Source: a virus (Duplodnaviria > Heunggongvirae > Uroviricota > Caudoviricetes). Taken from it: a stretch of 64,000 bases of DNA. The stretch lies in the IMG/VR virus record IMGVR_UViG_2737471993_000002, one strand, 5' to 3'. Positions 1 to 64,000 of this stretch are shown here, piece after piece. The notes under the pieces were generated by a model. It had not been told where the DNA came from, made no database searches, and was given only the letters and a program-made list of their open reading frames with translations. The first letter of the stretch is position 1. The number at the start of each line of letters is the position of its first letter. The position numbers were made by a program, and so were the translations under genes.

Positions 1-9200: not shown

Positions 9201-10812
9201 GAAACTGGCAGCCGGATACCAGAAGGCTCTGGACAAAGCCGATCAGCTTATGGGGCAAATGGGTGAAAGCTCTAAGGCTACGGTATCGTTTGATCAGTCT
9301 CTTCGCGATACAACGAAATCGCTGACAGATTTGGCTAATGCGGTTCCTAACGAGTTCATCACTCAAGAGATGATCGACAAGGCGAAAAAACGTCTTGAAG
9401 ACCTCAAAAATGCGACACCTGAATATCGCGAGATGTTTAATCGCCGCAATGTTGAGCAGATGATCTCCACTTGGGCACCGGAGGCGGATTCCATTATTAG
9501 TGCTGGCTATACGCCGTCTCGCGAAGAGAAAGTTGCTGATTTCGAAGACACCTACAACCGCAATCTCAAAGCGTTGATAGAACTTCGTGATAAGGCGTCT
9601 GATCCTAAAGTTGTGGCGCTTTATACAAAGAAAATCAATCAACTGATTGCTGCTGGCAATACCGCGCTTATTAAAGAGACGGGGACTGCGACGCAGAAGT
9701 TGGCACTGGAATACGAAAACTTGGCAGAGCAGATCGAAAGCACCTGGACTGATTTGTTTAGTGGCTTAACTGATGTCCTGACTGATTTCGTTATTAACGG
9801 GAAGATGAGCTTCTCCAGCCTATCTCAGTCCATTTTGAAAGATATCACCAATATGGTCGTGAAGTCGCAAATCACGCTGCCTCTAATGAACATGTTGGGG
9901 ATGGGAACCACCGCAGCTGGTAGTTCACAGAGTGGCAATTTGCTCACTGGAGTTGCTTCTGCCGTTGCCAATCAAGGTGTACGAATGGGCAACACTGTTA
10001 ATGGCGACAAGTCGGTAGGAGAAGCCACGAAGGAGACGTCCAGTTCGGTAACTGGATTGGGGCAAACAACACAGCAGACCACCAGCGCAATTGGCACAGC
10101 AACAAATGCGATTGGTAGCTGGGTATCGGGGCTATTTGATAGCACCGAAGCCAAAGATGCTGAGACAAAAGCAGTGAAGGACTCCATCTTCTCGATGCAG
10201 AACCTCAGCTCTGTTACCGGCGCTCTGTCTGCCGCGTTTGCAATGCTTGGAGCTAATGCTTCCGGCTCTGGTAATAAGTGGTTGAATTTCGGCGCGACAG
10301 TTGCATCTGGTTTGGTTTCAGTATGGGCTGGTGGTGGATTCGATGGATTGATGTCCGGTTCTTCTGGCTCAACTTCCGGGTTCAACAATCTGACCAGTTC
10401 TGCTGCCGATGGCACGAATGGTATTCCTGCAATTCCGAAGTTTGCAAATGGTGGCATATTCGGAAAAGACGGCGTGATCCCGCTCCGGGCATACCAGAAA
10501 GGCGGTATCGCCAACTCACCTCAATTGGCGTTGTTTGGGGAAGGCGATATGAATGAGGCGTATGTTCCATTGCCTGATGGTCGAACAATCCCTGTAACGC
10601 TCAGTACCGATGGTATGAGTGGAGGAGGAAATGTTCTTTCTCCGGTATCAATTGAGATCAACGTCCATAGTGACGGTAGCACAACTGAATCCGGCGATAC
10701 AGAAAGCATATGGAACAATGCCGCTCAACGGATGAAAGCAATCGCGCTTGAGACTATCGCTCAAGAGAAACGCCCTGGCGGATCACTCAACCCAAACACT
10801 CAACGTAACTAA
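6220..10812 (+). CDS. tail tape measure protein
   Basis: 1530-aa protein, largely predicted alpha-helical with Gly-rich and hydrophobic segments, in the canonical position after the chaperones. Confidence 0.85.
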   Translation: MAEDDKGMSQNVEFILSLEDKQFTASIDRAGKLLTRFGEQVTKPAQKIQTFERSLGSVARIIGVLESKLDSTADKLQDVAAGFELASDATRKMRGNITSLNSGLKALIERVDTTTSSVDKLTASLRKVQSELNDFSDWATYASKSASRFGTEVKEASVSVSGMNTRLNTTTKRLSNWGVTTSQAAEGLKKVREQMDEVIGRQQLISKPVRVRTSGSGDGGSGRRSGASGHSGKSNEGGMFSGLRGNIFLLGEIGDAARTVTDIMFGWQKPIVEAAAEMERMRVMLRGLNKEKSNPGQAAADDMKYIVDMAQNAPFAMQALTDSFVKFRSAGLDPTDGSLKALVDSVARFGGDSELLKRAAVAVQQMSGKGVVSMEELRQQLGEAVPNAMQAMADAAGITMGELTKAVASGTVEAKQALSLMFVGLRAENENAAKDMMQTYTGALAQLQTSFTLFADRVGQAGYLDSLSKGMKELASIMNSAEGISFANSLGSGLTTAIDGLRQLAQWLAKNQELVINLGKVVAAMVAFKLMRAGIMGVVGAGSQMVSTFATMATAIQTPFNLGATAVTRFNRAARMGLAPIPSLIFAIRGAITGLKGAFAGLTAFIAANPIGAAFTVATVAVAGLITYMTMLRSETSKVVDEIRKIPEAMTAAKRAQMADRAEKLEKQILADQRALKTGEGVNYVSNSAGVITHKESKADIEARLKKNQEEYQKITGTIALGDGAVAKRLAKEAAESQIEKIRAENQIFAATFVKARQEALDKIQKINDDGSLSDDEKNKLLAPLRETVNKSYLEPAQKLVDSLSSRKNATEKQIATLNDQLEKAKKDGNTEQIQKLQGSIRGYQEHLEAVAQELTQAEFERDNAAKTGKGVMSNQGTVLGLGTTDKAAQKALAQYMRNQMDSATYQRTLPDGTPMMDFEGKPIIGPKQLKTQLNLQKASSASSLEKMSDEERAAAIAALTKAREQDAAAAEKAAQRSANASQRAAKKEQAAQQKLAAGYQKALDKADQLMGQMGESSKATVSFDQSLRDTTKSLTDLANAVPNEFITQEMIDKAKKRLEDLKNATPEYREMFNRRNVEQMISTWAPEADSIISAGYTPSREEKVADFEDTYNRNLKALIELRDKASDPKVVALYTKKINQLIAAGNTALIKETGTATQKLALEYENLAEQIESTWTDLFSGLTDVLTDFVINGKMSFSSLSQSILKDITNMVVKSQITLPLMNMLGMGTTAAGSSQSGNLLTGVASAVANQGVRMGNTVNGDKSVGEATKETSSSVTGLGQTTQQTTSAIGTATNAIGSWVSGLFDSTEAKDAETKAVKDSIFSMQNLSSVTGALSAAFAMLGANASGSGNKWLNFGATVASGLVSVWAGGGFDGLMSGSSGSTSGFNNLTSSAADGTNGIPAIPKFANGGIFGKDGVIPLRAYQKGGIANSPQLALFGEGDMNEAYVPLPDGRTIPVTLSTDGMSGGGNVLSPVSIEINVHSDGSTTESGDTESIWNNAAQRMKAIALETIAQEKRPGGSLNPNTQRN

Positions 10813-10854
10813 CTATCGACTGCCCCGACCGGGGCAGTCTCACAAGGATGTGAG

Positions 10855-11190
10855 ATGGAAAGACAAACGTTTAATTGGTATCCAGATTACGAATCTGAAA
10901 AAAGCGTAAAACCGAATGTAACGGTACTTAATTTTGGTGATGACTACGAGCAGCGACAGGCTCAAGGTCTTAATCGTATTAAAGAAGAATGGTCGTTAAC
11001 CTTTACCAGATCATACAACGAAATTAATGCAATCGATGACTTCCTGACTGAGCGATCAGGCGTTGAATCGTTCTATTGGGTTAATCCAAGAGGCAAGCAG
11101 ATTGTAGTTGTATGTGACAGTCATACGGTCAAGCGATATCAGGGGTACTGTGTCTTAACTGCTACATTCAGACAAGTATTTGAGGCTTAA
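10855..11190 (+). CDS. minor tail protein (lambda gpM-like)
   Basis: 111-aa ORF immediately after the tape measure gene, matching gpM in size and position. Confidence 0.55.
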   Translation: MERQTFNWYPDYESEKSVKPNVTVLNFGDDYEQRQAQGLNRIKEEWSLTFTRSYNEINAIDDFLTERSGVESFYWVNPRGKQIVVVCDSHTVKRYQGYCVLTATFRQVFEA

Positions 11191-11272
11191 GTATCTGGAT
11201 AAGTAAGTACTAATTTACTATCATTGTGGCGCTGACAGGATGTCAGCGCCTACTTATTTCAAGGATGAAACA

Positions 11273-11971
11273 ATGGGAATTAAAGCTGATATTCAGAGCT
11301 TATCTCCCTCTGCACTCATTGAGTTGTTCGTACTGGATATGTCGAACACAACTTCAGGGGGGAAGCTATTCTTCCACGCCGGAACAAACGAACTGATGCA
11401 ACCGGTCGTCTGGCAAGGAGTGACATACGAGCCGTGGCCAATCAAAGCATCAGGCTTTGACAAAACTGGCCAGGGAACGTTGCCACGTCCAAAAATTCAG
11501 GTATCGAACTTTGCCGGAACCGTCTCTGCGGAAGTTCAGGCGAACGACGATCTTGTTGGCTGCCGCATTATTCGCAAGATGACGCTGGCTCGCTTCCTCG
11601 ATGCCGTTAATTTTAAAGACGGCAACCCAACAGCAGATCCAAACCAACATTTCCCGGATGAAATGTGGTTTATCGAACAGAAAACTCTCGAAACTCATCA
11701 GGTTGTCGAGTTTGAATTGTCCAGTGTGTTCGATTTGATGGGGGTGCAACTGCCGTATCGTCAGATCATTAAAAACACCTGCCCGTGGAAATACCGAGGG
11801 CCAGAATGCGGCTATACCGGTCCATATTTCGACAAAAATAACCAGCAGACGTCTATGTCTGGTGCGGATTACTGCACAAAACGTTATGACGCCTGTAATG
11901 CGCGTCGGAATTATTTTGCCGACGGTGTGATCCATTTTGGCGGATTTATTGGAGCTACGCGGTATGGGTAA
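11273..11971 (+). CDS. minor tail protein (lambda gpL-like)
   Basis: Cys cluster CPWKYRGPECGY...C...C as in gpL-family proteins. The likely start at 11273 follows a 10-bp hairpin and an AAGGA site; the track ORF begins at 11240. Confidence 0.65.
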   Translation: MGIKADIQSLSPSALIELFVLDMSNTTSGGKLFFHAGTNELMQPVVWQGVTYEPWPIKASGFDKTGQGTLPRPKIQVSNFAGTVSAEVQANDDLVGCRIIRKMTLARFLDAVNFKDGNPTADPNQHFPDEMWFIEQKTLETHQVVEFELSSVFDLMGVQLPYRQIIKNTCPWKYRGPECGYTGPYFDKNNQQTSMSGADYCTKRYDACNARRNYFADGVIHFGGFIGATRYG

Positions 11972-12761
11972 TAAAGCAATCCCTGAGCTTGGCTCTGACG
12001 TTATGCAGCAAATCTATCTCTGCGCCATAAATCGCTACCCTAATGAAGCGTGTGGCTTTCTGGTTAGAACTAATGGCGACAAATATCGCTTTATGGAAGC
12101 GCGGAATGTTTCGGAGAACCCGCAGAACACTTTTGTAATGCACGTTGACGACATTATGGCGGCAGAGGATGCGGGTGATGTTATCGCAATCTGGCATTCA
12201 CATACTGATGAATCAGCAGAAGCATCTGATGCCGATCGTGCAGGCTGCGAAGCGACGGAAGTTCCGTGGATGATTCTGGCTATTCGCAAGAATGTTGAGG
12301 GAGATGCCCCTTTCCATTTTAGCGAGATGAATGTGATCACACCTGATGGTTTCGAAATGCCATACCTGGGCAGACCGTATGTATTTGGCGTATTCGATTG
12401 CTGGATGTTGTGTCGGGACTATTTGAAGCGTGAGTTTAACGTCGAACTAAACCCGAACGCACACCTGCATATTCCATCGTGGTACACCGGCGATAACGAC
12501 ATTCTCGATCAGAACTACCGTAACGAGGGATTGGTGCGTCTTGCGCCCGGAACAGAGCCTCAACGTGGGGACATCTTCTTTATCCAATACGGGAAAATGC
12601 CCGACCACTGCGCGGTTTATATCGGCGATGGAATGATTCTTCATCACCAGATCGACCGCCTTAGTTGTCGTGCTTATTACGGCGGAATGTATCAGAAACA
12701 TACGACGCATCACTTGCGTCACAGAGACTTGCTCAAGGGAGATGAGACGTGTCTGAGTTAG
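11937..12761 (+). CDS. tail assembly protein (lambda gpK-like) with MPN/JAB and NlpC/P60-type peptidase motifs
   Basis: HSHTDESAEASDAD resembles a JAMM motif; a downstream Cys/His segment (DCWMLCRDY...H) resembles NlpC/P60; position between L-like and I-like genes. Confidence 0.65.
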   Translation: MADLLELRGMGNKAIPELGSDVMQQIYLCAINRYPNEACGFLVRTNGDKYRFMEARNVSENPQNTFVMHVDDIMAAEDAGDVIAIWHSHTDESAEASDADRAGCEATEVPWMILAIRKNVEGDAPFHFSEMNVITPDGFEMPYLGRPYVFGVFDCWMLCRDYLKREFNVELNPNAHLHIPSWYTGDNDILDQNYRNEGLVRLAPGTEPQRGDIFFIQYGKMPDHCAVYIGDGMILHHQIDRLSCRAYYGGMYQKHTTHHLRHRDLLKGDETCLS

Positions 12762-13342
12762 TTCATGTGCAGCTTGGCGGCCCTATGGCCAAACATTTTG
12801 GCCGCCACTGGCATCTAAAGGTGCGCAATACAAAACAGGCTCTGGATTTAATTGAGGCCAACAAGCCTGGGTTTAAAGCATGGATGAAGCGCAATATCAA
12901 AACCTATGACCGTTACCACATCCAGATCACCAATAAACAGGGCCACAAGTGGTCTGTTGACGAAAGTGAATATCAGATGATGGGGCAGTCTGACAACATT
13001 GCCAAAATCCGCATTACACCTGTTCCGCGAGGAAGCGGTGGATCTGCTTTTGGGTGGTTTCAGACGGTAGTAGGGGCCGCTTTGTTGGTTGTATCGGCGG
13101 TAGTGATGCCTGCTTTAGCACCTCTCGGTTTGTCACTGATGATGGGCGGCATATCACAAATCATATCGCCGCAAGCCACTAACGAAAGTGTGAGACAGGC
13201 AGATAACTCGAACTCTTATTATTTCGACGGCCCTCAAAATACAGAAAACCAGGGCAACCCAGTACAACTTATCTATGGCGAGGAAATTCTGGTTGGCTCA
13301 CAGGTTGTGAGTTCTTCAATCACGATTGACCAGCTAATGTAA
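12749..13342 (+). CDS. tail assembly protein (lambda gpI-like)
   Basis: 197-aa ORF with a hydrophobic segment, directly upstream of the J-like gene. Confidence 0.55.
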   Translation: MSELVHVQLGGPMAKHFGRHWHLKVRNTKQALDLIEANKPGFKAWMKRNIKTYDRYHIQITNKQGHKWSVDESEYQMMGQSDNIAKIRITPVPRGSGGSAFGWFQTVVGAALLVVSAVVMPALAPLGLSLMMGGISQIISPQATNESVRQADNSNSYYFDGPQNTENQGNPVQLIYGEEILVGSQVVSSSITIDQLM

Positions 13343-13353
13343 ACAAGGATTTT

Positions 13354-16300
13354 TTGAACATGGAACAGTTCAAGAAGAAAAAGCTACCGCTGTTTATTGC
13401 CGGTGCGGGTGGTAAAAAAAGCAGCAAAAGCTCCAGCCGTACACCGGTTGAAGCCGACGATACCGTAAATTCTCGTGCAATGGCCGCTATCCTCGATCTT
13501 CTTGGGGAAGGGGTAATTGGCGGCTTAGTAAATGGCGCAAGATCTATTTTTATCGACGATCTGCCGATTGTAAATGAAGACGGTTCCTCCAACTTCAGCG
13601 GAATCACATGGGATTTTCGCGACGGTTCGCAAGACCAAACTCCAATGTCTGGCTTTGATTTCGTTGAAACGCCTAAATCCGTCAATATCCAGTTAAAAAA
13701 AACACATTATGTAACGGTTTCAATCGATAACGATGAAGCTGATCGGGTTCGTGTCATCATGAAGTTTCCTTCTTTGCGAAGCATAGATAAAAAAACTGGT
13801 GACACGAACGGTACAACCGTTGAGTACAAGTTCCAGATAGCAAATGGCGACTCAACATTTGTAGATGTGGTCGCGGAAGGTGAAAAAAGCGTTGGCATTA
13901 AGCTAACAGCAAAGAAGACCGGCGTTTATTACCGTAGCTACGAGCTGAAGCTGCCTAAGCCTGGACGCGCATACAAGGTTCGTGTAGTCCGTATTACCGA
14001 TGATAACAGTAGCCAGTATCTCTATAACGATACATGGGTGGATTCAATCGGGGAAATTGTCGATACACCGATGAACTATCCAAACTCTGTTTTGGTTGGA
14101 TTGAAGGTAAACTCTGAGCAATTCGGCAGCACCATGCCATCTCGCTCTTATCTGGTGCGTGGCCTAAAAATTCGAGTACCTTCAAACTATAACGAGTCCA
14201 GTAACACTTACGCTGGGGTATGGGATGGCACTTTTAAGCTGTTGTCTTCTTCGAACCCCGCGTGGATTCTCTTTGATTTGCTGACCAATGCTCGATATGG
14301 CCTTGGTCAGTATGTGTCGGAATCTATGATTGACCTTGGCCAGTTGTACCAGATTGGTCGATATTGTGACGAAGAGGTCGATGATGGCTTTGGTGGCAAA
14401 GAGAAACGCTTTGCAATCAATACGCAGATCACCAGTCGACAGGACGCATACCGACTAATTCAGGATATTGCTGGAGCATTCCGCGGCATGGTGTTTTGGG
14501 CTGGTGGGATGGTTAACATCATGCAGGATAGCCCATCAGATCCGGTAATGATGTTTACCAACTCTAACGTCAAAGATGGATTGTTTACCTATAAAGGTTC
14601 TGCGCGTAAAGATCGCCCATCCGTTGCGCTCGTAACCTACAACAACAAGGAGGACGGTTATAAGCAAAACATCGAGTACGTTGAAGATCAGGACGCAATG
14701 CGCCGTTATGGTGAGCGTAAGACAGAAGTCGTAGCATTTGGCTGTACAAGCCGAGGGCAGGCTCACCGAGTTGGTTTATGGCTTTTATATACCGCCAGAA
14801 TGGAGTCGGATGTAATTACATTTACTGCCGGCTTAGACGCGTCATTTCTGATGCCTGGTGAAACCGTTCTGATTCAGAACAAATATCGCGCAGGCAAACG
14901 TAACTCAGGTCGAATTGTGGCGTTTACCAAAAACAGCGTCACACTCGATGCGCCTGTGTCGTTAGCCAAAGGCGGCTGCTTTATTCGAATACTGAATCAG
15001 GAAGGCAAAATCGTTGAACGCGATGTTCTTGAAACTGGCGAAAATATAACAAAAGTTACGTTTTCAAAAGCCCTGTCTTCGGCTGAAACGCCTGTTTTGA
15101 ACGGCGTCTGGACTATTACAGAACCAGACCTCGAACCTATGCGCGTTCGCATCGTTAACATCGCGCAGGGGGAAACGCCGGGTAGCTTTGACATCACCGC
15201 TGTTGAGAACAATCCGTCTAAATATGAGGCGATCGACAATGGTGCAACGCTTATCCCGCAAAATACGACGGTATTGGACCCGACTTACTCCAAGCCGTCT
15301 AATTTGCAAATCACCGAAGGGACTTATCTCTCAAGCCCTGGCAACCTGTCAGTAAAACTGACTGCAACATGGGAAGGGAAATCTCCAGAGTATTGGATCA
15401 GTTGGCGACGTTCTGATGAAAACAATGTATCGAACTGGCAATCGGCGCGTGTAACCGAAGAGCAATACGAAATCGTTAATGTTGCGGAGAATGGACGCTA
15501 CGACTTCCAGCTGTATGCGGTTTCATTCAACGGTAAAAAAACAGAGATTATCAGTACCGTTTATCAGGTGCTGGGCACAATGACACCGCCAGATGCCCCA
15601 ACGTCATTAACGGCCGTTGGAGACTATCGTAATGTGATACTGAATTGGGTTAATCCAGATTCGGTAGACCTTGATCACATTAATGTTTACGCGTCCCAGA
15701 CCAATAATCTGGATACGGCGAAACTGATCGCAGAGTCTGCAAGCACCACCTTTACACATGCTGGTCTTGGGGATAGCGAAACGTGGTATTACTGGGTTCG
15801 AGCATCGAACAAGCGAGGTATGTTAAGTCCTCCGAACTCAAACTTGGGTACAGAGGCGACAACTCGCGATGTACTGTCGTTCCTGACTGGCAAAATTACA
15901 TCTTCCGAGCTTGGTCAGGCTCTGCTTGAGGACATCAACAGCAAAGCCTCTCAAGAAGCCGTTGACGAGTTAAATGAGCATATCAACCAGAGCGTCGAAT
16001 CTTTGGAGGGGGCGGTAAACGACGTTAAGGAAGATATAGCTGAATTAGATAAGCAGTTCAGCGATAACCTCGCGGATTTTGAAATAAAATTCAACGAGCG
16101 TAGCGATGCTTTGGAGAACGCACAAACCGAGCTTAAAGGTGAGGTTTCGGCAACGATCGACAAGGTCAATGAAGCGTTTGAAAAAATTGATGCTACTGAT
16201 GCTGCAATTGTTGAAATCGAAAATACCGTATCTGAACACGATAAAGCTCTCGCTAATACAGTCGAGGCAATAAAGGCTGCAAGAGATGAAGCGGCGGCTC

Positions 16301-18087
16301 TTATTGCTAAGGAAAGCGAGGCTCGTGTTGAAGGCGATGCTGCAAACGCTAAACAACTGGAAGTGTTGCAGTCAACGGTAGAGGAAAGCTCCGCTGCCGT
16401 TGAAGAAATGAAAAAGACGGTTGCAGAGGTCGATCGTGCAAGTGCAGAACTGACTACGAACATTGAGGCGTTAGCCAAAACAAATATTGACCTGGCTCTT
16501 CGTCAAGATGAAGACCAGCACAAGCAGATGGTCAATAACGCGAAGATCGCAACAACACAGAAAACCTTTGCTGATGATATGTCTGCAATGGCTACGAAGG
16601 TTGAAGAAATTCGCGTAGAAATTGGCGAAGACATTAAGGCCAGTATTCTGGAAGAGTCCACCGCGCGTGCCGATGGCGATGAAGCGTTAGCAAAGCGTGT
16701 CACTCAGCTGCAATCTAAGTTTGAAGGAGATATCAGCGCGGCGATTAGTACAGAACAGGAGGCTCGTACATCTGCCGATGAAGCTTTGACGAAACAAATA
16801 ACTCAGCTTGAGTCGAAAGTAAGCAACGATATTGTCGCAGCCATTAAGGAAGAGCAAGAAGCCCGAGCAACGGAAGATTCGGCTCTGGCAAGCCAGATCA
16901 CCCAACTTCAGGCAAAAGTTGATGATGATATTTCTGCTGCAATACGCAGTGAGCAGGAGGCTCGTGCGAGCGGAGACTCTGCGTTAGCTAAACAAATAAA
17001 CCAGCTTCAAGCAAAGGTTGACGGTGATATATCCGCCGCCATCACTCAGGAGCAGGAGGCCAGAGCAAGTGCTGACGAGGCGCTCTCACGAGAAATTAAC
17101 AGCCTGCGGGCGCAGACCGGAACTGACATTGCCGCAGCCGTTGCTGTAGAGACAAAGGCAAGGACTGATGCCGATAGTGCATTGTCTACCCAGATTACGT
17201 CTCTTACAGCAAAAGCTAATGATCTCGAGGCGTCTCTTGCCAGAGAAACAACGGCTCGTGCTGATGGTGATACCGCTTTAACAAAAGAGGTTTCAAGTTT
17301 AAAAGCACAGACAGCGAAAGATATTAGTGCGGCCGTTGCAGTTGAAACGCAGGCTCGAACTGATGCTGACTCGGCGTTGTCGTCTCAGATCACCAAGCTG
17401 ACCTCTCAATACAAAGAGGATATTAAAGCGGCTGTAGCAACCGAAACGAAAACGCGTACAGAGCAAGATGCTGCATTGGCGACTCAAATCACAAACTTAG
17501 AGTCTCAAACGGCAGCCAACATTTCCGCGGCGGTAACAACTGAAACGACAGCGAGAACGCAGGCAGATAATGCTCTGAGTGGGCGAATCGATACTCTGAA
17601 AGCAGAGGTGGATGGAAATACCGCGACAATTCAACAGCAGGCAACAGCTATTGCTGATACCAACAAAAAAGTGTCAACCGCGTGGACGTTGAAAATGGAA
17701 ACTTCAACGAGCGGAGGGCAGAAGTATGTTGCTGGTATTGCGCTTGGTATCGACACCACTGGCCTTTCTCAGTTTTTGGTGCAGGCTGACAGGTTTGGTT
17801 TGGTCAACTCTGTTAACGGGAAGATCACCACGCCATTTGTTATCGAAAACAGTATCGCCTATATGAATGGTGCGTATATCAAGGATGGCACAATCACCAA
17901 TGCAAAAGTAGGCGATCTGCAATCTACCAATTTTGTTAGCGGTAGATCTGGATGGCGGTTCGGCAAAAATGGAACGCTTGAGATCAACGGTAATAGCGGG
18001 GGTAATGGGCGACTGGTCATAAATGGTCAGCGGATTGACGTTTATGACGATAACAACGTCCTACGAGTAAGAATTGGCCTTCTGTAA
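13354..18087 (+). CDS. central tail fibre / host specificity protein (lambda gpJ-like)
   Basis: 1577-aa protein after the K/I-like genes; a fibronectin-III-like region and about ten ~32-aa coiled-coil repeats in the C-terminal third. Confidence 0.8.
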   Translation: MNMEQFKKKKLPLFIAGAGGKKSSKSSSRTPVEADDTVNSRAMAAILDLLGEGVIGGLVNGARSIFIDDLPIVNEDGSSNFSGITWDFRDGSQDQTPMSGFDFVETPKSVNIQLKKTHYVTVSIDNDEADRVRVIMKFPSLRSIDKKTGDTNGTTVEYKFQIANGDSTFVDVVAEGEKSVGIKLTAKKTGVYYRSYELKLPKPGRAYKVRVVRITDDNSSQYLYNDTWVDSIGEIVDTPMNYPNSVLVGLKVNSEQFGSTMPSRSYLVRGLKIRVPSNYNESSNTYAGVWDGTFKLLSSSNPAWILFDLLTNARYGLGQYVSESMIDLGQLYQIGRYCDEEVDDGFGGKEKRFAINTQITSRQDAYRLIQDIAGAFRGMVFWAGGMVNIMQDSPSDPVMMFTNSNVKDGLFTYKGSARKDRPSVALVTYNNKEDGYKQNIEYVEDQDAMRRYGERKTEVVAFGCTSRGQAHRVGLWLLYTARMESDVITFTAGLDASFLMPGETVLIQNKYRAGKRNSGRIVAFTKNSVTLDAPVSLAKGGCFIRILNQEGKIVERDVLETGENITKVTFSKALSSAETPVLNGVWTITEPDLEPMRVRIVNIAQGETPGSFDITAVENNPSKYEAIDNGATLIPQNTTVLDPTYSKPSNLQITEGTYLSSPGNLSVKLTATWEGKSPEYWISWRRSDENNVSNWQSARVTEEQYEIVNVAENGRYDFQLYAVSFNGKKTEIISTVYQVLGTMTPPDAPTSLTAVGDYRNVILNWVNPDSVDLDHINVYASQTNNLDTAKLIAESASTTFTHAGLGDSETWYYWVRASNKRGMLSPPNSNLGTEATTRDVLSFLTGKITSSELGQALLEDINSKASQEAVDELNEHINQSVESLEGAVNDVKEDIAELDKQFSDNLADFEIKFNERSDALENAQTELKGEVSATIDKVNEAFEKIDATDAAIVEIENTVSEHDKALANTVEAIKAARDEAAALIAKESEARVEGDAANAKQLEVLQSTVEESSAAVEEMKKTVAEVDRASAELTTNIEALAKTNIDLALRQDEDQHKQMVNNAKIATTQKTFADDMSAMATKVEEIRVEIGEDIKASILEESTARADGDEALAKRVTQLQSKFEGDISAAISTEQEARTSADEALTKQITQLESKVSNDIVAAIKEEQEARATEDSALASQITQLQAKVDDDISAAIRSEQEARASGDSALAKQINQLQAKVDGDISAAITQEQEARASADEALSREINSLRAQTGTDIAAAVAVETKARTDADSALSTQITSLTAKANDLEASLARETTARADGDTALTKEVSSLKAQTAKDISAAVAVETQARTDADSALSSQITKLTSQYKEDIKAAVATETKTRTEQDAALATQITNLESQTAANISAAVTTETTARTQADNALSGRIDTLKAEVDGNTATIQQQATAIADTNKKVSTAWTLKMETSTSGGQKYVAGIALGIDTTGLSQFLVQADRFGLVNSVNGKITTPFVIENSIAYMNGAYIKDGTITNAKVGDLQSTNFVSGRSGWRFGKNGTLEINGNSGGNGRLVINGQRIDVYDDNNVLRVRIGLL

Positions 18088-18136
18088 TGTAGAAAAAAAT
18101 ATTTATATCGGTAAAAATAAGTAGGTACATACTTAA

Positions 18137-18159
18137 TGGTGGGCAAGGATAGCCCACCA
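18137..18159 (+). other. stable hairpin between the J-like and tail fibre genes
   Basis: Stem TGGTGGGC / GCCCACCA with a 7-nt loop, followed by CAAGGAG and the ATG at 18180; no T-run. Confidence 0.45.
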
Positions 18160-18179
18160 AATCAAGGAGCATATTCAAC

Positions 18180-21100
18180 ATGTGGTACAGGGAAGGTACT
18201 ATCACATTTACACAGGGCAGCAATACTCTGGTTGGGGCAGGGACAGCCTGGAACGTAACAGCTAATGGTGTGTTGCCGGGGATGATCGTCATTGGCCCCG
18301 ACAATAAGCTGTATGAGATCAAGCGCGTAACCAGTGATACGAACATTGTTCTCTCAGAACCTTATACCGGCGAAACTCAGTCTGAAGTTCCGTGCCGAAT
18401 CATTACGACCTATGAAGGCGACTTAACACAGTTTAGCGCGCGCTTTACAGCACTAATGTCGCGTATGTCGGCTGATTCCAAGTCCATGCGCAGTTGGTTG
18501 ACTGCTCTGGATGAGGTGACAATCGAGCGTGAAGACGGTACAGAAGTGACCGTTAAGCCGCTAATGCAGATCGTCAACGAGCACAACGAAAACGTTGAGT
18601 GGTATAAAAATAACACTGACGCGATTGATGCTGCTGGCGACAAAGCTCGTGAGGCGGCGGCCAGTGCTGCCGCAGCAGCAGAAAGCGCCAATACCGCTGG
18701 AGAAAAAGCCTCTCAAGCGTCTCAAAGTGCATCCGCTGCAGAGTCCTCAAAAAGCGCGGCGGCCACCAGTGCCGGTGCCGCGAAAACGTCTGAAACGAAT
18801 GCTGCAGCGTCACAAAAATCTGCAGCCACTTCTGCATCCACCGCGACCACGAAGGCGTCAGAAGCTGCCACCTCAGCCCGGGATGCGGCGGCCTCAAAAG
18901 AGGCAGCGAAATCATCAGAAACGAGCGCAGCCTCGAGCGCCAGTAATGCCGCTTCCTCGGCAACGGCGGCAGGAAATTCCGCGAAGGCGGCAAAAACGTC
19001 CGAGACGAACGCCAGGTCTTCTGAAACGGCAGCGGGACAGAGCGCCTCGGCTGCGGCAGGCTCAAAAACAGCGGCTGCGTCGTCTGCCAGTGCCGCGTCA
19101 ACAAGTGCCGGGCAGGCCTCAGCCAGTGCCACCGCCGCCGGAAAATCGGCAGAAAGTGCCGCATCGTCTGCTTCAACAGCCACAACGAAGGCTGGCGAAG
19201 CCACTGAACAGGCCAGCGCAGCAGCGAGGTCTGCTTCCGCAGCGAAGACATCCGAAACGAACGCGAAAGCGTCGGAAACCCGTGCAGAATCCTCAAAAAC
19301 GGCAGCCGCATCGTCCGCCAGTTCGGCAGCGTCATCGGCATCATCTGCGTCTGCTTCAAAAGATGAGGCGACCAGACAGGCGTCAGCAGCGAAGGGCAGC
19401 GCCACGACGGCATCCACGAAAGCAACAGAGGCGGCAGGCAGTGCGACGGCAGCATCTCAGAGCAAAACTGCTGCTGAATCCGCTGCGACCCGTGCGGAAG
19501 CTGCTGCTGATCGTGCTGAAGAGATTGCCGGTGCAGTTGCGATGGAAGACGCAAGCCTTACAACTAAAGGTGTTGTGAAACTTAGCAGTGCTGTCGACAG
19601 CACCAGTGAATCGCTGGCCGCAACGCCAAAAGCAGTTAAAGTAGTCAATGACAATGCGAACAGCAGGGTGCCATCTAACCGAAAAATTAACGGGAAAGCA
19701 CTGACTGCGGATATCACATTAACGCCGAAAGATATTGGTACTTTAAATTCAATAACGATGTCTTTCTCTGGCGGGGCCGGGTGGTTCAAACTGGCTACTG
19801 TTACAATGCCACAAGCGAGTTCCATCGTTTACATCGCATTGATTGGTGGCGCTGGTTACAACGTCGGCTCCCCACATCAGGCAGGCATTTCAGAACTGGT
19901 TCTACGAGCAGGCAATGGAAACCCCAAAGGGATTACAGGTGCTTTGTGGAAGCGTACAGCTGTCGGATTAACGAATTTCGCCTGGATCAACACATCCGGC
20001 GATACATATGATATTTACGTTGAGATTGGCAATTATGCGACTCGTGTAAATATCCATTGGGATTGTACTGCAAATGCGACAGTTTCTATTTATACATCGC
20101 CAACATATTCAGCGAGTAAGCCTTCCAGCGTTACCGATGGTGTTGTTTATACGATGTATAGCACACATCAGAAACCGACGCCGTTAGATATTGGAGCACT
20201 GCCAACAACCGGAGGAACAGTTTCAGGTCAGTTGTCTGTTACTGGTGGGATCACCGGAACATTAAATGGTAATGCAAGTACAGCAACGAAATTGCAGACG
20301 GCAAGATCTATCGGTGGAGTTGGTTTCGACGGTTCTGCAAATATCAACCTTCCAGGTGTAAATACTACGGGTAATCAGAACACCACTGGTAATGCTGCAA
20401 CTGCTACAAAACTTCAGACGGCAAGAACTATCGGCGGCGTGAGCTTTGATGGTACTGCGAATATTAATTTGCCAGGTGTTAATACGGCTGGTAATCAGAA
20501 TACAACGGGCAACGCGGCTACTGCTACGAAGTTGCAGACTGCGCGTACTATCAATGGGGTGTCGTTTGACGGCTCGGCAAATATTTCCTTGTCGCCAGCA
20601 AATATAGGTTGCCCGGCATCTCCTACTGGTTGGTTAACTACAGGAAGTAATGGCGGAGCAATAACAACAGCACAGTTAGTGACGTTATTGCAAAATAATG
20701 GAGCATTTAACACAAAGTCATGGATTGCTCGATGTGCGTGGGCCTATGCCAATAGTGCAACCATACCAAATAGTGAAACTGGTTGTGGCGTTATTCCATT
20801 GGCAGGAGCTGTTATAGAGGTATTTAATAACGGTAGTAGCTCAAACAATTATACGATCCGTATAACAACGGCCACAACGACGAGTGTCTCTGGTGCTCTC
20901 ACTAATGCGGAGTTTATCTATGTATTTAATGGCACATATTATTCTCCGGGATGGCGAAGAGTATATAACACGAAAAACAAACCAACAGCCTCTGATGTCG
21001 GTGCATTACCTCTTACCGGTGGTACATTATCTGGAGGTTTGACATCTTCTGGCGAGATCATTTCAAAATATGCAAATGGTTTCCGCATTGCTTACGGTAG

Positions 21101-22208
21101 CTTTGGGTTCTTTATCCGTAATGATGGATCGAACACATATTTCATGCTAACAGCATCAGGAGACACATTAGGTTCATGGAACGGTTTGCGACCAATTACA
21201 ATTAATAATACCAGCGGTGCTGTATCAATTGGTAATGGACTAAATGTGACTGGTGGCGTAAATGGTAGTTTGAACGGTAATGCTTCAACAGCTACGAAGT
21301 TGCAAACAGCGAGAAACATCAATGGTGTTAAGTTTGATGGCTCAGGCGATATCAACATTAATACATTGGTATCTCGTGGCCGAGTTACGGCGTTAAGCGG
21401 CTCTACTCAAGGCACTGCTGGCATTCAAATGTACGAGGCGTACAACAATAGCTACCCGACCACGTATGGCAACGTATTGCACATGAAAGGTGCGAGTGCT
21501 GCTGGTGAGGGCGAGTTGCTTATTGGCTGGAGTGGTACGAGCGGTGCACATGCGCCAGTTTTCATTCGCTCACGAAGAGATACCACAGATGCGGCATGGT
21601 CAGCGTGGGCGCAGGTATATACTGCTAAGGATTCAATCCCTGGTGTGAATACAACCGGTAATCAGAATACTACTGGTAATGCCGCAACAGCCACAAAATT
21701 GCAGACAGCAAGGAAAATTGCTGGTGTGGCGTTTGATGGCTCTGCCGATATTACTTTGACTGCGGCTAACCTTAATGCCTATACGAAAACAGAGGTAACA
21801 AACCTTCTAAGTTCCTATGTGAAGAGCAGTGCTCTTCCAAGTATGACTGTGCGAACTTCCTCTGTTTCAGGTGGGGATATGGGCATGAGTTTGTCCACAT
21901 TCATTAGCCACCTAAAATCAAATGGGGCGTTTAGCAAAAGTTATTGGATTGGCTTTGGCGATGCTATGGGATTCAATGCTGGCAGTATCAACAATATAAC
22001 GGGATTTGGTGCTGTAGAATTAGCAGAATCTATAATCGAAGTTTTTAATCTACCTAACGGTGATTATACAATTCGTTTAACAACGTCACATAAAGCTGAC
22101 TACGGTGGAGTTACAAACGCAATCCTCGTTTATCACTACCGTAGTAATAGAAGTCCGTCAGGTCAATGGCTGAAATTTGCAGGTACTGTTGGGGCAACAA
22201 GTAACTGA
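18180..22208 (+). CDS. tail fibre protein with Ala/Ser-rich repeat region and phage tail-fibre repeats
   Basis: N-terminal third is built of degenerate A/S-rich units (AAKTSETNA.SSE.AA). Downstream are six copies of GN(A)ATATKLQTAR.I.GV.FDGS.(N/D)I.L, the signature of lambdoid side-tail-fibre repeats. Confidence 0.8.
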   Translation: MWYREGTITFTQGSNTLVGAGTAWNVTANGVLPGMIVIGPDNKLYEIKRVTSDTNIVLSEPYTGETQSEVPCRIITTYEGDLTQFSARFTALMSRMSADSKSMRSWLTALDEVTIEREDGTEVTVKPLMQIVNEHNENVEWYKNNTDAIDAAGDKAREAAASAAAAAESANTAGEKASQASQSASAAESSKSAAATSAGAAKTSETNAAASQKSAATSASTATTKASEAATSARDAAASKEAAKSSETSAASSASNAASSATAAGNSAKAAKTSETNARSSETAAGQSASAAAGSKTAAASSASAASTSAGQASASATAAGKSAESAASSASTATTKAGEATEQASAAARSASAAKTSETNAKASETRAESSKTAAASSASSAASSASSASASKDEATRQASAAKGSATTASTKATEAAGSATAASQSKTAAESAATRAEAAADRAEEIAGAVAMEDASLTTKGVVKLSSAVDSTSESLAATPKAVKVVNDNANSRVPSNRKINGKALTADITLTPKDIGTLNSITMSFSGGAGWFKLATVTMPQASSIVYIALIGGAGYNVGSPHQAGISELVLRAGNGNPKGITGALWKRTAVGLTNFAWINTSGDTYDIYVEIGNYATRVNIHWDCTANATVSIYTSPTYSASKPSSVTDGVVYTMYSTHQKPTPLDIGALPTTGGTVSGQLSVTGGITGTLNGNASTATKLQTARSIGGVGFDGSANINLPGVNTTGNQNTTGNAATATKLQTARTIGGVSFDGTANINLPGVNTAGNQNTTGNAATATKLQTARTINGVSFDGSANISLSPANIGCPASPTGWLTTGSNGGAITTAQLVTLLQNNGAFNTKSWIARCAWAYANSATIPNSETGCGVIPLAGAVIEVFNNGSSSNNYTIRITTATTTSVSGALTNAEFIYVFNGTYYSPGWRRVYNTKNKPTASDVGALPLTGGTLSGGLTSSGEIISKYANGFRIAYGSFGFFIRNDGSNTYFMLTASGDTLGSWNGLRPITINNTSGAVSIGNGLNVTGGVNGSLNGNASTATKLQTARNINGVKFDGSGDININTLVSRGRVTALSGSTQGTAGIQMYEAYNNSYPTTYGNVLHMKGASAAGEGELLIGWSGTSGAHAPVFIRSRRDTTDAAWSAWAQVYTAKDSIPGVNTTGNQNTTGNAATATKLQTARKIAGVAFDGSADITLTAANLNAYTKTEVTNLLSSYVKSSALPSMTVRTSSVSGGDMGMSLSTFISHLKSNGAFSKSYWIGFGDAMGFNAGSINNITGFGAVELAESIIEVFNLPNGDYTIRLTTSHKADYGGVTNAILVYHYRSNRSPSGQWLKFAGTVGATSN

Positions 22209-22398
22209 TTTAGACATTATTTATATGGCTGTGAGGTTTAAAATGCGATCTCACAGCCGCAATCATAGGGATATATTAGTGAGTTACTAGATACGAATTT
22301 GAACAGCCGTTAAACGGTATATGCATAGGTAGGTAAGTATATACCTATAATTGAAAGGAGAAGTGTGATATAAATCCGCCATCCCGATTTGACTTTTC

Positions 22399-22734
22399 AT
22401 GGAGGAAAACATGTCGAACGAGATGGCGGGCGTTACAACAGAGCAAGTTGAGCGTATTGCCGCGATCGTTGCTCGGGAGGTTGTTGGCAAATTAGGTAAA
22501 GAGCTACGTGAAGAAATTGGCCAGGAGGTCAATGATCAGCTGAAAACCTACTTTGGTGATATGACCCCGGCGCAACATAGTATTCAACACTCCAATCTGG
22601 ACAAACTCCTTAACCGGTTAGATTCCATCTCAAGTGGGTTCTTTGGCGGCATTGTTTCTAAAATAACGTCGTTCATTATTACCGCACTGCTTTTGGGGTT
22701 AGCCGCGTATGGCGTAAAAAGTGGACTGCAATAA
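22399..22734 (+). CDS. tail-anchored membrane protein, possible holin
   Basis: 111 aa with a single C-terminal TM helix (ITSFIITALLLGLAAYGV); first gene of an operon after the fibre gene. Holin call is positional only. Confidence 0.35.
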   Translation: MEENMSNEMAGVTTEQVERIAAIVAREVVGKLGKELREEIGQEVNDQLKTYFGDMTPAQHSIQHSNLDKLLNRLDSISSGFFGGIVSKITSFIITALLLGLAAYGVKSGLQ

Positions 22735-23440
22735 CAGGAGATCAAGGATGAAGACTCCGAGAGGCATTCGTAATAATAACCCCGGTAATCTTGATAAAGG
22801 ATCACCGTGGCAAGGTCTGGTTGCGAATCCAGACGAACCGCGCTTTTGCACGTTTAAAGACCCTGTTTGGGGGATTCGTGCGCTGGCGGTGACTCTAATT
22901 ACCTACCACGACAAACGTCGCGCAAAAGACGGCTCAAGTATCGATACCATTCGTGAAGTTATTGAACGTTGGGCACCGCCGAATGAAAACAACACTGACG
23001 CCTACATTAATGAGGTGTCTAAAGCCGTTGGTGTAACCGCAGACATGATCATCGATCTGCATGATTACGACATCCTTCGACCTTTGGTTGAGGCAATCAT
23101 TCGCCACGAGAATGGTCGAGGTCCACTAAAAACGCTGAACACCTGGTATGCGGCAGAAGTTATTGAGGAAGGTCTGCGTCGAGCTGGCGTCGTTAAGCCG
23201 GTGAAAACCGTGAAGGCTGTTCCTGTAACTAAAGAAACCGCTGGCGCAACTGTTACAGCAGGTATTGGTCTGGCGCAGCTGGCCGATGTTATGCCGCAGG
23301 TTTCCGCTGCTATGGATAAAGCACAAGGTCATATCTCTAGCGGGGATACAGTACGCATCATCTTCGGTATTGCCACTATTGTTGTGGCTGGATTTATCGC
23401 CTGGTCGCAGGTAAGAAGACACCAGAAAGGGATGGTCTAA
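22721..23440 (+). CDS. putative cell-wall hydrolase (endolysin-like) with C-terminal membrane anchor
   Basis: 239 aa with GIRNNNPGNL near the N-terminus and a C-terminal TM helix. Placed in a lysis-like cassette by position; enzymatic class not established. Confidence 0.35.
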   Translation: MDCNNRRSRMKTPRGIRNNNPGNLDKGSPWQGLVANPDEPRFCTFKDPVWGIRALAVTLITYHDKRRAKDGSSIDTIREVIERWAPPNENNTDAYINEVSKAVGVTADMIIDLHDYDILRPLVEAIIRHENGRGPLKTLNTWYAAEVIEEGLRRAGVVKPVKTVKAVPVTKETAGATVTAGIGLAQLADVMPQVSAAMDKAQGHISSGDTVRIIFGIATIVVAGFIAWSQVRRHQKGMV

Positions 23441-23441
23441 T

Positions 23442-23693
23442 ATGCTAGGCAGCCTGATGACAAAGCTAAAAGTTGCTTTGATTACGCTGGCTGCCGTTCT
23501 TTTCGTTCTTGTCGGCGCTTACACGATGGGCGGAAATGCGGCGCGACGAGCAATGGAAGAGAAGGCAAAACAGGAAGACAGAAAACGACTTCAAAGCACA
23601 GTGGATGTCAAAAATGAAACGGTTAATGAAGTGCGGCAAAAAGATGCCTCTGGTGTTCATCGCGAGCTGCTTGATAAATGGGTGCGTGATTAA
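23442..23693 (+). CDS. putative i-spanin (Rz-like)
   Basis: 83 aa, N-terminal TM helix followed by a charged, helical periplasmic region. Confidence 0.4.
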   Translation: MLGSLMTKLKVALITLAAVLFVLVGAYTMGGNAARRAMEEKAKQEDRKRLQSTVDVKNETVNEVRQKDASGVHRELLDKWVRD

Positions 23694-23841
23694 GACGCAG
23701 GCTCCAGGCGTGCTATTCTGCGATGCTGCAAATCCTATCTATGTGAGTAGAGAGGATTTTATGACTGAGGAAACGGAGCGACAGTTGCTTATCCACAATA
23801 CGATAGGTGAAAGGCTGTGTGAGTGGGGGCACCTGAACTGA
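23614..23841 (+). CDS. putative o-spanin (Rz1-like lipoprotein) in an overlapping frame
   Basis: +1-frame ORF overlapping the Rz-like gene; internal start MKRLMKCGKKMPLVFIASC gives a lipobox-like IASC, followed by a Pro-containing segment. Start codon uncertain. Confidence 0.3.
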   Translation: MKRLMKCGKKMPLVFIASCLINGCVIKTQAPGVLFCDAANPIYVSREDFMTEETERQLLIHNTIGERLCEWGHLN

Positions 23842-24065
23842 GGCGATGATTGATGAGTGGTCTCAGTTTACCTTTTATCCTAAAGATGGCATCTTCACTC
23901 ATATACACGCCTGTTCACTCAAGCTCATGTTGAATCATTTAGTAATTTGATGTAGATTTATTAGGCATCCACGTAAGTGGGCACATACAGGCTACGCATC
24001 CTCGTAGCCTTCAACCCCGAGAGGGGTGCCGCAATGACACTTGTGTTAACGGCTAAGGTGGACAC

Positions 24066-24449
24066 ATGCTGAACGAGAAACGTTCTATACAAACTATTCG
24101 CGATTGCACGAGTATTATCGAGACTCATGTGCTGAATCAGCACAAGCTTGAAGTACGTAAGCTCAATAATGACGCTATTGAACCGGAAGACTCACGCTTC
24201 ATCGTTACCTTCAAAGACGATGTTGAGCGCGCTGGTGCAAGCGTGAAGCCATTAGCTGAAGCAATTTACCTGAATGGTCGTGTTCGTTTTGTAGTCAAGC
24301 CAGCTAAACAGTACCCTGAGCTGTCTCGTTTTATCGAGGCTTTTTCGGAGGTTATTGAACATTCTATTCGCCGCTTCTTACGCAATCATGGTAGCATTGT
24401 CAGCACGGTTAAGGCTGATGATTCTGCTACAAAATGGCTCCTACACTAG
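24066..24449 (+). CDS. hypothetical protein
   Basis: 127-aa ORF after a ~220-nt intergenic region; no recognisable motif. Confidence 0.45.
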   Translation: MLNEKRSIQTIRDCTSIIETHVLNQHKLEVRKLNNDAIEPEDSRFIVTFKDDVERAGASVKPLAEAIYLNGRVRFVVKPAKQYPELSRFIEAFSEVIEHSIRRFLRNHGSIVSTVKADDSATKWLLH

Positions 24450-25186
24450 ATAGCGCATATTCAAAAGATCTAAGCGAGTTTCCTCATAAAGGGGAGACTC
24501 GTGTTGTTCGTTTTGGCTTTCTTATCAATGAAGCCTCCCTCTATAAAATCTCAGAAATTGAAATCATTGAACCAGAAGATGACATTTGCCTGTATGTCTC
24601 TATGGAACGTGTAGGTGCGCGCAACCAAGGCGACCTGAGCGAATTCATCTTAGATCGAGCGGATGAAGATGCCCCTGAAGAAGAGATTATCAAAGAGGTG
24701 CTCCAGTCCGGGCTTCTGGACGAAAACAAAAATACGATCGCTGGTAGGATAGCTCTGCGTGAATATAGTTTTGTTGAAGACGGTAATGAGATCGAATGTT
24801 ACCAGGTAGCTGGTGTCGAAACTGTCAGAGAGCGTCGTCAGCGAGGATTGTGTCACCGTACCTATCTCTTTCTTCTTCATTGGTATGAGCATTTAGTCTG
24901 CGACGATACACAAACCATTCCTGGTGCTAAGATCTGGGCAGGGCCTCTCATGCGAACCGGCGATGTGCGTATATACAATGCCAAAACAGAAACGTTCGAA
25001 GATGTGTTAGGTGAGTACGGGATGGGGAAAGAAACCGGATTTTTGCCGTGGAACAGAGGATTGTTGCTTGATGCAGAGTTAAGCTCTTGGCTCCCAAACA
25101 AAGTGCAAGTTAACGTTCAGAAATTTATCGTACTTATCATCTCCCGCAAAACAAGAACTCCAGTAGGTTTATACCTAAAAGATTAA
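24434..25186 (+). CDS. hypothetical protein
   Basis: 250-aa ORF overlapping the previous stop; followed by an intrinsic terminator. Confidence 0.5.
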   Translation: MAPTLDSAYSKDLSEFPHKGETRVVRFGFLINEASLYKISEIEIIEPEDDICLYVSMERVGARNQGDLSEFILDRADEDAPEEEIIKEVLQSGLLDENKNTIAGRIALREYSFVEDGNEIECYQVAGVETVRERRQRGLCHRTYLFLLHWYEHLVCDDTQTIPGAKIWAGPLMRTGDVRIYNAKTETFEDVLGEYGMGKETGFLPWNRGLLLDAELSSWLPNKVQVNVQKFIVLIISRKTRTPVGLYLKD

Positions 25187-25191
25187 AAATC

Positions 25192-25214
25192 AGGCGACTT
25201 TGGTCGCCTTTTTT
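25192..25214 (+). terminator. rho-independent terminator
   Basis: AGGCGAC-TTTG-GTCGCCT hairpin followed by TTTTTT. Confidence 0.7.
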
Positions 25215-25362
25215 GTTAACAGCCATTAATTCTCGCCTAAAAATTCTAAGGCAGCACCTACCATTTAACCTTTACACCACAGCCGTAGGCATTTAGGCTA
25301 TATCACATATAAGAAAACAAGTTGTTTCAGACGATAATTATATACGCAAAGGGAACTCTCCA

Positions 25363-26031
25363 ATGACCAAGATCTTTGTGGTTGGCGGCACAAAGGGCGG
25401 GCCTGGCAAATCCACCGTTGCCCAGCAAATTGCCGTTTGCCTGAAAGTCAAAAAGAAGAAGAAGGTTTATATTACCGATATAGATATTCAGCGCACGACA
25501 ACGAGCTGGTGTGAAGACCGTCGACAGAACGAAGACCTTGAGCTGATTCCTTTTGCATACGTTCAGGATGACATCATTAAGCACCTAAAATCGCTTCAGG
25601 GTAGAGCTGAGTTTGTAGTGGTAGATGCTGGTGGCTTCGACTCCGAAATTCAGCGACAAGCGATGCTGATGGCTGACGTTATCATTATCCCGCTGCGTCC
25701 TAAGCGTCGTGATTTGAAATCTTTACGTGACATCGATCCTATTATCGACAATGTTCGCAATGTAAACGATAAAGTGAAGGTCCGCGCGGTCATGAACCAG
25801 TGCCCGGCTTTGCCATCACAAGTGTCTCGCATTCTGGCGGCTAAAGAGATTGTTGAGACGTTTGGCATCGAGTCTGCGCCAGTCAATCTATATAACCGCA
25901 ACGTCTATGATGATGCGGAAGAGTCTGGTCGTTCTATCTTTGAAATGACCGGTAGCGAGCGCGACAAAAAGGCGGAAGCCGAGTTTGAAGAATTTGTAGA
26001 TTATCTGTTGAGTCTGGAGGAAGAAGAATAA
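25363..26031 (+). CDS. parA: ParA-family partition ATPase
   Basis: N-terminal deviant Walker A (VVGGTKGGPGKST), 222 aa, followed by a small overlapping partner gene. Confidence 0.8.
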   Translation: MTKIFVVGGTKGGPGKSTVAQQIAVCLKVKKKKKVYITDIDIQRTTTSWCEDRRQNEDLELIPFAYVQDDIIKHLKSLQGRAEFVVVDAGGFDSEIQRQAMLMADVIIIPLRPKRRDLKSLRDIDPIIDNVRNVNDKVKVRAVMNQCPALPSQVSRILAAKEIVETFGIESAPVNLYNRNVYDDAEESGRSIFEMTGSERDKKAEAEFEEFVDYLLSLEEEE

Positions 26032-26390
26032 TGTCCATGAAAATGGGTGACCTAGCAAAGCGCAAAGAGCCTGATGCACCGGCTAAGAACACAACTCCTT
26101 TGCGCCAACCAGTCAGACCACAGGGACGCCCGACTCGTGGCAAAGAGAAAATTAAAAGCCGCACAATGTCACTGGAAGACGAATACTTCGAACTGCTGGA
26201 GATGATGAAGTTCATCCCTCGCTTCGAGAAGTTCACTCGTTCTGACGTGATTCGAGCAGCCATTTTCCATCTGGCAGAGAAGTCACCGCAGGAAATCGAG
26301 GACATCGTGAAGCTTAACGAGGCGATCACAGCTGCCGACGTTACGATGCGTACCGATGAAATTAAACGAGAGTTGATGAAGAAAGGTTGA
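26031..26390 (+). CDS. small partition-associated DNA-binding protein (ParB/ParG-like)
   Basis: 119-aa basic protein translationally coupled to parA (ATGA-type overlap); role inferred from context. Confidence 0.4.
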   Translation: MSMKMGDLAKRKEPDAPAKNTTPLRQPVRPQGRPTRGKEKIKSRTMSLEDEYFELLEMMKFIPRFEKFTRSDVIRAAIFHLAEKSPQEIEDIVKLNEAITAADVTMRTDEIKRELMKKG

Positions 26391-26392
26391 TT

Positions 26393-26419
26393 ATATTGGG
26401 CGTTTGTTACGCCCAATAT
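26393..26419. other. 10-bp stem hairpin between the partition operon and the KAP NTPase gene
   Basis: ATATTGGGCG-loop-CGCCCAATAT; no T-run, so could be a terminator, an RNA element or a protein-binding palindrome. Confidence 0.4.
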
Positions 26420-26432
26420 ATGAATTAAAGGA

Positions 26433-28136
26433 TTGATACTAATGGAATCGATAGAATCATTTCTAAAAAATTTTCTAGTTTCAGATCATCGGGTTGCCGT
26501 CATAAAAGGAGATTGGGGCGTTGGTAAAACTCATTATTGGAATAGTTTTTATACTAAGCATTCTGAAGGATTAGATTTTAATGCATATTCGTATGTTTCT
26601 TTGTTTGGGGTTAACTCTATTGGTGATATTAAAAAAGCTCTTTATCATTGTGCCACACCAATTAATGAAAAGAAATATAAAGAACTAATTTTATCTGAAA
26701 CGGATCGAACTATGATTCGTTATAGAAATGGGTTTTTGGGATGGTTGAAATACAACTCCTTGTCAAAATTTTTAATACATTTCGGAAAGAACGATTTTTT
26801 TGGGTTCAAAACAGATAACCTGCTGTCATCTCTTGAGTATAAATTTGTTAATAATTATTTGGTTTGTATTGATGATGTTGAAAGAAAAGGTAATTCGCTA
26901 GAAGTTAAAGAAATTATGGGGGTAATTGATGAATTGGCAAGAAGAAAAGGCTGCAAAGTTGTTCTAATTTTAAATGAAGATAATTTACATGATGAAACTG
27001 CAAAAAAACAGTTTTTAGAGTACAGAGAAAAAGTAATTGATGTCGAAATAAAATATGATCCTACGCCTGAGAAGAACTTACGTAAAGTTTTTTATGAAAC
27101 TGATTCTGATTTTCTTTTGTTAAAAGTCTTAGCAAATGACTTAGGCATTAAAAATATCCGTATATTAAATAAAATAAAAACATCTCTGGTTAATCTTAGG
27201 AATGAGCTAAGCTTGGCAGAGGATAAGGTTAGAGAAAGTTTTATCAATAGATTGGTTCTGTTTTCAGTGGTTTACTATTCTGGTGTTCCAGGTGTTGATT
27301 ATGCCTTGTTTAAAGAATCAATTAAAAACATACATGTATTTGATTACATGTTAGATGATAAAAAGGATGATTCTGTATATTCATTTATTAATAGTCTTGA
27401 TATTATTTATGAACGAGCGGAAATTGCTTTCGATGATGACATAGATTTTTATCTCAAGAATGGTTATCTTTCTACTGAAAGCAATATTCGAGGTATAATA
27501 GAAGAAAAAAATAAACAATATAAAGAACACAAGGCTTTATGTGAGGTTAACAATGTTTGGGATATTTTTAGTGACTCATTCAAGGACAATGAATCTGAGT
27601 TTATTTCTAAGATAAAATGTGTAATTAACGACAATCTTTCACACATACCTGTTGCTCACTTCATAGGCTTGATTGATATCTTAAATAGATTGGAGATTGA
27701 TTGTGATAGTTATATAGAGGCATATGCAGATGCCTTTGTTAGCCAAGATGATGCTTATACTGCTTTTCGGAATTTGTATGTAGAGATATTTGGTAACGAA
27801 AAGTTAGGTCTGCTAATTCAAAAAAAATTGATGGATAAGAAGCCTGAAGAGACTAATTTAGAGAATGTTTTATACAAAATAATTGAAGGCAAATTTAATC
27901 ATAGTGACATAGCATATCTTAACAGTTTCTCTGAAGATGATTATTTAAAGTGGATATTATCCCGCAATCAGGATGCTTTGGATTTAGTGAGAAAGGGGTT
28001 GCTCAGATTCAAAAGTATGCAAGAACTAACAGAAGAACAGCAAAAAATCACGAATAAAGCAATAGGTGCATTAACGAAACTGGCCTCTAGATCAAGTCTT
28101 AACAAACTACGTGTGAGCAGATTGCTTAATAATTAA
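26433..28136 (+). CDS. KAP-family P-loop NTPase (AT-rich cargo gene)
   Basis: Walker A GDWGVGKTH and Walker B LVCIDDVER fit the KAP family. The gene is visibly more AT-rich than flanking backbone genes. Confidence 0.6.
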   Translation: MILMESIESFLKNFLVSDHRVAVIKGDWGVGKTHYWNSFYTKHSEGLDFNAYSYVSLFGVNSIGDIKKALYHCATPINEKKYKELILSETDRTMIRYRNGFLGWLKYNSLSKFLIHFGKNDFFGFKTDNLLSSLEYKFVNNYLVCIDDVERKGNSLEVKEIMGVIDELARRKGCKVVLILNEDNLHDETAKKQFLEYREKVIDVEIKYDPTPEKNLRKVFYETDSDFLLLKVLANDLGIKNIRILNKIKTSLVNLRNELSLAEDKVRESFINRLVLFSVVYYSGVPGVDYALFKESIKNIHVFDYMLDDKKDDSVYSFINSLDIIYERAEIAFDDDIDFYLKNGYLSTESNIRGIIEEKNKQYKEHKALCEVNNVWDIFSDSFKDNESEFISKIKCVINDNLSHIPVAHFIGLIDILNRLEIDCDSYIEAYADAFVSQDDAYTAFRNLYVEIFGNEKLGLLIQKKLMDKKPEETNLENVLYKIIEGKFNHSDIAYLNSFSEDDYLKWILSRNQDALDLVRKGLLRFKSMQELTEEQQKITNKAIGALTKLASRSSLNKLRVSRLLNN

Positions 28137-28305
28137 GTATTCATGACCTGTTTCTGTATATAAATAATAAGTAACTTATTAAATATACGGAAGCAGGTCT
28201 TTCAAAAGATACCCACCAGAACAACTCCCTTCCGTTTCCACTTCCAAAAACTGCCACCAATCGCTATCATCAGCTCATTGTGATAAGTAAGTAACTACCT
28301 ACCAG

Positions 28306-29055
28306 GTGAGCCACATGAGCCAAATCTTTTTCGACACCATCGACAACGACCAGTACGACTTCATGACAGAGTGGAATACCGCTGTTATGGATAAGTGGGT
28401 TGCTGAAAACATTGGTTTGTCGCGCTGCAAAGACGAGGCTGAACTCTTCGATACGAAGTGGTTTGATTACCGCGACATGCATCCTCTTATGGCCACCTGT
28501 CTGTTTACGGAGGCATACAAACGTCAGTACTCAAATATCATGCTGACGCACGGTCGCGAACACTTTGAAACAGCTCCGTTCACCACCGGGTTAAAACGCC
28601 TGCCTTATCAGGAGTTGTCGACTGCCAATAAAACGTCGCTATGGAAAGCACGCCAGTTTGCTGACCGCTATTGCTGCTCATACGACTACTTTATCTCCAC
28701 CGTTCTTTCCGCAGCTGCACGACGTCTGTGGGACAAGCTGCCTCGCCCACAGCATTTGTGGCAGCCAGAACTGATTGAGATATTTGAAGAGAAATTAGCC
28801 AGACGCGCAACAACCCGTCTGGATGACTCTCTGGTTAGCTTTAAGCATATAGGAGACATGCAGTTCAACCCGATCCAGGAAAGCTATTTTGAGTGGATTC
28901 TGGAGCGTTTACGCACCATCCCCCGCAGCAAGCGCATACGCGCAATTTTCTCCGCTATCTGGCTAATGGAAATCGTTCCAGAGCGCCTTATTTCCGCCCA
29001 CTTTCCAGAAGAACTGGAAGAAGCACGGCGGTTTATTGATCCCCTATCTAATTAA
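28306..29055 (+). CDS. hypothetical protein (replication module)
   Basis: 249-aa ORF upstream of the helicase gene; no recognisable motif. Confidence 0.5.
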   Translation: MSHMSQIFFDTIDNDQYDFMTEWNTAVMDKWVAENIGLSRCKDEAELFDTKWFDYRDMHPLMATCLFTEAYKRQYSNIMLTHGREHFETAPFTTGLKRLPYQELSTANKTSLWKARQFADRYCCSYDYFISTVLSAAARRLWDKLPRPQHLWQPELIEIFEEKLARRATTRLDDSLVSFKHIGDMQFNPIQESYFEWILERLRTIPRSKRIRAIFSAIWLMEIVPERLISAHFPEELEEARRFIDPLSN

Positions 29056-29098
29056 CTAATACTAGAAAACAATTTGTTTAAAAAACAAAGGAAAGCAC

Positions 29099-30439
29099 AT
29101 GACCGAACTTTGCCATACAGGACGCGGGCTGTCCGAAGAGTTTGATGAAGATTTCCAGAACAGACTGACGGCATATTTTTGTCGTGATCACGAGTTTCTT
29201 ACTCGTGCGGGAGATCTGGTTGTGCCTAGCCAATTTGCCAATGCGGCCAATGCCATATTGGTTAATATGGTTTCGGGCTATTACCGTATGTACAAGAGCG
29301 CGCCCTCTTCATCTGCAATTCTGGATATGCTTAAGCGTGCGAAACGCGATAAGACTATCCGTGAGGAACTATTCGCCGATGTTGTTGCTGCGTTTAAGCG
29401 CATCCTTGCAGAAAAATTGTCCGATACCTCGTACATGGTTGACCAGGTATCAACCTTCGCAAAAAGCGTAGCGTTTGATGATGCTCTGATTAAGGCTGCT
29501 GAACTGAAAGAGAAAGGCGACTTTCAGGGGGCGATGGCAATCATGGCCAAGGTTCAGCAGATTGGATCGAACGAAGCGACCGGAATCTATGACTACTACA
29601 CCTCCGCAAGTGAGCGATTGAAAGCGCGTGAATATGAGGCTTCAGAGGAGTATGTACCAAACAGTATTACAACAGGACTCCCTCTTCTCGATAGGTTGCT
29701 GTACCAAAAAGGCTGGGCAAAGCGCGAAATGGTGCTTTTCATGGGGTTCGCTAAATCCGGTAAATCGACCGCAATGGGTGAGTTTTCCATAAACGCAACG
29801 CTTGCTGGCTACAATGTTCTGTATCTCTCGCTGGAGGTTCACACCAACATTTTGTCCGACCGCTTTGATGCAAGATTGTCGGAGACGGAAATGTCCAAGC
29901 TGGTGGAACGGCGCGATGAAGTTCATCGTAAGTTGGCAGAGTTGGGAGCCACTAAGGGGATTGGTAGTTTGTGGGTTGTTGAGCGTCCGTCAGGAAGTAT
30001 GTCACCGGCAGATCTGGACCGTATGCTTAACAGCATGAAAGCCAATGGCATGGTGCCTGACATGCTTGTTGTCGACTACGCAGATTTGATGCGTGCCAGT
30101 TATGACCTTCGTGATGATCGCGCCAACATTCGTAGTATCTACACCGATTTACGTGCTCTTTATGACAAACACAACGTTGCTGGTATCACAGCATCGCAAA
30201 CAAACCGTGAAGGTGGCGCGTCAGAAGTTGCCACAATGATGCACGCTGCCGACAACATCGAAAAAGTACGTATTGCTGACCTGGTAATAACGATCAACAA
30301 AACCGAAGAAGAAGAAGCGAAAGGAGAGGCTCGTCTCTACTTTGCTGGTTCGCGTAACCAGCAGGGAGGGATCAGCATTCGCGTTAAACAAAACCTCGAA
30401 CAAATGCGCTTCATTGAGCGAATCTTAGACGTTACCTAA
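29099..30439 (+). CDS. replicative DNA helicase (DnaB / gp41-like)
   Basis: Walker A GFAKSGKST preceded by a DnaB-like GLPLLDRLL segment; RecA-type core throughout the C-terminal half. Confidence 0.7.
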   Translation: MTELCHTGRGLSEEFDEDFQNRLTAYFCRDHEFLTRAGDLVVPSQFANAANAILVNMVSGYYRMYKSAPSSSAILDMLKRAKRDKTIREELFADVVAAFKRILAEKLSDTSYMVDQVSTFAKSVAFDDALIKAAELKEKGDFQGAMAIMAKVQQIGSNEATGIYDYYTSASERLKAREYEASEEYVPNSITTGLPLLDRLLYQKGWAKREMVLFMGFAKSGKSTAMGEFSINATLAGYNVLYLSLEVHTNILSDRFDARLSETEMSKLVERRDEVHRKLAELGATKGIGSLWVVERPSGSMSPADLDRMLNSMKANGMVPDMLVVDYADLMRASYDLRDDRANIRSIYTDLRALYDKHNVAGITASQTNREGGASEVATMMHAADNIEKVRIADLVITINKTEEEEAKGEARLYFAGSRNQQGGISIRVKQNLEQMRFIERILDVT

Positions 30440-30520
30440 AAAATAAGCGTGGAGAACACCTCCACGCTTGATTCATTGGTGAAACAACTTTTCTTTTGCC
30501 AAACCACAAAAGAAAAACAC

Positions 30521-31702
30521 ATGAGCCTTTATGTTATATCAACATTTAGGTTGGTCACAATATTGCCTGTTAAAAGTGGAATTATCGTGAGCGAGCTGAA
30601 AGAGCTAATTGCCGAATTAGATTTTGAACAATGGTTGGATACTGAAGGTATCGTTTATCGACGTGGAGGCGTGAGTGCTCGCGGTCGTGAAGTGAATATC
30701 AAAGAGTGTCCGGTATGCGGCAGCTCCAACTGGAAGGTATATTTCAATCTGACCAGTGGCGTCGGTAAATGCTTCGCTGGTGATCATCCCGAAGAGATTC
30801 AGTTCAATAAGCTGGTCTTCCTCAAGCACTACAGCGGCAAATCACGACGACAGTTCGAGGAATATGTGCAGAACGCCCTTCTTTCCCAGGGGTGGGCACC
30901 AAAGAAAGAAGAGCTAGTGCTTGCAAGCACAGTCGAGTTAGAGGGGCCAGTTGCACTCCCTCGTCATTACGAGCTTCCTATAGATGGCCGTCTTCCAGAC
31001 TATCTGGTTGAACGAAACATATCACCTGAAATGGCAAAGTATTTTGACCTACGATACTGCGTCGAAGGCAAGCACGCTTATGTAGATCCGTATACAGATC
31101 AGGTAAAAGGGCAGATATTCGATATGCGAATACTGATACCGGTTTACGATCTGGATGGGGTAATGAAGACATTTCAGGGACGAGACATTACCGGTACAGC
31201 AGAACGCCGCTACCTCTTTCCTATGCAGCTTCCAGCTTCAGGTAAGTTTCTCTACAACGGCCATAATGCAGTCGGCAAACAGACTGTAGTTGTCTGTGAG
31301 GGGGCGTTCGATGTTATGGGGGTTAAACGAGCTATTTTTGACGAAGAAACATTACGTGATTACGTGGAACCAATAGGAACGTTCGGGATGCATCTATCTG
31401 GTAACACCACTCAGGATGCAGAAGATCAGTTAGGCGCGTTCCTGACGCTCAAGGCGCGTGGGTTACGTAATGTGATCATGATGTGGGATAGTGAAAAGCA
31501 AGCTATACGCAACACTATGGCCGCAGCCAGGCGACTGAGCAGTATTGGTCTTAATGTGAAAATTGCATGTTTGGGCGAGGAAGGACTCGACCCCGGCGAT
31601 GCGACCCCGGGGCAGATTATCAAAGCCTACTATTGCGCAAAACCTTACTCACGACAGCTTGAACTCTTAAGCAAGGTGAAAGGCATTGCAGCACTAGTTT
31701 GA
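30521..31702 (+). CDS. DNA primase (zinc-binding plus TOPRIM)
   Basis: CPVCGS...C zinc-ribbon-like motif and acidic TOPRIM-like segment (VVCEGAFDV...MWDSE). Start placed at the ATG following the shared AGAAAAACAC leader; the track ORF starts at 30449. Confidence 0.6.
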   Translation: MSLYVISTFRLVTILPVKSGIIVSELKELIAELDFEQWLDTEGIVYRRGGVSARGREVNIKECPVCGSSNWKVYFNLTSGVGKCFAGDHPEEIQFNKLVFLKHYSGKSRRQFEEYVQNALLSQGWAPKKEELVLASTVELEGPVALPRHYELPIDGRLPDYLVERNISPEMAKYFDLRYCVEGKHAYVDPYTDQVKGQIFDMRILIPVYDLDGVMKTFQGRDITGTAERRYLFPMQLPASGKFLYNGHNAVGKQTVVVCEGAFDVMGVKRAIFDEETLRDYVEPIGTFGMHLSGNTTQDAEDQLGAFLTLKARGLRNVIMMWDSEKQAIRNTMAAARRLSSIGLNVKIACLGEEGLDPGDATPGQIIKAYYCAKPYSRQLELLSKVKGIAALV

Positions 31703-32839
31703 ACCAGTATTAGTCACATACACATTGACCGAAAATGATTTAACTTCTGTATTGAAGTTGTCAGTCATTACCGCGAGGTAGGCATTCTTGGTATCTCTGA
31801 ATTGCTTCAGGATGATTTGAACGTTATCGGTGCAAACAAACGAGGTAGCCAGATTGCCTCCTTTCTCTGAAAAATCCTTCAGGAAGGTGCAGTCAACTTT
31901 GCCATCATTAGCGGTGAAGGTAGCATCATCACCCTGCCAGGTAAATGTAGCGTTAACGCCCTTATCAATGGATTTAGCAATAAGTCGCTGGGTGGCGGAT
32001 TTTGTTTTGGCTTTGGAAGCCGGCGCTCGATATTTGCCGCTTTCTTTCAGTTCTGCAATGTAATCGCAGCCTCTTTTTTCTCCTTTATCGCAAGCAGTCT
32101 GATAAAGGTCGGCTGCTTTTTTATAGTCCTTTTTTACACCTTCCCCATTCTCATACATAATGCCAAGATTGGTTATGGCGTCGGCGTTTCCAAGTTCCGC
32201 TGCCTTTTTATACCACTTAACTGCTTCTGCATCATTGCGTTTAACGCCTAACCCATCATCGTATAGTATTCCTAATCCTATCATAGCTTCTGAACTGCCT
32301 TGGTCTGCCGCCTTTTTGTAATAAGTAAAAGCCTTTTTATAATTCTTTTTAACGCCTTTACCATATTGGTAATACGCCCCAAGAACTGAAGTTGCTTTAA
32401 CATACCCGGCATCAGAGGCTAGTTTGAAGTATTTAATGGCGAGTGCATGATCTACTTTACCAAGCATCCCCTTTTGATAAATAGCACCAAGATTGTTGTA
32501 GGCTCTACCTTCACGAGCATCCCCCGCAAGTTTGTAGTACTCAACAGCTTTATTTAGGTCTTTATCTACACCCTCGCCAAATGTGTACATAACTCCAAGT
32601 GCATAATATGCTACTTTATCTCCCTTTTCTGCAGCTAGATCAATCCACTTCTTGGCCTCAACTACATCCTTATCAAAACCATTGACACCATCAAAATAAT
32701 TTGTACCTAACTCACTTTGTGCTGCGGTATCCCCTGCGGTAGCGGCTTCTATCAGCGTTTGTTTATTGTCTGCGTTAACGAATCCAGAGTTAAAAAGCAA
32801 AGTTAATGCCAGCAACGATGAAGATTTTATGTATTTCAT
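31694..32839 (-). CDS. secreted Sel1-repeat protein
   Basis: Signal peptide MKYIKSSSLLALTLLFNSGFVNA, about seven Sel1-like repeats, and a ~110-aa C-terminal domain. Convergent with, and slightly overlapping, the primase 3' end. Confidence 0.65.
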   Translation of the reverse strand: MKYIKSSSLLALTLLFNSGFVNADNKQTLIEAATAGDTAAQSELGTNYFDGVNGFDKDVVEAKKWIDLAAEKGDKVAYYALGVMYTFGEGVDKDLNKAVEYYKLAGDAREGRAYNNLGAIYQKGMLGKVDHALAIKYFKLASDAGYVKATSVLGAYYQYGKGVKKNYKKAFTYYKKAADQGSSEAMIGLGILYDDGLGVKRNDAEAVKWYKKAAELGNADAITNLGIMYENGEGVKKDYKKAADLYQTACDKGEKRGCDYIAELKESGKYRAPASKAKTKSATQRLIAKSIDKGVNATFTWQGDDATFTANDGKVDCTFLKDFSEKGGNLATSFVCTDNVQIILKQFRDTKNAYLAVMTDNFNTEVKSFSVNVYVTNTGSN

Positions 32840-33071
32840 GTTTTTTTTCTGTTGATATAGGATGAACAGTTTAGACGCGGCAAGCGTCAAGTGTGCGAAA
32901 AAGGGTACTTAAATTTAGTTAATATGTCAGCTTTGTTGATTTAGTTTATGGTCGGTAAAGTTACTGGGAAACTAATAACCATAAGAAATAGTACGCCATT
33001 TAATTATTGTGGCACTGCTCGTGTTTTGATTAACTAATACCTGCGATAAATATAAATAAAGGGAAGCCAAC

Positions 33072-33485
33072 ATGAGCAAAAATAAGCTGATTTTAACAGG
33101 AGCTTTATTGTCTTTGTTTGCTTTAGTGGGGTGTAAGCCTACAGACGAGAAGGCTATTGCTCTGGGCCAACAAGCAATTGCGGATGATATGAAAGATCCC
33201 ACGTCGGTGATGTTTAGGAAAGATAAGTTTGTCAGGACTGATCATGACGATGGGAGTGTGACAGGCTTTGTGTGTGGTGAATTAAACGCCAAAAATGGCT
33301 TTGGTGCATACGTGGGCTATCACTCATATGTTGTTGAACTCGAAATGAAGCCAAAGGGCATGTTTTCAAAAGGGGTGGTATACAAAATCCTATCGAAGTC
33401 GTTGGCACCTAATGATCCTCATGATTTACAGCGTTATAAGCAGGTCTACAGAAAGATGTGCAACAGTGAGGCTGTAGCTCATTAA
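33072..33485 (+). CDS. putative lipoprotein
   Basis: Signal peptide with lipobox LVGC; 137 aa. Confidence 0.5.
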   Translation: MSKNKLILTGALLSLFALVGCKPTDEKAIALGQQAIADDMKDPTSVMFRKDKFVRTDHDDGSVTGFVCGELNAKNGFGAYVGYHSYVVELEMKPKGMFSKGVVYKILSKSLAPNDPHDLQRYKQVYRKMCNSEAVAH

Positions 33486-33610
33486 AGGTGAATGCTGGGC
33501 TGAGGATATGCCCGGCATCTTAGTATAAACAACTATTGCACCTAAAATGATAAGTAGATACATACTTAAGTTTTTGTAAGAATACTTTCATCCGTTAGCT
33601 AGGAGTTGGT

Positions 33611-34393
33611 ATGAAAGAAGAAATTAAGAGATTAGCCTGCAACATCATTGATAAAACTGGTTTAGAAATCAGCGAGAGCAATCGGCTAGACATCATTGAA
33701 AAAGCCGTCAATACGGCAATGGATCATATCGCCACTCGTTTGGTCGAGATCCCTCTACCGGGGCTACCTTATCTGAAGGTTAAGTTGTGCGTATGGGGCG
33801 AACCTGCACATGCACGACGTTCTGCATTAGTTGTTTTTGTACGCAAAGAAAACTTACGAACTCTAAAAGTGCAGGTTGGGGCGTGGTTTGATGGCAGAGT
33901 CATCTATACAGATACCATTATCTGTCCTCCAGGTGACGAACATATTGAAGCCGTTATTCGAGAATCAATTCGAGCTATGCGTAGTTTAGCTTTGCTGGAA
34001 GACAAGCAAAACTTTGAAGATTACTTGCTGTCGGTAAAAGCTGAACCAACATTGTCTCTGAAAGCCGATTTCGTCACCCCGACAAATCTGTTGGAGGTTT
34101 TGATTAATAAAGGGGCTAATGATGCTGTAAACCTAATCAGGGAGAGCGAATATTCGACTCTTTGGGACATGTGCAAAAGCCAGTTGGATCTTGTGCATAT
34201 CATTGTTGATGCGGGTAAGGCGTGTGATGGCGTAATGGCGGAATTTGCTGGGAAGATGGTCAGGATTGCTAACGAATTACCGATGATAGAGCAAGAGGCC
34301 AAATCATACGCCACCAATCATGTCACAGAGCTTCTTGCCCCCTATCGCTTAGAAAGCGATCAGCGCAAGATGATTAGCTGGGGAAGTTGGTAA
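33611..34393 (+). CDS. hypothetical protein
   Basis: 260-aa ORF, no recognised motif. Confidence 0.5.
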   Translation: MKEEIKRLACNIIDKTGLEISESNRLDIIEKAVNTAMDHIATRLVEIPLPGLPYLKVKLCVWGEPAHARRSALVVFVRKENLRTLKVQVGAWFDGRVIYTDTIICPPGDEHIEAVIRESIRAMRSLALLEDKQNFEDYLLSVKAEPTLSLKADFVTPTNLLEVLINKGANDAVNLIRESEYSTLWDMCKSQLDLVHIIVDAGKACDGVMAEFAGKMVRIANELPMIEQEAKSYATNHVTELLAPYRLESDQRKMISWGSW

Positions 34394-34460
34394 GCTCTCT
34401 GTGTGTCGTTTTTTACGCAAATAATGATAGGTAAGCACAAGATTATTTCTGGCGGTAATT

Positions 34461-34931
34461 GTGAAAGCTGATTTGTCAAAAGTCCCTTCTATTTCAGGAA
34501 ATAACGGTTATTCACTTCGTTGTGAGGAAGTAAAGATAAACGGTGAGTCGGCATATTGCAGCTACTCCGTTTGCCAGCACACCATTCTTGCCTTCAAAGA
34601 AAACCGTCTTCCTCGAACGTCTTTCCAGTCGTGCGCAACCGCTATTAAAGCAGGCAAATGCAAGGCGTTAAAAATGATGGTTGAAGAGATTCGTAAAGGA
34701 GAATCTCTGTATTTCGAAGATATGACCGCACTCATTAAGGAGGTTGAAGAACGGAATAAACAAGCCAGAACTATAAAACGAAAACGTGACAGTGTAACGA
34801 TTAATAGCATGGTTAAGAAGAGCGCCACATCACAAACAGCGATCACTGACGTGTATGCGGCGTTGATTGAAGAAACAACAAAAGAAACACATGAGCAAAT
34901 CGATCAACATATGGAGGCAAAACAACAATGA
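34461..34931 (+). CDS. hypothetical protein (GTG start)
   Basis: 156-aa ORF overlapping the ligase start. Confidence 0.4.
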   Translation: MKADLSKVPSISGNNGYSLRCEEVKINGESAYCSYSVCQHTILAFKENRLPRTSFQSCATAIKAGKCKALKMMVEEIRKGESLYFEDMTALIKEVEERNKQARTIKRKRDSVTINSMVKKSATSQTAITDVYAALIEETTKETHEQIDQHMEAKQQ

Positions 34932-36250
34932 AAAAGTTGATCGCACTTAAGCATAAGCTGGACGAAATGAAAGCTATGGGAACCAATGCAAAAAAAGAGG
35001 CATTGGCCAACATGGATGACTTTGAACAAAGCATGGTTTCATTGATGCTCAACCCTTTCATCCGTTTTGGGGTAAAGAAATACAAAGTGGCAGAGCCGCT
35101 TAGTGAGTCCGTCCCAAGTGACGAAAAAGCCATTGATGTACTGAATAAGCTGGCCTCTCGCGAGCTGACGGGGAACGCAGCAATAGCTGCTGTTGAGTCT
35201 ATCGTGGCGTCAATGTGCGCCGATGGGCAGGACGTGTTCCGTCGTTTCCTCTTAAAAGACCCGAAAGCGGGTGTTGGGATTAGCCTATGCAACAAGGTTT
35301 TTGAAAATCCCATTCCGAAATTCGAGGTGCAGCTGGCGTCACCGTATAAAGAAAAAGGCGACAAATACCCCTTCAAGCCAAACCCTAAAGCAAAATGGCC
35401 GATGATTGGCAGTCTTAAGCTCGATGGTTTGCGAGTAATTTGCGAGGTTATTGTTGACGAGGAAGAGGTTAACTTCCTTTCTCGTACTGGTAATCCAATC
35501 ACGTCTCTCGATCACCTAAAGCCAGCAATGCTCGAATTAGGCAAACTTTCAGGCCACAAACACATCTTCTTCGATGGTGAAGGAACAGCCGGTTCATTTA
35601 ACCAGTCCGTATCTGCATTGCGCAAAAAGAACGTGCAGGCAATTGGCGCTATTTATCATGTTTTCGACTTCTTCCTACCGGAATGGCGAGCACAGGCTAA
35701 ATCCAAAGAGTATGCAAAGACATGTATGAAGCTGAAAGAGCGCCTGGCTATGCTCGTGGCGTTGTTCAAAAACGATCGCAGTGAAGGCTACGCACAAGAC
35801 ATTCACCTGCATCCGTTCTACATCATCCATAGCCACGAAGACTTCATCGAACGCTTCATGAAACGCCTGGACGATAACGAAGAAGGGGAGATGGGCAAAG
35901 ATCCGAACTCTGTTTACGAGTTTAAACGTACCCGCAGCTGGTGGAAGTTAAAAGACGAAGATTCAGAAGATGGTGAAATTATCGATTTTGAGCCGGGCGA
36001 CCCGGACTCTGGTTTTGCCAACACGCTTGGAAAAATTGTTATTCGTCTTGAAAACGGCGTCATCGTTCGTGCGAGCGGCATTAAGCATAAATATCTGGAC
36101 GAGATCTGGAACAACAAAGAGAAGTACCGTGGTCGTATTGTCGAGGTTCATTGTCACGAGAAAACACCGGACGGCAGCTTACGCCACCCACGACTGAAAT
36201 GGCCGCGTTGCTTACGCGATACAGAAGATCGAATCGGAGATAAAGAATGA
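34928..36250 (+). CDS. ATP-dependent DNA ligase
   Basis: Adenylation motif I KLDGLR (KxDGxR) within a 440-aa protein. Confidence 0.6.
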   Translation: MKKLIALKHKLDEMKAMGTNAKKEALANMDDFEQSMVSLMLNPFIRFGVKKYKVAEPLSESVPSDEKAIDVLNKLASRELTGNAAIAAVESIVASMCADGQDVFRRFLLKDPKAGVGISLCNKVFENPIPKFEVQLASPYKEKGDKYPFKPNPKAKWPMIGSLKLDGLRVICEVIVDEEEVNFLSRTGNPITSLDHLKPAMLELGKLSGHKHIFFDGEGTAGSFNQSVSALRKKNVQAIGAIYHVFDFFLPEWRAQAKSKEYAKTCMKLKERLAMLVALFKNDRSEGYAQDIHLHPFYIIHSHEDFIERFMKRLDDNEEGEMGKDPNSVYEFKRTRSWWKLKDEDSEDGEIIDFEPGDPDSGFANTLGKIVIRLENGVIVRASGIKHKYLDEIWNNKEKYRGRIVEVHCHEKTPDGSLRHPRLKWPRCLRDTEDRIGDKE

Positions 36251-36426
36251 TGCTCGGCTGGATGATTGCATTTTTAGCGGTTGGTTTTTTAATCGGTATT
36301 GTGGTGATGTCCAGTTGCATCAATGACTACATTAAAAGCGGTGTTATAGAACGACGCGGTCGTATTTATCGCATTGTAGAAATAACCCACACAGTGAAGG
36401 AGATTAAGGATGATCGTATTAAGTAA
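36247..36426 (+). CDS. small membrane protein (59 aa, below the ORF-track size cutoff)
   Basis: ATG overlaps the ligase stop; one TM helix then GRIYRIVEITHTVKE; paralogous to 36622..36774. Confidence 0.35.
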   Translation: MMLGWMIAFLAVGFLIGIVVMSSCINDYIKSGVIERRGRIYRIVEITHTVKEIKDDRIK

Positions 36427-36625
36427 GCGGGAGAAGGAAACGCTTCATGAAATCAGTAAGTGGTCAGAGTTCCCTGAGTACTGGAAGCCTAAAACGCGGG
36501 CTAAGTTAGAGCGGTTAGGGTTGGTTGCAAACGTTTCTGAAACGAAGTGTTCGGCCAACTACCAGTTAACTGATAAAGGGAAAGTATTGCTACAGCAATT
36601 AGTAGAATCAGGAGTGTTAAAATGA
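36410..36625 (+). CDS. hypothetical small protein
   Basis: 71-aa ORF lying between the two paralogous small membrane protein genes. Confidence 0.3.
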   Translation: MIVLSKREKETLHEISKWSEFPEYWKPKTRAKLERLGLVANVSETKCSANYQLTDKGKVLLQQLVESGVLK

Positions 36626-36774
36626 TTCCATACATCTCATTAGCTTTTATGAGTGGCTTCCTTATCGGCTTCGGCATCTGTCGTGATTTAATTAAGCAGG
36701 AACTTAAAACCAAAACACTGTGCATCGGAAAGCGTGTGTATCGGGTAGTTCATGAAACAAAGGTTAGAAAATGA
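36622..36774 (+). CDS. small membrane protein (50 aa), paralogue of 36247..36426
   Basis: TM helix (FMSGFLIGFGI) then GKRVYRVVHETKVRK, mirroring the first small protein. Confidence 0.35.
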   Translation: MIPYISLAFMSGFLIGFGICRDLIKQELKTKTLCIGKRVYRVVHETKVRK

Positions 36775-37061
36775 GCAATTTAACTTCTTGGGACTGGTGG
36801 TTGGCCACCTATTGCTTAGCGGCCGGAGTCGCATTCGCCTTTTACGTAGGTCAGTTAGTCGTAAAACTGTTGCTGATTAAATTTGCTAGTCATAAACGTA
36901 TCGATGATGGTCTGTGGCGTCTTGGCACCCTGGTGGAAACTCGCTACGGGCAACTTAAGGAGAACGAAACCATTACTATCCAAGCGAAACGATTCACTGC
37001 CACCATCACAAGAACACCTAGTCGTAGAGTGGCCTTGATCAAAAAAGTCACAACCGAATAA
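36771..37061 (+). CDS. small membrane protein (96 aa)
   Basis: N-terminal TM helix; start overlaps the preceding stop. Confidence 0.35.
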   Translation: MSNLTSWDWWLATYCLAAGVAFAFYVGQLVVKLLLIKFASHKRIDDGLWRLGTLVETRYGQLKENETITIQAKRFTATITRTPSRRVALIKKVTTE

Positions 37062-37451
37062 AAACACAATAATAAGTATTTACTTACTTATCTTTTATGT
37101 ATAAGATGACTTTGTTTTCGTTGAGACGCGACTGTTTGAACTTAAATACAAGTGCAAACGAAGAAGTCTATCTGGCAGTAGCCTAATAAGCCAAACACCA
37201 GCGAGGTCAGTTTCCAGCCTCGTTACCGAAATGGGACACACTGAGCGAGTGTGATTGCAGAACGCAGGAGGGAACATGAGTGTTCCCTCCGATGAAGTAA
37301 CAGAATGGGCGGTCGGTATATTTTCAACTCCATATGACTCCCGGATTCTTAGCCTCTGACCGCCCATCCTGTTACGTCATTTTGTTCAATTATGTCGTTT
37401 ATACTGGGTTAAAAAGCGGCGACGTAGCCCGGCTGGTATGGTTAGCCAGCA

Positions 37452-37573
37452 CACAACGTTGAGGCCATTACATTTTTATCAATTCTAAGGTTCTATTCAC
37501 AGAGATACCGGCGAGCGTTGATATGTAACATGTTGGGCAAACATTCAATCGGAGTAGTGGCCTCAACGTTGTG
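37452..37573. repeat. long hairpin: 16-bp perfect inverted repeat with ~90-nt spacer
   Basis: CACAACGTTGAGGCCA at 37452-37467 and its exact reverse complement at 37558-37573; the spacer contains further small palindromes. Confidence 0.6.
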
Positions 37574-37839
37574 AAGACAGGATTGTTGTGTAGGTTTAAC
37601 CACTGTTGCCATTGGTGCCTGTTTTCACAACAAATGATTCCATACATCACATTGTATAAATTACAAAGTAGGTGCTGTCCTCAGAAACATCATCTACTTA
37701 AAGATTTTGCCTTCTACTATTGAGCGAAGTCGAAAGCGTCTGGCACTAACGAAAAGTGCAAGTAGCGGTGCGTTTCCTGGCAGAAACTAAACCGTCGCGA
37801 TTGGCACTGTTGAGTAATAAATACTGGCAGTGCCGAATT

Positions 37840-46219: not shown

Positions 46220-49200
46220 CTTCTCACTTGGGGAGTCGGCTCTAAAAGCAGAAAACGCGGTGAAGATTGCCAGAGAAGCTGGCTACACCGCTGTAATTTC
46301 AGCAGATAGCATGAATATTGCGAGCGTTATTCCACTACAACGTGCCGCTGGTGACGACATGGCGGTTATTTGTGGTGTGAAACTAAACATTGTTGATGAT
46401 CCCACATACGAGCACCGGGCTAAACTTGCTAAAGAATCTATGAGATGTATGGAATCATTAGAGCGGGGACGTAACTACTCGTTTACCGCTCTAATTAAAA
46501 ATGAGCAAGGATATCGCGACATCTGCGAACTAATGACGGCGGCCAACACACGAGAACAGTTCTACTTTGTACCGCGTCTCTCGCTCGAACAGTTGGTTTC
46601 TACATATGCCAAAGGCAACATCATCCTGCTTACTTCCGACATCGGTAGCGTGTTCCAACGCAACGATTTTGCAAAAATCATAAGCACACTGATTACAGCG
46701 GGTGGAAAAGACAACTTCTATAGTGTGGTTTATCCGCACCCTACCCCATTCTACGACCAGATTAACGTCCGGGCGATGAAAGTCGCCAGCGCATTGAAAA
46801 TAGAGCCAGTGGCGTTCTATCCCGCTTATTACGAATCGATCGACGATGCAGACATTAAAGACATTGCGCACATGGTTACGAACAACATCAAAATCGACCA
46901 GCCGCATCGTCTGCGTATCCCCCACCAGCGAGATAACGCCGTCAATGGTCGCCGCCATCTCCTTGAGGCGCTTAAAGCCTTCTCCGTTCGCATGGATGTG
47001 CCGGTAACAGCTGCAATGGCCTCAACAACGCAGGATACCATTATCGATGCCTGCACATGGCGCTGGCATGAATTGCCGCCAGCACTGCCAAAGATGGCAG
47101 ACGACGAGCCTGCAACGCTTATGAAACTGGCTGTTGCAGGGCTGCGTAAACGTCTTACCACAAAAGAGTTTGGCTACACACCACCTGCTTCTGAGAACAG
47201 GGTTTATGTTGAGCGGCTAAAGTACGAAATGGACACGCTGACTCGCCTGGGATTTTGTGGTTACTTCCTGATGGTACGCGATCTGATGAATCATAGTCGT
47301 GAAACTGGCATTCCCGTTGGGCCTGGTCGTGGTTCCTCTGCCGGTTCTCTGGTGGCGTGGTGCATAGGCATAACCAACGTCGACCCAATCCGTCACGGTC
47401 TTCTGTTTGAGCGTTTCATCAACCCTGAGCGTCTCGACTTGCCGGATGCGGACTTGGACTTCAGCCAGGCACGTCGCCATGAGGTGATCGAGTATCTGAA
47501 TGAACGCTACGGCGAAGATTACGTTGCGGGTATTCCGAACTTCACCTACCTGGGCGCAGCCTCTGCACTACGTGATACCGCTCGTATTTATGGTGTGGAG
47601 TCCGCAGATATGGCGGTATCAAAAGAACTGAAGAACGTCGAGGATGATAGCCTTCCATTGGAAGAGCTGCGCGAACAACTGGCAAGTCTCGACAAATACG
47701 CAACAAAATATCCTGATGCATTCAATGCAGCCTGCAAGTTACAAAGCCTTATGCGTGGCTTTGGTAGACATGCGGCAGGGATGATCGTAGCAGGTGTTCC
47801 TCTGACAGAACGTACACCGGTTGAGCGCCGTGGTGACGCGCGTTGTATCGCATTTGACAAGCGTTACTGCGAGGCTATGGGCCTAATTAAGCTGGACGTG
47901 CTTGGCCTGGCAACTCTCGATTTGCTCGATAGTGCAAAACGCTACATAAAAGAGAACACAGGTGAAGATATCAATCTTGATGCCATTTCTCTTGAAGATC
48001 GCAAGGTGCTGGATGGTTTTGCTGCTGGGTACACTCAAGGTGTTTTCCAGCTTGAATCAGGCCCAATGCGCAAGCTGCTTAAAGATTTAGGTGGTGGAAT
48101 TGAGCCAATGAGCTTTAAAACGGTCGTCGCTACAACTGCGCTCTTCCGGCCGGGGCCAATTCAATCAGGCATGTTGGATGACTATGTTTCTGTCGCCAAA
48201 GGCTTTATGACGCCGGAATCATTACACCCCGTTCTTGATGAACTTACCGCGGAAACAAATGGCGTGATTCTCTATCAGGAACAGACGATGAACGCGACTC
48301 GATTGCTTGCCGGCTTCACAATGGCTGAAGCTGACGCTGTGCGTTCCGCAATCGGTAAGAAGAACATGGAAAAAATGAAGAGCATGGGCGAGAAGTTCAT
48401 CGTTCAGGCTCAAGCTGGCTGGATAGACGTTGAGCTGGAAGATGGCACTACACAGCGCATTCACCGTGCGGAACATTTTAAATGCGAAGACGGAACTCTG
48501 AAAACTGTCGAAGAGGCACTTGAGCACGGCGCAAAACTACCTATAAACGCAGTACGCGTTACAGCGTCACATCCAGGGCTATCAGAGATGAAAGCGAAGG
48601 AGATCTGGACCGCATTTGAGAAAAACGGAGCCTATCAGTTCAATAAATCACACTCCGTTGCTTATTCTTTAATCAGTTATCAGTCTATGTGGCTAAAGAC
48701 GCACTACCCTGCTGAGTTCTTCGCAGCTGCGCTCACCATTCTGGGCGAGGATAAGCATCAGGGGCTGGTGAAGGATGCGCTGACCTATGGCATTCGCGTA
48801 TTGCCACCAGACGTTAATGTGTCATCTAACCGAATTGAGATCCGCACACTCGAAGACGGCAGTCAGGCACTGTATGCGCCATTCTCTGCTGTGAAAGGCT
48901 GTTCTGAAAATGGTTGTCAGGCAATTATGCGTGCGCGTGAGAAAGTTGGTGGCAAATTCGAGTCAGTGGCACAATTCGATGAAGCGGTCGAGAAGCGTGC
49001 ATGTAACAGTCGTGTACGCGAGTCGCTTCATAAAGTAGGGGCTTTTGCGTCAATTGAGCCAGGCAGTCTGCCAGCAACTGATCCTGAACGACTGCGCGAC
49101 CAGGCTGAGCTGATGGGCAATCTCATCATTGACGCTGTTAAAGCATCACGTCCGTTCGAAATGAATCCTAAGCGTTCTGCCGAAATCAACGTACTTATGA

Positions 49201-49712
49201 CACGTATGGCGGCTGAAATGGGCTTGGGTGAGGAGTTGATACGCCCGACTATTGGTATTAAACCCAAAATCATGATCATTCTGGACAATGCGAACGGCAA
49301 TGACGCTCGTACCGGCTACTTCATGGAGAACGGATACGACGACTTTAAGGCAAAACTACTGACAGTTGGAGATCTGCGCATGGGCGATCTTTATGTCACG
49401 GGTGTTTGTAAGAAGGTTAAGGACAAAGAGAAAGACTATACCAAAGACGAGATAGGCCAGTTCACAGACTTTATGCGGGAAGAAATTAATCTTGTACGAC
49501 CAACCTACATTTTGACGTGTGGTAGTCGTTCAACCGCACTATTTAACAATAAGAGTAAACCATCAGATCTGATTGGTCGTAAGGAGTACTTCCCAGAGCT
49601 TGATGCAACCGTCTTCTACGGATTTAACCCGAATATCCTGTACTTCCGACCGGAAGAAGGAGAGCGACTGGAGGCCATTCTGGCTGATATCGCGGAGACA
49701 ATAAATAAGTAA
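46194..49712 (+). CDS. dnaE: DNA polymerase III alpha subunit (DnaE-like)
   Basis: 1172 aa with DnaE-like catalytic core segments (GLIKLDVLGLATL, ILYQEQTM) and an N-terminal PHP-like region. Confidence 0.8.
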   Translation: MKALMVRTDFSLGESALKAENAVKIAREAGYTAVISADSMNIASVIPLQRAAGDDMAVICGVKLNIVDDPTYEHRAKLAKESMRCMESLERGRNYSFTALIKNEQGYRDICELMTAANTREQFYFVPRLSLEQLVSTYAKGNIILLTSDIGSVFQRNDFAKIISTLITAGGKDNFYSVVYPHPTPFYDQINVRAMKVASALKIEPVAFYPAYYESIDDADIKDIAHMVTNNIKIDQPHRLRIPHQRDNAVNGRRHLLEALKAFSVRMDVPVTAAMASTTQDTIIDACTWRWHELPPALPKMADDEPATLMKLAVAGLRKRLTTKEFGYTPPASENRVYVERLKYEMDTLTRLGFCGYFLMVRDLMNHSRETGIPVGPGRGSSAGSLVAWCIGITNVDPIRHGLLFERFINPERLDLPDADLDFSQARRHEVIEYLNERYGEDYVAGIPNFTYLGAASALRDTARIYGVESADMAVSKELKNVEDDSLPLEELREQLASLDKYATKYPDAFNAACKLQSLMRGFGRHAAGMIVAGVPLTERTPVERRGDARCIAFDKRYCEAMGLIKLDVLGLATLDLLDSAKRYIKENTGEDINLDAISLEDRKVLDGFAAGYTQGVFQLESGPMRKLLKDLGGGIEPMSFKTVVATTALFRPGPIQSGMLDDYVSVAKGFMTPESLHPVLDELTAETNGVILYQEQTMNATRLLAGFTMAEADAVRSAIGKKNMEKMKSMGEKFIVQAQAGWIDVELEDGTTQRIHRAEHFKCEDGTLKTVEEALEHGAKLPINAVRVTASHPGLSEMKAKEIWTAFEKNGAYQFNKSHSVAYSLISYQSMWLKTHYPAEFFAAALTILGEDKHQGLVKDALTYGIRVLPPDVNVSSNRIEIRTLEDGSQALYAPFSAVKGCSENGCQAIMRAREKVGGKFESVAQFDEAVEKRACNSRVRESLHKVGAFASIEPGSLPATDPERLRDQAELMGNLIIDAVKASRPFEMNPKRSAEINVLMTRMAAEMGLGEELIRPTIGIKPKIMIILDNANGNDARTGYFMENGYDDFKAKLLTVGDLRMGDLYVTGVCKKVKDKEKDYTKDEIGQFTDFMREEINLVRPTYILTCGSRSTALFNNKSKPSDLIGRKEYFPELDATVFYGFNPNILYFRPEEGERLEAILADIAETINK

Positions 49713-49717
49713 TAAAG

Positions 49718-49742
49718 AAAACCCGCCTGTTGGCGGGTTTAT
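49718..49742 (+). terminator. rho-independent terminator
   Basis: CCCGCC-TGTT-GGCGGG hairpin followed by TTTAT. Confidence 0.65.
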
Positions 49743-50015
49743 AAAGAATTATGGCGCTTGTTGAGGAAGTCACTCCTCTTACGCACTTTGTTTTGCCATG
49801 CCGGCAGTTAGCTTCTGCCTTTGACTATTCATGCGGCAACCCCGCATTTCGCCACAATGGGCAATTCACTTTTATGGAATAAACTGGCCGTTGTGTCGAT
49901 TTAATTAGCATGGCCTTACCATGCTAATTTATTCAACTTGTACAATCCTACAAATCTATCCACTCAGGCTTACACCGTCTTCGTTATTGTAGAAATGAGG
50001 ATCATCAGCGTTGAA

Positions 50016-50231
50016 TCAGCTTAGAGCAACGACATTTGCTGCTGCTGGGCCTTTAGCCCCATTCTCGATAGAGAATTCGACCTGCTGGCCTTCTTCCAAA
50101 GTGCGGAAATTATTACTCTGAATTGCCGAAAAATGTACAAAAACATCTTTACTGCCATCAGCAGGAGAAATAAAGCCAAAGCCTTTATCAGAGTTAAACC
50201 ATTTTACTAAACCAGTCATTTTATTAGACAT
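50016..50231 (-). CDS. cold-shock protein (CspA family)
   Basis: [21 protein letters not shown]...VFVHFSAI contains the RNP1/RNP2-type cold-shock motifs; the track ORF is N-terminally extended. Confidence 0.8.
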
Positions 50232-50560
50232 AGATATTACCTTCTTAATTTTGTGAGCCACATAGTGCGGCGAGAATTTGATCTGTATAGATTGGGACTT
50301 ACTTAGGCACTTAAGGAGGAGACTCACGAAGAAGGGAAATCAGAAGATAACACTGAACTGAGACTGCTTTACTAAAACTGCTTACATAAGGTCTGTCTTG
50401 CAAACCAACGATGCTATTAACGCATACCCCTTCTTTTCATGCAACCTTTATTTTTCAAAGATAACTAATTTTTGTCACCATTGGTTTAGTAAACGTTAAC
50501 GAACCAGACGATGCCAGACACCTTTACAGAGAACAGATGCCCGCCAATTGGCGGGCATCA

Positions 50561-51124
50561 TTATGCGCATTTCGCAATATCTTTGCGGCGTTTAATCAGT
50601 TTCTCCGCAATTTGCTCTATTTCGTTGAAATCTTTCGAGACGCTGTTTCGAAGCGCCAGATTCCATTTACTCAAAGTTCGGGCATTTTGGACAATTTGAT
50701 CGCCCTCTTTAAGTCGTCCGTTATTCATGAGCCATTCAGCCACATCAGCCCAATCCCAGAGAGGAGACTGGCCTTTTATGCGTTGTACAGGGCAAGGGAA
50801 GTCGCCGCTTCCGCGCTTACCGTCTTTGAGCAACGCCACCGCCTGGCGAGACAGGTCTGTCAGTTCCGCGATATCGCTTAAGCCCACAAGAGCCGAGTCG
50901 ACGGATTCAACAATTGCACCGATACCGGCTGATTCAATATTGTCGACCGCAGATGCGATAGCTGCATCAAGTGATTGTGCTTCGCGGTCAAATTCTACAT
51001 AGACGGAGTTTCCATATGCGCAAATTAGCGCATCGTCACAGCCGTTTTGGTACAGCGCGTCTTCCAGTCCTTCCGTCTCATACGATACGCCTGAGAGCGT
51101 CAGAGTGAAGTTATAAAGCGCCAT
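50561..51124 (-). CDS. putative antitoxin-like DNA-binding protein (HicB-like N-terminus plus excisionase/AlpA-type HTH)
   Basis: ATG at 51124 preceded by AGGAAA. C-terminal segment IAELTDLSRQAVALL...FPCP...W.WADVAEW fits an AlpA/excisionase-like HTH. N-terminal domain assignment is tentative. Confidence 0.3.
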   Translation of the reverse strand: MALYNFTLTLSGVSYETEGLEDALYQNGCDDALICAYGNSVYVEFDREAQSLDAAIASAVDNIESAGIGAIVESVDSALVGLSDIAELTDLSRQAVALLKDGKRGSGDFPCPVQRIKGQSPLWDWADVAEWLMNNGRLKEGDQIVQNARTLSKWNLALRNSVSKDFNEIEQIAEKLIKRRKDIAKCA

Positions 51125-51184
51125 AGTTTTCCTTTGAAGATAGTTGGACAGTTTCTGCAAAAGGCGGCTAATGCCGCCTTGAAA

Positions 51185-51409
51185 TCATTTACAACGATCA
51201 ACCATTCGTTTGATCTGTTTGGCATGGTTTTCGGGATTACCCGGAGTCGACCATACGCTCATTTGGTGAGTTTTGTGTTCACCTTCTGGATTACCGCATC
51301 GCAGTCTGCAAAAACAATGTGCAGCACCACCAGCTGCTACCCAGATCCAGCCTTTACTTAATGCATAGTCAATGGCTGCTTGAATATGCTTATTCGGATG
51401 TTGCTTCAT
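51185..51409 (-). CDS. putative HicA-like small toxin
   Basis: 74 aa, GGAGG site upstream. Loose resemblance to the HicA pattern (GW...GGAAHCF...G....H......P.N...IKRMV); low confidence. Confidence 0.3.
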   Translation of the reverse strand: MKQHPNKHIQAAIDYALSKGWIWVAAGGAAHCFCRLRCGNPEGEHKTHQMSVWSTPGNPENHAKQIKRMVDRCK

Positions 51410-51663
51410 TCGCCTCCGATAATAGTATTCTATTCACAGTGTTGACATCTGTCAACGGCGACTGAATTTCATCCGTTCATGCCACACCCCCATCCATCTC
51501 ATGTATGTGACCTAAAGATGGTCAGCACAGCTTACCAAAATAAGACAACTAATTATCTTCGGTGATCTCAATATTTTCCCCTGAACAAAGTTGACATGAC
51601 GCCATAAACCCGTTCTCTGTTTGATATAATTGATACAGATTTTATAAGTAGGAACCTATTAGA

Positions 51664-52095
51664 GTGAACACTGATATTTTTTCTAAAATCATGGCCGATC
51701 TGGAGTTCGACCGCGACAACCTTGAGGAAGTATGGCGTAAACAGCCACGGCTTTTAATGGAGTATGGGTCAAAACTAGCGCAGGCAGATCGAGATGTCGC
51801 AGAGGCAAAACTTAACCTTGAAGCTGTTGAAGCAAAGCTATACGACACAGAGCGTAAGAACTTGAGTATGAACGGCATTAAGTTCAACGAGTCTGTACTG
51901 GACGCTAAGGTTAAAACAAACCCACAGTATCTGTCTAAACGGCAGAAGTTGGATGAAGCACGGCACATCGCAGACATATACAAACATGCTGTCGCCGCCT
52001 TTTCGCATCGCCGAGACATGATCGTTCAGGCGTCAAAGATGGCCATCGTTGAATTAGAGCGATTAGGCTCTGAACGCTTTATTACTCCCCGTTGA
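51664..52095 (+). CDS. hypothetical coiled-coil protein, possibly UvsY-like recombination mediator
   Basis: 143 aa with GTG start, directly upstream of the gp32-like SSB; size and position fit UvsY but similarity by eye is weak. Confidence 0.3.
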   Translation: MNTDIFSKIMADLEFDRDNLEEVWRKQPRLLMEYGSKLAQADRDVAEAKLNLEAVEAKLYDTERKNLSMNGIKFNESVLDAKVKTNPQYLSKRQKLDEARHIADIYKHAVAAFSHRRDMIVQASKMAIVELERLGSERFITPR

Positions 52096-52212
52096 TTTTT
52101 GATAGATAATAAGTAAGTACTGATCTATCATTTAACAGCTCGAAAGAGCCACGAATGAACGAAAGCCCAACGCGCATAGCGCCATCGGCCAAATCACAAC
52201 AAGGAGAAACAC

Positions 52213-53241
52213 ATGTCTAAGACATTACTTGATTTGCTTAACAAAACTCGTGAAGACATTGCCGCCAAACGTGGCAACAACGTTGATCTGACTCGCTTAA
52301 AAGACGGCGTCAACTATATCCGCATCTTCCCGAATAAAGACGACCCAAACGGTAAGTTCTTCCAGACTTTCGGTATGCACTACGTTAAGTATCAGAACGA
52401 GGAAGGTAAAGAAGCAACCAACGCTTATATTTGTGAGCAACATACTCACGGTCGCGCTTGTCAGCTATGCGAAATGGTTATGGAAGGTCGCGCTCGTCAC
52501 AAGGGTAACAAAGCAATGGAAGAACGCATCGGTCAAATGCGTGCCACTCCTCGCTACCTGGTCAACGGCATTCTTTCTGCTCGTGAGGATTTCGCAGATG
52601 CTGAGAAATGCCAGTTAATCGAGCTGCCGTCTACTGTATTCGATGATATCTGCAAAGCAATCACCGAAGACATCGCTGATGATATCGGCAATCCACTGAG
52701 CAAAGAGGAAGGCTACGCATTCCTGATTAAACGTACTGGCTCTGGTCGCGATACCAAATATGACGTCTCGCCTAAGCGTAAAGTCTACAAAGGCGATATC
52801 GAAGATAAATTCTGGAACACCCAGCATGATCTGATCGCATACGCAAATCAGGCTGATGAAACTCGTCTTCTGTCGACAGTTCGCACTATGGGTCGTCTGA
52901 TTGGCATCGCTGCACCAACTGCCGCAGCATCTGCACCAGCAATTTCCTCAACCGCGAAAACATCGGCTGCGGCACTACCTGGATTTGGCTCTGTCACTGG
53001 TCATACAGAAGGAGCGACGGCTGTAGCAACCGCGCACACACCGGCTTCTGAACCAACCAGTCTGGTTGATGAAGAAATCCTCCGTGCCGTTGAAACTGAA
53101 TTTAAACCAGAGGCAAGTTCCGCTGCCGTTGCCGTATCAGTCAAAGAGTCTGAAGCAGTCGCAGCGACATCTGTAGCAACCGCATCTGCGACGGAAGATG
53201 AAGGTCTGGATGACCTACTGAGAGAGCTGGACTCTCTGTAA
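52213..53241 (+). CDS. single-stranded DNA-binding protein (T4 gp32-like)
   Basis: Zn-binding-like C..H..C..C cluster (CEQHTHGRACQLCEM), N-terminal segment resembling the gp32 core, and acidic C-terminal tail (DEGLDDLLRELDSL). Confidence 0.6.
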   Translation: MSKTLLDLLNKTREDIAAKRGNNVDLTRLKDGVNYIRIFPNKDDPNGKFFQTFGMHYVKYQNEEGKEATNAYICEQHTHGRACQLCEMVMEGRARHKGNKAMEERIGQMRATPRYLVNGILSAREDFADAEKCQLIELPSTVFDDICKAITEDIADDIGNPLSKEEGYAFLIKRTGSGRDTKYDVSPKRKVYKGDIEDKFWNTQHDLIAYANQADETRLLSTVRTMGRLIGIAAPTAAASAPAISSTAKTSAAALPGFGSVTGHTEGATAVATAHTPASEPTSLVDEEILRAVETEFKPEASSAAVAVSVKESEAVAATSVATASATEDEGLDDLLRELDSL

Positions 53242-53250
53242 TCCCATTAC

Positions 53251-54246
53251 GTGACCAGTAAGGCGTCTACGGACGCCTTACTTTTTGGAAGGAATGTACC
53301 GGTGAATTATCTCTTCGTAGATGGCAATAGCCTGGGTTATTACCATCAACAATCTGACAAATTGCACAACGGCGAAATGGAAGTACAGGCTGCTTTCGGC
53401 TTTGTTAAGAACGTCCGTCGTTATGCCTCCATCCTCCATGCCCGACCTATGATTCTTTGGGATGGATTTAGTGACAAGCGTCGCGACTTTTACCCGGACT
53501 ACAAAGCAAATCGCGACGACGATCCTGATATGAAAAAGATGAAGGAAGGCTTTGCTATCCAGAAGCCATACATCCTCAAAATGATGACCGCGCTTGGAGT
53601 TACCCAACTCATTGCAAAAGATGCAGAAGCGGATGATCTGGCCGGGCTGCTGGTATCCCGCATGGCACCGCAGCCAACCGTTGAACACATCTATCTGTTA
53701 ACAGGCGATAGCGACTGGCTTCAGTTAGTTCGTGAAAACGTAAGCTGGGTAAGCCTGCGTGAAGACGCCAAAAACAAGCAGGTTAATTTTGAGCAATTTG
53801 CGGAGCTGACAGGATTCGCCACGCCTCGCGCATTTTTGGAAGCAAAAGCATTACAAGGCGATAACTCGGACAACATTAGCGGTGTTGGTGGCATTGGTGC
53901 TGGCGGTGCGAAAGAGCTGCTGCATGAATGGGGAAGTGTCGCAACGATGGTACGCGGCATCAACGACGGCTCAATCGTGGTTAATAAAGGGCGTCATAAG
54001 ACCGCCTTCAACAAACTAGCGAAGAATGCCTTCAACGAGAAAACAGGCTGTCGAATGCTCGAAGCGTTCAAGAGAAACATCACGCTAATGAACCTGATTG
54101 AGACGAAGTTTCCGCCTACCGAAATCGAAACAATCAAAGGCAATCGTGACGTGAAAGCATTCGAGCAACTGTGCTACGAGCTGAATTTCCGTTCGTTCCT
54201 TGAAGACCTTGAAGTGTTTGTTCTTCCATTCGAAAGGTATTTCTAA
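53251..54246 (+). CDS. 5'-3' exonuclease / flap endonuclease (RNase H-like)
   Basis: H3TH-like Gly-rich segment GDNSDNISGVGGIGAGGAKELL and N-terminal acidic PIN-like region (YLFVDGNSLGYY, TGDSDWLQL). Confidence 0.7.
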   Translation: MTSKASTDALLFGRNVPVNYLFVDGNSLGYYHQQSDKLHNGEMEVQAAFGFVKNVRRYASILHARPMILWDGFSDKRRDFYPDYKANRDDDPDMKKMKEGFAIQKPYILKMMTALGVTQLIAKDAEADDLAGLLVSRMAPQPTVEHIYLLTGDSDWLQLVRENVSWVSLREDAKNKQVNFEQFAELTGFATPRAFLEAKALQGDNSDNISGVGGIGAGGAKELLHEWGSVATMVRGINDGSIVVNKGRHKTAFNKLAKNAFNEKTGCRMLEAFKRNITLMNLIETKFPPTEIETIKGNRDVKAFEQLCYELNFRSFLEDLEVFVLPFERYF

Positions 54247-54512
54247 TGCTTAAATCGATTATCAATGGCGCTACAACCACCCCTGCCCAACTGGCAAAAG
54301 AGATTGTCTTTTATCACGGTGAGTACGCTGTCATCGCACTGCCGTCAATTCTAGGCGCTGCCGGAATGAAAGCGACAGATCGCGAGTTTGGATTAGTCAG
54401 CGAGCAGGTCGTAAAAATCCTCGCTCGTGTATCCAGACTCCTTAACCACGATGCGATTGTATTCGATGAATCCGCCGCTTTAAAACGAATCAACGAAACA
54501 AAAGGAGCCTGA
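54246..54512 (+). CDS. hypothetical protein
   Basis: 88-aa ORF translationally coupled between the FEN and RecA-like genes. Confidence 0.4.
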   Translation: MLKSIINGATTTPAQLAKEIVFYHGEYAVIALPSILGAAGMKATDREFGLVSEQVVKILARVSRLLNHDAIVFDESAALKRINETKGA

Positions 54513-54514
54513 TC

Positions 54515-55588
54515 ATGGCAAAAGGAAAATCCGCACTGGCACTTGCTCTGAAAAAGAAAATCGGTAGCAACGACGAAATTCAGAAAGTAACTCATTGGAT
54601 TGATACAGGCTTTCCACCGTTAAACAAAGCTATTTCTGGTCGTTACGATGGCGGCTTCCCATGTGGTCGTATCGTCGAAGTATTCGGTCCTCCAAGTGCA
54701 GGGAAAACGTTCCTTGCAACAGCAGCGATGATCTCCGCTCAAAAACAAGATGGTCTGGCGGTATTCCTCGATCATGAAAACAGTTTTGACGTTGGCCTGG
54801 CTGTCGCCAATGGCCTGAACGCAGATGAGGATGACGGTCAGTGGGTATACAAGCAGCCAGATACCTTCGAAGACTCTGTAGAGTTGATCGGCACAATACT
54901 TAAATTGGTTCGTGATGAAGAGCTTATCCCCGAATCAGCACCAATCTGTATCGTGGCTGACTCTCTTGCGTCTATGGTTCCGAACTCCAAAGCCGAGAAG
55001 TTCGAAAAGATGGCTGAAGGCACTGCCAAAGACAAAGATCAGCTAAACATGAACGACAATACGGCACTGGCTCGTGCGACGAGTGCGAACTTCCCTACTC
55101 TGGCTTTGTGGGCACGCAAATACAACGCCTGCATCATCTTCTTGAATCAGGTTCGCACAAAAATCGGTGTAATGTTTGGCGACCCTACTACGTCGCCAGG
55201 TGGAGATTCACCGAAGTTCTACGCTTCTGTACGTATCCGTCTTGGTGCATCGGTGATGAAGGATGGTAAAGAGAAGATCGGCCAGGACGTAGGCGCAGAA
55301 TGCATCAAAAACAAAGTTGCACCACCGTATGGCAAATGCACCTGGAAATTCTACTTCGATCCTACTCGTGGCCTCGACGTTATCGAATCGCTCGTCGAGT
55401 ACATGCTGGAAGAAGGATACCTGCCAAAGAACGCCAGCGGGCGAGTTGAAATTGGTGACAAGAAATACACCAAATCGCAGATCGTCGAGATGTATCGGGA
55501 GAAGCCACTGGCTGAAATCATTGCGGCTTTGCAGGCAATCGACGACCGAAGAGCAAAAGACAACCCCACCGAGTCAGTAGAAGAGTAA
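54515..55588 (+). CDS. RecA/UvsX-family recombinase
   Basis: Walker A GPPSAGKTF and overall RecA-core layout; 357 aa. Confidence 0.75.
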   Translation: MAKGKSALALALKKKIGSNDEIQKVTHWIDTGFPPLNKAISGRYDGGFPCGRIVEVFGPPSAGKTFLATAAMISAQKQDGLAVFLDHENSFDVGLAVANGLNADEDDGQWVYKQPDTFEDSVELIGTILKLVRDEELIPESAPICIVADSLASMVPNSKAEKFEKMAEGTAKDKDQLNMNDNTALARATSANFPTLALWARKYNACIIFLNQVRTKIGVMFGDPTTSPGGDSPKFYASVRIRLGASVMKDGKEKIGQDVGAECIKNKVAPPYGKCTWKFYFDPTRGLDVIESLVEYMLEEGYLPKNASGRVEIGDKKYTKSQIVEMYREKPLAEIIAALQAIDDRRAKDNPTESVEE

Positions 55589-55593
55589 ACACA

Positions 55594-55617
55594 AGGCGTC
55601 CACAGGACGCCTTTTTT
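55594..55617 (+). terminator. rho-independent terminator
   Basis: AGGCGTC-CACAG-GACGCCT followed by TTTTTT. Confidence 0.7.
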
Positions 55618-55680
55618 ATCTCTTGAAAATATATAAGCACTTACTTATTATTTTCGCATAACAACCACATAGGAAAACAC

Positions 55681-55881
55681 ATGATCAAAATCTATCTATT
55701 GGCAGTAGCCACAGGCCTTTCAGTGGCTCTCATCTACGGTTTACTGGTTCCGTCGCTGATTTCTACCAAGAGTGATTTAGCCGTCATGTTTGGAGTTATC
55801 GTTGGTTTTGGTGCTCCTGTAATCGGTCTTATTGCTGGTCGTAAGTTTATCAACTCATTAATCAAAGCAAAGGGGAAATAA
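55681..55881 (+). CDS. small two-TM membrane protein
   Basis: 66 aa, two hydrophobic helices, immediately upstream of the SPFH gene. Confidence 0.4.
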   Translation: MIKIYLLAVATGLSVALIYGLLVPSLISTKSDLAVMFGVIVGFGAPVIGLIAGRKFINSLIKAKGK

Positions 55882-55884
55882 GTA

Positions 55885-56715
55885 ATGAAGAAAGGTTTAC
55901 TTGCAGTTGCTCTGGCGGCTATTTGCACAATGGGTCTTACTGGCTGTGATCGCGTGGAGCCTGGATACGTTGGCATCAAAGTAAACAAATTAGGTGAAGA
56001 CAAAGGGATTGGTGAAGTGGTTGGCGTTGGTCGCCAATGGACAGGTCTTAACACCGAACTTTACGTATTCCCGACCTTCAAACAAATGAAGACCTACGAC
56101 GAGCCGTTCACATTCCAGATGAGTGACGGTACTGCTATTGGTCACAAAATTGGCGTTGCGTATCTGGTTAATCGTGACAAGGTAACGACGGTGTTCCAGA
56201 CCTATCGCAAAGGCGTAGACGATATCACCGAATCAGATCTGCGTCAGAAAATTGCCGACTCTCTAAACCGTTTGGCCAGCCGTATGACCACTGACTCATT
56301 TATCGACGGTGGTAAGGCACAATTGCTGGACAACGCACTGAAAGATATTCAGAAAGAGATGTCTCCGGTTGGTATTGAGGTACTGAGCCTGTCATGGGTT
56401 GGAAAGCCTGATTACCCAAAAACTGTCATTGAATCTATTAACGCCAAAGTAACGGCTAACCAGCGTACTCTGCAACGTCAGCAGGAAGTTGAACAACGTA
56501 AAGCTGAGGCGAATATGCTACGTGAACAGGCTAATGGTGAAGCTGATGCTATCCGTGCTCGTGCGCAAGCAGAAGCAGACGCCATTCGTCTGCGCGGTGA
56601 AGCTCTGCGTCAAAACCCGAACGTTATGGAACTGGAAGCCATCAATAAATGGAATGGCCAGTTACCGCAGTACATGACTCAAGGGGCTAACACTCCTTTC
56701 ATTACAGTGAAATAA
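55885..56715 (+). CDS. SPFH/band-7 (stomatin/prohibitin-like) lipoprotein
   Basis: Lipobox LTGC after the signal peptide; band-7 core followed by a charged coiled-coil tail (QRQQEVEQRKAEANMLREQANGEADAIRARAQAEADAIRLRGEALRQ). Confidence 0.7.
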   Translation: MKKGLLAVALAAICTMGLTGCDRVEPGYVGIKVNKLGEDKGIGEVVGVGRQWTGLNTELYVFPTFKQMKTYDEPFTFQMSDGTAIGHKIGVAYLVNRDKVTTVFQTYRKGVDDITESDLRQKIADSLNRLASRMTTDSFIDGGKAQLLDNALKDIQKEMSPVGIEVLSLSWVGKPDYPKTVIESINAKVTANQRTLQRQQEVEQRKAEANMLREQANGEADAIRARAQAEADAIRLRGEALRQNPNVMELEAINKWNGQLPQYMTQGANTPFITVK

Positions 56716-56731
56716 CTCCCCTAAAAAGTTC

Positions 56732-56757
56732 AGGCGTCCAGTTGGACGCCTTTTTTA
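56732..56757 (+). terminator. rho-independent terminator, near-identical to the one at 55594
   Basis: CAGGCGTCCA-GTTGGACGCC followed by TTTTTT; same stem sequence as the 55594 terminator. Confidence 0.7.
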
Positions 56758-56806
56758 TCGCAATTATCTTATTAAGAAAACAATTTGTTTAAAAGGATAA
56801 GAAAAC

Positions 56807-57232
56807 ATGACAGCTATTAAGAAACTCTACGATGCCGCAAACGTGGCTCTGGATGTTATTGATGATGAAGCAGCAAAAGGCTTTCCTGAACCTGATTGGG
56901 CGCATCAGCTACGAAACGCTATCGCCGAAATGAATCCACCAGATCCGACCACCGACGAGACAGACTGGCAGCGATTTATCCGTATGTACGCTCAGGAAAT
57001 AGGTCCAACGCCAACGGCAGAGCAAGCAATGCTGCTGAAATACTTCAAAGAGGCGGGAGAGGATTTACCAATTGATGACTCAGCATATTGGTTCCACTGC
57101 GCATGGCGTAAGTATGACGTGATATTCACACAAGGCATGGGGAGCAAAGATATGGTTGTGTGGCATCTACTCCATATAGACACAGCCGTTGACAGAGTTA
57201 TTGAACAGTTTTTCCCTAAACAAGAAGATTGA
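56807..57232 (+). CDS. hypothetical protein
   Basis: 141-aa ORF preceded by the shared GAAAACAATTTGTTTAAAA element. Confidence 0.45.
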   Translation: MTAIKKLYDAANVALDVIDDEAAKGFPEPDWAHQLRNAIAEMNPPDPTTDETDWQRFIRMYAQEIGPTPTAEQAMLLKYFKEAGEDLPIDDSAYWFHCAWRKYDVIFTQGMGSKDMVVWHLLHIDTAVDRVIEQFFPKQED

Positions 57233-57287
57233 TCGCCTATTCATAACTAACAAAATAAGTAAACACTAACCACAAAAGGAAAAACAC

Positions 57288-57563
57288 ATGAGAGTTTTAG
57301 TTCGAATCGTTACCAGCACTGTCTATGACGTGTTTCCGCTTTTTATGGTCAAAGCCGATGGCCTTAACGACGAAGAAACTGACGCGCTGATCCAGCGTAT
57401 TCTCGTTGAATATACAGGTCATGACGCTGATTCAGTGATGGTTGATGATGATGGTGTTTGTTGGCATAACGGCAACTGTTGGTACGTAGAAGAGACTCAA
57501 CAAATCAGTGATGAAGATGCCGCACATCTTGAGCGTATTTTAAGCATCAGCACTTTTGAGTGA
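57288..57563 (+). CDS. hypothetical protein
   Basis: 91-aa acidic ORF preceded by the AAAGGAAAAACACATG leader. Confidence 0.45.
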   Translation: MRVLVRIVTSTVYDVFPLFMVKADGLNDEETDALIQRILVEYTGHDADSVMVDDDGVCWHNGNCWYVEETQQISDEDAAHLERILSISTFE

Positions 57564-57778
57564 GTTTACAGTAAAATTTATATAAGTTAGTGTCTACCTA
57601 TCATGAAGATTTTTATTGAATACTTGTTACTCATCGTTTCAATAGCTTTTGTCATCGACTGCATTTTCACCGGTGTCATTCGTAAAGTCTTTTCCCCGGT
57701 GAACGACGTAGTCATAAACGCTTTGGCTATCGTGCTCGTATTTAATTCAGCATTTGATGTAATCAAAGAGGTGGCAGC

Positions 57779-58114
57779 ATGAAGGCCATCCCATTCGCGC
57801 TGTTGTTCCTTTCTTCGATCGTTGTGGCCGACACCACTGTTTATCAGTGTGAAATGTCTGTAGCCGACGTTAAGAATGGCGCTCTTACCGACGTCATAAA
57901 AGCACCATATGGAGCGATGGTCGTAGACAGCGGCGACCAGTTCTATGTTGTGCGTGACGATCGAGTGTTGTCATCCCCATATCTCACAAATCGTAATGGC
58001 AAATTAACCGGCGTCGGAGAAGACCACTTCGTATACAACAAATACAAGGGCTTCTATGGTGTTCACGCTTCTCAGCAAAGCTACCTTTTCGATGACTGCA
58101 AGGAGGTTGGATAA
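57779..58114 (+). CDS. hypothetical secreted protein
   Basis: 111 aa with N-terminal signal peptide (MKAIPFALLFLSSIVVA). Confidence 0.45.
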   Translation: MKAIPFALLFLSSIVVADTTVYQCEMSVADVKNGALTDVIKAPYGAMVVDSGDQFYVVRDDRVLSSPYLTNRNGKLTGVGEDHFVYNKYKGFYGVHASQQSYLFDDCKEVG

Positions 58115-58326
58115 TGGCATTAACACTGGCAGGTCTGGAAATCGAGAAAACAAGCGGCTACTGGCGTGCTAAGGGTTTCAAGCAGCCTGGCATTCTTGAG
58201 CGTCTGGAACGTGAAGATGGGTATATCGTCCACCAGCGGCGTGAATGGCGTATGTACGATCCAGAAACAGGAAAACTGACTACAAAAGCCGGAACACTTT
58301 GGGGTCTGTTAAAGAAAATACACTAA
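58114..58326 (+). CDS. hypothetical protein
   Basis: 70-aa ORF coupled to the previous gene; followed by an 8-bp stem hairpin at 58336-58357. Confidence 0.4.
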   Translation: MALTLAGLEIEKTSGYWRAKGFKQPGILERLEREDGYIVHQRREWRMYDPETGKLTTKAGTLWGLLKKIH

Positions 58327-58373
58327 ATGCAAACTGACTGCGGCACGTTCCGCAGTCATATTTCATAGTCGTC

Positions 58374-58906
58374 ACCGCTGACAGCATACACAATCAACTA
58401 CCGCTGATAGCATATCGAGAGTCTATCTCACCGCTCACAGCATACTTTACTCGATTTTTTACCGCTGACAGCATACTTAAGACATTGCATGAATAATGTG
58501 TACCGGTATGGGTATAACCAGAACAAAATTACCGCTGGCAGCATACGAAGGTCTGACATATACCATTAATTACCGCTGATAGCATATCCAAACAAAAATT
58601 CCTCAATAAAACACCGCTGACAGCATACGTTCTATCAGGGAGCAGCAGGCAATAAATGCCTTTCACTACAAGCAATCAGCGCAATAGCAATAGAATGTTA
58701 GTGAGCGCAAACCTATATGGAATGCACTCTTCGAGGTTAGTAACCACTGGGGAGGTATGACAGAGCATTGAGTGGTGATAGATGATTTACCGCCCACAGC
58801 ATACGTTCATCTCACTATACCGCTGGTAGCATATATTTAACCGTTTACAGCATACTTTTCAGAAAAATAGCCGCTGATAGCATACATTTCACCGCTGACA
58901 GCATAT
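58374..58906. repeat. iteron array downstream of repA (incA-like): twelve copies of a 16-bp repeat
   Basis: ACCGCTGACAGCATAC and one- or two-base variants at 58374, 58400, 58430, 58461, 58531, 58572, 58613, 58789, 58819, 58840, 58870 and 58891, with irregular spacing and mixed spacer lengths. Confidence 0.8.
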
Positions 58907-60000
58907 CAAAGCAGTTTGAGACTATTGGAAAGGATCTCAATCATCTTGATATTTTCAGGCGTCAAATTCTGCGAAAGTTCGGTTATCTTGTTGATAATGT
59001 TCTGTTTGGCATCAATTTCCCCAGCTTTCTCATCTAGTTTTTTGGGTTCGATGTCTTCAGGTTTTGGCGGTGCGACTTTGAGTTTTGGATTGCGGCTGTG
59101 AATCTGGATATAGATCGACCGCCCTCGCTTAATCTCGCTGTATTCGAGATAACCCAAATCTTGGAGAGCTTTTAAGCCGTTGCGTATAGTCTGATTCTGC
59201 GAGCTGACATTCCTGCTACTCAAATTGAGTCGCGCACGCAATCGAGCAAGCGATACCGGCGCAGGCTTGGTTGGAAGACTTTCGATGAAGGTGTACAGAG
59301 CCTGTGCTGTTTCTTTGCGTGGTAGCTTATTGATAACCTTTAACTGCAAAAGAACCTTATGGTCAAAGCGATATAGTTCGGCCAGCTTCGGTTCTGCATA
59401 GAACACCACCGTATCTTTCTGCTCGTTGTAGTCCACGCTATTGATGAGGTGCACCATCAGAAGCGAGATCTTGTTAGAGCCGTCGACGTTCTTTTCTTCA
59501 TACGTTCTCTGGAAAGACAGAGTTGTACGCATGATCTTCAAAAGACTGTTTGTAAGCCGGTCGCGGAGTGTTTTGCGGATCTGTGACGATGGATAGCCAC
59601 AAAACTTCGCAAATTTCGTGATGCTTAACTCGACACGACCGTTAGGTTCGCCGTATTCTGCCAGCGAACGCACAACGCCCACCCACGTTTTGAAATCATG
59701 ATCCATGTCGAGACGAGGACCGGTTATCTTGATATCGGAATAGCCTTCAGAACGGGCTACTTCGAGCTGAACAAGCTCCTTTGAAGCATCGATCTCATTT
59801 GGCTTGTTACGCTTGCTGTATTTTGTCCCCTTGAGCGTGGGCACGAACAATCCCAGCCGCATCAACGCAATTGGTTGGACTGTATTGTTGCTATTAGGGA
59901 CAAGTTCCCCTGTGTACAATTCAAGGGAACCTTCTTCAAAGTTGTCGAGATTATCTTCTACTTCTTTGTTATTTTTACCTTTTTTATTTTTTGTGGACAT
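58906..60000 (-). CDS. repA: iteron-binding replication initiator RepA
   Basis: 364-aa basic protein flanked on both sides by the same 16-bp iterons. The track ORF (to 60120) is extended through the upstream iterons; the ATG at 60000 (MSTKNKKGK...) is the plausible start. Confidence 0.7.
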   Translation of the reverse strand: MSTKNKKGKNNKEVEDNLDNFEEGSLELYTGELVPNSNNTVQPIALMRLGLFVPTLKGTKYSKRNKPNEIDASKELVQLEVARSEGYSDIKITGPRLDMDHDFKTWVGVVRSLAEYGEPNGRVELSITKFAKFCGYPSSQIRKTLRDRLTNSLLKIMRTTLSFQRTYEEKNVDGSNKISLLMVHLINSVDYNEQKDTVVFYAEPKLAELYRFDHKVLLQLKVINKLPRKETAQALYTFIESLPTKPAPVSLARLRARLNLSSRNVSSQNQTIRNGLKALQDLGYLEYSEIKRGRSIYIQIHSRNPKLKVAPPKPEDIEPKKLDEKAGEIDAKQNIINKITELSQNLTPENIKMIEILSNSLKLL

Positions 60001-60020
60001 GTGGACACCTTTGTCATTCA

Positions 60021-60122
60021 ACCGCTGACAGCATACTTGATTTGCCGCTGACAGAATACCAAAAACAGTTGGCAGCATACGGTGAACCGCTGACAGACTA
60101 TCAATTACCGCTGACAGCATAC
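60021..60122. repeat. iteron array upstream of repA (incC/origin-like): four to five copies
   Basis: ACCGCTGACAGCATAC-type repeats at 60021, 60044, 60086 and 60107, plus a partial copy near 60067. Confidence 0.8.
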
Positions 60123-60162
60123 ATGAACATGGCTTCAGACCAGTCGTGGCGCGGCTTACAGC

Positions 60163-60235
60163 GATCGGGGATCTTATTTGATCTATACAAGGATCTATCT
60201 ATGGATCTCTTTATTAGGATCTATCCTGTGGATAT
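60163..60235. promoter_or_regulatory. origin-like region: six GATC sites in GGATCTAT-type repeats plus a DnaA-box-like site
   Basis: GATC at 60163, 60170, 60180, 60192, 60204 and 60218; TGTGGATAT at 60227-60235 is one mismatch from the reverse complement of the DnaA box TTATCCACA. Confidence 0.5.
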
Positions 60236-60321
60236 GTGAATAATTAAAACAGGCATTTACTACCTTCGGCGCACCTGGTGGGTTATCGTTGCCTCGGCTA
60301 ACAATCACAGAAAAATGACAT

Positions 60322-60966
60322 ATGGATCTAAAACGTACGCGCTGGGTTCGTCGTCTTGAAGACGGCTCCTACACTATCGAATCAAATTCCAACCTGAATA
60401 AGCAGAAGTTGCTTTGTGACATCTGCGGTATAGCGGCGAAGTGCCCGATCTACGAAACCAGAATTAAACTTGATAAGGCTGGTGTGAATTTTCATTTAAA
60501 CAGTTGCATCAGGTACGTTCCATTACTCGCATTTCGTAAACCGATCATCGGATTGGATGCTCCCTACTTCAACACACTCCGTTCAGGTGTGACGTGGCGA
60601 GATCGTTTATCACCAGACAAGCTGATTTGCCTCGTATCCGCAGACACAGGGAAAATCATCCGTTTTGGGAAAGTAGACAAGGTTTACTCAGGCCCAGTAG
60701 ACGAAATGTTGCGGAAACACAGCCGGTTTAATCATCTCTGTATGGGTGGTGAGAAAATCGAGAAAGTAGAAGAAGTGATCCGCAAATCCTACGGACACTT
60801 TCTGACCAAAGATAGCCTGCTCACCGCAATCTACATCAGACATGTAAAACGTGAGTTCGACCTCGAATACCACAGCGAAGAAGAGCTTAACCTTGTTGAC
60901 CCACGTCCAAAAGCTGGCGTCATAAGCATAAACGCAGCGCGTAAAAAGCCCACTGACGCGCTGTAA
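60322..60966 (+). CDS. hypothetical protein
   Basis: 214-aa ORF downstream of the origin; no recognisable motif. Confidence 0.5.
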   Translation: MDLKRTRWVRRLEDGSYTIESNSNLNKQKLLCDICGIAAKCPIYETRIKLDKAGVNFHLNSCIRYVPLLAFRKPIIGLDAPYFNTLRSGVTWRDRLSPDKLICLVSADTGKIIRFGKVDKVYSGPVDEMLRKHSRFNHLCMGGEKIEKVEEVIRKSYGHFLTKDSLLTAIYIRHVKREFDLEYHSEEELNLVDPRPKAGVISINAARKKPTDAL

Positions 60967-61220
60967 CCCTCCAGATCGTATATTGGCGTAGATAGAATCT
61001 ACGCCCCCTCAAAATAGCTCTCATAGCGTTCTACAGTGATCCTGTCTTATTTTTAGTCATACAGACAAGCAAAGTTGCGCCACGATAAATAGGTATATAC
61101 TTACTTATAAATTTTGTATATTAAGGCGCTCGTTTCATTCCTAACATACCGTTATGCATAGTTGTTTACCTCCTCATTGCTCTTAGAATTTGTATCAAAA
61201 TAACCACAAAGGAAAAATAC

Positions 61221-62306
61221 ATGACTTTGCCATACGGCGTCATTTCTGACTGCCACTACCACAAATGGGATGCGTTCTCCACGACGAACGCTGAGGGGCT
61301 TAACTCCAGACTTGAAATACAGTTGGAAGCAACGAAAGAAGCAGCCATCGCCATGAAGAAGGCCGGTTGTAAGTACATGTTGGTTGCCGGTGATACATTT
61401 CACGTCCGAGGAACTGTGTCCCCTTCTGTTTTGCATTACGTAACTGAAACGTACAAGTGGATTATCAACGAGCTTGATCTGACAGTAGTAATGCTGGCCG
61501 GTAATCACGATCTTGAAACCAACGATTCAGTATATAGCGCCAACGCAGCAGCATCGCTGAGTTCTATCGGCGTGGTAATCGTATGTGGCAAGCGCCCACA
61601 CTCAATAAAAATTGGTGATGTGACTGTCCACCTGATTAGCTGGCGTAACAATCATGCGGAGCTTATCAGCGATCTGAAAGCATTACGTAAGAGCGTAGAA
61701 GGTGATAATCATGACGTTGTTATCCATACATCCATTAACAAAGCCATTCCAACAATGCCTGACGTCGGTATCGATGCGCAGGAGTTAAAGGATATCGGCT
61801 TTCGTCTCGTGCTTAGTGGGCATTACCACAACCACAAAGAGGTCATTCCTGGAGTTATCAGTGTCGGTGCACTGACTCATCAAAATTGGGGAGATGTTGG
61901 ATCTCTGGCTGGCTACATGATCGTAAACCCGGACGGCAGTTTCAGTCACTACGAAACCAGTGCGCCTAAATTCATTAACCTGGAAGATGATGTTGCTGAT
62001 GACCAAATTCGCGGCAACTACGTGCGTTTCCGCGCCGTAATTGAGAACGATGAAGAAGGCATTAAGTACCAGAACATCCTCAAAACAATGGGTGCAAAAG
62101 GTGTCGTGTGCAACTTCATCCGTAAGTCATCAATGATGGAAGGGACAGCCAGCACAACTGAAACCAGCAAAATCGATAGCCTGGGAGAGTCGGTATCTGC
62201 TTATTGCAAGATTGTCCACGATACTGACGGCGGATTTGATCTGAGCAAATTGGATATTTTGTGTCAGGAAATCCTCACCGAAGCGGAGAGTTCGGAGGCT
62301 GTGTGA
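61221..62306 (+). CDS. SbcD/Mre11-family nuclease (T4 gp47-like)
   Basis: Calcineurin-like phosphoesterase motifs DCHYH, GDTFH, GNHD and GHYH in canonical order. Confidence 0.7.
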   Translation: MTLPYGVISDCHYHKWDAFSTTNAEGLNSRLEIQLEATKEAAIAMKKAGCKYMLVAGDTFHVRGTVSPSVLHYVTETYKWIINELDLTVVMLAGNHDLETNDSVYSANAAASLSSIGVVIVCGKRPHSIKIGDVTVHLISWRNNHAELISDLKALRKSVEGDNHDVVIHTSINKAIPTMPDVGIDAQELKDIGFRLVLSGHYHNHKEVIPGVISVGALTHQNWGDVGSLAGYMIVNPDGSFSHYETSAPKFINLEDDVADDQIRGNYVRFRAVIENDEEGIKYQNILKTMGAKGVVCNFIRKSSMMEGTASTTETSKIDSLGESVSAYCKIVHDTDGGFDLSKLDILCQEILTEAESSEAV

Positions 62307-62535
62307 AGCAAAGTCGTTATGGGAGCTTTCGAGACTTTGCCATCACGATGAAAAGACTTGAACGAGGCCAGACGGTGATGTTTCACAAGCCCTACCCGCC
62401 ACAAGGAAATCCCGTAGCGTTTTATCTTGGAAGGTTAACAAGAAAAGGCGTATTGAGGCGCAGATCCTTCCCGGCGCATACGGAGTTCAGATTGAAAGAA
62501 GGCCAAAAGCTAACACACGGTATCAGAGGTGTTAT

Positions 62536-64000
62536 ATGAAGTTTTTAAAGCTCCAGGTTGAGAATTTTATGGCTATCGCCAGCGCGGAGGTCGAGTTAGA
62601 TCAGCGTGGTTTAGTGCTTATTCAGGGTGTTAATAGTGATGATAGTTCCGCATCAAGTAATGGCTCTGGAAAGTCAACTCTAATGAATAGCCTGATGTGG
62701 TGTCTTTATGGCGAAACAGCTCATGGTGTGAAGGGTGACGATGTGTTGTCTACCGACCATGAAAAGAACTGTCGTGTTGCAGTAACCATCGAGGATGAAG
62801 GCAAGAGATACGCAATCATTCGTCACCGTAAACACAAAGAGTTCAAAAATCGTCTTATCGTTCGTGGTGAAGATGGCGATATGACGAAAGGCAAAGATGC
62901 GCTGACGCAGGAGTTCGTCGAGCGTCTGATCGGTGCATCTAAAGAGGTTTTCATGGCTTCCATCTATGCGAGCCAAGAAGCTATGCCAGATTTACCTGGA
63001 ATGTCCGACAAAAACCTCAAAACCATCGTAGAAGAAGCCGCTGGCGTTGACAGACTGACACGCGCCTACGCTATTGCTCGTGAGCGAGCTAATGCAGCTG
63101 CCGCACGTATGGATGTGGTTAAAACCAAATTGGAGTCGACAATCTCGACCATTGAGGCAACACAGTCAGAAATTGAGTCAGCGAAAGCCTCCTCTGAATC
63201 ATGGGAGCAAGAGCGTTCTAAACGTTATGACGATGCCCTGGCTGGGCTGGCCAGTGCCGAAGTTGAGTTAACGGAAGTTGAACTTGAGATCCGCACTCTT
63301 CCCGAACAGATACGTGATACCGAGAAGGCAATCGAAAGTGAGCGCAAAAAGTTAGCCTCAAAAGAAGAACATGACGCCAAGTTGCTCAAAGTTCGTGGTG
63401 CGATAACTGATATTCGGGCAAGCATCAAAGCTACAGAAAATAGTCAGGCTGATGCAATGAGCCGCGCGCGCAATTTTAAGACCAAAGCAGAAGAGGTTGG
63501 TACTAAAGTAGGATCACCATGCCCTACTTGTGGCAAAGCCTACTGCGAAGAAGATCTATCAACGGTGAAGGAGAATTTCATTGAACAAGCACGTCAGGAA
63601 ATTGGTCAGGCGAAGACACTTGCAGAGGCAATGGCTAAACACAAAACGAATCTTGAGAAAGCGTTAAGCATTGAGTCTGCCCTTGTTAAAACGACACCTG
63701 ATGTAACGGCTATCATTGCCCGGATTGAAGAGCTTACGAAACAACTCTCATCTTTGCGTCATCGTGAGAAGGAGGTTGTTGCTATTGAGTCTCTTGTGAC
63801 TCGTGCTCGTACTGAGGTCGATCGTATATCAAAAGAGATTAATCCGTTTATTGCTCTTATCGCCAGACACGAAGATAACTTGGTATCCAGTAAGTCTACC
63901 TTCAAGTCCTTAAAAGATGAGTTGAAGGCTATTCAGGAACAAACGTTGCTATTGGAAAAAGCTCGTCAGGTCTACTCTCCTGCCGGGGTGCGTTCTCATA
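62536..64000 (+). CDS. SbcC/Rad50-family ATPase (T4 gp46-like), 5' partial, runs off the window
   Basis: N-terminal Walker A (NGSGKST) after MKFLKLQVENF, then a long coiled-coil; frame is open to the window end. Not in the ORF track because no stop is reached. Confidence 0.65.
   Translation, partial: MKFLKLQVENFMAIASAEVELDQRGLVLIQGVNSDDSSASSNGSGKSTLMNSLMWCLYGETAHGVKGDDVLSTDHEKNCRVAVTIEDEGKRYAIIRHRKHKEFKNRLIVRGEDGDMTKGKDALTQEFVERLIGASKEVFMASIYASQEAMPDLPGMSDKNLKTIVEEAAGVDRLTRAYAIARERANAAAARMDVVKTKLESTISTIEATQSEIESAKASSESWEQERSKRYDDALAGLASAEVELTEVELEIRTLPEQIRDTEKAIESERKKLASKEEHDAKLLKVRGAITDIRASIKATENSQADAMSRARNFKTKAEEVGTKVGSPCPTCGKAYCEEDLSTVKENFIEQARQEIGQAKTLAEAMAKHKTNLEKALSIESALVKTTPDVTAIIARIEELTKQLSSLRHREKEVVAIESLVTRARTEVDRISKEINPFIALIARHEDNLVSSKSTFKSLKDELKAIQEQTLLLEKARQVYSPAGVRSH

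Follow-up and report, generated by a model that had tools for sequence, protein, structure and literature searches.

What could ten tandem copies of a coiled-coil unit contribute to the central tail fibre of a virus, and does their number matter? These questions are raised by the window, a stretch of 64,000 nucleotides that represents an SSU5-like E. coli phage-plasmid and shares 98.6% identity with Escherichia phage Cyrano. The original prediction had placed the repeats in a gpJ-like central fibre protein, and Pfam and PHROGs bear this out. The gene product (J) matches the Pfam families FNIII-A_GpJ (1.5e-29), Phage-tail_3 (7e-34), fn3 and Phage_Tail_Tip (1.4e-41), its PHROG is 'central tail fiber J', and phmmer comparison with lambda gpJ (8iyk_J) gives E = 2e-124. 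The surrounding gene order, TMP-M-L-K-I-J-fibre, is the one annotated in Cyrano, and PHROGs identify a tail assembly protein upstream. On its domain set and gene order, J is thus assigned to the lambda gpJ-like tip attachment or central fibre proteins. Its open reading frame starts with TTG at 13354, and relatives are annotated from the ATG at 13360, 6 nt downstream; all residue numbers of J are counted from nt 13354. The ten-unit array sits between the fibronectin type III (FNIII) domains and the PF09327 β-prism tip (Table 1).

Table 1. Features of the J gene and its neighbours in the window (nt positions).
Feature	Position	Strand	Basis or remark
Tail assembly protein I homologue	12749..13342	+	Immediately 5' of J; PHROGs, Cyrano annotation
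J-like tip attachment / central fibre gene, 1577 aa	13354..18087	+	Pfam, PHROGs
Fibronectin type III domain, aa 747-826	15592..15831	+	Pfam; N-terminal to shaft
Helical non-repetitive shaft segment, aa 863-1093	15940..16632	+	Hydrophobic period 3.56, heptad-like
Ten-unit tandem array, aa 1094-1422	16633..17619	+	Autocorrelation, unit HMM
Unit starts	16633, 16732, 16831, 16930, 17029, 17128, 17224, 17323, 17422, 17521	+	
Array/tip junction segment, aa ~1410-1442	17581..17679	+	AlphaFold2 helix or strand; aligned to lambda gpJ
PF09327 tail tip fibre domain, aa 1425-1559	17626..18030	+	Pfam; homologous to lambda central straight fibre prism
Side tail fibre gene, 1342 aa	18180..22208	+	Immediately 3' of J; Pfam, PHROGs, Cyrano annotation

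The period of the array is 33 residues. Autocorrelation of the protein over residues 1081-1440 gave identities of 0.46, 0.36 and 0.29 at lags of 33, 66 and 99 residues, the lags next to the first being low (0.11 at 32, 0.06 at 34). Within the array alone the lag-33 identity is 0.50, against a maximum of 0.18 among 5000 shuffles (lags 10-59), and the units match a unit HMM with E-values of 1e-15 to 1e-19. Nine of the ten are 33 residues long and unit 6 (17128-17223) has 32; unit 7 is divergent, and the adjoining 32-residue unit coincides with a predicted helix break. The ten tandem units that had been predicted are therefore present, within about 27 nt of the proposed 16660-17640, and the boundaries and the period needed correction. 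The proposed period of about 32 residues applies to a single unit, and the repeat pattern quoted with it combines units 4 and 5 and occurs nowhere verbatim. Degenerate units also lie within the upstream shaft segment, at about residues 950-981, 982-1014 and 1063-1093, and the unit HMM matches residues 980-1011 there (E = 2e-5). The same type of unit is present in hundreds of relatives, for which the family-wide unit counts are lower bounds, the homologues retrieved being of at most ~900 residues and many of them partial.

At the DNA level the units are far apart. Mean identity between them is 48% for the protein and 52% for the DNA; pairwise DNA identity ranges from 41 to 64% (47-64% for adjacent units), the codons of identical residues agree in only 34% of cases, and Tandem Repeats Finder detected no DNA tandem repeat with a 99-nt period. 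Conservation of the repeat therefore acts on the protein, and judging from their sequences the units are old. A slippage-prone DNA contingency locus was rejected for the same reasons, together with the constancy of the count among close relatives: exactly 10 units are kept by 163 of the 165 plasmids of the clade with at least 95% identity. Among relatives the number is 4, 5, 6, 9 or 10, always in whole-unit steps (the natural AH02 allele has 9), and one near-identical E. coli plasmid (at least 96%) carries an exact 99-nt deletion that removes one unit. Gain and loss of units, as originally predicted, thus do occur among relatives. The picture of an extensible shaft is the wrong one, given the constancy within the clade and DNA between units too diverged for frequent slippage. 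Nor did unit number show a relation to host genus, tip length class or downstream fibre size among the compared relatives, E. coli elements alone having 5, 9 or 10 units, and the suggested route to host-range variation found no backing. Longer arrays were sought in the giant J proteins of Klebsiella, where none was found.

Fourier analysis of hydrophobicity in the array gave peaks at 2.06 and 3.65 residues, the 2.06-residue (β) periodicity being the strongest harmonic. Power at 3.5 was about 0, and a heptad coiled coil was rejected for the array on this ground. The second peak is near 3.67 and the unit of 33 residues equals 3 x 11, as expected of hendecads. Units of 32 and of 35-40 residues are also present in the wider family, so this arithmetic is not universal. 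AlphaFold2 predicted the whole array of the monomer as helical both with and without an alignment. In the alignment-based model (114 sequences) the helix extends to residue 1409 and strands begin at residue 1414; the alignment did not convert the array to strands. Only the junction changes between the two predictions, from helix without the alignment to strand with it. This segment aligns with residues ~839-861 of lambda gpJ, which pass from helix to strand on LamB binding (PMC11101478). Foldseek matched the alignment-based model to the open-state fibre of lambda gpJ (E = 3e-7), a result that informs on the tip alone. The coiled-coil shaft of the original prediction is upheld by these helical models and by the homologous F-pyocin region, solved as a trimeric coiled coil. 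The most likely form of the array in the virion is a coiled coil of three strands based on hendecads, in which each unit would comprise three 11-residue turn-sets, that is 9 helical turns or about 4.9 nm, and ten units would span about 49 nm.

Residues 1226-1577 of J, covering the last units and the tip, match residues 927-1193 of the F2-pyocin fibre (25vf_A) with a phmmer E-value of 3e-25. Searched alone against the PDB, the array does not reach F2 pyocin, and the homology there depends on unit 10 and the tip. Unit 10 with the tip matches T1 gp33 (9l9p_S; E = 1e-25), and the array alone matches both T1 gp33 (E = 2e-11) and DEV gp56 (E = 8e-9). By these comparisons the array is identified as homologous to the α-helical shaft of the F-pyocin central fibre, T1 gp33 and DEV gp56. 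In F7 pyocin, a 163-residue shaft was reported to convert from a long coiled coil to a short β-prism on attack of the cell, and mutation of small corner residues abolished killing; the fold switch rests on a single preprint (He et al. 2026, PMC12874032). The switch was described for F7, whereas our pyocin comparison used the F2 sequence. In the pre-ejection structures of both pyocins the homologous segment is a trimeric coiled coil (PDB 25vf; PMC12874032). The same authors counted as homologous any sequence with BLAST E < 1e-6 to the ~400 C-terminal residues of an F-pyocin central fibre protein, and in 30% of the homologous regions from phages AlphaFold3 (AF3) returned a prism, deep alignments favouring it; their prisms came from trimer prediction, and the figure legend aligns 5-6 strands only (PMC12874032). 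Their phage set numbers 24, the predicted fold-switch set includes the T1-like TLS and Shfl1, and they consider lambda and T5 to be without an extensive switch (PMC12874032). The J shaft shares several features of the fold-switching shafts that they describe: F-pyocin homology, an alternating motif in which D/E at M has an Arg partner at +/-4, and non-switching β strands directly C-terminal to the coil as a 'seed', a role likely filled here by the PF09327 tip domain.

The strand motif SxSxxMxxLxS is present twice in every unit, once reversed and once in forward orientation. Among 12 J proteins, all 68 full units have the reverse motif at positions 3-13 and the forward motif at positions 18-28, with a fit at all five motif positions; none of 20000 column permutations gave a non-overlapping forward and reverse fit. 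The six small-residue positions (3, 11, 13, 18, 20 and 28) fall outside the hendecad core (positions 1, 4/5, 8, 12, 15, 19, 23, 26 and 30). E8-R12-D16 is invariant across units, in agreement with the published Arg +/-4 rule. In the upstream shaft the motifs recur as reverse 950 with forward 965, reverse 982 with forward 997, and forward 1078. Strands and loops were assigned within the unit from the motif alone; the hairpin register predicted by this assignment, i + j = 31, has the highest mean covariation coupling among 20 registers, a signal that is weak and suggestive only. A mapping of three strands per unit (3 x 11) was rejected, since a forward motif placed at position 11 would overlap the reverse one and suits just 50% of units, and since an odd strand count would flip successive units. 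The motif is degenerate and the array alanine-rich, which counts against a fold switch. The array is also twice as long as the segment switched experimentally, and longer still if the degenerate upstream units are included.

We infer that the array is a metastable trimeric hendecad coiled coil able to refold into one β-hairpin per unit, with a probability of about 0.55. In the trimeric central tail fibre, the α-helical shaft runs from the FNIII domains, which close the tail tip, to the β-prism at the distal end, and the ten units would account for most of it. On the model of the homologous F7 pyocin shaft, the array could in principle refold into a β-meander, starting at the distal prism and moving upward, each refolded unit adding one hairpin of about 1 nm. 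The fibre would thereby become about five-fold shorter and draw the tip to the outer membrane, and release of the FNIII closure would open the tail. The reach of the fibre and, if the fold switch is true, its stroke would be set by how many units it has (4-10 in relatives). More tentatively, each 33-residue unit may act as one discrete step of a spring that goes from coil (three hendecads) to prism (one β-hairpin), contributing about 4 nm of stroke and a fixed amount of stored energy. The alleles with 4, 5, 6, 9 and 10 units and the single-unit deletion might then form a natural series in which evolution has used indels of whole units to adjust the power stroke of a non-contractile tail.

The main competitor, which we regard as rather unlikely, is a static trimeric coiled-coil spacer whose fold never changes. 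It would set the distance from tail tip to receptor-binding tip, its copy number adjusting how far the fibre extends through O-antigen or capsule. Such a spacer accounts for the helical array in both AlphaFold2 runs, for the resting pyocin shaft being a coiled coil and for changes by whole units, and lambda and T5, being without an extensive switch (PMC12874032), count in its favour. It leaves unexplained, however, why small residues are conserved at six solvent-exposed positions per unit, why the 2.06-residue periodicity is so strong, and why two opposed strand motifs fit exactly in all 68 units. The match to the published fold-switch motif therefore makes a loaded spring that shortens more likely than a passive spacer. 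The β periodicity could also mean that the mature virion already has the array in prism form, as with the lambda central straight fibre, the predicted helix being a monomer artefact; the AF3 prisms and the effect of deep alignments (PMC12874032) point the same way. This is improbable given the coiled coil seen in the homologous segment of F2 and F7 before ejection, the helix that persists to residue 1409 in our alignment-based model, and the invariant E8-R12-D16, whose i, i+4, i+8 spacing suits helical salt bridges.

At a slightly lower probability still, the main role of the repeats could be to offer a ladder on which side tail fibres or other accessory proteins dock, unit number setting how many are bound or where. 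Three F-pyocin side fibres dock on the kink of the homologous shaft, a large side-fibre gene follows J, and the divergent unit 7 has its 32-residue neighbour at a predicted helix break. Docking in the pyocin nevertheless uses one kinked site (PDB 25vf) and no ladder of repeats, and unit number was uncorrelated with the downstream fibre gene among the compared relatives. A docking role would be compatible with the fold-switching coil that we favour. That the periodicity merely reflects chance or the biased composition of an Ala/Glu/Thr-rich helical region has a negligible probability: composition alone speaks for it, and the autocorrelation, the shuffles, the unit HMM and the occurrence of the unit in hundreds of relatives refute it.

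One of the closest known counterparts is the F-pyocin central fibre (PA0641 / PyoF10; PDB 25vf), which has the same succession of hub domains, FNIII, helical shaft and PF09327 β-prism, the strand motif with its Arg +/-4 salt-bridge rule, and side-fibre genes downstream. Its shaft of 163-178 residues is described as mostly heptad, with one stutter and no obvious tandem array, whereas J has ten clean 33-residue units (329 aa) and about 230 aa of degenerate helix; J moreover belongs to a DNA-injecting phage and not to a bacteriocin, and the switch shown for the pyocin is only presumed here. T1 gp33 (PDB 9l9p; PMC11945409), grouped here with other Drexlerviridae J-like proteins, resembles J in its near-exact 33-residue repeats, which belong to one family with those of J, and in the tip domain that comes after them. 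It differs in having about three clear units, in its phage family and in its tip; its C-terminus (821-1172) is experimentally unresolved (PMC11945409). Lambda gpJ (PDB 8iyk, 8xcj; PMC11101478) belongs to the same protein family and shares the tip-domain fold, and its residues 841-861, which switch on LamB binding, align with residues ~1420-1442 of the J junction segment. Unlike J, it has a C-terminal Ig-like receptor-binding domain and a shaft of about 50 residues without a repeat array, so its conformational change is small. In the short fibre gp56 of Pseudomonas phage DEV (PDB 9ze4; PMC12892993), the array matches a coiled-coil region and the C-terminal module is gpJ-like; this podovirus protein of 429 aa, however, has few units and recruits separate receptor-binding proteins.

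It has long been asked where non-contractile tails find the energy needed to get through the cell envelope, and a first answer, a fold-switching central fibre, was proposed in 2026. The SSU5-like phage-plasmids, a family frequently found in clinical E. coli, Salmonella, Klebsiella and Y. pestis, have the cleanest and one of the longest repeat versions of this shaft. Relatives, differing by whole units, offer a ready test set for relating shaft length to reach, stroke and infectivity, and for the need for small residues in entry. The 33-residue unit with its two opposed motifs may also provide a simple rule for annotating such shafts.

The J ORF opens at a TTG codon at 13354, and in all annotated relatives J is annotated from an ATG 6 nt downstream (protein MEQFKK...). 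PHROGs labels J 'central tail fiber J' and the gene upstream a tail assembly protein, and the tail module follows the lambda order TMP-M-L-K-I-J-side fibre-lysis. The window shares 98.6% DNA identity with Escherichia phage Cyrano; its relatives include Salmonella phage SSU5 and hundreds of non-mobilizable plasmids of ~110 kb (E. coli, Klebsiella, Enterobacter, Salmonella, Yersinia pestis), which makes it an SSU5-like phage-plasmid. The side tail fibre has an Ala/Ser-rich low-complexity stretch of ~300 aa at its N-terminus, at least four repeats of a 'GNQNTTGNAATATKLQTAR-I-GV-FDG' module and a Gp34_trimer domain. The long antisense or out-of-frame ORFs in this gene are artefacts of its composition.

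Features of the J gene and its surroundings (residue numbering from nt 13354)
Feature	Nucleotides	Strand	J residues	Remark
J ORF	13354-18087	+		1577 aa from TTG
FNIII-A_GpJ			104-238	Pfam
Phage-tail_3			360-523	Pfam
fn3			747-826	Pfam
Degenerate units	16201-16395		950-1014	upstream of the clean array
Degenerate units	16540-16632		1063-1093	upstream of the clean array
Array of ten units	16633-17619		1094-1422	
Units 6-7	17128-17322		1259-1323	
Phage_Tail_Tip PF09327			1425-1559	Pfam
Side tail fibre gene	18180-22208			1342 aa; downstream of J
Antisense/out-of-frame ORFs	18574-19578			artefacts

Autocorrelation of the J protein gave identities of 0.46, 0.36 and 0.29 at lags 33, 66 and 99, compared with just 0.11 and 0.06 at lags 32 and 34. 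In the array alone, identity at lag 33 rises to 0.50; the highest value that 5000 shuffles produced at any lag was 0.18. The original prediction of about ten tandem repeats of ~32 aa at 16660-17640 was thus correct in unit number, tandem layout and region, but the period is 33 residues and each boundary lies ~27 nt off. Nine units have 33 residues and unit 6 has 32, and each was scored at E = 1e-15 to 1e-19 by a unit profile HMM. The consensus of the units reads I-s-A-A-I-x-x-E-x-x-A-R-A-x-A-D-x-A-L-a-x-Q-I-x-x-L-x-A-x-V/T-x-x-D. Only the protein is repetitive: Tandem Repeats Finder detected no 99-nt period in the DNA, units share 33-76% identity as protein (mean 48%) and 41-64% as DNA (mean 52%), and just 34% of codons are shared at residues identical between units. 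The units are old duplications that protein-level selection has maintained. The 32-residue unit 6 is followed by the most divergent one, unit 7 (LEASLARETT...), and the pair is conserved in phage PhiR41_1. Like the kink in the pyocin shaft, units 6-7 might act as a hinge or as the place where side fibres dock. Degenerate units precede the clean array; probably the array was once longer in an ancestor, or else its proximal units are in decay towards a non-switching 'spine'.

J was taken from 11 related elements and its units were counted with the unit HMM. There are ten units in the window, Cyrano-type J and the STEC409 plasmid, nine in PhiR41_1, six in Y. pestis pMT, an E. hormaechei plasmid and Photorhabdus pPAU1, five in SSU5, E. 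cloacae P2, two E. coli plasmids and S. Anatum pSAN1, and four in C. freundii pCAV1741. The differences are always whole units. Orthology holds across relatives for the first unit and for the last, and the expansion in the window consists of internal 'EQEARA' and 'VETxARTDAD' unit types. Within the clade (>=95%), a collinear 1189-nt match corresponding to ten units was found in 163 of 165 plasmids. Among the exceptions, the E. coli AH02 plasmid NZ_CP081702 matches the window at 96% identity or more apart from an exact 99-nt in-frame deletion (J aa 1190-1222), which splices the first 48 nt of unit 4 onto what is left of unit 5, with a 3-nt GAC microhomology at the junction. Gain or loss of units therefore does occur, though rarely. 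A unit 4/5 hybrid is present in PhiR41_1 as well, where the junction differs slightly. The expectation of variation by repeat gain or loss is borne out for unit number, by the range of 4-10 whole units among relatives and by the one-unit deletion in AH02; the contrary outcome, an invariant number together with no coiled coil, does not apply.

In a wider sample of 120 homologues the unit recurs 0-11 times, most commonly at a spacing of 33 residues, frequently at 32 and occasionally at 35-40. A tblastn search located the array region in 1766 phage records, T1-like, lambdoid, N4-like and rV5-like phages among them. The tip that follows the last unit measures 155 aa in the window, SSU5, PhiR41_1, p108 and pPAU1, and 267-311 aa in pMT, OHT403, pCAV1741, pSAN1 and BHD6. 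This size class is independent of unit number, indicating that tip and shaft are exchanged separately. Three Klebsiella SSU5-like plasmids carry a giant J of 4033-4233 aa, 82% identical to that of the window over the first ~900 aa and divergent beyond; there the unit HMM gave weak scattered matches and no clean 33-aa array. J is truncated inside unit 7 in E. coli plasmid NZ_CP029421, with ~2.6 kb to the next annotated tail gene, and is split by a transposase in AP026520.1; both elements are probably defective as phages.

The whole J matches the sequences of the F2-pyocin tail fibre (25vf_A), T1 gp33 (9l9p_S) and lambda gpJ (8iyk_J) in the PDB, and the array by itself matches T1 gp33 (E = 2e-11) and DEV gp56, a Pseudomonas phage short fibre (E = 8e-9). 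T1 gp33 has near-exact 33-residue repeats of its own; the counterpart region was too flexible for structure determination (PMC11945409). Residues 1226-1577 of J align to residues 927-1193 of the F2 pyocin fibre (E = 3e-25), where the partner of unit 10 is 'TAASLQSEQTARANADSALAQRIDTVQASTDTN'. In F-pyocins the counterpart of the array end has been solved as a three-stranded coiled coil, a shaft that serves as docking site for the side fibres.

In the F7 pyocin, whose fold switch was described by He et al. (2026; PMC12874032), every subunit makes one antiparallel sheet and each strand carries the motif SxSxxMxxLxS. S stands for a small residue that the prism buries and the coil exposes; L is buried whichever the fold, M in the coil alone; D/E at the M position has an Arg partner at +/-4. 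Gln at the small corner residues abolished killing and left assembly unaffected, and both folds were predicted for 21 of 24 siphophage homologues. The motif was sought in 68 full units from 12 J proteins, in which E8 and R12 are invariant and D16 is present in 67. All five positions fit in 68/68 units for a reverse motif at unit positions 3-13 and a forward motif at 18-28, other offsets giving a full fit in at most 50%, and none of 20000 column permutations produced a fit with non-overlapping forward and reverse motifs. J has 26 motif matches in the 329 residues of the array versus 16 in its other 1248; correctly spaced pairs just upstream, at 950/965 and 982/997, mark degenerate units.

Hydrophobic residues occupy unit positions 1, 4/5, 8, 12, 15, 19, 23, 26 and 30, a 4-3-4-3-4-4-3-4-4 spacing that corresponds to three hendecads, and the six small-residue positions all lie outside the hendecad core. 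Fourier analysis of array hydrophobicity gave peaks at 2.06 and 3.65 residues and no signal at 3.5, and the upstream non-repetitive helix (aa 863-1093) peaks at 3.56. The array sequence is thus amphipathic both as a strand and as a helix. The main rival, in which the array is a static spacer, accounts for the helix and for the length variation, but a passive coiled coil has no need of strand-type amphipathicity, and both this periodicity and the conservation of exposed small residues are left unexplained. We consider a static spacer rather unlikely.

Monomer AlphaFold2 predictions returned the array as helical in both runs. Without an alignment, residues 1061-1442 were helical with a single break at 1299-1305, beside the 32-residue unit (pLDDT 63); with a 114-sequence alignment, the helix ran to residue 1409 and strands began at 1414 (pLDDT 75). 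The ~33 junction residues that switch between helix and strand in the two runs align to lambda gpJ residues ~839-861, reported to go from helix to strand upon LamB binding (PMC11101478), and are also the counterpart of the end of the pyocin coil. In Foldseek, the beta part of the model matched the central fibre of lambda in its open state (E = 3e-7) as well as the tip fibre of SU10. The 102 unique units show weak covariation, although, of 20 registers tested, the one predicted for the hairpin, i + j = 31 (pairs 7-24 and 10-21), had the highest mean coupling; helix-type i+3 and i+4 couplings were raised too.

We favour a model in which the array would form a trimeric hendecad coiled coil in the virion. 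At the standard rise of ~1.5 Å per residue, each unit would span ~4.9 nm and the ten units ~49 nm, to which the upstream helix may add up to ~34 nm. When the tip engages its receptor, refolding would move upward from the PF09327 prism, and each unit would turn into a single hairpin whose strands span positions 3-13 and 18-28, with 14-17 and 29-2' as loops. Such a register would pair L-L, M-M and S-S both within and between units. Two strands of ~0.48 nm would give ~1 nm per unit, so that the array would shorten from ~49 to ~10 nm, drawing the tip to the membrane and freeing the FNIII closure, as in the F7 description. The ten-unit shaft repeat, homology to a solved coiled coil, whole-unit copy variation, dual-fold motif fit and dual periodicity are firmly established; taken with the trimeric coil, hairpin refolding and shortening as one statement, the model has a probability of roughly 0.55.

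Earlier work has described the gpJ-like coiled-coil shaft and its switch of fold, and has predicted them for a variety of siphophages. In the literature searched, the clean tandem layout with a 33-residue unit made of two opposed motifs, the length of the array in the window and the whole-unit copy-number series appear to be undescribed; He et al. (PMC12874032) nowhere use the word 'repeat'. The finding is useful but incremental: it adds the SSU5 family, as a candidate, to the fold-switch shaft proteins.

Follow-up and report, generated by a model that had tools for sequence, protein, structure and literature searches.

Modular architecture and mosaicism of a side tail fibre from an SSU5-like Escherichia coli phage-plasmid

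Introduction

The 64-kb stretch of viral DNA analysed here (the window) contains a long gene in which an Ala/Ser-rich (A/S) region is followed by copies of a short motif separated by divergent segments, and the A/S region is also open over long distances in another frame and on the opposite strand. This locus raises the questions of what the gene encodes, whether the overlapping ORFs are genes in their own right, and how the repeated motif relates to exchange of sequence among relatives. We consider it highly probable that the gene specifies a mosaic, modular side fibre of an SSU5-like phage-plasmid, and that the additional ORFs are by-products of the A/S block.

Identity and genomic setting

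The gene is a single uninterrupted ORF on the plus strand (18180..22208, stop codon included) that encodes 1342 aa and in which substitutions cluster at codon position 3. Its residues 1-1220 match phrog_3299 with 2509.9 bits in a search of PHROG tail-fibre families, the ORF contains matches to Pfam PF21446 and PF03406, and its PDB matches are Mu S' (8ju3, E = 1e-36), Mu S (5yvq) and T4 gp34. Directly upstream is a complete gene for a J-like central fibre or tip protein (13354..18087, plus strand; PF24801, PF13550 and the tip domain PF09327), and directly downstream are the holin, endolysin and Rz genes of the lysis cassette (22399..23693, plus strand), as annotated in phage Cyrano. The Cyrano counterpart of the gene, with 96.7% DNA identity across 92% of its length, is annotated as 'tail fiber protein, P1 S homolog'. 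Profile, domain and structural matches, locus and existing annotation all agree with the tail fibre that was originally predicted.

Copies that span at least 80% of the gene were found on 87 plasmids, with DNA identity up to 98.4%. Among the 60 matches listed, carrier plasmids are approximately 100-127 kb and 28 have full-length copies (90.5-98.4% DNA identity); the recorded hosts of relatives are all Escherichia. ORF 18180-22208 is the side tail fibre of a common, ~110-kb type of SSU5-like E. coli phage-plasmid. As a gene it is ordinary, being already annotated in phage Cyrano/pLF82 and in dozens of plasmids at 96-98% DNA identity.

When lambda Tfa, the SSU5 adhesin and the accessory ORFs of relatives were used as tblastn queries, no chaperone or adhesin gene was detected in the 64-kb window. 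A missing chaperone gene is unusual for fibres of the Mu/lambda type. The fibre presumably folds independently of a chaperone.

Modular architecture of the fibre

From the N-terminus the modules are an anchor, 43 heptads, a PF03406 motif, D1, three tandem R repeats, S, G, a fourth R, K, a fifth R and a terminal C module. The anchor (aa 1-150; 18180..18629, plus strand as for all modules) matches PHROG tail-fibre N-terminal families, is almost constant (99-100% identity) across all E. coli phage-plasmid relatives and shares 82% identity with the SSU5 fibre. It gives zero Pfam matches and no homology to the StfN collar of lambda. It is presumed to fix the fibre to the tail tip beside the J-like central fibre.

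The repetitive region that had been placed at about 18650-19520 corresponds to aa 151-450 (18630..19529), where A+S+T content is 70-78% in each 50-aa window. A heptad census found 43 unbroken repeats of the form xAxxSAx, with Ala at position 2 in all 43, Ser at position 5 in 33 and Ala at position 6 in 30, and Fourier analysis gave a power of 89.9 at 3.5 residues versus a maximum of 41.8 in 200 shuffles, which far exceeds chance. Together with the PF03406 motif, this block shares 54-57% amino-acid identity with lambda orf-401 in its two top-scoring BLASTP alignments, and residues 102-393 of orf-401 fold as a proximal, trimeric coiled coil (PMC12617516). Judged by sequence, the A/S block is homologous to this coiled coil of the Ur-lambda side fibre Stf. 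As in that protein, the 300 residues would form a rigid shaft, estimated to be ~45 nm long if each residue adds 0.15 nm, and the fibre would be a homotrimer like its homologues. The PF03406 (Phage_fiber_2) motif, TKGVVKLSS..LAATPKAVK (aa 459-499; 19554..19676; 68 bits against a cutoff of 22, E = 5.2e-19), occurs once, at the place where lambda has its coiled-coil-to-hinge junction, and aligns with Mu S residues 105-156.

Beyond this presumed hinge, the protein would continue as a β-structured string of beads. The globular D1 module (aa 505-690; 19692..20249) matches PHROG tail-fibre families, has neither a Pfam nor a PDB sequence match and recurs in other fibres, sometimes twice. The S module (aa 809-935; 20604..20984) is an internal Mu S'-like domain that phmmer aligns with 8ju3 residues 186-334 (domain E = 1.4e-27). 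The G module (Pfam aa 907-1008; 20898..21203) is Gp34_trimer-like, with 102 bits to PF21446 against a cutoff of 27 and matches to Mu S (5yvq residues 244-340) and T4 gp34 (4uxe, 5nxh) at E values of 1e-21 to 1e-26. The knob-like K cassette (aa 1061-1150; 21360..21629), defined as exchangeable by comparison of alleles, has no PDB or Pfam match. The terminal C module (aa 1233-1342; 21876..22205) is paralogous to the S module but has diverged from it: the two align by BLASTP (E = 3e-13), C matches 8ju3 residues 215-304 by phmmer (E = 2e-8), and 8ju3 is also the sole PDB match found by Foldseek at E<=0.001 (TM 0.77) for its confident AF2 model (pLDDT 79.6). C is always protein-terminal, in at least six upstream contexts. 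The segments between the repeats, originally described as divergent and receptor-binding-like, are thus defined fibre modules (Mu-S'-like, gp34-trimerisation-like and the K knob), and it is the receptor binding in that description that goes beyond the matches.

The R repeats comprise three tandem 40-aa units, R1-R3 (20265..20606; GNAATATKLQTAR..FDGSANINLPGVNTxGNQNT), for which TRF reports a period of 120 nt, 2.2-2.5 copies and a score of 305 and an HMM gives domain E-values of 1e-22 to 2e-24; R4 (21273..21386; HMM E = 2.8e-21); and R5 (core 21672-21788), which with an orphan PGVNTTGNQNTT linker occupies the HMM domains at 21633..21788. A regular expression, a direct-repeat finder and a 64-sequence HMM agree on five full ATKLQTAR...FDGS copies (three in tandem plus one plus one), and the pattern KL.T.R..F[DN]G has exactly five matches in six frames of the 64-kb window. 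Two half-unit remnants lie at aa 509-518 and, as the orphan linker, at aa 1152-1164. The predicted sites of the repeats are therefore correct, and the count is five rather than six.

Their description as lambdoid repeats is not supported in that form, since the three tandem units have no Pfam match even at E<=10 and the ATKLQTAR motif is absent from lambda Stf in any frame; the truly lambdoid portion is the heptad shaft plus PF03406. The Pfam phage tail fibre repeat, PF03406, was considered as an identity for the R motif and rejected, as it matches once and elsewhere (aa 459-499). Some lambdoid phages, for example phi458, do carry R units, as do fibres of T-even gp37, P2-like and Pseudomonas phages. 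The distal 303 aa are matched by 2,917 representative clusters, with up to 17 matched stretches and, by HMM, up to 13 R-unit domains per protein. The dominant spacing between R units is 40 aa, R units flank K, S-G and D1 in the listed proteins that have those modules, and R-K-R is a recurrent trio with 133-aa spacing. From this distribution the R unit is best described as a widespread generic linker between globular modules, one for which Pfam has no model.

Mosaicism among relatives

Relatives with differing side fibres remain nearly identical on either side of the gene (J 99.0-99.6%, endolysin 98-100%, holin 94-100%), and differ within it by whole modules, namely the K cassette, the tip, the R copy number (3, 2 or 1) and the heptad number (43, 28 or 23). 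For example, Cyrano (= plasmid pLF82, CYRAN_21) and the other SSU5-like E. coli fibres of phrog_3299 occupy the same locus between J and holin and share the anchor, 43 heptads, PF03406, D1, R1-R3, S, G, R4, R5 and C, but Cyrano has a different K allele, K2, with 19% aa identity over aa ~1061-1150 between flanks of 94-100%; the K allele of the window is nearer to that of SSU5 (71% nt). The C tip is replaced in variants C and D, with 24-25% identity in two variants; some relatives other than Cyrano have S74-chaperone-type ends plus accessory ORFs in its place. The same modules also follow N-termini of the P1-S, lambda-Stf and P2-like types.

The left junction of the K swap lies inside R4: DNA homology of Cyrano and pF16EC0541-2 stops at gene nt 3182, and that of CMS-2020a at nt 3177 (blastn) or 3131 (megablast). 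Homology with Cyrano resumes at nt 3427, just before the R5 linker. Further junctions are at nt 2287/2291, the end of R2, and at nt ~1478, near PF03406, where DNA homology of many lambdoid Stf genes stops. A frequent junction at nt 3640 (aa 1214) lies ~20 residues past R5. Most junctions thus fall within or next to R units, or at PF03406, but BLAST alignments tend to end at conserved motifs and enrichment at R units is therefore not statistically established. These comparisons strongly support the modularity and exchange proposed in the original prediction, with a profile match to the fibre and a distal domain that varies among relatives, and leave its host-range component as an inference. The gene evolves through replacement of whole modules and in-register gain or loss of repeats, with modules drawn from a pool common to lambda-, P1/Mu-, P2- and T-even-type fibres.

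Junction placement may reflect selection for foldable chimeras and not a mechanistic hot-spot. Exchange would then occur anywhere, by illegitimate or short-homology events, and only chimeras joined at linkers would fold and survive, an explanation that we take seriously while rating it slightly below an even chance. Within the gene, the R copies show 70-89% protein identity but only 65-74% DNA identity and share exact runs of <=14 nt, making them a poor RecA substrate and arguing against simple RecA hot-spots; furthermore, the nt 3640 junction is outside every R unit, and the right K junction coincides with the end of the K domain, outside the R5 core. Against this, corresponding R units between genomes can be far more alike than paralogous copies within the gene: R2 and R3 have 97-100% protein identity to most phage-plasmid relatives, which offers crossovers between genomes a long stretch of homology. 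Two relatives also show losses, precisely one 120-nt unit in the first and precisely 15 heptads in the second, that bear the signature of unequal exchange mediated by repeats.

Proposed function and host range

In the proposed function of this modular fibre, the distal modules, the terminal C and possibly the K knob, would make the first reversible contact with a receptor, for which LPS or an outer-membrane protein is a candidate. This contact would set the specificity and rate of adsorption, and the near-invariant J protein would make the committed contact. Both the effect on host range and the assignment of receptor binding to particular modules are inferred.

Lambda Stf and the T5 side fibres suggest, by analogy, that this fibre may do no more than accelerate adsorption, without setting host range. 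Both are dispensable and increase adsorption 10-30 fold with titre unchanged (PMC12617516); in addition, a full J-like protein that includes the PF09327 tip domain is encoded in the window, and J is 99% conserved while fibres vary. J would then decide which cells are infected and module swaps would tune kinetics on surface glycans or porins, a role that we regard as possible but somewhat doubtful. Strong, recurrent replacement of modules while the flanks stay 99% identical implies that the fibre is under diversifying selection, and the gene that comes after the fibre gene in the SSU5 record carries the annotation 'putative receptor-recognising phage tail fiber adhesin'. An accelerating role is in any case largely compatible with the function proposed above; the difference is only one of degree.

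Overlapping ORFs in the A/S block

Three long ORFs are confined to the heptad block, as expected from the original view that this block generates spurious frames. The +2-frame ORF (18595..19578, plus strand; 327 aa, R/P/Q-rich) lies in a frame in which codon changes relative to pG749_2 are 6 synonymous and 162 non-synonymous. The 326-aa antisense ORF (18574..19554, minus strand) appears from its composition to use one of the two antisense frames whose wobble position differs from that of the sense frame, where 7-10 changes are synonymous and 157-161 are non-synonymous. The 231-aa antisense ORF (18722..19417, minus strand; A/D/V/F-rich) probably shares its wobble position with the fibre frame, given its Ala-rich composition; the wobble-sharing frame has 85 synonymous and 78 non-synonymous changes versus 107 and 60 in the sense frame, and this semi-conservation follows automatically from the shared wobble. 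That any of these, in particular 18722-19417, is a real gene is very improbable: although it is open for 231 codons with the 85/78 ratio above, and ORFs are annotated at the same antisense position in CP057251 and CP088392 ('hypothetical protein') and in phi458 (Orf45), and comparably inside lambda stf (orf206b), a wobble-sharing frame would encode an Ala-rich antisense ORF anyway and is conserved less well than the sense frame, the product is the complement of GCN/TCN-rich codons in a low-complexity block, its length must shift with heptad number (28 or 23 in relatives), and the calls in CP057251 and CP088392 truncate a fibre ORF in which the first 150 aa are 100% conserved. From their sequence properties we judge these ORFs to be compositional by-products that some public annotations mis-call.

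Relationship to known fibres

Outside the phage-plasmids, Ur-lambda Stf (orf-401 plus orf-314) shares the A/S coiled coil and PF03406 (86% nt over 379 nt), the side-fibre role next to J and the annotation of an antisense ORF within the gene, but differs in a non-homologous N-terminal collar and the lack of R units, and its distal gp37-like His-rich tip and Tfa chaperone are absent from the window fibre and locus. Mu S (gp49, PDB 5YVQ), Mu S' (gp52, PDB 8JU3) and P1 S share the PF03406 region; the S'-type domain is present twice in the window fibre, as S and C, and the gp34-trimer-like domain is common to it and Mu S. The Mu/P1 fibres have a different N-terminus; no U/U' chaperone gene and apparently no invertible segment adjoins the window gene, and Mu S' runs ~150 residues past the shared domain to its tip, whereas the window fibre ends with that domain. 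T4 gp34/gp37 share single modules only, the PF21446 domain and the R-like units that many phages carry in their T-even gp37 genes; the overall architecture, multi-protein fibre and gp57A/gp38 chaperones are not shared.

Mosaic evolution of tail fibres by exchange at conserved motifs was reportedly described by Haggard-Ljungquist in 1992, Sandmeier in 1994 and Tetart in 1998. The window fibre exhibits the same short conserved motifs flanking variable domains and the same movement of modules across unrelated phages, with no conceptual difference. Modular exchange has thus been a known concept since the 1990s, and this fibre is a clean natural example of it in phage-plasmids.

The fibre gene and its surroundings

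All of the repeated motifs fall within one open reading frame (ORF) of 1342 aa, window 18180-22208 (+). Upstream lies a J-like tip/central-fibre protein of 1577 aa (13354-18087, (+)) with the Pfam domains FNIII-A_GpJ, Phage-tail_3 and Phage_Tail_Tip, while holin, endolysin and Rz/Rz1 genes, named from the annotation of the near-identical phage Cyrano, follow the fibre after a 190-nt gap. The Cyrano "tail fiber protein (P1 S homolog)" shares 96.7% DNA identity with the fibre gene over 92% of its length, and plasmid pLF82 matches at 96.6% over the same span; the Cyrano record is as long as pLF82, 108,379 bp. Full-length copies make up 28 of the 60 plasmid matches listed (90.5-98.4% identity), and those full-length relatives that were sampled are E. 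coli plasmids of ~110 kb and non-mobilizable, with the type rep_cluster_488 for three of them and IncFIB for one. The first 515 nt of the gene match Salmonella phage SSU5 at 78%, and the N-terminal anchor is 82% identical to that of SSU5 and 99-100% identical to those of E. coli phage-plasmids. As expected of an SSU5-like fibre, the order J - fibre - lysis on a ~110-kb plasmid-prophage is common to the window and its relatives. Given the Cyrano and plasmid matches, the plasmid typing and the SSU5-like first 515 nt, the window belongs to the well-known group of SSU5-like phage-plasmids.

Identification of the gene as a tail fibre is upheld by the phrog_3299 profile, which covers aa 1-1220 at 2509.9 bits, by the annotated Cyrano homologue and by matches to the Mu S and S' structures; the whole protein has no match in NCBIfam. 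Both the gene and its kind are already known, and the tail-fibre annotation and the mosaic principle are established.

Two observations concern the flanks. The J-like protein, 99% conserved in relatives, carries before its PF09327 tip domain a long helical insertion (aa ~1126-1390) with a 33-aa tandem repeat of the motif DI[SVAK]AA[IV]..EQEAR..AL..QI..L..K, starting at aa 1126, 1159, 1192, 1225, 1258, 1323 and 1356. In the fibre-holin spacer (22209-22398, 190 nt) a perfect 9-bp inverted repeat, GGCTGTGAG ... CTCACAGCC, can be seen by eye just past the fibre stop; it has no T-run and is unreported by a consensus terminator scan. Scanning the gene region for promoters and terminators gave no more sites than shuffled sequence.

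A heptad shaft followed by a single PF03406 repeat

The Ala/Ser-rich block occupies aa 151-450 (nt 18630-19529) at 70-78% Ala+Ser+Thr and is far more regular than the word "repetitive" in the original prediction conveys. It consists of 43 consecutive heptads of consensus xAxxSAx in unbroken register, with Ala at position 2 in all 43, Ser at position 5 in 33 and Ala at position 6 in 30, and its 3.5-residue Fourier peak is 89.9 versus a maximum of 41.8 among 200 shuffles. After it comes the only match of PF03406 (Phage_fiber_2, "Phage tail fibre repeat"), which covers aa 459-499 and scores 68 bits against a cutoff of 22. This is the order of the lambda Stf type, an A/S-rich proximal coiled coil and then PF03406/hinge; in Ur-lambda Stf, a cryo-EM/ET study assigns residues 102-393 to a proximal coiled coil that is trimeric and leads into a hinge (PMC12617516). 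Lambda orf-401, the N-terminal part of Stf, aligns with the shaft and motif at 54-57% identity in its two best alignments, and the lambdoid part of the fibre is the heptad block together with the PF03406 motif that follows it.

The R linker repeat is not lambdoid

The ATKLQTAR...FDGS motif, a 40-aa linker repeat that we call R, had been placed at the correct coordinates and counted as six lambdoid repeats. Neither the number nor the class holds. A sensitive HMM and a six-frame regular expression both give five full copies: a tandem array of three 40-aa units that repeats every 120 nt, and single copies at aa 1032 and aa 1165. Besides these there are only two half-unit remnants. The segment with the three tandem copies has no Pfam match, including none to PF03406 or PF03335 even at E<=10, and the motif is absent from lambda Stf in any frame. 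The expected Pfam tail-fibre repeat is present, once, at aa 459-499, and the ATKLQTAR copies are not instances of it; the idea that R is a T4 gp34 repeat or PF03335 was likewise rejected, there being no such match.

R is widespread. It occurs in 506 phage records by tblastn, including T-even gp37, P2-like, Pseudomonas and Acinetobacter myophage fibres, and HMMER, run exhaustively with the distal 303 aa of the fibre as query, reached 2,917 representative clusters, in which a single protein had as many as 17 matched stretches. In 144 retrieved proteins we counted 636 near-full-length R units, most commonly spaced start to start by 40 aa (243 cases) and then by 133 aa, which corresponds to an R-K-R trio. 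A profile of 64 R sequences gave weak but significant matches (E ~1e-4) to gp47 of 8vbx, a solved phage tail fibre, and to phage L Dec in its C-terminal stalk.

Distal modules and likeness to named fibre types

From these sequence comparisons the architecture is N - H43 - PF03406 - D1 - R-R-R - S - G - R - K - R - C, where H43 is the block of 43 heptads and the single letters, like D1, denote fibre modules. D1 (aa 505-690) and the K cassette (aa 1061-1150) have no Pfam or PDB match. The S module (aa 809-935) matches residues 186-334 of the Mu S' structure 8ju3 (domain E=1.4e-27), and G matches PF21446 Gp34_trimer at 102 bits as well as residues 244-340 of Mu S (5yvq) and T4 gp34. The protein matches to 8ju3 (E=1.1e-36) and 5yvq (E=1.2e-34) show that the fibre has shaft domains in common with the Mu/P1 S type, namely the PF03406 region, the S'-type domain and the gp34-trimer-like domain.

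The terminal module C (aa 1233-1342) is a diverged paralogue of S (BLASTP E=3e-13; 8ju3 E=2e-8). An alignment-based AlphaFold2 model of this tip (pLDDT 79.6) has 8ju3 as its sole PDB match at E<=0.001 in Foldseek, with a TM of 0.77, and its BFVD matches are domains from a few fibres of Shewanella and crAss-like viruses. A single-sequence AlphaFold2 prediction of aa 1040-1342 reached a pLDDT of 33, and a homologue search with the C tip returned three close matches, too few to build an alignment. C always forms the protein end, with 0-3 residues beyond it, and does so behind six or more different upstream contexts. The last 189 aa have no Pfam match, and in particular none to a Peptidase_S74-type C-terminal chaperone; the CMS-2020a and SSU5 fibres, unlike the window fibre with its C module, end in ..LNYNGVIGMLVEAVKEL...

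The fibre differs in some part from each of the lambda Stf, Mu/P1 S and T4 gp34 types. Its N-terminus is SSU5-type, not lambda Stf-type: the lambda StfN collar (residues 1-91) is not reached by the BLASTP alignments of the fibre to orf-401, the two best of which start at residues 149 and 117 of that protein, while none begins before residue 85. A lambda gp37-like tip and downstream Tfa are absent, matches of orf-314 being spurious and of low complexity only (E ~4e-4, 19-25% identity). From gene order and the Tfa search, there is no invertible segment with U/U' of the Mu/P1 S type, since the lysis cassette directly follows the 190-nt gap without a Tfa-like ORF. Nor does the overall architecture resemble T4 gp34 beyond the PF21446 domain, as only fibre aa 946-1033 aligns to gp34 chains, including the full-length 1289-aa chain 9x3r.

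Fibres of the Mu and lambda types need a Tfa/U chaperone, and several relatives have S74-type intramolecular chaperones or adhesin-like accessory ORFs. We searched the 64-kb window by tblastn with eight chaperone/adhesin-type proteins (lambda Tfa, SSU5_022/023, the accessory ORFs of pS2-S1K81-2 and CMS-2020a, and phi458 Orf48/49) and obtained no match. The genes without homologue in the window that lie between fibre and holin in relatives comprise a Gly-rich 279-aa protein in CMS-2020a (L003, 8741-9580), the 178-aa SSU5_022, annotated "receptor-recognising tail fiber adhesin" (L010, 8283-8819), and a pair of 84 and 188 aa (L004, 7719-8581). Such extra genes occur in relatives whose fibres have different ends. 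It is conceivable, and as a joint proposal improbable, that C is a Mu-S' domain of the shaft type, co-opted as a distal tip that folds by itself and needs no chaperone, that receptor specificity is split between this tip and a laterally exposed, swappable K, and that R acts as a universal adaptor through which modules can pass among fibres of the lambda, P1/Mu, P2, T-even and SSU5 types.

Module exchange within a constant frame

The predicted modularity of the fibre is well borne out by comparison of relatives, which also shows it to be mosaic. Among E. coli phage-plasmids the frame is nearly constant (J 99.0-99.6%, endolysin 98-100% and holin 94-100% identical), and within this frame of J, lysis genes and N-anchor whole fibre modules differ; the K and end modules vary, and the distal domain is not conserved. 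Cyrano and pLF82 are the same as the window except for the K cassette, at 19% aa identity, with homology lost at gene nt 3182 (the end of the fourth R) and regained at 3427 just before the linker of the fifth. A common variant, of which pS2-S1K81-2 is an example, is 99.5% identical to nt 3640 and then has a different end, giving a 1385-aa fibre followed by two extra small ORFs. CMS-2020a diverges after the second R (nt 2291) and has K2, the Cyrano-type allele of the K cassette, a second D1 and an S74-type chaperone end, with the Gly-rich ORF downstream. The lambdoid phage phi458 has nt 525-2287 in common with the window at 95%, also ending at the second R, and in many lambdoid Stf genes the shared stretch runs over nt ~525-1478, with its end in PF03406. 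Repeat number varies too: pF16EC0541-2 has two tandem R units versus three and exactly 120 nt fewer, pCMZE123_2 has 28 heptads versus 43 (105 aa, or 15 heptads, fewer), and SSU5 has 23 heptads and one R motif by regular expression or two by profile search. The window's modules are also found behind P1-S-type, lambda-Stf-type and P2-like N-termini.

The R copies within the gene are 70-89% identical as protein and 65-74% as DNA, with exact matches of at most 14 nt, and they should be poor substrates for intragenic RecA recombination. The frequent junction at nt 3640 is ~20 residues past the fifth R, and the ~6 independent junctions sampled are read from BLAST end-points, which are biased toward conserved motifs. 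Because R DNA is diverged, nt 3640 lies outside R and the end-points carry this bias, where the junctions fall may owe as much to selection for chimeras able to fold as to mechanism. As to the predicted host-range role, an effect of the fibre on host range is inferred; the hosts of record are all Escherichia, and the side fibres of lambda and T5 are non-essential adsorption accelerators (PMC12617516).

Overlapping ORFs in the heptad block

Long ORFs in other frames, which had been called spurious, do exist and are all confined to the heptad block. We compared substitutions in the block with the diverged relative pG749_2. Codon position 3 of the fibre frame takes 147 of the 222 substitutions, and this frame has the best synonymous:non-synonymous ratio (107:60); in the +2, +3 and two antisense frames change is almost all non-synonymous, and one antisense frame is half-conserved (85:78). 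The latter is automatic because the wobble position of that frame is that of the sense strand. From its Ala-rich composition, the 231-aa ORF at 18722-19417 would lie in this wobble-sharing frame, and partly for this reason it was rejected as a real gene. We conclude that the overlapping ORFs are compositional by-products.

Antisense calls of this kind recur in public records. An antisense "hypothetical protein" is called in the heptad region of CP057251 (L005, 3543-4226) and CP088392 (L008, 843-1526), in both of which the fibre start is called at Met455 and the fibre is truncated; an antisense ORF is also annotated there in phi458 (L002, 3965-4702), and orf206b is annotated antisense inside lambda stf (L007, 1248-1868). 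These calls are a systematic annotation artefact of a low-complexity coding block.

Other features of the window

Several features lie away from the fibre. A cluster of four tRNAs (37840-38397, (+)) reads Asn(gtt), Tyr(gta), Thr(tgt), Ser(tga). Ser, Thr and Asn are 2-3 fold richer in the fibre than in the other window genes sampled, the fibre prefers the codons ACA, AAT and TAT, and a match of the cluster to late-gene codons is only suggestive. Rfam RF01766, the cspA thermoregulator 5'UTR, is matched over its full length at 49991-50409, (-), with 185.7 bits versus a gathering threshold of 78, which implies a cold-shock-type gene on the phage-plasmid.

An AT-rich ORF of 567 aa (26433-28136, (+); GC 0.30-0.375) encodes a KAP-family P-loop NTPase domain, and in PADLOC it matches PDC-S49, a candidate defence system (E=1.8e-22); since Cyrano has a 267-aa hypothetical gene at this position, it is probably variable defence cargo. 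Adjoining the tRNA cluster is an AT-rich ORF of 444 aa (38593-39927, (-); GC ~0.33) whose match to putAbiC, a putative abortive-infection domain, stays below the cutoff (21.4 bits versus 22) and which has no PADLOC match. A 398-aa Sel1-repeat protein (31694-32890, (-); PF08238, E=1.5e-53) lies on the opposite strand to its neighbours in a lower-GC region. After the lysis cassette, two ORFs of 127 and 250 aa (24066-25186, (+)) have no Pfam or PADLOC match; Cyrano has a KacT-type toxin and antitoxin on the other strand at this position, which looks like another variable cargo slot.

Implications

The discovery value of this gene is small, and its uses are practical ones: templates for swaps, a family model for R and an annotation error. 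The error, an antisense "hypothetical protein" called and the fibre truncated, is caused by the heptad block and recurs in public records. R is common and has no matching Pfam-A model here, and a dedicated model would improve fibre annotation. The near-isogenic phage-plasmids, which differ only in K versus K2, C versus chaperone-type tips, three versus two R units or 43 versus 28 heptads, constitute ready designs for engineering fibre specificity or length.

Follow-up and report, generated by a model that had tools for sequence, protein, structure and literature searches.

Judged by its sequence, the window analysed here (the whole 64,000-nt stretch of viral DNA) is an SSU5-like phage-plasmid of Escherichia coli, and the region at 22399-23841 is its late lysis cassette. 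The cassette comprises a small tail-anchored membrane protein (gene 1), a predicted membrane-anchored endolysin of the Enc34/M4Lys type (gene 2) and a predicted overlapped pair of spanins (genes 3 and 4), and we place the probability that the cassette, the endolysin class and the spanins are correctly assigned at about 95%. The window shares 94% DNA identity with Escherichia phage Cyrano and 83% with Salmonella phage SSU5, and several E. coli plasmids of ~110 kb carry the cassette at 100% identity. As a block, it is kept in 393 plasmid records; the viral and metagenomic loci that have it number more than 200. The cassette is thus already known and ordinary for its lineage; only gene 1 is functionally uncharacterised.

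The annotations of Cyrano and SSU5 call these four genes holin, endolysin, Rz and Rz1, which bears out the preliminary description of this DNA as a lysis cassette; all four reading frames lie where that description had placed them. Gene content, order and spacing are alike in the SSU5, Cyrano and window cassettes, with no essential difference, and the gene 1 protein is 99% identical to that of Cyrano and 95% to that of SSU5. The genes are tightly packed, with gaps of 13 nt between genes 1 and 2 and of 1 nt between genes 2 and 3, followed by the overlap of genes 3 and 4. An unrelated lysis cassette elsewhere in the genome had been named as the finding that would speak against this identification, and in the complete genome of the closest relative, Cyrano, no lysis genes are annotated outside the four-gene cassette. 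Because every product matches a PHROG family profile (values below), the reading frames are not chance, and searches of genes 1-4 against Pfam and NCBIfam returned sub-threshold noise only. The genes around the cassette vary: Cor and membrane protein genes lie upstream of it in SSU5, and a KacT toxin-antitoxin pair lies downstream in Cyrano. A promoter and terminator scan of 22000-24300 found sites no more frequent than in shuffled sequence, and the inverted repeats flanking the cassette come without T-runs. The features are as follows.

22411..22734, plus strand: gene 1, 107-aa tail-anchored small membrane protein (phrog_5093, 2e-68; GGAGG; annotation of relatives).
22549..22590, plus strand: predicted-cytoplasmic conserved motif of gene 1, YFGDMTPAQHSIQH, with G49, H56 and H60 invariant (29-sequence alignment).
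22651..22707, plus strand: predicted C-terminal transmembrane (TM) segment of gene 1, residues 81-99 of 107 (Kyte-Doolittle 19-residue mean 2.02).
22748..23440, plus strand: gene 2, predicted 230-aa endolysin, made up of a PHA02564-type catalytic domain, then a conserved linker and, at the C-terminus, a membrane region (phrog_873, 5e-88; PDB 7Q47).
22748..23197, plus strand: predicted catalytic domain, residues 1-150 (alignment to 7Q47).
22970-22972, 23003-23005 and 23108-23110, plus strand: catalytic-domain residues W75, Y86 and the predicted catalytic E121 (alignment to 7Q47).
23219..23317, plus strand: linker VPVTKET, then a weakly hydrophobic Gly/Ala-rich helix, residues 158-190 (conservation; Kyte-Doolittle maximum 1.11, residues 164-182).
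23345..23437, plus strand: predicted distal TM helix (residues 204-222; Kyte-Doolittle 2.07) and basic tail RRHQKGMV.
23442..23693, plus strand: gene 3, predicted 83-aa i-spanin (phrog_1026 Rz-like spanin, 4e-25).
23472-23528, plus strand: predicted N-terminal TM segment of gene 3, residues 11-29 (Kyte-Doolittle 2.38).
23605..23841, plus strand: gene 4, predicted o-spanin in the +1 frame of gene 3, an outer-membrane lipoprotein candidate (phrog_1275 Rz-like spanin, 3e-25).

Homology identifies the gene 2 product as a probable Enc34/M4Lys-type endolysin, with an all-helical lysozyme-like glycosidase domain and a catalytic Glu. An AGGAG at 22736-22740 precedes the ATG at 22748, from which the product begins MKTPRGIRNNNPGNL, as annotated in relatives; the length of 239 aa given earlier belongs to the mechanical open reading frame (ORF) opened by the GTG at 22721, and the likely length is 230 aa. 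The profile search proposed at that time returned phrog_873, an endolysin family, and residues 3-151 matched 7Q47_A, the crystallised catalytic domain of Enc34, in phmmer (E = 2.6e-54). In that alignment W75, Y86 and E121 stand opposite Enc34 Trp79, Tyr95 and Glu131, and all three are invariant in 34 homologues. The top Foldseek match of the AF2 model is likewise 7Q47 (E = 4e-16, target TM-score 0.84, 59% identity). Block-mean pLDDT runs from 81 to 97 over residues 21-150 and falls below 50 over residues 161-198, so that the model is confident for the catalytic domain only and silent on whether the two C-terminal helices make a hairpin. The enzymatic class, which the preliminary description regarded as not established, is settled by this homology as that of a lysozyme-like glycosidase, with 58-59% identity to the Enc34 domain and the catalytic Glu, Trp and Tyr kept. 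Once permeabilised, Gram-negative cells are lysed by the Enc34 catalytic domain (PMC8943055), and M4Lys cuts peptidoglycan with N-acetylglucosaminidase activity (PMC7143992).

The C-terminal region of this protein is no less conserved than the enzyme part itself. Across the 34 homologues, P159, T161, E163, A167, G174, Q177, P183 and A188 are invariant in the linker and weak helix, and the tail keeps a (K/R)(K/R)(H/Y)Q pattern. Over 99% of its length the protein shares ~55% identity with the Chi-like endolysins (SPN19 and FSL SP-088, the group of M4Lys), and its linker, weak helix, strong TM helix and basic tail align with theirs residue for residue. The single C-terminal TM helix reported earlier therefore holds for the strong segment, which is preceded by the weaker helix that TMHMM-type tools may or may not call. 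Likewise, the anchor is real, but rather than unusual it is the defining feature of the described Enc34/M4Lys/Siskin type of endolysin (PMC8943055, PMC7143992, PMC6498227). The topologies of the endolysin and of the gene 1 product are predicted from hydropathy and charge alone. A SAR endolysin was considered for gene 2 and rejected, as its N-terminus, MKTPRGIRNNNPGNLDKGSPWQG, is hydrophilic and the hydrophobic segments are C-terminal only.

Experimental work on M4Lys bears on how such an enzyme might reach the wall. M4Lys lyses E. coli alone, in an azide-insensitive manner; lysis requires the TM domain and is abolished by deletion of the last 13 residues, and the gene upstream of M4Lys is dispensable and slightly delays lysis (PMC7143992). 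This holin-independent lysis was obtained with strong overexpression, which may not mirror infection (PMC8943055). SAR endolysins and pinholins (phage 21, P1 Lyz) are similar in having a membrane-tethered enzyme, holin-independent lysis on overexpression and a Gly/Ala-rich weak helix; by contrast, the SAR domain is N-terminal and Sec-exported, whereas the anchor here is C-terminal and M4Lys lysis is insensitive to azide. We know of no route by which a C-terminal anchor exports a large N-terminal domain. The genetic elements also differ, the Enc34/M4Lys type having been described in virulent flagellotropic siphoviruses of ~60 kb and being found here in a temperate phage-plasmid of 100-110 kb. 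The type has been regarded as confined to Chi-like phages and their close relatives (PMC8943055, PMC7143992), but it occurs widely in SSU5-like plasmids too, as well as in Pasteurella and Alcaligenaceae prophages.

Genes 3 and 4 are predicted to form a two-component spanin of overlapped architecture, with an o-spanin of the Chi family. Gene 3 starts 1 nt after the endolysin stop and encodes, after the N-terminal TM segment noted earlier, a 54-residue predicted periplasmic part that ends KWVRD; it aligns with Chi-like i-spanins, including their C-terminal (K/D)W(V/M)R motif. Gene 4 has candidate starts at ATG 23605, 23614, 23626 and 23644, of which 23605 or 23614 is most likely, rather than the TTG at 23509 listed for the ORF. 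From either of these two starts it would overlap gene 3 out of frame by 80-89 nt, and it extends 148 nt past the gene 3 stop, in agreement with the Rz/Rz1-type arrangement initially proposed; both products match Rz-like spanin PHROGs. Its lipoprotein-type signal offers two candidate lipobox cysteines, IAS-C (23668-23670) and ING-C (23683-23685), each followed at +2 by Leu or Val and not by Asp. IAS-C is canonical, and ING-C, five residues downstream, aligns with the only canonical lipobox of the relatives (VSG-C, ISG-C or LIG-C); the conserved lipobox of the window o-spanin thus differs from theirs in its Asn at -2. In the Cyrano annotation Rz1 begins at an internal GTG, which cuts the lipobox off. 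The known overlapped spanins (P2 LysB/LysC and the Chi o-spanin family) are alike in an i-spanin with an N-terminal TM segment, a +1-frame o-spanin, a lipobox (here two candidates) and conserved cysteines. The 2018 spanin census of Kongari et al. includes the SSU5 pair, with the o-spanin in the Chi family and the i-spanin as a singleton (PMC6139136). Compared with these spanins gene 3 is very short, and PHROGs places the SSU5 i-spanin among similarly short spanins (phrog_1026).

Gene 1 most likely starts at ATG 22411, on the evidence of the Shine-Dalgarno sequence GGAGG at 22401-22405, 5 nt 5' of that ATG, of the phrog_5093 profile, which covers residues 5-111 of the 111-aa ORF, and of the Cyrano and SSU5 annotations, which begin at the corresponding Met. 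The start at 22399 given previously is the ATG that opens the ORF. A lambda-S-like dual start from Met1 and Met5 of that ORF was rejected: the upstream ATG is conserved, but it forms part of the Shine-Dalgarno sequence that serves the second ATG and itself lacks a ribosome-binding site. The earlier view of the product as tail-anchored is upheld by its one strong C-terminal hydrophobic segment, preceded by 80 hydrophilic residues and followed by 8 residues with a single charge (Lys). Residues 1-75 carry 8 Lys/Arg against 12 Asp/Glu. The AF2 model, built from 8 sequences, has a mean pLDDT of 47, too poor for a fold search, and only its all-helical secondary structure was used.

Gene 1 belongs to a family that reaches well beyond SSU5-like elements. 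At a cut-off of E <= 0.001, an exhaustive profile search gave 63 clusters of relatives, of which 14 reached E <= 1e-10. Thirty were retrieved, with lengths of 94-143 aa; in 29 of them a C-terminal hydrophobic segment comes after the motif, the remaining one seeming truncated at its C-terminus. In an alignment of 29 sequences (23-55% identity to the window protein), only G49, H56 and H60 are invariant, that is, a Gly and a His-x3-His. All 29 aligned members have the C-terminal hydrophobic segment and all match phrog_5093, which PHROGs lists as of unknown function; no Pfam model matched gene 1 or the 29 members, and no NCBIfam model matched gene 1. A scan of genome contigs for relatives gave one locus, a metagenome scan gave almost only SSU5-like contigs, and tblastn with two distant family members gave just the 12 SSU5-like phage records. 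Profile-profile comparison of the gene 1 family found no relation to the Chi-type upstream protein (probability ~1%), nor to a 99-aa tail-anchored protein 5' of an Enc34-type endolysin in an Alcaligenaceae prophage (~1%), and the initial suspicion of a shared His-x3-His was dropped. The partner genes also differ in layout, the TM segment being C-terminal here and N-terminal in the Chi-like phages.

The distant relatives provide the context in which the role of gene 1 can be assessed, within a small sample of ~10 contigs. In these ~10 independent non-SSU5 contigs the gene 1 homologue opens a lysis cassette, in which Rz-like spanins come after the endolysin. Two kinds of endolysin occur there: phrog_669 enzymes, whose N-terminus is hydrophobic, and Peptidase_M15_3 enzymes. 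A further small membrane protein, with between one and three hydrophobic segments, is encoded in every one of these cassettes; five of the contigs share one three-TM protein, which matched the phrog_8226 'holin' profile in the one case scanned. The SSU5-type cassette has no such extra gene, and its endolysin bears a membrane domain of its own. Gene 1 is probably a lysis protein, and the 'holin' label that it carries in relatives is positional only. The comparative evidence points to an accessory role for gene 1 at least as strongly as to a holin, and by analogy with the systems considered below it may be an accessory lysis-control partner, a tentative assignment to which we give a little under an even chance.

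Under this tentative assignment, the endolysin would build up at the inner membrane late in infection, held by its own C-terminal membrane region, and that region, on which holin-free lysis depends in M4Lys, would supply, or share in, the membrane lesion through which the catalytic domain reaches the wall. Gene 1, with its acidic helical cytoplasmic domain, His-x3-His and C-terminal anchor, would set or trigger the time of release at the cytoplasmic face, and would resemble an antiholin or a releasin more than a sole hole-former. Once the wall is cut, the spanin complex would disrupt the outer membrane. The closest analogue is the 'releasin' gp25 of phage Mu, an acidic cytoplasmic protein of 99 aa, tethered to the membrane, whose control of a membrane-anchored endolysin works through the short basic cytoplasmic tail of that enzyme (PMC9239132). 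The likeness is an analogy of layout only: both proteins are ~100 aa, with a mostly acidic cytoplasmic domain that includes two histidines, one TM tether and almost nothing in the periplasm, and both occur in lysis cassettes, with several endolysin classes and with an endolysin that is anchored in the membrane and bears a short basic tail on the cytoplasmic side. Conversely, the anchor of gene 1 is C-terminal and that of gp25 N-terminal (N-out, C-in), a mirror image that extends to the anchors of the endolysins, and gene 1 lies upstream of the endolysin whereas gp25 lies downstream. DUF2730 matched neither gene 1 at E <= 1 nor its 29 relatives at E <= 0.01. A more specific and rather unlikely version of this scheme is that phrog_5093 is an unrecognised family of tail-anchored lysis-control proteins, marked by the invariant Gly and His-x3-His at the cytoplasmic face and acting on membrane-embedded lysis effectors. 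In this version SSU5-like elements would do without a canonical holin, the C-terminal domain of the endolysin would make the lesion, and gene 1 would time or trigger it through the conserved basic cytoplasmic tail, mirroring the pair of Mu releasin and SAR endolysin.

The main rival, which we judge possible but rather doubtful, is that gene 1 is a holin of a new tail-anchored single-TM class. The endolysin C-terminus would then only tether the enzyme at the cytoplasmic face, holes or depolarisation caused by gene 1 would give it access to the wall, and the spanins would finish lysis. Position speaks against an accessory partner and for a holin, because the first place directly 5' of the endolysin is the classic one for a holin, and across more than 200 loci gene 1 keeps a constant distance from the endolysin, with 15-17 nt separating the BLAST matches. 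Gene 1 is moreover small, with one strong TM segment, and is the only membrane protein of the SSU5-type cassette besides the endolysin. Members of its family occur with three unrelated endolysin types, the kind of shuffling that holins show, and the pairing of Enc34-type endolysins with at least three unrelated small upstream proteins fits a generic function better than a partner-specific one. That a holin can be built with one TM segment is shown by T4 T, of class III. T4 T resembles gene 1 in this respect, but its N-terminus is short and cytoplasmic and its C-terminal domain large and periplasmic, the opposite of the gene 1 layout, and the sequence of gene 1 matches none of the holin families of Pfam, PHROGs and NCBIfam. 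Nor does gene 1 fit the topology of any holin class (three TM segments; two TM segments; one TM segment with a large periplasmic C-terminal domain; a charged tail), and it lacks the hydrophilic, highly charged C-terminal tail typical of holins. Its conservation is strongest in the predicted-cytoplasmic motif with the invariant histidines, and not in the TM segment. The additional small membrane protein in every non-SSU5 cassette likewise argues against gene 1 as the hole-former. The Enc34 authors have speculated on a pinholin-like partner (PMC8943055), whereas M4Lys lyses cells without a holin (PMC7143992). The dispensability of the gene upstream of M4Lys is not directly transferable, since that gene is unrelated to gene 1.

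It is improbable that gene 1 is not a lysis gene at all and encodes instead a membrane protein of lysogeny or of accessory function (superinfection exclusion, for example, or a role related to the tail fibre) lying between the tail fibre and lysis genes. The stretch from the tail fibre to gene 1 in SSU5 does contain membrane, Cor and outer-membrane protein genes, PHROGs gives the gene 1 family no known function, and at one distant locus (L092) no endolysin is recognised within 4 kb downstream of the gene 1 homologue. However, the linkage of gene 1 to the endolysin is tight and constant whatever the upstream genes, gene 1 has a strong Shine-Dalgarno and the same orientation as the lysis genes, and in 9 of the ~10 informative distant contexts an endolysin of another type follows within two genes, and then spanins. 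Finally, although the catalytic domain of gene 2 also occurs within tape-measure, internal-virion and core proteins (phrog_2276, phrog_7182, Gp29 in PDB 9VVP and the Kayfunavirus internal virion protein D) and the conserved domain PHA02564 is named 'virion protein', it is highly improbable that the 230-aa protein is a virion-associated wall-cutting enzyme for DNA entry, as it is free-standing, membrane-anchored and encoded between a small membrane-protein gene and spanin genes, its full-length homologues cause lysis from within (PMC7143992) and the genome of the closest relative has no other annotated endolysin.

Little changes for the window itself, the cassette being already annotated in phage relatives. 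More broadly, the Enc34/M4Lys type emerges as the endolysin also of the very common SSU5-like phage-plasmids of Enterobacteriaceae, represented here by the 393 plasmid records, and gene 1 as a member of a wider unnamed family that heads lysis cassettes with three different endolysin types. Cyrano, an inducible and genetically tractable E. coli phage-plasmid (strain LF82), would offer a convenient system in which to study how an endolysin with a C-terminal anchor gets to the wall. As a minor observation on annotation, RefSeq calls the endolysin of SSU5-like plasmids a 'hypothetical protein' and usually omits the o-spanin.

By sequence comparison, the window is assigned to the SSU5-like phage-plasmids. 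DNA of the cassette region is 94% identical to that of Escherichia phage Cyrano, its closest phage relative, and 83% identical to that of Salmonella phage SSU5, and both phage annotations name the four genes holin, endolysin, Rz and Rz1. The cassette was found in 393 plasmid records, with 100% identity in several E. coli plasmids of ~110 kb; RefSeq lists only three CDS over it, labelled ‘membrane protein’ or ‘hypothetical protein’ (records such as NZ_CP031294.1 carry one of the former and two of the latter, and the o-spanin is missing). Annotation of these relatives, together with family matches for genes 2-4, supports the preliminary description of the region as a lysis cassette, and no unrelated cassette lies elsewhere as judged from the complete genome of Cyrano, in which no other lysis genes are annotated. 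The cassette is already known: SSU5 (2012) and Cyrano both carry it in their annotation, biochemical and structural work exists for its endolysin type, and its spanins appear in a published census. It comprises four closely packed genes on the plus strand:

22411-22734, + strand: gene 1, small tail-anchored protein of 107 aa (the ORF itself opens at 22399)
from ATG 22748, + strand: gene 2, endolysin of 230 aa beginning MKTPRGIRNNNPGNL, with AGGAG upstream
23442-23693, + strand: gene 3, i-spanin of 83 aa, starting one base past the gene 2 stop
23605 or 23614 (ATG, probable start) to 23841, + strand: gene 4, o-spanin, in the +1 frame relative to gene 3

Gene 1 was placed at these coordinates because its ATG lies 5 nt downstream of GGAGG (22401-22405), the PHROG profile match to the ORF begins at residue 5 and annotations of relatives use the same methionine. 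The 239-aa lysin described initially does exist as an ORF, but it is a mechanical reading from GTG 22721, the likely start being ATG 22748. Hydropathy agrees with the single C-terminal transmembrane helix claimed for both proteins: gene 1 has one strong hydrophobic segment at its extreme C-terminus (residues 81-99, mean 2.02), and gene 2 has one near its C-terminus (residues 204-222, 2.07), preceded by a weaker Gly/Ala-rich helix (maximum 1.11) and followed by RRHQKGMV. The N-terminal transmembrane segment of the 83-aa protein (2.38) and the lipoprotein-like character of the fourth ORF, which bears a signal of that type, were likewise recovered.

The enzymatic class of the lysin, for which a profile search had been proposed, is now settled by homology to the Enc34 and M4Lys endolysins. 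Gene 2 matches PHROG 873 ‘endolysin’ at 5e-88 and has one very strong solved-structure match, 7Q47, the catalytic domain of the phage Enc34 endolysin (E = 2.6e-54). The same structure is the best fold match (target TM-score 0.84, 59% identity) of an AlphaFold model built from 34 homologues, which is confident across the catalytic domain. The Enc34 enzyme belongs to the PHA02564 family; Glu131 acts as the catalytic residue, Trp79 and Tyr95 are important as well, and the catalytic domain has muralytic activity against permeabilised cells of E. coli, Pseudomonas and Hafnia (PMC8943055). These three residues correspond to E121, W75 and Y86 of gene 2, all invariant in the 34-sequence alignment. M4Lys, a homologue from the Chi-like group, has N-acetylglucosaminidase activity by LC-MS; at full length it lyses E. 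coli on its own, azide having no effect, and lysis requires the C-terminal transmembrane domain and is abolished without the last 13 residues (PMC7143992). The SPN19 and FSL SP-088 proteins, which are 97-99% identical to M4Lys, share 55% identity with gene 2 over 99% of its length. The C-terminal anchor, considered unusual in the preliminary description, is thus real but not peculiar to the window: it defines an endolysin type that was already described, having first been noticed in phage Siskin (PMC6498227). Across the 34 aligned homologues (55-89% identity overall), the non-catalytic part is also invariant or nearly so at the VPVTKET linker, G174, Q177, P183, A188, S198, the transmembrane helix and the basic tail. 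Such strong conservation of the linker, weak helix, transmembrane helix and basic tail suggests that this region engages in specific interactions instead of anchoring passively. In the linker (23219-23239, residues 158-164), P159, T161 and E163 are invariant, a degree of conservation not expected of a simple spacer, and processing or an interaction could take place here.

The two remaining products fall in ‘Rz-like spanin’ families, gene 3 in phrog_1026 and gene 4 in phrog_1275 (matches at ~1e-25), and gene 4 overlaps gene 3 by 80-89 nt and extends 148 nt past it, as had been noted for a +1-frame ORF. SSU5 already figures in the spanin census of Kongari et al., its i-spanin as a singleton of the overlapped class and its o-spanin in the Chi family, alongside Enc34 (PMC6139136). 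Family matches, frame and the catalogued SSU5 pair all bear out the overlapped Rz/Rz1-type arrangement. Alignment with Chi-like and other relatives reveals a conserved C-terminal (K/D)W(V/M)R motif in the i-spanin and conserved cysteines in the o-spanin. The lipidated residue of gene 4 is probably the second cysteine, Cys27 of the 78-aa form, since it aligns with the relatives’ only canonical lipobox (VSG|C, ISG|C, LIG|C). The window has ING|C at this position, however, with a canonical IAS|C five residues before it, so that either cysteine remains a candidate. The Rz1 CDS of Cyrano (5511-5630 of its compared locus, L001) takes an internal GTG as its start, leaving out the signal peptide and lipobox present further upstream in the +1 frame, and is probably annotated too short.

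Gene 1 has no family in Pfam or NCBIfam; it matches PHROG 5093, listed as ‘unknown function’, and the deposited phages that carry it are limited to 12 SSU5-like records. A word-indexed protein search returned only relatives at least 59% identical, and an exhaustive profile search returned 63 clusters at E <= 0.001, 14 of them at E <= 1e-10. Thirty relatives of 94-143 aa were retrieved, and 29 share a common layout in which acidic amphipathic helices are followed by a histidine motif and a C-terminal hydrophobic segment; the other looks truncated at its C-terminal end. The family motif is (Y/H)FG(D/E)M-x-P-x-x-H-x-x-Q-H-x-R-(L/I)-x-x-(L/F)-L, only G49, H56 and H60 being invariant, and phrog_5093 is matched by all 29 aligned members. 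The ‘holin’ of SSU5-like elements belongs to a broader, as yet unnamed family (phrog_5093) of predicted tail-anchored proteins encoded in lysis cassettes.

Outside SSU5-like elements, contexts of gene 1 relatives were compared on about ten independent contigs. In five high-GC contigs and one alphaproteobacterial MAG, the homologue is followed by a three-transmembrane protein, an endolysin with a hydrophobic N-terminus, an i-spanin and a lipoprotein; in the contigs scanned, these products matched phrog_8226 ‘holin’ (one case), phrog_669 ‘endolysin’ and an Rz-like spanin family. In four others it precedes a Peptidase_M15_3 endolysin and a small membrane protein with one or two hydrophobic segments, with Rz-like spanins next in the three that extend far enough. 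In one further contig (L092) the next gene encodes a two-transmembrane protein, and the neighbourhood contains no recognised endolysin. Taken with the SSU5-type cassette, these contexts indicate a gene of lysis cassettes that is associated with three unrelated kinds of endolysin. Four of the uncultivated viral or MAG contigs whose lysis cassette is headed by a gene 1 homologue (L089, L091, L117 and L245; 106-215 kb, GC 61-64%) are mostly similar in size to SSU5-like elements, and three (L089, L117 and L245) carry a PhoH-like gene shortly downstream (by Pfam match in L245 and sequence similarity in the other two); all four may be SSU5-like phage-plasmids of other Proteobacteria.

Conversely, Enc34-type endolysins in other lineages have unrelated small proteins upstream: one with an N-terminal transmembrane segment in Chi-like phages, a different tail-anchored protein in an Alcaligenaceae prophage and a protein without a strong hydrophobic segment in a Pasteurella prophage. 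The distribution of this endolysin type is much broader than was supposed in the two experimental papers. Chromosomal prophage-like regions outside Enterobacteriaceae, in Pasteurella multocida (L241, L242) and Alcaligenaceae (L243, L244), encode it with the full C-terminal membrane region, each copy standing between an unrelated small protein and a short i-spanin ending in (D/E)W(M/N)R.

We tentatively favour gene 1 as an accessory partner rather than the sole holin (probability roughly 0.45). Every cassette with a distant gene 1 relative contains another small membrane protein; the SSU5-type cassette has no such extra protein, and its endolysin has a holin-like membrane domain. Gene 1 lacks both a charged C-terminal tail and the topology of known holin classes, and its most conserved feature is the putatively cytoplasmic histidine motif, not the membrane segment. 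A holin role for gene 1 is a strong rival, somewhat less probable: its first position, adjoining the endolysin, is the classic holin site, one transmembrane segment can suffice, and the M4Lys result came from overexpression, with an unrelated upstream gene. The accessory-partner reading has a precedent in the phage Mu ‘releasin’ gp25, a 99-aa acidic cytoplasmic protein with one transmembrane segment that is needed to release a membrane-anchored endolysin, this dependence mapping to basic residues of the endolysin’s short cytoplasmic tail (PMC9239132). In layout only, the pairing of gene 1 with the Enc34-type endolysin resembles the Mu pair in mirror image, and gene 1 is not a DUF2730 protein. 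As an accessory partner, gene 1 would act as a membrane-tethered cytoplasmic protein controlling timing, in the predicted topology and perhaps through contact with the endolysin tail. The endolysin C-terminal region would hold the enzyme at the inner membrane and, as the M4Lys experiments suggest, would take part in the lesion through which it presumably reaches the wall; the glycosidase would then cut the wall, and the spanin pair would disrupt the outer membrane.

Upstream of the cassette lies a tail fibre gene (18180-22208, 1342 aa, P1 S-like according to the Cyrano annotation) with a long Ala/Ser-rich N-terminal part; a 120-nt unit of this gene, repeated ~2.5 times (20279-20585), encodes a recurring NQNTTGNAATATKLQTAR motif. 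An inverted repeat with a perfect 9-bp stem and 14-nt loop (22227-22258) lies just past its stop, an imperfect 12-nt palindrome (22316-22345) ~65 nt upstream of gene 1, and an inverted repeat with a perfect 8-bp stem (23989-24010) 150 nt past the o-spanin stop. None of the three is followed by a T-run, and a promoter and terminator scan around the cassette gave nothing above chance. Between the cassette and parA (25363-26031), a variable slot is filled by two genes of unknown function (24066-25186) of 127 aa (phrog_2594) and 250 aa (phrog_3307) that overlap by 16 nt. Accessory cargo, perhaps defence or addiction genes, appears to be exchanged frequently in this slot, which holds a KacT-type toxin-antitoxin pair in Cyrano, two other hypothetical genes in SSU5 and yet another pair in a further relative (L015).

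What the first reader, a model, noticed from the sequence alone, without database searches (positions are those of the whole stretch)
26393..28200. AT-rich KAP-family NTPase inserted between the partition and replication modules
The 567-aa ORF carries KAP-type Walker A (GDWGVGKTH) and Walker B (LVCIDDVER) motifs. It is much more AT-rich than the genes on either side (by eye roughly one third G+C against about half; this needs computing). It stands alone, is separated from parAB by a 10-bp stem hairpin, and has no role in virion or replication that I can see. KAP NTPases recur in anti-phage defence islands, so this looks like horizontally acquired cargo, possibly a single-gene defence or exclusion function. 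The C-terminal ~300 aa have no motif I recognise.
Basis: partly seen in the sequence, partly recalled or inferred. Interest (0 to 1): 0.75.

Follow-up and report, generated by a model that had tools for sequence, protein, structure and literature searches.

The report
Candidate KAP-NTPase defence gene in phage-plasmid hotspot
A foreign, AT-rich single gene for a soluble KAP-type NTPase sits in a swappable cargo slot of an E. coli SSU5-like phage-plasmid where relatives carry known anti-phage genes, so it is very probably an untested one-gene immunity factor and not part of the plasmid's own machinery.

Summary
An intact ORF (26442-28136, 564 aa from the ATG) carries KAP-type Walker A and B motifs and passes the Pfam KAP_NTPase cut-off. 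Its G+C is 0.306 against 0.459 for the window (z = -5.1; GC3 0.25), the lowest in 64 kb. The window is an E. coli SSU5-like phage-plasmid.

The gene fills a slot between the stop codon of the small gene after parA and a conserved terminator-like hairpin (28145-28199). In 78 related loci this slot has 13 states. These include empty (~193 bp), PD-T4-3-like, PD-T7-5-like, several DUF2971 (PDC-S31) genes, membrane-protein pairs, and three KAP alleles (99%, 77% and 44% identical) on 90-100% identical backbones. Only 28 of 248 backbone-carrying complete E. coli genomes have the gene.

The protein is a Cdc6/Orc1-/STAND-like ATPase followed by a ~300-aa alpha-solenoid. It has no transmembrane segment and no recognisable enzymatic effector. 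The solenoid occurs only in this architecture (1,634 clusters). Homologues are solo cargo in ICEs and chromosomal islets. It matches PADLOC candidate PDC-S49 in the NTPase domain only, and is not PifA or QatA.

Best reading: a single-gene NTPase-switch defence or exclusion protein. No phenotype has been tested. It is a new member of a known kind.

The parts
25363..26031 (+). parA (ParA/MipZ-type partition ATPase). Conserved backbone, left flank of the slot.
   Evidence: Pfam MipZ, AAA_31, CbiA and ParA hits. It is 82-100% identical in relatives.
26031..26390 (+). 119-aa gene after parA ('parB' by position only). Its stop codon is the left border of the variable slot.
   Evidence: No Pfam hit. 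It is 91-100% identical in all 78 loci. Every cargo type begins directly after its stop codon.
26391..28144 (+). AT-rich cargo cassette (1754 bp). It consists of a cassette-specific hairpin, the KAP gene and a short tail.
   Evidence: Homology with other slot states ends at 26390 and resumes at about 28145. Insert G+C is 0.31.
26392..26420 (+). Cassette-specific hairpin with a 12-bp perfect stem and a 5-nt loop. It is a probable attenuator or terminator of parAB transcription, through which the KAP gene would be read.
   Evidence: dG -17.9, z = -6.3. Other cassettes and other KAP alleles carry different hairpins at the same place, several with T-runs. No sigma-70-like site lies between the hairpin and the start codon.
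26442..28136 (+). KAP-family P-loop NTPase gene, 564 aa (the ORF is also open from the TTG at 26433).
   Evidence: (PHROG 4740, full length). dN/dS is 0.22 against the second E. coli allele, so the gene is under purifying selection.
26442..27212 (+). N-terminal NTPase module (aa 1-257): P-loop core plus helical lid, with a Cdc6/Orc1-/STAND-like fold.
26508..26534 (+). Walker A, GDWGVGKTH (the KAP-type GxWGxGKT form).
   Evidence: G23, W25, G26, G28, K29 and T30 are invariant in 44 sequences. PifA has the same form, GAWGSGKT.
26724..26816 (+). Low-confidence, poorly conserved insert (aa 95-125) between Walker A and Walker B. It is not a membrane helix.
   Evidence: pLDDT below 50. Mean identity is 17%. 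The maximum 19-residue Kyte-Doolittle hydropathy in the whole protein is 1.35.
26859..26885 (+). Walker B, LVCIDDVER (the KAP-type hhhhDDxER form).
   Evidence: C142, D144, D145, E147 and R148 are invariant. It aligns with the PifA motif VMDDLDR.
27213..28133 (+). C-terminal all-helical alpha-solenoid domain (aa 258-564). It is the most divergent part and is the proposed sensor.
28145..28199 (+). Conserved AT-rich hairpin with 24 paired positions. It is the right border of the slot and the probable intrinsic terminator of the parAB(-cargo) transcript.
   Evidence: It is present in all 13 slot states, including the empty one. The + strand RNA folds at dG -28.7 (z = -8.5) against -19.2 for the - strand. 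A T-run follows it in most variants.
28306..29055 (+). 249-aa conserved backbone gene upstream of dnaB and primase, right flank of the slot. No family match.
   Evidence: It was the anchor used to fetch 80 related loci. It is present in 248 of 5426 complete E. coli genomes, always on plasmids.

Best explanation
The gene is horizontally acquired cargo in a recombination-driven accessory slot of an SSU5-like phage-plasmid. The slot lies between the stop codon of the second partition gene and the operon's terminator hairpin. It most likely encodes a single-protein anti-phage or anti-mobile-element immunity factor that is expressed in the plasmid (lysogenic) state.

Shown:
- the foreign composition;
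- the cassette borders;
- the variability of the slot, with defence-type alternatives;
- the two-domain architecture, a KAP/AAA+-STAND-like NTPase plus an alpha-solenoid;
- the absence of membrane helices and of any recognisable enzymatic effector;
- purifying selection;
- solo occurrence on other mobile elements.

Inferred mechanism: the fast-diverging C-terminal solenoid acts as the sensor for an invader protein or nucleic acid. Binding releases the NTPase switch, and NTP-dependent oligomerisation follows, as in Cdc6/Orc1, TnsC, RdrA and NLR-type ATPases. The assembled NTPase is itself the effector. It would act either by runaway NTP hydrolysis or by clamping DNA or replication proteins, and this blocks invader replication.

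Expression is inferred to come from low-level read-through from parAB across the cassette's 12-bp hairpin, because there is no room for a promoter between the hairpin and the start codon.
For: Foreign origin: G+C is 0.306 against 0.459, z = -5.1, and GC3 is 0.25.

Hotspot: 13 slot states occur in 78 loci with conserved flanks. Alternative cargo hits PADLOC PD-T4-3 (E 1.3e-23, n=25), PD-T7-5 (E 4.5e-139) and PDC-S31/DUF2971. DefenseFinder independently reported PD-T4-3 and PD-T7-5 in E. coli/Shigella SSU5-type elements (bioRxiv 10.1101/2025.09.12.675607). Prevalence is 28 of 248 backbone-positive complete E. coli genomes.

The protein: KAP Pfam hit above cut-off. PDC-S49 hit at E 1.8e-22. PDCs are candidates found embedded in BREX, DISARM or type I RM systems.

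Allele pattern: KAP is 77% identical on a backbone at least 99% identical, and 40-44% identical on an 82-93% backbone. The C-terminus is the most divergent part and dN/dS is 0.22.

Context of homologues: solo cargo in ICE transfer clusters, next to IS66/T5orf172, or as single-gene islets.

Precedent: single-gene KAP NTPases with C-terminal regions of unknown function protect against phages and need Walker B and the C-terminal region (PMC13552941). The KAP system 'Reve' from P4 hotspots protects E. coli (PMC13586616).
Against: No phenotype exists for this family. PDC-S49 is an untested candidate, and the match covers mainly the NTPase domain (profile positions 8-214 of 624).

Not every occupant of the slot is demonstrably defensive. 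The 357-aa protein, the membrane-protein pairs and the lipoprotein have no hit.

The protein has no effector domain and no conserved catalytic constellation in the C-terminus, so the killing or blocking step is conjecture.

It lacks the membrane insert present in PifA and in the validated EF_KAP.

The higher C-terminal divergence between the two E. coli alleles comes with higher dS (0.84-0.98 against 0.13-0.41). That points to recombination mosaicism, not positive selection.

No promoter-like site was found, so expression is unverified.
Confidence: 0.6

Rival explanations
1. It is an inter-element exclusion factor and not a phage defence. It would interfere with incoming plasmids, ICEs or rival phage-plasmids, for example at DNA entry or establishment.
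For: Family members sit inside the conjugative-transfer gene clusters of two ICEs, at different positions in each. The ATPase fold is closest to DNA-loading or DNA-bound AAA+ proteins such as Cdc6/Orc1, TnsC and MuB. A Klebsiella SSU5-like plasmid lowers both phage plaquing and plasmid uptake, although those authors attribute this to an RM system (PMC8969562).
Against: The neighbours in the same slot match systems known as anti-phage. The KAP proteins tested so far were anti-phage. Position inside an ICE does not establish function. This reading overlaps with the best explanation and does not exclude it.
Confidence: 0.15
2. It is a replication or partition accessory of the phage-plasmid, for example an initiator or helicase-loader-like AAA+ protein, because it lies between parAB and the dnaB-primase genes.
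For: The best structural matches are Cdc6/Orc1 and ORC subunits. It lies immediately upstream of the replication genes.
Against: It is absent from 220 of 248 backbone-carrying E. coli genomes. The slot can be empty or hold unrelated genes. The composition is foreign. Homologues occur as solo genes in ICEs and chromosomes with no replication module nearby. The Cdc6 similarity is confined to the generic ATPase core plus lid.
Confidence: 0.05
3. It is a counter-defence or otherwise selfish cargo gene (an anti-defence factor or an addiction-type toxin) that benefits the phage-plasmid and not the host.
For: Accessory hotspots of mobile elements also hold anti-defence genes. SSU5-type elements carry the Rad anti-retron system. 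A toxin-antitoxin pair occupies the neighbouring slot in relatives.
Against: There is no match to any anti-defence or toxin family. A 564-aa NTPase with a sensor-like solenoid is atypical for anti-defence proteins. There is no partner antitoxin gene. The recognisable slot neighbours are defence genes.
Confidence: 0.08
4. It is a moron of other or no current function. The slot would then be a permissive insertion site, and the association with defence genes would be coincidental.
For: Several slot occupants have no defence annotation. No phenotype is known.
Against: dN/dS is 0.22 between alleles. The family is large, with conserved catalytic motifs in 1,634 clusters. Divergent alleles have been recruited repeatedly to the same slot in Escherichia, Salmonella-type and Klebsiella elements.
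Confidence: 0.12

Closest known systems
Single-gene KAP P-loop NTPase anti-phage proteins (EF_KAP and three metagenomic KAPs, PLoS Biol 2026, PMC13552941; 'Reve' from P4 satellite hotspots, NAR 2026, PMC13586616)
   Same: All are one gene with an N-terminal KAP NTPase followed by about 300 aa with no known domain, carried as cargo of a mobile-element hotspot. In EF_KAP both Walker B and the C-terminal region are required.
   Different: EF_KAP has two membrane helices, one of them inside the NTPase domain. This protein has none. The sequences of EF_KAP and Reve were not available, so homology beyond the KAP domain is untested. The hosts, the carrier elements and the C-terminal folds may all differ.
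PADLOC candidate PDC-S49 (guilt-by-embedding candidates, bioRxiv 10.1101/2024.01.29.577857)
   Same: It is the only PADLOC family hit (E 1.8e-22). The protein lengths are similar (about 620 aa) and both are single-gene.
   Different: The best match covers only aa 6-226. A weaker model reaches aa 377 (E 1.4e-5). PDC-S49 is itself untested. This copy is not embedded in a BREX, DISARM or RM system.
PifA of the F plasmid (KAP NTPase that excludes phage T7)
   Same: Both have the KAP-type Walker A (GxWGxGKT) and Walker B (DDxDR/ER) motifs. Both are plasmid-borne and lie near the replication and partition genes.
   Different: The profile comparison aligns only 72 columns around Walker B, with probability 35%. 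PifA (741 aa) hits the PADLOC PifA, QatA and PDC-S20 models, which this protein does not hit. PifA has a hydrophobic insert and a repressor partner, PifC.
STAND / NLR-like bacterial immune NTPases (Avs) and RdrA of RADAR
   Different: There is no N-terminal or C-terminal effector domain. The Pfam nSTAND3 hit is below cut-off (16.3 against 27.2 bits). No partner gene is present. Cdc6/Orc1 score higher than the NLRs.
Defence hotspots of temperate phages and satellites (P2/P4; Rousset et al. 2022, PMC9122126)
   Same: Conserved flanks bracket mutually exclusive, compositionally foreign cassettes that include known defence systems, and the elements carry no dedicated integrase or transposase at the hotspot.
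   Different: Here the hotspot is in a phage-plasmid, at the 3' end of the partition operon and upstream of its terminator. I found no description of this particular slot in the papers searched.

Membership tests
KAP family P-loop NTPase (Pfam PF07693) | Match to the family model at or above the curated cut-off | tested here: met
   24.8 bits against a gathering score of 20, aa 15-257, profile positions 12-278 of 293. All listed full-length homologues carry PF07693.
KAP family P-loop NTPase (Pfam PF07693) | KAP-type Walker A GxWGxGK[ST] and Walker B hhhhDDx[DE]R | tested here: met
   GDWGVGKT and LVCIDDVER lie in invariant columns. The same forms occur in PifA, GAWGSGKT and VMDDLDR.
KAP family P-loop NTPase (Pfam PF07693) | Transmembrane helices inserted within the NTPase domain. 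This is typical of the family as described by Aravind et al. 2004 (own knowledge) and is seen in EF_KAP. | tested here: not met
   The maximum 19-residue hydropathy is 1.35, with no TM-grade segment. The insert at aa 95-125 is low-confidence and unconserved. The feature is typical but not universal, so the protein is a soluble KAP.
PifA (F plasmid T7 exclusion) | Full-length homology to PifA | tested here: not met
   There is no PADLOC PifA hit at E <= 1, whereas PifA itself scores 963 bits. hhalign aligns 72 columns with probability 35%.
QatABCD (QatA is a KAP NTPase) | QatA model match plus neighbouring qatB, qatC and qatD genes | tested here: not met
   There is no QatA hit. The cassette holds one gene.
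PADLOC PDC-S49 candidate | Full-length match to a PDC-S49 model | tested here: inconclusive
   The hit is at E 1.8e-22 but covers only aa 6-226 against profile positions 8-214 of 624. A third model reaches aa 7-377 at E 1.4e-5. It is probably a sister clade.
STAND NTPase / Avs-type sensors | STAND NTPase model match and tripartite effector-NTPase-sensor architecture | tested here: not met
Mobile-element defence hotspot | Conserved flanks with mutually exclusive variable cargo that includes recognised defence systems, plus an empty state | tested here: met
   There are 13 states in 78 loci, with 5 empty. PD-T4-3-like, PD-T7-5-like and PDC-S31 cargo are present.
Anti-phage defence system (functional definition) | Reduces phage propagation when expressed, in a way that depends on catalytic residues | not testable with these tools
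   No experimental data were found for this family.

The most novel reading that the evidence does not exclude
This soluble KAP clade has a fixed NTPase-plus-alpha-solenoid architecture, comprises at least 1,634 clusters at 50% identity, and is always a solo gene. It may be an effector-less, STAND-like immune sensor in which the assembled NTPase is itself the weapon, acting by NTP exhaustion or by clamping invader DNA or replication proteins. Its solenoid half would be exchanged by recombination to retarget specificity. If so, the slot between the partition genes and their terminator in SSU5-like phage-plasmids would be an undescribed defence hotspot. Its unannotated occupants (a 357-aa protein, three types of two-membrane-protein pairs, a lipoprotein) would then be further new systems.
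Probability: 0.3. Interest if true: 0.65.

Novelty: new member of a known kind. Interest (0 to 1): 0.45.

Why it matters
SSU5-like phage-plasmids occur in about 5% of complete E. coli genomes (248 of 5426) and in clinically important Shigella, Salmonella and Klebsiella lineages. A swappable immunity slot on them would influence which phages, including therapeutic ones, can infect their hosts.

DefenseFinder-based surveys of these elements did not report this gene. It is therefore a concrete, cheap-to-test candidate. The two natural E. coli alleles (77% identical, differing mostly from about aa 345 onward) provide a ready-made domain-swap experiment for locating specificity.

The slot also supplies several other unannotated candidates. 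The result is incremental for the field, because KAP single-gene defences and phage hotspots are both already established concepts.

Tried and rejected
- NCBIfam: no family.
- PDB by sequence: only chance-level hits.
- Foldseek against PDB with the full model: nothing with E <= 0.001.
- Rfam scan of 25200-29200: only chance-level eukaryotic snoRNA hits.
- Promoter and terminator scan: no more sites than in shuffled sequence, and no promoter upstream of the gene. The 12-bp hairpin is not called as a terminator because it lacks a T-run.
- 'PDC-S49' occurs in no paper of the library.
- Sequences of the validated KAP proteins (EF_KAP, Reve) could not be obtained, because no supplements are held. 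Direct comparison was therefore impossible.
- PifA homology was considered and rejected beyond the KAP core.
- A membrane-associated mechanism like that of PifA, Tmn or EF_KAP was considered and set aside, because no TM segment exists.
- Positive selection on the C-terminus was considered. dN/dS is 0.23-0.30 and dS is elevated, so recombination mosaicism fits better.
- A modular 'KAP plus exchangeable effector' architecture was considered. It was rejected for this clade because the C-terminal domain is found only behind this NTPase.
Full report
OBSERVATION. The ORF is real. The ORF listing reports 26433..28136 (567 aa from a TTG). The ATG at 26442 has an AAAGGA Shine-Dalgarno sequence 9 nt upstream. 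RefSeq relatives are annotated from this ATG at 564 aa, and 44 homologues start at the same point. I therefore take 26442-28136 as the gene. Walker A (GDWGVGKTH, 26508-26534) and Walker B (LVCIDDVER, 26859-26885) lie in invariant columns of the family alignment. Pfam KAP_NTPase is matched above its curated cut-off, at 24.8 against 20 bits.

The compositional claim holds quantitatively. ORF G+C is 0.306 against 0.459 for the window, z = -5.08 against all non-overlapping windows of the same size, and this is the minimum of the whole 64 kb. GC3 is 0.25 against 0.41-0.57 in neighbouring genes. The hairpin after the partition genes exists but has a 12-bp perfect stem (26392-26403 / 26409-26420; dG -17.9 kcal/mol, z = -6.3).

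WHAT THE WINDOW IS. The region is 100% identical to an E. coli ~110-kb plasmid. It is 97-98% identical to records deposited as Escherichia phages (CMS-2020a, Cyrano, PhiR41_1), and its flanks are 82% identical to Salmonella phage SSU5. It is therefore an SSU5-like phage-plasmid. parA is confirmed (ParA/MipZ family). The 119-aa gene after it has no family hit and is a 'parB' by position only.

THE SLOT. I fetched 80 related loci from IMG/VR using the conserved 249-aa gene downstream. In each I measured the interval between the stop codon of the 119-aa gene and that downstream gene. The 78 informative loci, plus the window, fall into 13 sequence-unrelated states:
- empty, about 193 bp (n=5);
- a reverse-strand 255-aa GIY-YIG protein (n=25);
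- a reverse-strand 357-aa protein, sometimes with a DUF2971 gene (n=18);
- the KAP gene (n=9, including the window);
- several different DUF2971 genes;
- a DUF2971 gene plus a 398-aa protein;
- three types of two-gene membrane-protein pairs;
- a lipoprotein.

PADLOC assigns the GIY-YIG protein to PD-T4-3 (E 1.3e-23), the 398-aa protein to PD-T7-5 (E 4.5e-139) and the DUF2971 proteins to candidate PDC-S31 (Pfam). A 2025 survey using DefenseFinder independently lists PD-T4-3 and PD-T7-5 among SSU5-type elements of E. coli and Shigella. It mentions neither a hotspot nor the KAP gene.

The left border of every cassette is the base after the stop codon (26390). The right border is a conserved AT-rich hairpin (28145-28199) present in every state, including the empty one. 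That hairpin folds much better as + strand RNA (dG -28.7, z = -8.5) than as - strand RNA (-19.2), because of G.U pairs. It is followed by a T-run in most variants. I read it as the intrinsic terminator of the partition operon, with cargo inserted between the last gene and its terminator.

Each cassette brings its own, different GC-rich hairpin directly after the stop codon. Only 21 nt separate it from the start codon, and no promoter-like site lies upstream. Expression by read-through from parAB is thus the most economical inference, but it is unverified.

PREVALENCE AND ALLELES. Of 5426 complete E. coli genomes, 248 carry the backbone gene, always on plasmids. Of these, 28 carry the KAP gene, also always on plasmids of mostly ~110 kb. 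So about 11% of these elements have it.

Three KAP alleles occupy the same slot. One is about 99% identical. One is 77% identical on a backbone at least 99% identical (L011). One is 44% identical on a backbone about 90% identical (L058). Klebsiella SSU5-like elements carry a 40% allele in the same position, while their backbone proteins are 82-93% identical.

Between the two E. coli alleles dN/dS is 0.22, so both are under purifying selection. dS rises from 0.13-0.41 in the N-terminal module to 0.84-0.98 from about aa 345 onward. This indicates a recombinant mosaic in which the C-terminal half derives from a more distant lineage. It does not indicate positive selection.

THE PROTEIN. The family is large and uniform. 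The search for homologous proteins returned 1585 hits of about 565-595 aa, full length, across Gammaproteobacteria and beyond. The protein matches PHROG 4740 (unknown function) end to end. AlphaFold2 on a 44-sequence alignment gives pLDDT 84.

A 30-residue insert (aa 95-125) between Walker A and Walker B is low-confidence and unconserved. It is not hydrophobic enough to be a membrane helix, and the maximum 19-residue hydropathy in the whole protein is 1.35. This is therefore a soluble KAP protein, unlike PifA and the validated EF_KAP.

CONTEXT ELSEWHERE. Homologues are always solo genes. Two sit inside the transfer-gene clusters of ICEs, at different positions, in Salmonella salamae and E. coli. 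One lies beside IS66 and a T5orf172 gene in Oleispira. Others are single-gene insertions between housekeeping genes in Pragia and a Pseudomonas relative.

COMPARISON WITH KNOWN SYSTEMS. In PADLOC the protein hits only candidate PDC-S49 (E 1.8e-22), and mainly over the NTPase domain. PDCs are untested candidates found embedded in BREX, DISARM or type I RM loci. It does not hit the PifA or QatA models, whereas F-plasmid PifA hits both. A profile comparison with PifA aligns only 72 columns around Walker B.

Experimental precedent now exists for the kind. Single-gene KAP NTPases fused to about 300-aa regions of unknown function protect Enterococcus against phages and require both Walker B and the C-terminal region (PMC13552941). 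A single-gene KAP system, 'Reve', from P4 satellite hotspots protects E. coli (PMC13586616).

MECHANISM. Shown: foreign cargo in a defence-type hotspot; an intact, constrained NTPase with a sensor-like solenoid; no membrane anchor, no effector domain and no partner gene. Inferred: the solenoid senses an invader component. The NTPase then switches and oligomerises, as its structural relatives do. The assembly itself blocks the invader, by NTP exhaustion or by clamping DNA or replication proteins. I put 0.6 on the overall defence or exclusion reading and considerably less on any particular effector step.

Rivals:
- exclusion of plasmids or ICEs instead of phages (0.15; it overlaps with the main reading);
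- other or no current function (0.12);
- counter-defence or addiction (0.08);
- a replication or partition accessory (0.05). This is contradicted by the gene's absence from 220 of 248 relatives and by the empty slots.

VERDICT. The gene is a new, untested member of an already established kind, namely single-gene KAP NTPase defence candidates carried in mobile-element hotspots. The specific slot in SSU5-like phage-plasmids and the soluble, effector-less architecture are the modestly new elements. Interest is 0.45.

Noticed in passing
window 38400-39950 (ORF 38593..39927, - strand); tRNA genes at 37840-38397: There is a second AT-rich island (G+C 0.31-0.35). It encodes a 444-aa protein with a hydrophobic N-terminus and a just-sub-threshold Pfam putAbiC (abortive infection) match, 21.4 against 22 bits, and has no PADLOC hit. 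It lies directly after a cluster of four tRNA genes, Asn, Tyr, Thr and Ser. It may be another defence-type cargo gene.
   Followed up: partly
window 24066-25186 (+): There is a second variable slot upstream of parA. Here it holds an overlapping 127-aa plus 250-aa gene pair with no Pfam or PADLOC hit. In p09EL50 the slot is replaced by a GNAT toxin and a DUF1778 antitoxin (L002 862-1660). In L058 the pair is only 37% and 33% identical while the flanks are over 90% identical.
   Followed up: partly
window 28145-28199: A conserved AT-rich hairpin with 24 paired positions forms the right border of the slot. G.U pairs make it far more stable as + strand RNA (-28.7 against -19.2 kcal/mol). The outer stem GACCTGYTTC/GAAGCAGGTC is kept even in Klebsiella elements, while the loop varies. 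It is a probable operon terminator and may also serve as the recombination anchor for cassette exchange.
   Followed up: partly
loci L004, L018 and others (357-aa, reverse strand); L003, L051, L062, L080 (two-gene membrane pairs); L066 (225-aa lipoprotein): Several occupants of the same slot have no Pfam or PADLOC match. The 357-aa protein is the second commonest cargo (n=18). By position they are candidates for further unknown defence or exclusion functions.
   Followed up: no
L085 8001-9779 (Salmonella salamae ICE); L089 9565-11340 (E. coli ICE): KAP family members (591-592 aa) are embedded as solo genes inside the type IV secretion gene clusters of ICEclc/PFGI-1-type elements. They sit at different positions in the two elements.
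   Followed up: no
window 31694-32890 (- strand): A 398-aa Sel1-repeat protein with a signal-peptide-like N-terminus is encoded convergently, right after the primase gene. In some relatives this position holds a different gene.
   Followed up: no
window 26442-28136 compared with L011 5122-6825: The two E. coli KAP alleles form a mosaic. Residues 46-135 are 97-100% identical (dS 0.13-0.37), but from about aa 345 onward identity drops to 47-63% with dS of about 0.9. This suggests a recombination breakpoint inside the gene.
   Followed up: partly

Follow-up and report, generated by a model that had tools for sequence, protein, structure and literature searches.

The question raised by this locus is what a repeated 20-nt element does upstream of a DnaB-like helicase gene. 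The element lies in the window, a 64,000-nt stretch of an E. coli SSU5/pHCM2-like phage-plasmid with ~97% identity to phage Cyrano, and its sequence, AGAAAACAATTTGTTTAAAA, is the same letter for letter at 29064-29083 and 56775-56794, in agreement with the sequence-only reading. That reading had joined the 20-mer to a leader found before several start codons and had taken the two as a common promoter or translation-initiation cassette. We found a shared signal that is tied to promoters; however, the 20-mer has the form of an operator-like dyad, and the leader is a separate feature. The two are separable because most leader-type genes lack the 20-mer and many of the 20-mer-type sites in relatives precede ordinary GGAG-type ribosome-binding sites. 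The 20-mer itself is neither a promoter nor a translation cassette; it adjoins (on the 3' side) or overlaps the predicted -10/start region. It is a regulatory signal common to several genes, and is neither a chance repeat nor merely a Shine-Dalgarno sequence. Judged by its sequence, it is probably (about 60%) one copy of a dispersed, dyad-symmetric, operator-like site of the SSU5/pHCM2/pMT1 phage-plasmids, with the consensus AGAAAACAA-N-TTGTTT(TCT).

Both copies of the 20-mer contain the symmetric site AGAAAACAANTTGTTT, whose core is the 13-bp dyad AAACAA-N-TTGTTT, or AGAAAACAA-N-TTGTTT in its extended form. A search of the window with the 19-mer from the title of the sequence-only reading returned two exact copies and one match with three mismatches (25313), against 0.07 expected, and a PWM scan found four sites scoring at least 19, the rest being background. 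The highest score, 27.8, belonged to AGAAAACAA-T-TTGTTTAAA at 29064..29082 (+ strand), 5' of the DnaB-like helicase gene (ATG 29099), and the scan placed the second, identical copy at 56775..56793 (+), 5' of the DUF7238 gene (ATG 56807). The copy 5' of parA (ATG 25363), AGAAAACAA-G-TTGTTTCAG at 25312..25330 (+), scored 27.5, and a degenerate copy, AGTAAATAA-T-TTGTTTTCA at 42539..42557 (+), 5' of cobT (ATG 42574), scored 19-20. In addition, a lone half-site, AGAAAACAA, is merged with the Shine-Dalgarno sequence of the AAA_5 (CobS-like) gene (44758..44766, +; ATG 44778). Exact AGAAAACAA occurs six times on the + strand of the window and not once on the - strand. An Rfam scan of the window at gathering score assigned no family at 29064 or 56775, its matches being a cspA thermoregulator and three tRNAs only. 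The genes concerned are not specifically the early or replication set that had been proposed: sites are also found at cobT, parA, nrdB, and the gene for the small terminase subunit, as well as at numerous small genes, for which Pfam, PHROGs, and NCBIfam returned only "unknown function".

Each of the four window sites lies 3' of a -10 element, all promoters described here being consensus-based predictions. The predicted sigma-70 promoter of the helicase gene (29036..29063, +) consists of a -35 TTGATC (29036-41), a 16-nt spacer, and a -10 AATACT (29058-63), and overlaps the 3' end of ORF 28315-29055. Four lineages keep TTGA in the -35 and A2/T6 in the -10, although their -10 hexamers vary (AATACT, TAGTAT, TACGAT, and CATAAT). 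The predicted promoter of the 56807 gene (56742..56770, +) has a -35 TTGGAC, a 17-nt spacer, and a -10 TATCTT; pHCM2 and Enterobacter show the same arrangement, TTGGAC-16-TATTAT followed after 8 nt by AGAAAACAA. A strict sigma-70 scan flagged neither 29036-29063 nor 56742-56770, and both promoters are proposed because of their conservation across lineages. At parA, the predicted promoter TTTACA-17-TAGGCT (25271..25299, +) ends such that the dyad begins 12 nt past the -10, and this promoter/dyad block of ~60 nt is almost invariant among E. coli, Klebsiella, and pHCM2-type plasmids. At cobT, a predicted extended -10, TGcTACATT (42521..42529, +), precedes the dyad, which begins 9 nt further on, and relatives have TGaTAAATT or TGaTACATT at an equal distance.

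Both copies of the 20-mer had been described as standing just after a terminator. This is true of the 56775 copy, which is preceded by an intrinsic terminator at the end of the SPFH gene, AGGCGTCC-agtt-GGACGCCT plus a T-tract (56732..56757, +). Its hairpin (56732-56751) has almost the same stem as the terminator at 55593-55613, and the -35 TTGGAC of the 56807-gene promoter lies inside its 3' arm. The 29064 copy, in contrast, follows the stop codon of ORF 28315-29055 by 9 nt, and a scan found no terminator in the DNA before it.

The sites are retained in relatives. Those 5' of parA, helicase, and cobT are also present in Klebsiella, pHCM2-type, and K. oxytoca plasmids and in Y. pestis pMT1. Five divergent relatives have an unchanged TAGAAAACAA-N-TTGTTTAA at the helicase gene, with T, A, C, or G at its centre, so that the 6+6 arms are fixed and the centre base is free. 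The parA site occupies the equivalent place in five lineages, including a further one (L029) beside the Klebsiella, pHCM2-type, and K. oxytoca plasmids. At cobT, Klebsiella, pHCM2-type, and pMT1 plasmids have perfect orthologous sites, as do many IMG/VR contigs, and the DUF7238 site has orthologues in pHCM2 and Enterobacter (AGAAAACAAATTGGTT after TATTAT) and in pMT1. A 701-bp query of the helicase region (28700-29400) matched 726 plasmid records; in K. oxytoca, similarity at the DNA level was confined to a stretch of 42 nt that takes in the site, the leader, and the ATG.

We also considered whether both features could be AT-rich noise combined with a generic Shine-Dalgarno sequence. When two mismatches were allowed, the 13-mer was not enriched in the window (7 matches versus 6 expected), and the ribosome-binding core used generally in this genome is AAGGA; both observations would suit such an explanation. 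However, AAACAANTTGTTT with at most one mismatch occurred 18 times in the 104 kb of Cyrano, compared with 0.75 times in shuffled sequences (maximum 3), and four sites were found in 40 kb of K. oxytoca against 0.15 expected. Orthologous sites are kept over genera in DNA that otherwise cannot be aligned, and the leaders described below show a score gap, an excess of CAC-ATG, and conservation at orthologues. Chance or composition was therefore rejected as scarcely credible.

Symmetry and placement both point to an operator. A 16-mer scan of IMG/VR returned many unrelated AT-rich chance matches, and the 44 loci with DNA similarity to the phage-plasmid family were retained. Among 81 unique sites, the centre base was A in 26, T in 21, G in 19, and C in 15, and the same single-mismatch variants occurred in both arms (position 1, four left and four right; position 6, five left and five right). 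Seventeen of the 18 Cyrano sites lie 24-86 nt 5' of start codons, in two groups (24-53 and 72-86 nt). In 21 of 40 non-redundant contexts, a good -10 hexamer, often with an upstream TG, ends 8-11 nt before the site, a peak that is missing from the control window; the 29064 and 56775 copies depart from this modal distance, following their predicted -10 after 0 and 4 nt. Some promoters in relatives carry a second copy overlapping the -35, with paired sites on either side of TGnGATAAT and ~51 bp from centre to centre. Copy excess over chance, a constrained distance to predicted promoters, and dyad symmetry, three marks of a dispersed operator, were found. To our knowledge, the sites of LexA, CRP, Fur, KdgR, IHF, NrdR, and other host factors do not fit the motif, the KdgR-type AAACA-N-TGTTT being one base pair per arm away from the dyad. 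We also rejected the idea that the -38 copies serve divergent antisense promoters as their downstream sites: the opposite strand has no -10 with the required T at position 6, and reads TATCTC or TATCAC, which is the complement of the forward extended -10.

The copies centred near -38, over a weak -35 and with a strong extended -10, have the geometry of class II activation. Together with a half-site array 5' of one promoter and the silence of downstream genes in lysogens, as expected if an activator were missing, they raise the possibility that the dyad is an activator site or promoter-specificity element that turns promoters on in lytic development or plasmid establishment. However, 13 of the 18 Cyrano sites and all four window sites lie 3' of the -10, at about +3 to +20, where bound proteins normally repress. 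Many dyad promoters also have a near-consensus -10 with a TG extension and should therefore need no activation, and parA has a site even though its expression is required in the plasmid state. We consider activation unlikely.

The leader was analysed separately. In the window, AAAGGAAAAACACATG with up to three mismatches gave seven matches versus 1.19 expected. When all 64 predicted starts were scored against AACCACAAAGGAAAAACAC-ATG, eight genes (57288, 61221, 30521, 55681, 46194, 29099, 44778, and 52213) reached at least 16/22 and the remainder at most 15/22; these include all seven genes named in the sequence-only reading, the eighth being DNA polymerase III alpha at 46194. CAC stands directly before the ATG at 9 of the 64 starts, where about one would be expected. 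AAGGA lies 6-7 nt from the ATG in five of the eight genes (29099, 44778, 52213, 57288, and 61221), whereas 46194 has AAGG, 55681 has AGGA, and 30521 has AAAGAAAAA, for which Klebsiella has AAAGGAAAAA. The sequence-only reading had named a similarity limited to a generic Shine-Dalgarno sequence as what would refute it; instead, conservation reached the spacer AAA(A)CAC and the upstream (A)ACCACA, as well as the CAC, and likewise in the K. oxytoca and pHCM2 orthologues. The leaders are also weakly folded (minimum free energy -2.85 versus -5.3 and -6.3 kcal/mol, P = 0.003), and the probability of being unpaired from Shine-Dalgarno to AUG was 0.70 versus 0.52-0.57 (P = 0.001).

All eight leaders lie on the + strand. 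The helicase leader is AAAACAAAGGAAAGCAC-ATG (29081..29101), of which AAGGAAAGCACATG is kept in K. oxytoca and other lineages. The leader AACCACAAAAGAAAAACAC-ATG (30502..30523) is present at 30521 as claimed, but it does not mark the primase start annotated in relatives, GTG 30587; ATG 30521 opens a conserved 22-codon upstream ORF or N-terminal extension 5' of that codon. The AAA_5/CobS-like gene has GAAAACAAAGGAAAAACGC-ATG (44759..44780; K. oxytoca orthologue, AAAAGGAAAACAC-ATG), and DNA polymerase III alpha has AACCAGAAAGGTAAAAACAC-ATG (46175..46196; K. oxytoca, GAAGGAAAGCAC-ATG). Start scoring and pattern search both identified ATCACAACAAGGAGAAACAC-ATG at the gp32-like SSB gene (52194..52215). 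A small membrane protein gene has AACCACATAGGAAAACAC-ATG (55662..55683; pHCM2, AAAAGGAAACAC-ATG), 3' of a promoter TTGAAA-17-TATTAT (55623-55651, +); the 91-aa gene at 57288 has the consensus copy, AACCACAAAAGGAAAAACAC-ATG (57269..57290); and the SbcD-like gene has AACCACAAAGGAAAAATAC-ATG (61202..61223), 3' of TTGTTT-16-TAGAAT. The leader AACCACAAAGGAAAAACAC-AUG, rich in A and C and weakly structured, is a strong translation-initiation region that non-structural genes of this family share. It resembles the A- or CA-rich unstructured initiation regions of phages, with a strong AAGGA(A/G) Shine-Dalgarno sequence, a 7-8-nt A-rich spacer, and little structure, but differs from generic ones in its near-identity over ~19 nt (AACCACAAAGGAAAAACAC) and in the CAC before the AUG, which are family-specific and kept at orthologues. 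It is thus an ordinary, though unusually uniform, strong ribosome-binding region typical of these phage-plasmids.

At downstream-type sites, the AGAAAACAA arm is nearly always on the sense strand (6 versus 0 in the window). Such a bias is not expected of a purely symmetric DNA site, but would be of a function at the RNA level or linked to the start site. The motif, perhaps together with the GAAAACA(C)-AUG leader, might be read in the mRNA 5' UTR by the FljA-family protein of the element, which would then repress translation and make the mRNA less stable, in the manner of FljA on fliC mRNA. The locus of this protein lies outside the window and was seen in the close relative Cyrano, where the CYRAN_114 product matches Pfam Flag1_repress (PF03614; E 1e-80). 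Full-length FljA-like homologues are encoded on 831 plasmids, including 341 from Klebsiella and 62 from Yersinia, and on pMT1. Klebsiella and Yersinia (Y. pestis) hosts are taken to be non-motile, and a flagellin target is therefore unlikely there. The AF2 model of the FljA-like protein (pLDDT 82.8) shows two domains of one helix plus five strands, and its best PDB matches are all Hfq. Sites of the downstream type fall within the predicted 5' UTR, are in sense orientation there, and are often separated from the Shine-Dalgarno sequence by 2-4 nt. FljA reportedly binds the fliC 5' UTR, and the Salmonella/Citrobacter fliC leader, ...ACATCAAGTTGTAATTGATAAGGAAAAGATC-ATG, has CAAGTTGT and TAAGGAAA..C-ATG in common with the K. 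oxytoca helicase leader.

Several features of the sites disagree with recognition as RNA. The perfect dyad, its unconstrained centre base, and the occurrence of equivalent variants in either arm are properties of a duplex target. Copies that overlap the -35 and half-site arrays 5' of the -10 are missing from the transcript of that promoter, and at the helicase promoter the predicted start falls within the left arm. The FljA-fliC and T4 RegA operators, like the sites here, occupy a 5' leader position by an AAGGAAA-type Shine-Dalgarno sequence in a set of mRNAs, but they act on single-stranded RNA and are not dyads; fliC matches the core at 8 of 12 positions, which is not significant in a 62-nt leader. 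No motif was found at the promoter of the FljA-like gene itself. The fliC gene of E. coli K-12 is not known to have the CAAGTTG core. Yet an FljA-type repressor abolishes motility in E. coli, making motile cells non-motile (PMC2652032). An RNA hairpin formed by AAACAA-N-UUGUUU, with a 1-nt loop and a stem of at most 4 bp rich in A-U, was dismissed by inspection. We regard reading at the RNA level as doubtful. Somewhat more doubtful still is the wider proposal that the core FljA-family protein, which modelling shows as two fused Hfq-like Sm domains and which is conserved even in Klebsiella and Y. pestis, reads AGAAAACAA-N-UUGUUU and GAAAACAC-AUG leaders on the mRNAs of the element itself, with Salmonella FljA as a domesticated offshoot and fliC captured through its AAGGAAAA-type leader. 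If this were true, FljA-family reading would be an element-wide translational repression of replication and early genes.

In the DNA-level operator reading, an element-encoded, site-specific dimeric (or dimer-of-dimers) protein would bind the dyads as duplex DNA where transcription begins at sigma-70-type promoters, the dyad typically starting 8-11 nt past the -10. A second copy at some promoters would lie over the -35, about five helical turns upstream, and occupancy would block binding or escape of RNA polymerase. In the window, control would cover the parA and DUF7238 operons together with two further units, replicative helicase/primase and cobT-cobS-DNA polymerase III; in the rest of the genome, it would cover nrdB, the terminase operon, and some ten small genes. 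Most likely, a single plasmid-encoded protein switches these genes jointly and keeps them low during the plasmid life of the element. In an LF82 (Cyrano) lysogen, genes behind the sites were expressed near background (terminase 7, cobT 8, DUF7238 6, nrdB 13, helicase 21), with the par operon at 50-89 (PMC9928086 S1 Table); Cyrano is inducible by ciprofloxacin (PMC9928086). Such low expression is as compatible with a missing activator as with a bound repressor. We infer that binding is at the DNA level, that it represses instead of activating, and which protein the binder is, and the DNA-level operator reading as a whole is given the same rough probability of 60%.

The best candidate binder encoded in the window may be the 119-aa ParG-like product of 26031..26390 (+), directly after a small ParA (25363-26031) with Pfam ParA matches; it could act like omega of pSM19035 or KorB of RK2. 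In this protein, a basic disordered tail leads into a predicted strand-helix-helix, and the match to a ribbon-helix-helix family is weak (E 2e-4, under the cut-off). The AF2 monomer, with a disordered N-terminus and helices at 48-59 and 70-82, is compatible with strand-helix-helix, and PQGRPTRGK..IKSRTMS.EDE and the helix FTRSDVIRAAI are invariant at 53% overall identity. A PDB profile search and a Foldseek search of the monomer model gave no sequence or fold match. The parA dyad (25312-25330) sits at the predicted promoter of this parA-parG-type operon, and the Cyrano homologue is transcribed in the lysogen (PMC9928086 S1 Table). Against this candidate, its gene is missing from Yersinia pMT1, where perfect sites are kept. 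Another candidate is the core FljA-like tandem-Hfq-fold protein, whose gene lies outside the window.

The resemblance of the parA neighbour to a type Ib centromere-binding protein, and the single conserved copy directly 5' of parA in every lineage examined, would also suit dyads that are centromere-like loading sites for ParA/ParG-like segregation and do not regulate genes. However, type Ib centromeres are repeat arrays beside the par operon, whereas the parA locus (25150-25400) has a single dyad and neither a half-site cluster nor a repeat array; centromere-like half-site clusters were found nowhere in the window. The remaining 17 copies lie at a fixed short distance from the -10 and the start codon, for which segregation alone is an insufficient explanation. 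Moreover, Yersinia pMT1 lacks the ParG-like gene and retains perfect sites. A purely partition-related role is accordingly very improbable.

Phage-plasmids of the SSU5/pHCM2 type are common in clinical Enterobacteriaceae and include pHCM2 of S. Typhi and pMT1 of Y. pestis. A full-text literature search on SSU5/pHCM2 regulation and the motif strings returned nothing relevant, and the searched literature gives no account of how the change between plasmid maintenance and lytic growth comes about in them. One conserved 19-bp site marks at least 18 predicted promoters, among which are the partition-operon, replicative-helicase, and terminase promoters, and gives a testable handle on the control circuit of the phage-plasmid. 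It can also be used for annotating promoters and correcting start codons in SSU5/pHCM2-type genomes. The dispersed site is undescribed in the searched literature, yet it is the kind of element expected of a plasmid-prophage.

A close parallel is phage P1, in which many C1 operators, each overlapping a promoter, are spread over a ~100-kb plasmid-prophage; one protein represses in the plasmid state, and its targets include the DnaB-type replicative helicase gene ban and late-gene control. The dyads described here are similarly scattered over a ~100-kb phage-plasmid at promoters that include that of a DnaB-type helicase. The C1 consensus, however, is an asymmetric 17-mer, ATTGCTCTAATAAATTT; by-eye comparison with ATTGCTCTAATAAATTT indicates that the dyad is symmetric and unrelated in sequence. 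No C1 homologue was seen, and at the promoter of the element's HTH repressor gene (41625-42011) the palindrome is another one, GGTAAGTGCTTACC. In the IncP plasmid RK2, the KorA and KorB operators are 12-13-bp palindromes at about 7-12 promoters, with a free or variable centre in the case of KorB, and coordinate replication, partition, and other functions, KorB doubling as a partition protein. They resemble the dyads as short palindromes repeated at plasmid promoters, but their sequences (GTTTAGCTAAAC; TTTAGCSGCTAAA) differ. KorB is also a large ParB-family HTH protein able to act at a distance, whereas the candidate here is small and ParG-like and each dyad keeps a short, fixed spacing to the -10. 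The ribbon-helix-helix protein omega of pSM19035, which has heptad operators, and ParG of TP228 are small type Ib proteins with a flexible N-terminal tail that bind inverted or direct repeats with a period of ~7 bp and repress several promoters, including that of their own par operon. The dyad recalls these sites in having two 6-bp arms 7 bp apart from centre to centre and in the occurrence of half-site arrays; omega/ParG sites, however, are arrays of 7-10 units at three promoters, whereas the dyads described here usually occur singly and mark 18 or more promoters.

By its sequence, the window comes from an E. coli phage-plasmid of the SSU5/pHCM2 type. The helicase region matches E. coli plasmid NZ_CP031294.1 at 100% identity, Escherichia phage Cyrano (pLF82) and CMS-2020a at 97-98%, and Salmonella phage SSU5 at 80%; for the 56.5-57.3 kb segment, identity to CP099286.1 is 100%. 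The gene order obtained from ORFs called in the window was consistent with the Cyrano annotation (head, tail, lysis, parA, helicase, primase, ligase, tRNAs, integrase, repressor, cobT/cobS, DNA polymerase III alpha, recombination genes, and repA). Genes for a low-GC (0.34) KAP-family P-loop NTPase (26442-28136, + strand), a Sel1-repeat protein (31694-32890, - strand), and a protein with a weak AbiC-like match (38593-39927, - strand) break this conserved backbone and may be defence or other accessory cargo. The window also has three tRNA genes (37840-38083, + strand) and, at 49991-50409 (- strand), a cold-shock protein gene together with a cspA thermoregulator recognised by Rfam.

The sequence-only reading had reported an identical 20-mer at two places, each just after a terminator. 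AGAAAACAATTTGTTTAAAA was found exactly at 29064-29083 and 56775-56794; the 56775 copy does follow a terminator (56732-56751), whereas only the end of an ORF (28315-29055) precedes the 29064 copy. A weaker third match, at 25313, had been overlooked. The core of the 20-mer is a perfect 13-bp palindrome, AAACAA-N-TTGTTT, present in the window in four copies with at most one mismatch (25315, 29067, 42542, and 56778), located 29-48 nt upstream of the start codons of parA, the helicase gene, cobT, and the DUF7238 gene, respectively. A PWM scan of the window placed the same four copies far over background. In Cyrano (~104 kb examined), 18 copies were observed versus 0.75 expected: a tandem pair ahead of the small terminase gene, one copy each ahead of nrdB and a TerB/TciA-like gene, and about ten more at 93-99 kb ahead of small genes of unknown function. 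All but one (17/18) sit 24-86 nt 5' of a start codon, a count that uses three corrected starts whose annotated ATG lay within the motif or the -10; PHROG profiles start at residues 8, 13, and 24 of these three proteins. For CYRAN_105, 108, and 110, the annotated starts fall within the operator or -10 box, and the true starts probably lie 7-23 codons further downstream. Next to the clustered small genes that bear operators, at ~99.0-99.5 kb of Cyrano (L003 45000-45500; outside the window), is a long non-coding stretch with many short CGCG-containing repeats and small hairpins, which may be an origin or packaging region. An Rfam search gave no match at the 20-mer positions, and no description of the motif was found in the literature on SSU5/pHCM2 regulation.

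Plasmids of K. pneumoniae, K. oxytoca, and the S. Typhi pHCM2 type also carry the parA, helicase, and cobT sites; in Y. pestis pMT1, sites occur at cobT, at two small genes, and at the DUF2591/DUF7238 operon. When the 701-bp helicase region (28700-29400) was used as the query, the only DNA similarity in K. oxytoca was 42 nt covering the site, leader, and ATG. Across relatives, TAGAAAACAA-N-TTGTTTAA of the helicase site was invariant around a centre of T, A, C, G, or A; among 81 unique sites the centre base was A in 26, T in 21, G in 19, and C in 15. Single-mismatch variants, folded by symmetry, were equal in both arms (4 and 4 at position 1; 5 and 5 at position 6). Together, invariant arms, a free centre, and arm-equivalent variants are characteristic of duplex DNA recognised by a protein with two-fold symmetry.

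An IMG/VR scan with AGAAAACAANTTGTTT gave many unrelated chance matches and 44 loci from related 90-112-kb contigs, which were reduced to 40 non-redundant contexts for promoter analysis. In 21 of the 40, a good -10 hexamer (GATAAT, TATTAT, or TAAATT, in many cases with TG ahead of it) ended 8-11 nt 5' of AGA, placing the site at about +3 to +20; a control window lacked a comparable peak. A Shine-Dalgarno sequence often lay just 2-4 nt beyond the site. Predicted promoters were assigned to all four window copies: for parA, TTTACA-17-TAGGCT with 12 nt between -10 and site; for cobT, an extended -10 (TGcTACATT) with a 9-nt gap and no assigned -35; for the helicase gene, TTGATC-16-AATACT with the site abutting the -10; and for the DUF7238 gene (ATG 56807), TTGGAC-17-TATCTT with a 4-nt gap. 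The helicase promoter retained TTGA of the -35 and A2/T6 of the -10 in four lineages, the hexamers otherwise varying, and the pHCM2 version of the DUF7238 promoter was cleaner (TTGGAC-16-TATTAT). The intrinsic terminators at 55593-55613 and 56732-56751 have nearly the same stem, GGCGTCC-N4-GGACGCC plus TTTTTTAT; the 3' arm of the latter contributes the -35 (TTGGAC) of the predicted promoter that follows, so that terminator, promoter, operator, and leader form one compact cassette. Directly 5' of the cobT promoter lies a hairpin, CTGCGCGAA-N15-TTCGCGCAG (42488-42520), conserved in position in relatives as CTGTACGAACAG-N9-CTGTTCGTACAG; no T-run follows it, so it is not an obvious terminator.

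Because the majority of sites lie 3' of the -10, we interpret them as operators at which a repressor would act while the element lives as a plasmid. In the LF82 (Cyrano) lysogen grown in LB, site-bearing genes were near the floor (terminase 7, cobT 8, DUF7238 6, nrdB 13, and helicase 21), except for the par operon at 50-89 (PMC9928086 S1 Table). A second class of copies, read as AAACAA-N-TTGTTTTCT, overlaps the -35 of a TGnGATAAT promoter, and these may instead be activator sites. Several promoters have both downstream and -35-overlapping copies, with centres ~51 bp apart, and one relative has three TTGTTTTCT units 5' of a GATAAT box.

One candidate binder for such repressor operators is the ParG-like protein (26031-26390), encoded directly 3' of the small ParA gene in an operon with a conserved site copy. 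A basic disordered tail leads into a predicted strand-helix-helix; the protein has a weak match, below threshold, to a ribbon-helix-helix family, and its putative DNA-reading segment is invariant despite 53% overall identity. A PDB profile search and Foldseek of the monomer model gave no ribbon-helix-helix confirmation. Transcripts of the Cyrano homologue are present in the lysogen (PMC9928086 S1 Table). Against this candidate, Yersinia pMT1 keeps the sites but lacks the gene, although pMT1 may simply be too young for site decay. CYRAN_29, annotated as a RelE/ParE toxin, resembles a ParG-type partition protein, and the annotation is likely an error.

The HTH repressor (41625-42011) is unlikely to bind the 20-mer; its own divergent promoter has a different perfect palindrome, GGTAAGTGCTTACC (42043-42056). 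The latter is related to a second dispersed motif, TAAGTA/TACTTA palindromes of variable spacing (e.g., TAAGTA-N6-TACTTA and ATAAGcaCTTACTTAT), found in at least 14 intergenic regions; its positions include 1124, 4699-4712, 11200-11209, 18118-18135, 22334, 28168, 28284-28293, 33551-33568, 37073-37090, 44701-44718, 52110-52119, 55635-55650, 57256, and 61098-61107. About 31 of 50 hexamer matches fall in the intergenic ~15% of the window, including sites before structural and lysis genes and within promoter spacers. These are probably operators of the HTH repressor, or late promoters.

A further and less likely candidate is a FljA-like protein encoded outside the window, which would read the operator, and perhaps the leader, in the mRNA. 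The gene for this FljA-family protein ("repressor of phase-1 flagellin") belongs to the core set of SSU5/pHCM2/pMT1 phage-plasmids; Cyrano CYRAN_114 (L003 46781-47302, - strand) is a full-length member of the family (Pfam E 1e-80), and the protein is encoded by 831 plasmids, some of them from Klebsiella and Yersinia (among them Y. pestis), hosts that are not known to be motile. It is ~40% identical to the chromosomal P0084 of Atlantibacter hermannii, annotated as a phase-1 flagellin repressor. Its AlphaFold (AF2) model has two tandem Hfq-like Sm domains and no helix-turn-helix, the Salmonella/Citrobacter fliC leader and the helicase leader have CAAGTTGT and TAAGGAAA..C-ATG in common, and the sense-strand bias of the extended arm is consistent with such a reader. 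However, the dyad symmetry speaks against it, the upstream copies are not transcribed, and the fliC match is weak (8/12).

The near-identical leaders claimed for at least seven genes proved real: AAAGGAAAAACACATG with at most three mismatches occurred 7 times versus 1.19 expected. They also exceed a generic Shine-Dalgarno sequence, the general ribosome-binding core of this genome being (c)aAAGGA. When all 64 predicted starts were scored against the much longer string AACCACAAAGGAAAAACAC-ATG, eight non-structural genes reached at least 16/22, the rest scored at most 15/22, and no structural gene had the leader; CAC directly preceded ATG in 9/64. The K. oxytoca and pHCM2 orthologues retain AAAGGAAA(A/G)CAC-ATG amid diverged flanking DNA. 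Leader regions were less folded than the other start regions (mean MFE -2.85 vs -5.3 and -6.3 kcal/mol; P = 0.003), with a higher unpaired probability from Shine-Dalgarno to AUG (0.70 vs 0.52-0.57; P = 0.001). Given the longer shared string, its retention in orthologues, and the low folding, we interpret the leader as a strong initiation region, A/C-rich and unstructured, that is typical of this family. GAAAACA is common to the leader and the left arm of the operator, and gene 44778 has an exact half-site joined to its Shine-Dalgarno; leader and operator may therefore have a shared ancestry or a shared reader.

In relatives, primase is annotated from a start other than the ATG at 30521; this ATG opens a conserved 22-codon ORF (30521-30586, MSLY..RL..ILP.K) 5' of the annotated start. 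This ORF runs in frame into primase in E. coli (the window) and pHCM2-type plasmids, whereas in Klebsiella it stands apart and stops 2 nt short of the primase ATG, and in K. oxytoca it has 6 codons, a layout that suggests translational coupling. Elsewhere, the ribosome-binding site of a minor tail gene (ATG 10855) is CTCACAAGGATGTGAG (10839-10854), a hairpin with AGGA in the loop that resembles the CsrA high-affinity consensus, RUACARGGAUGU.

As a regulon-type element, the 20-mer sites would work similarly to the dispersed C1 operators of P1, the KorA/KorB operators of RK2, and the omega heptads of pSM19035, all of which they are unlike in sequence (for P1, compared by eye with the consensus).
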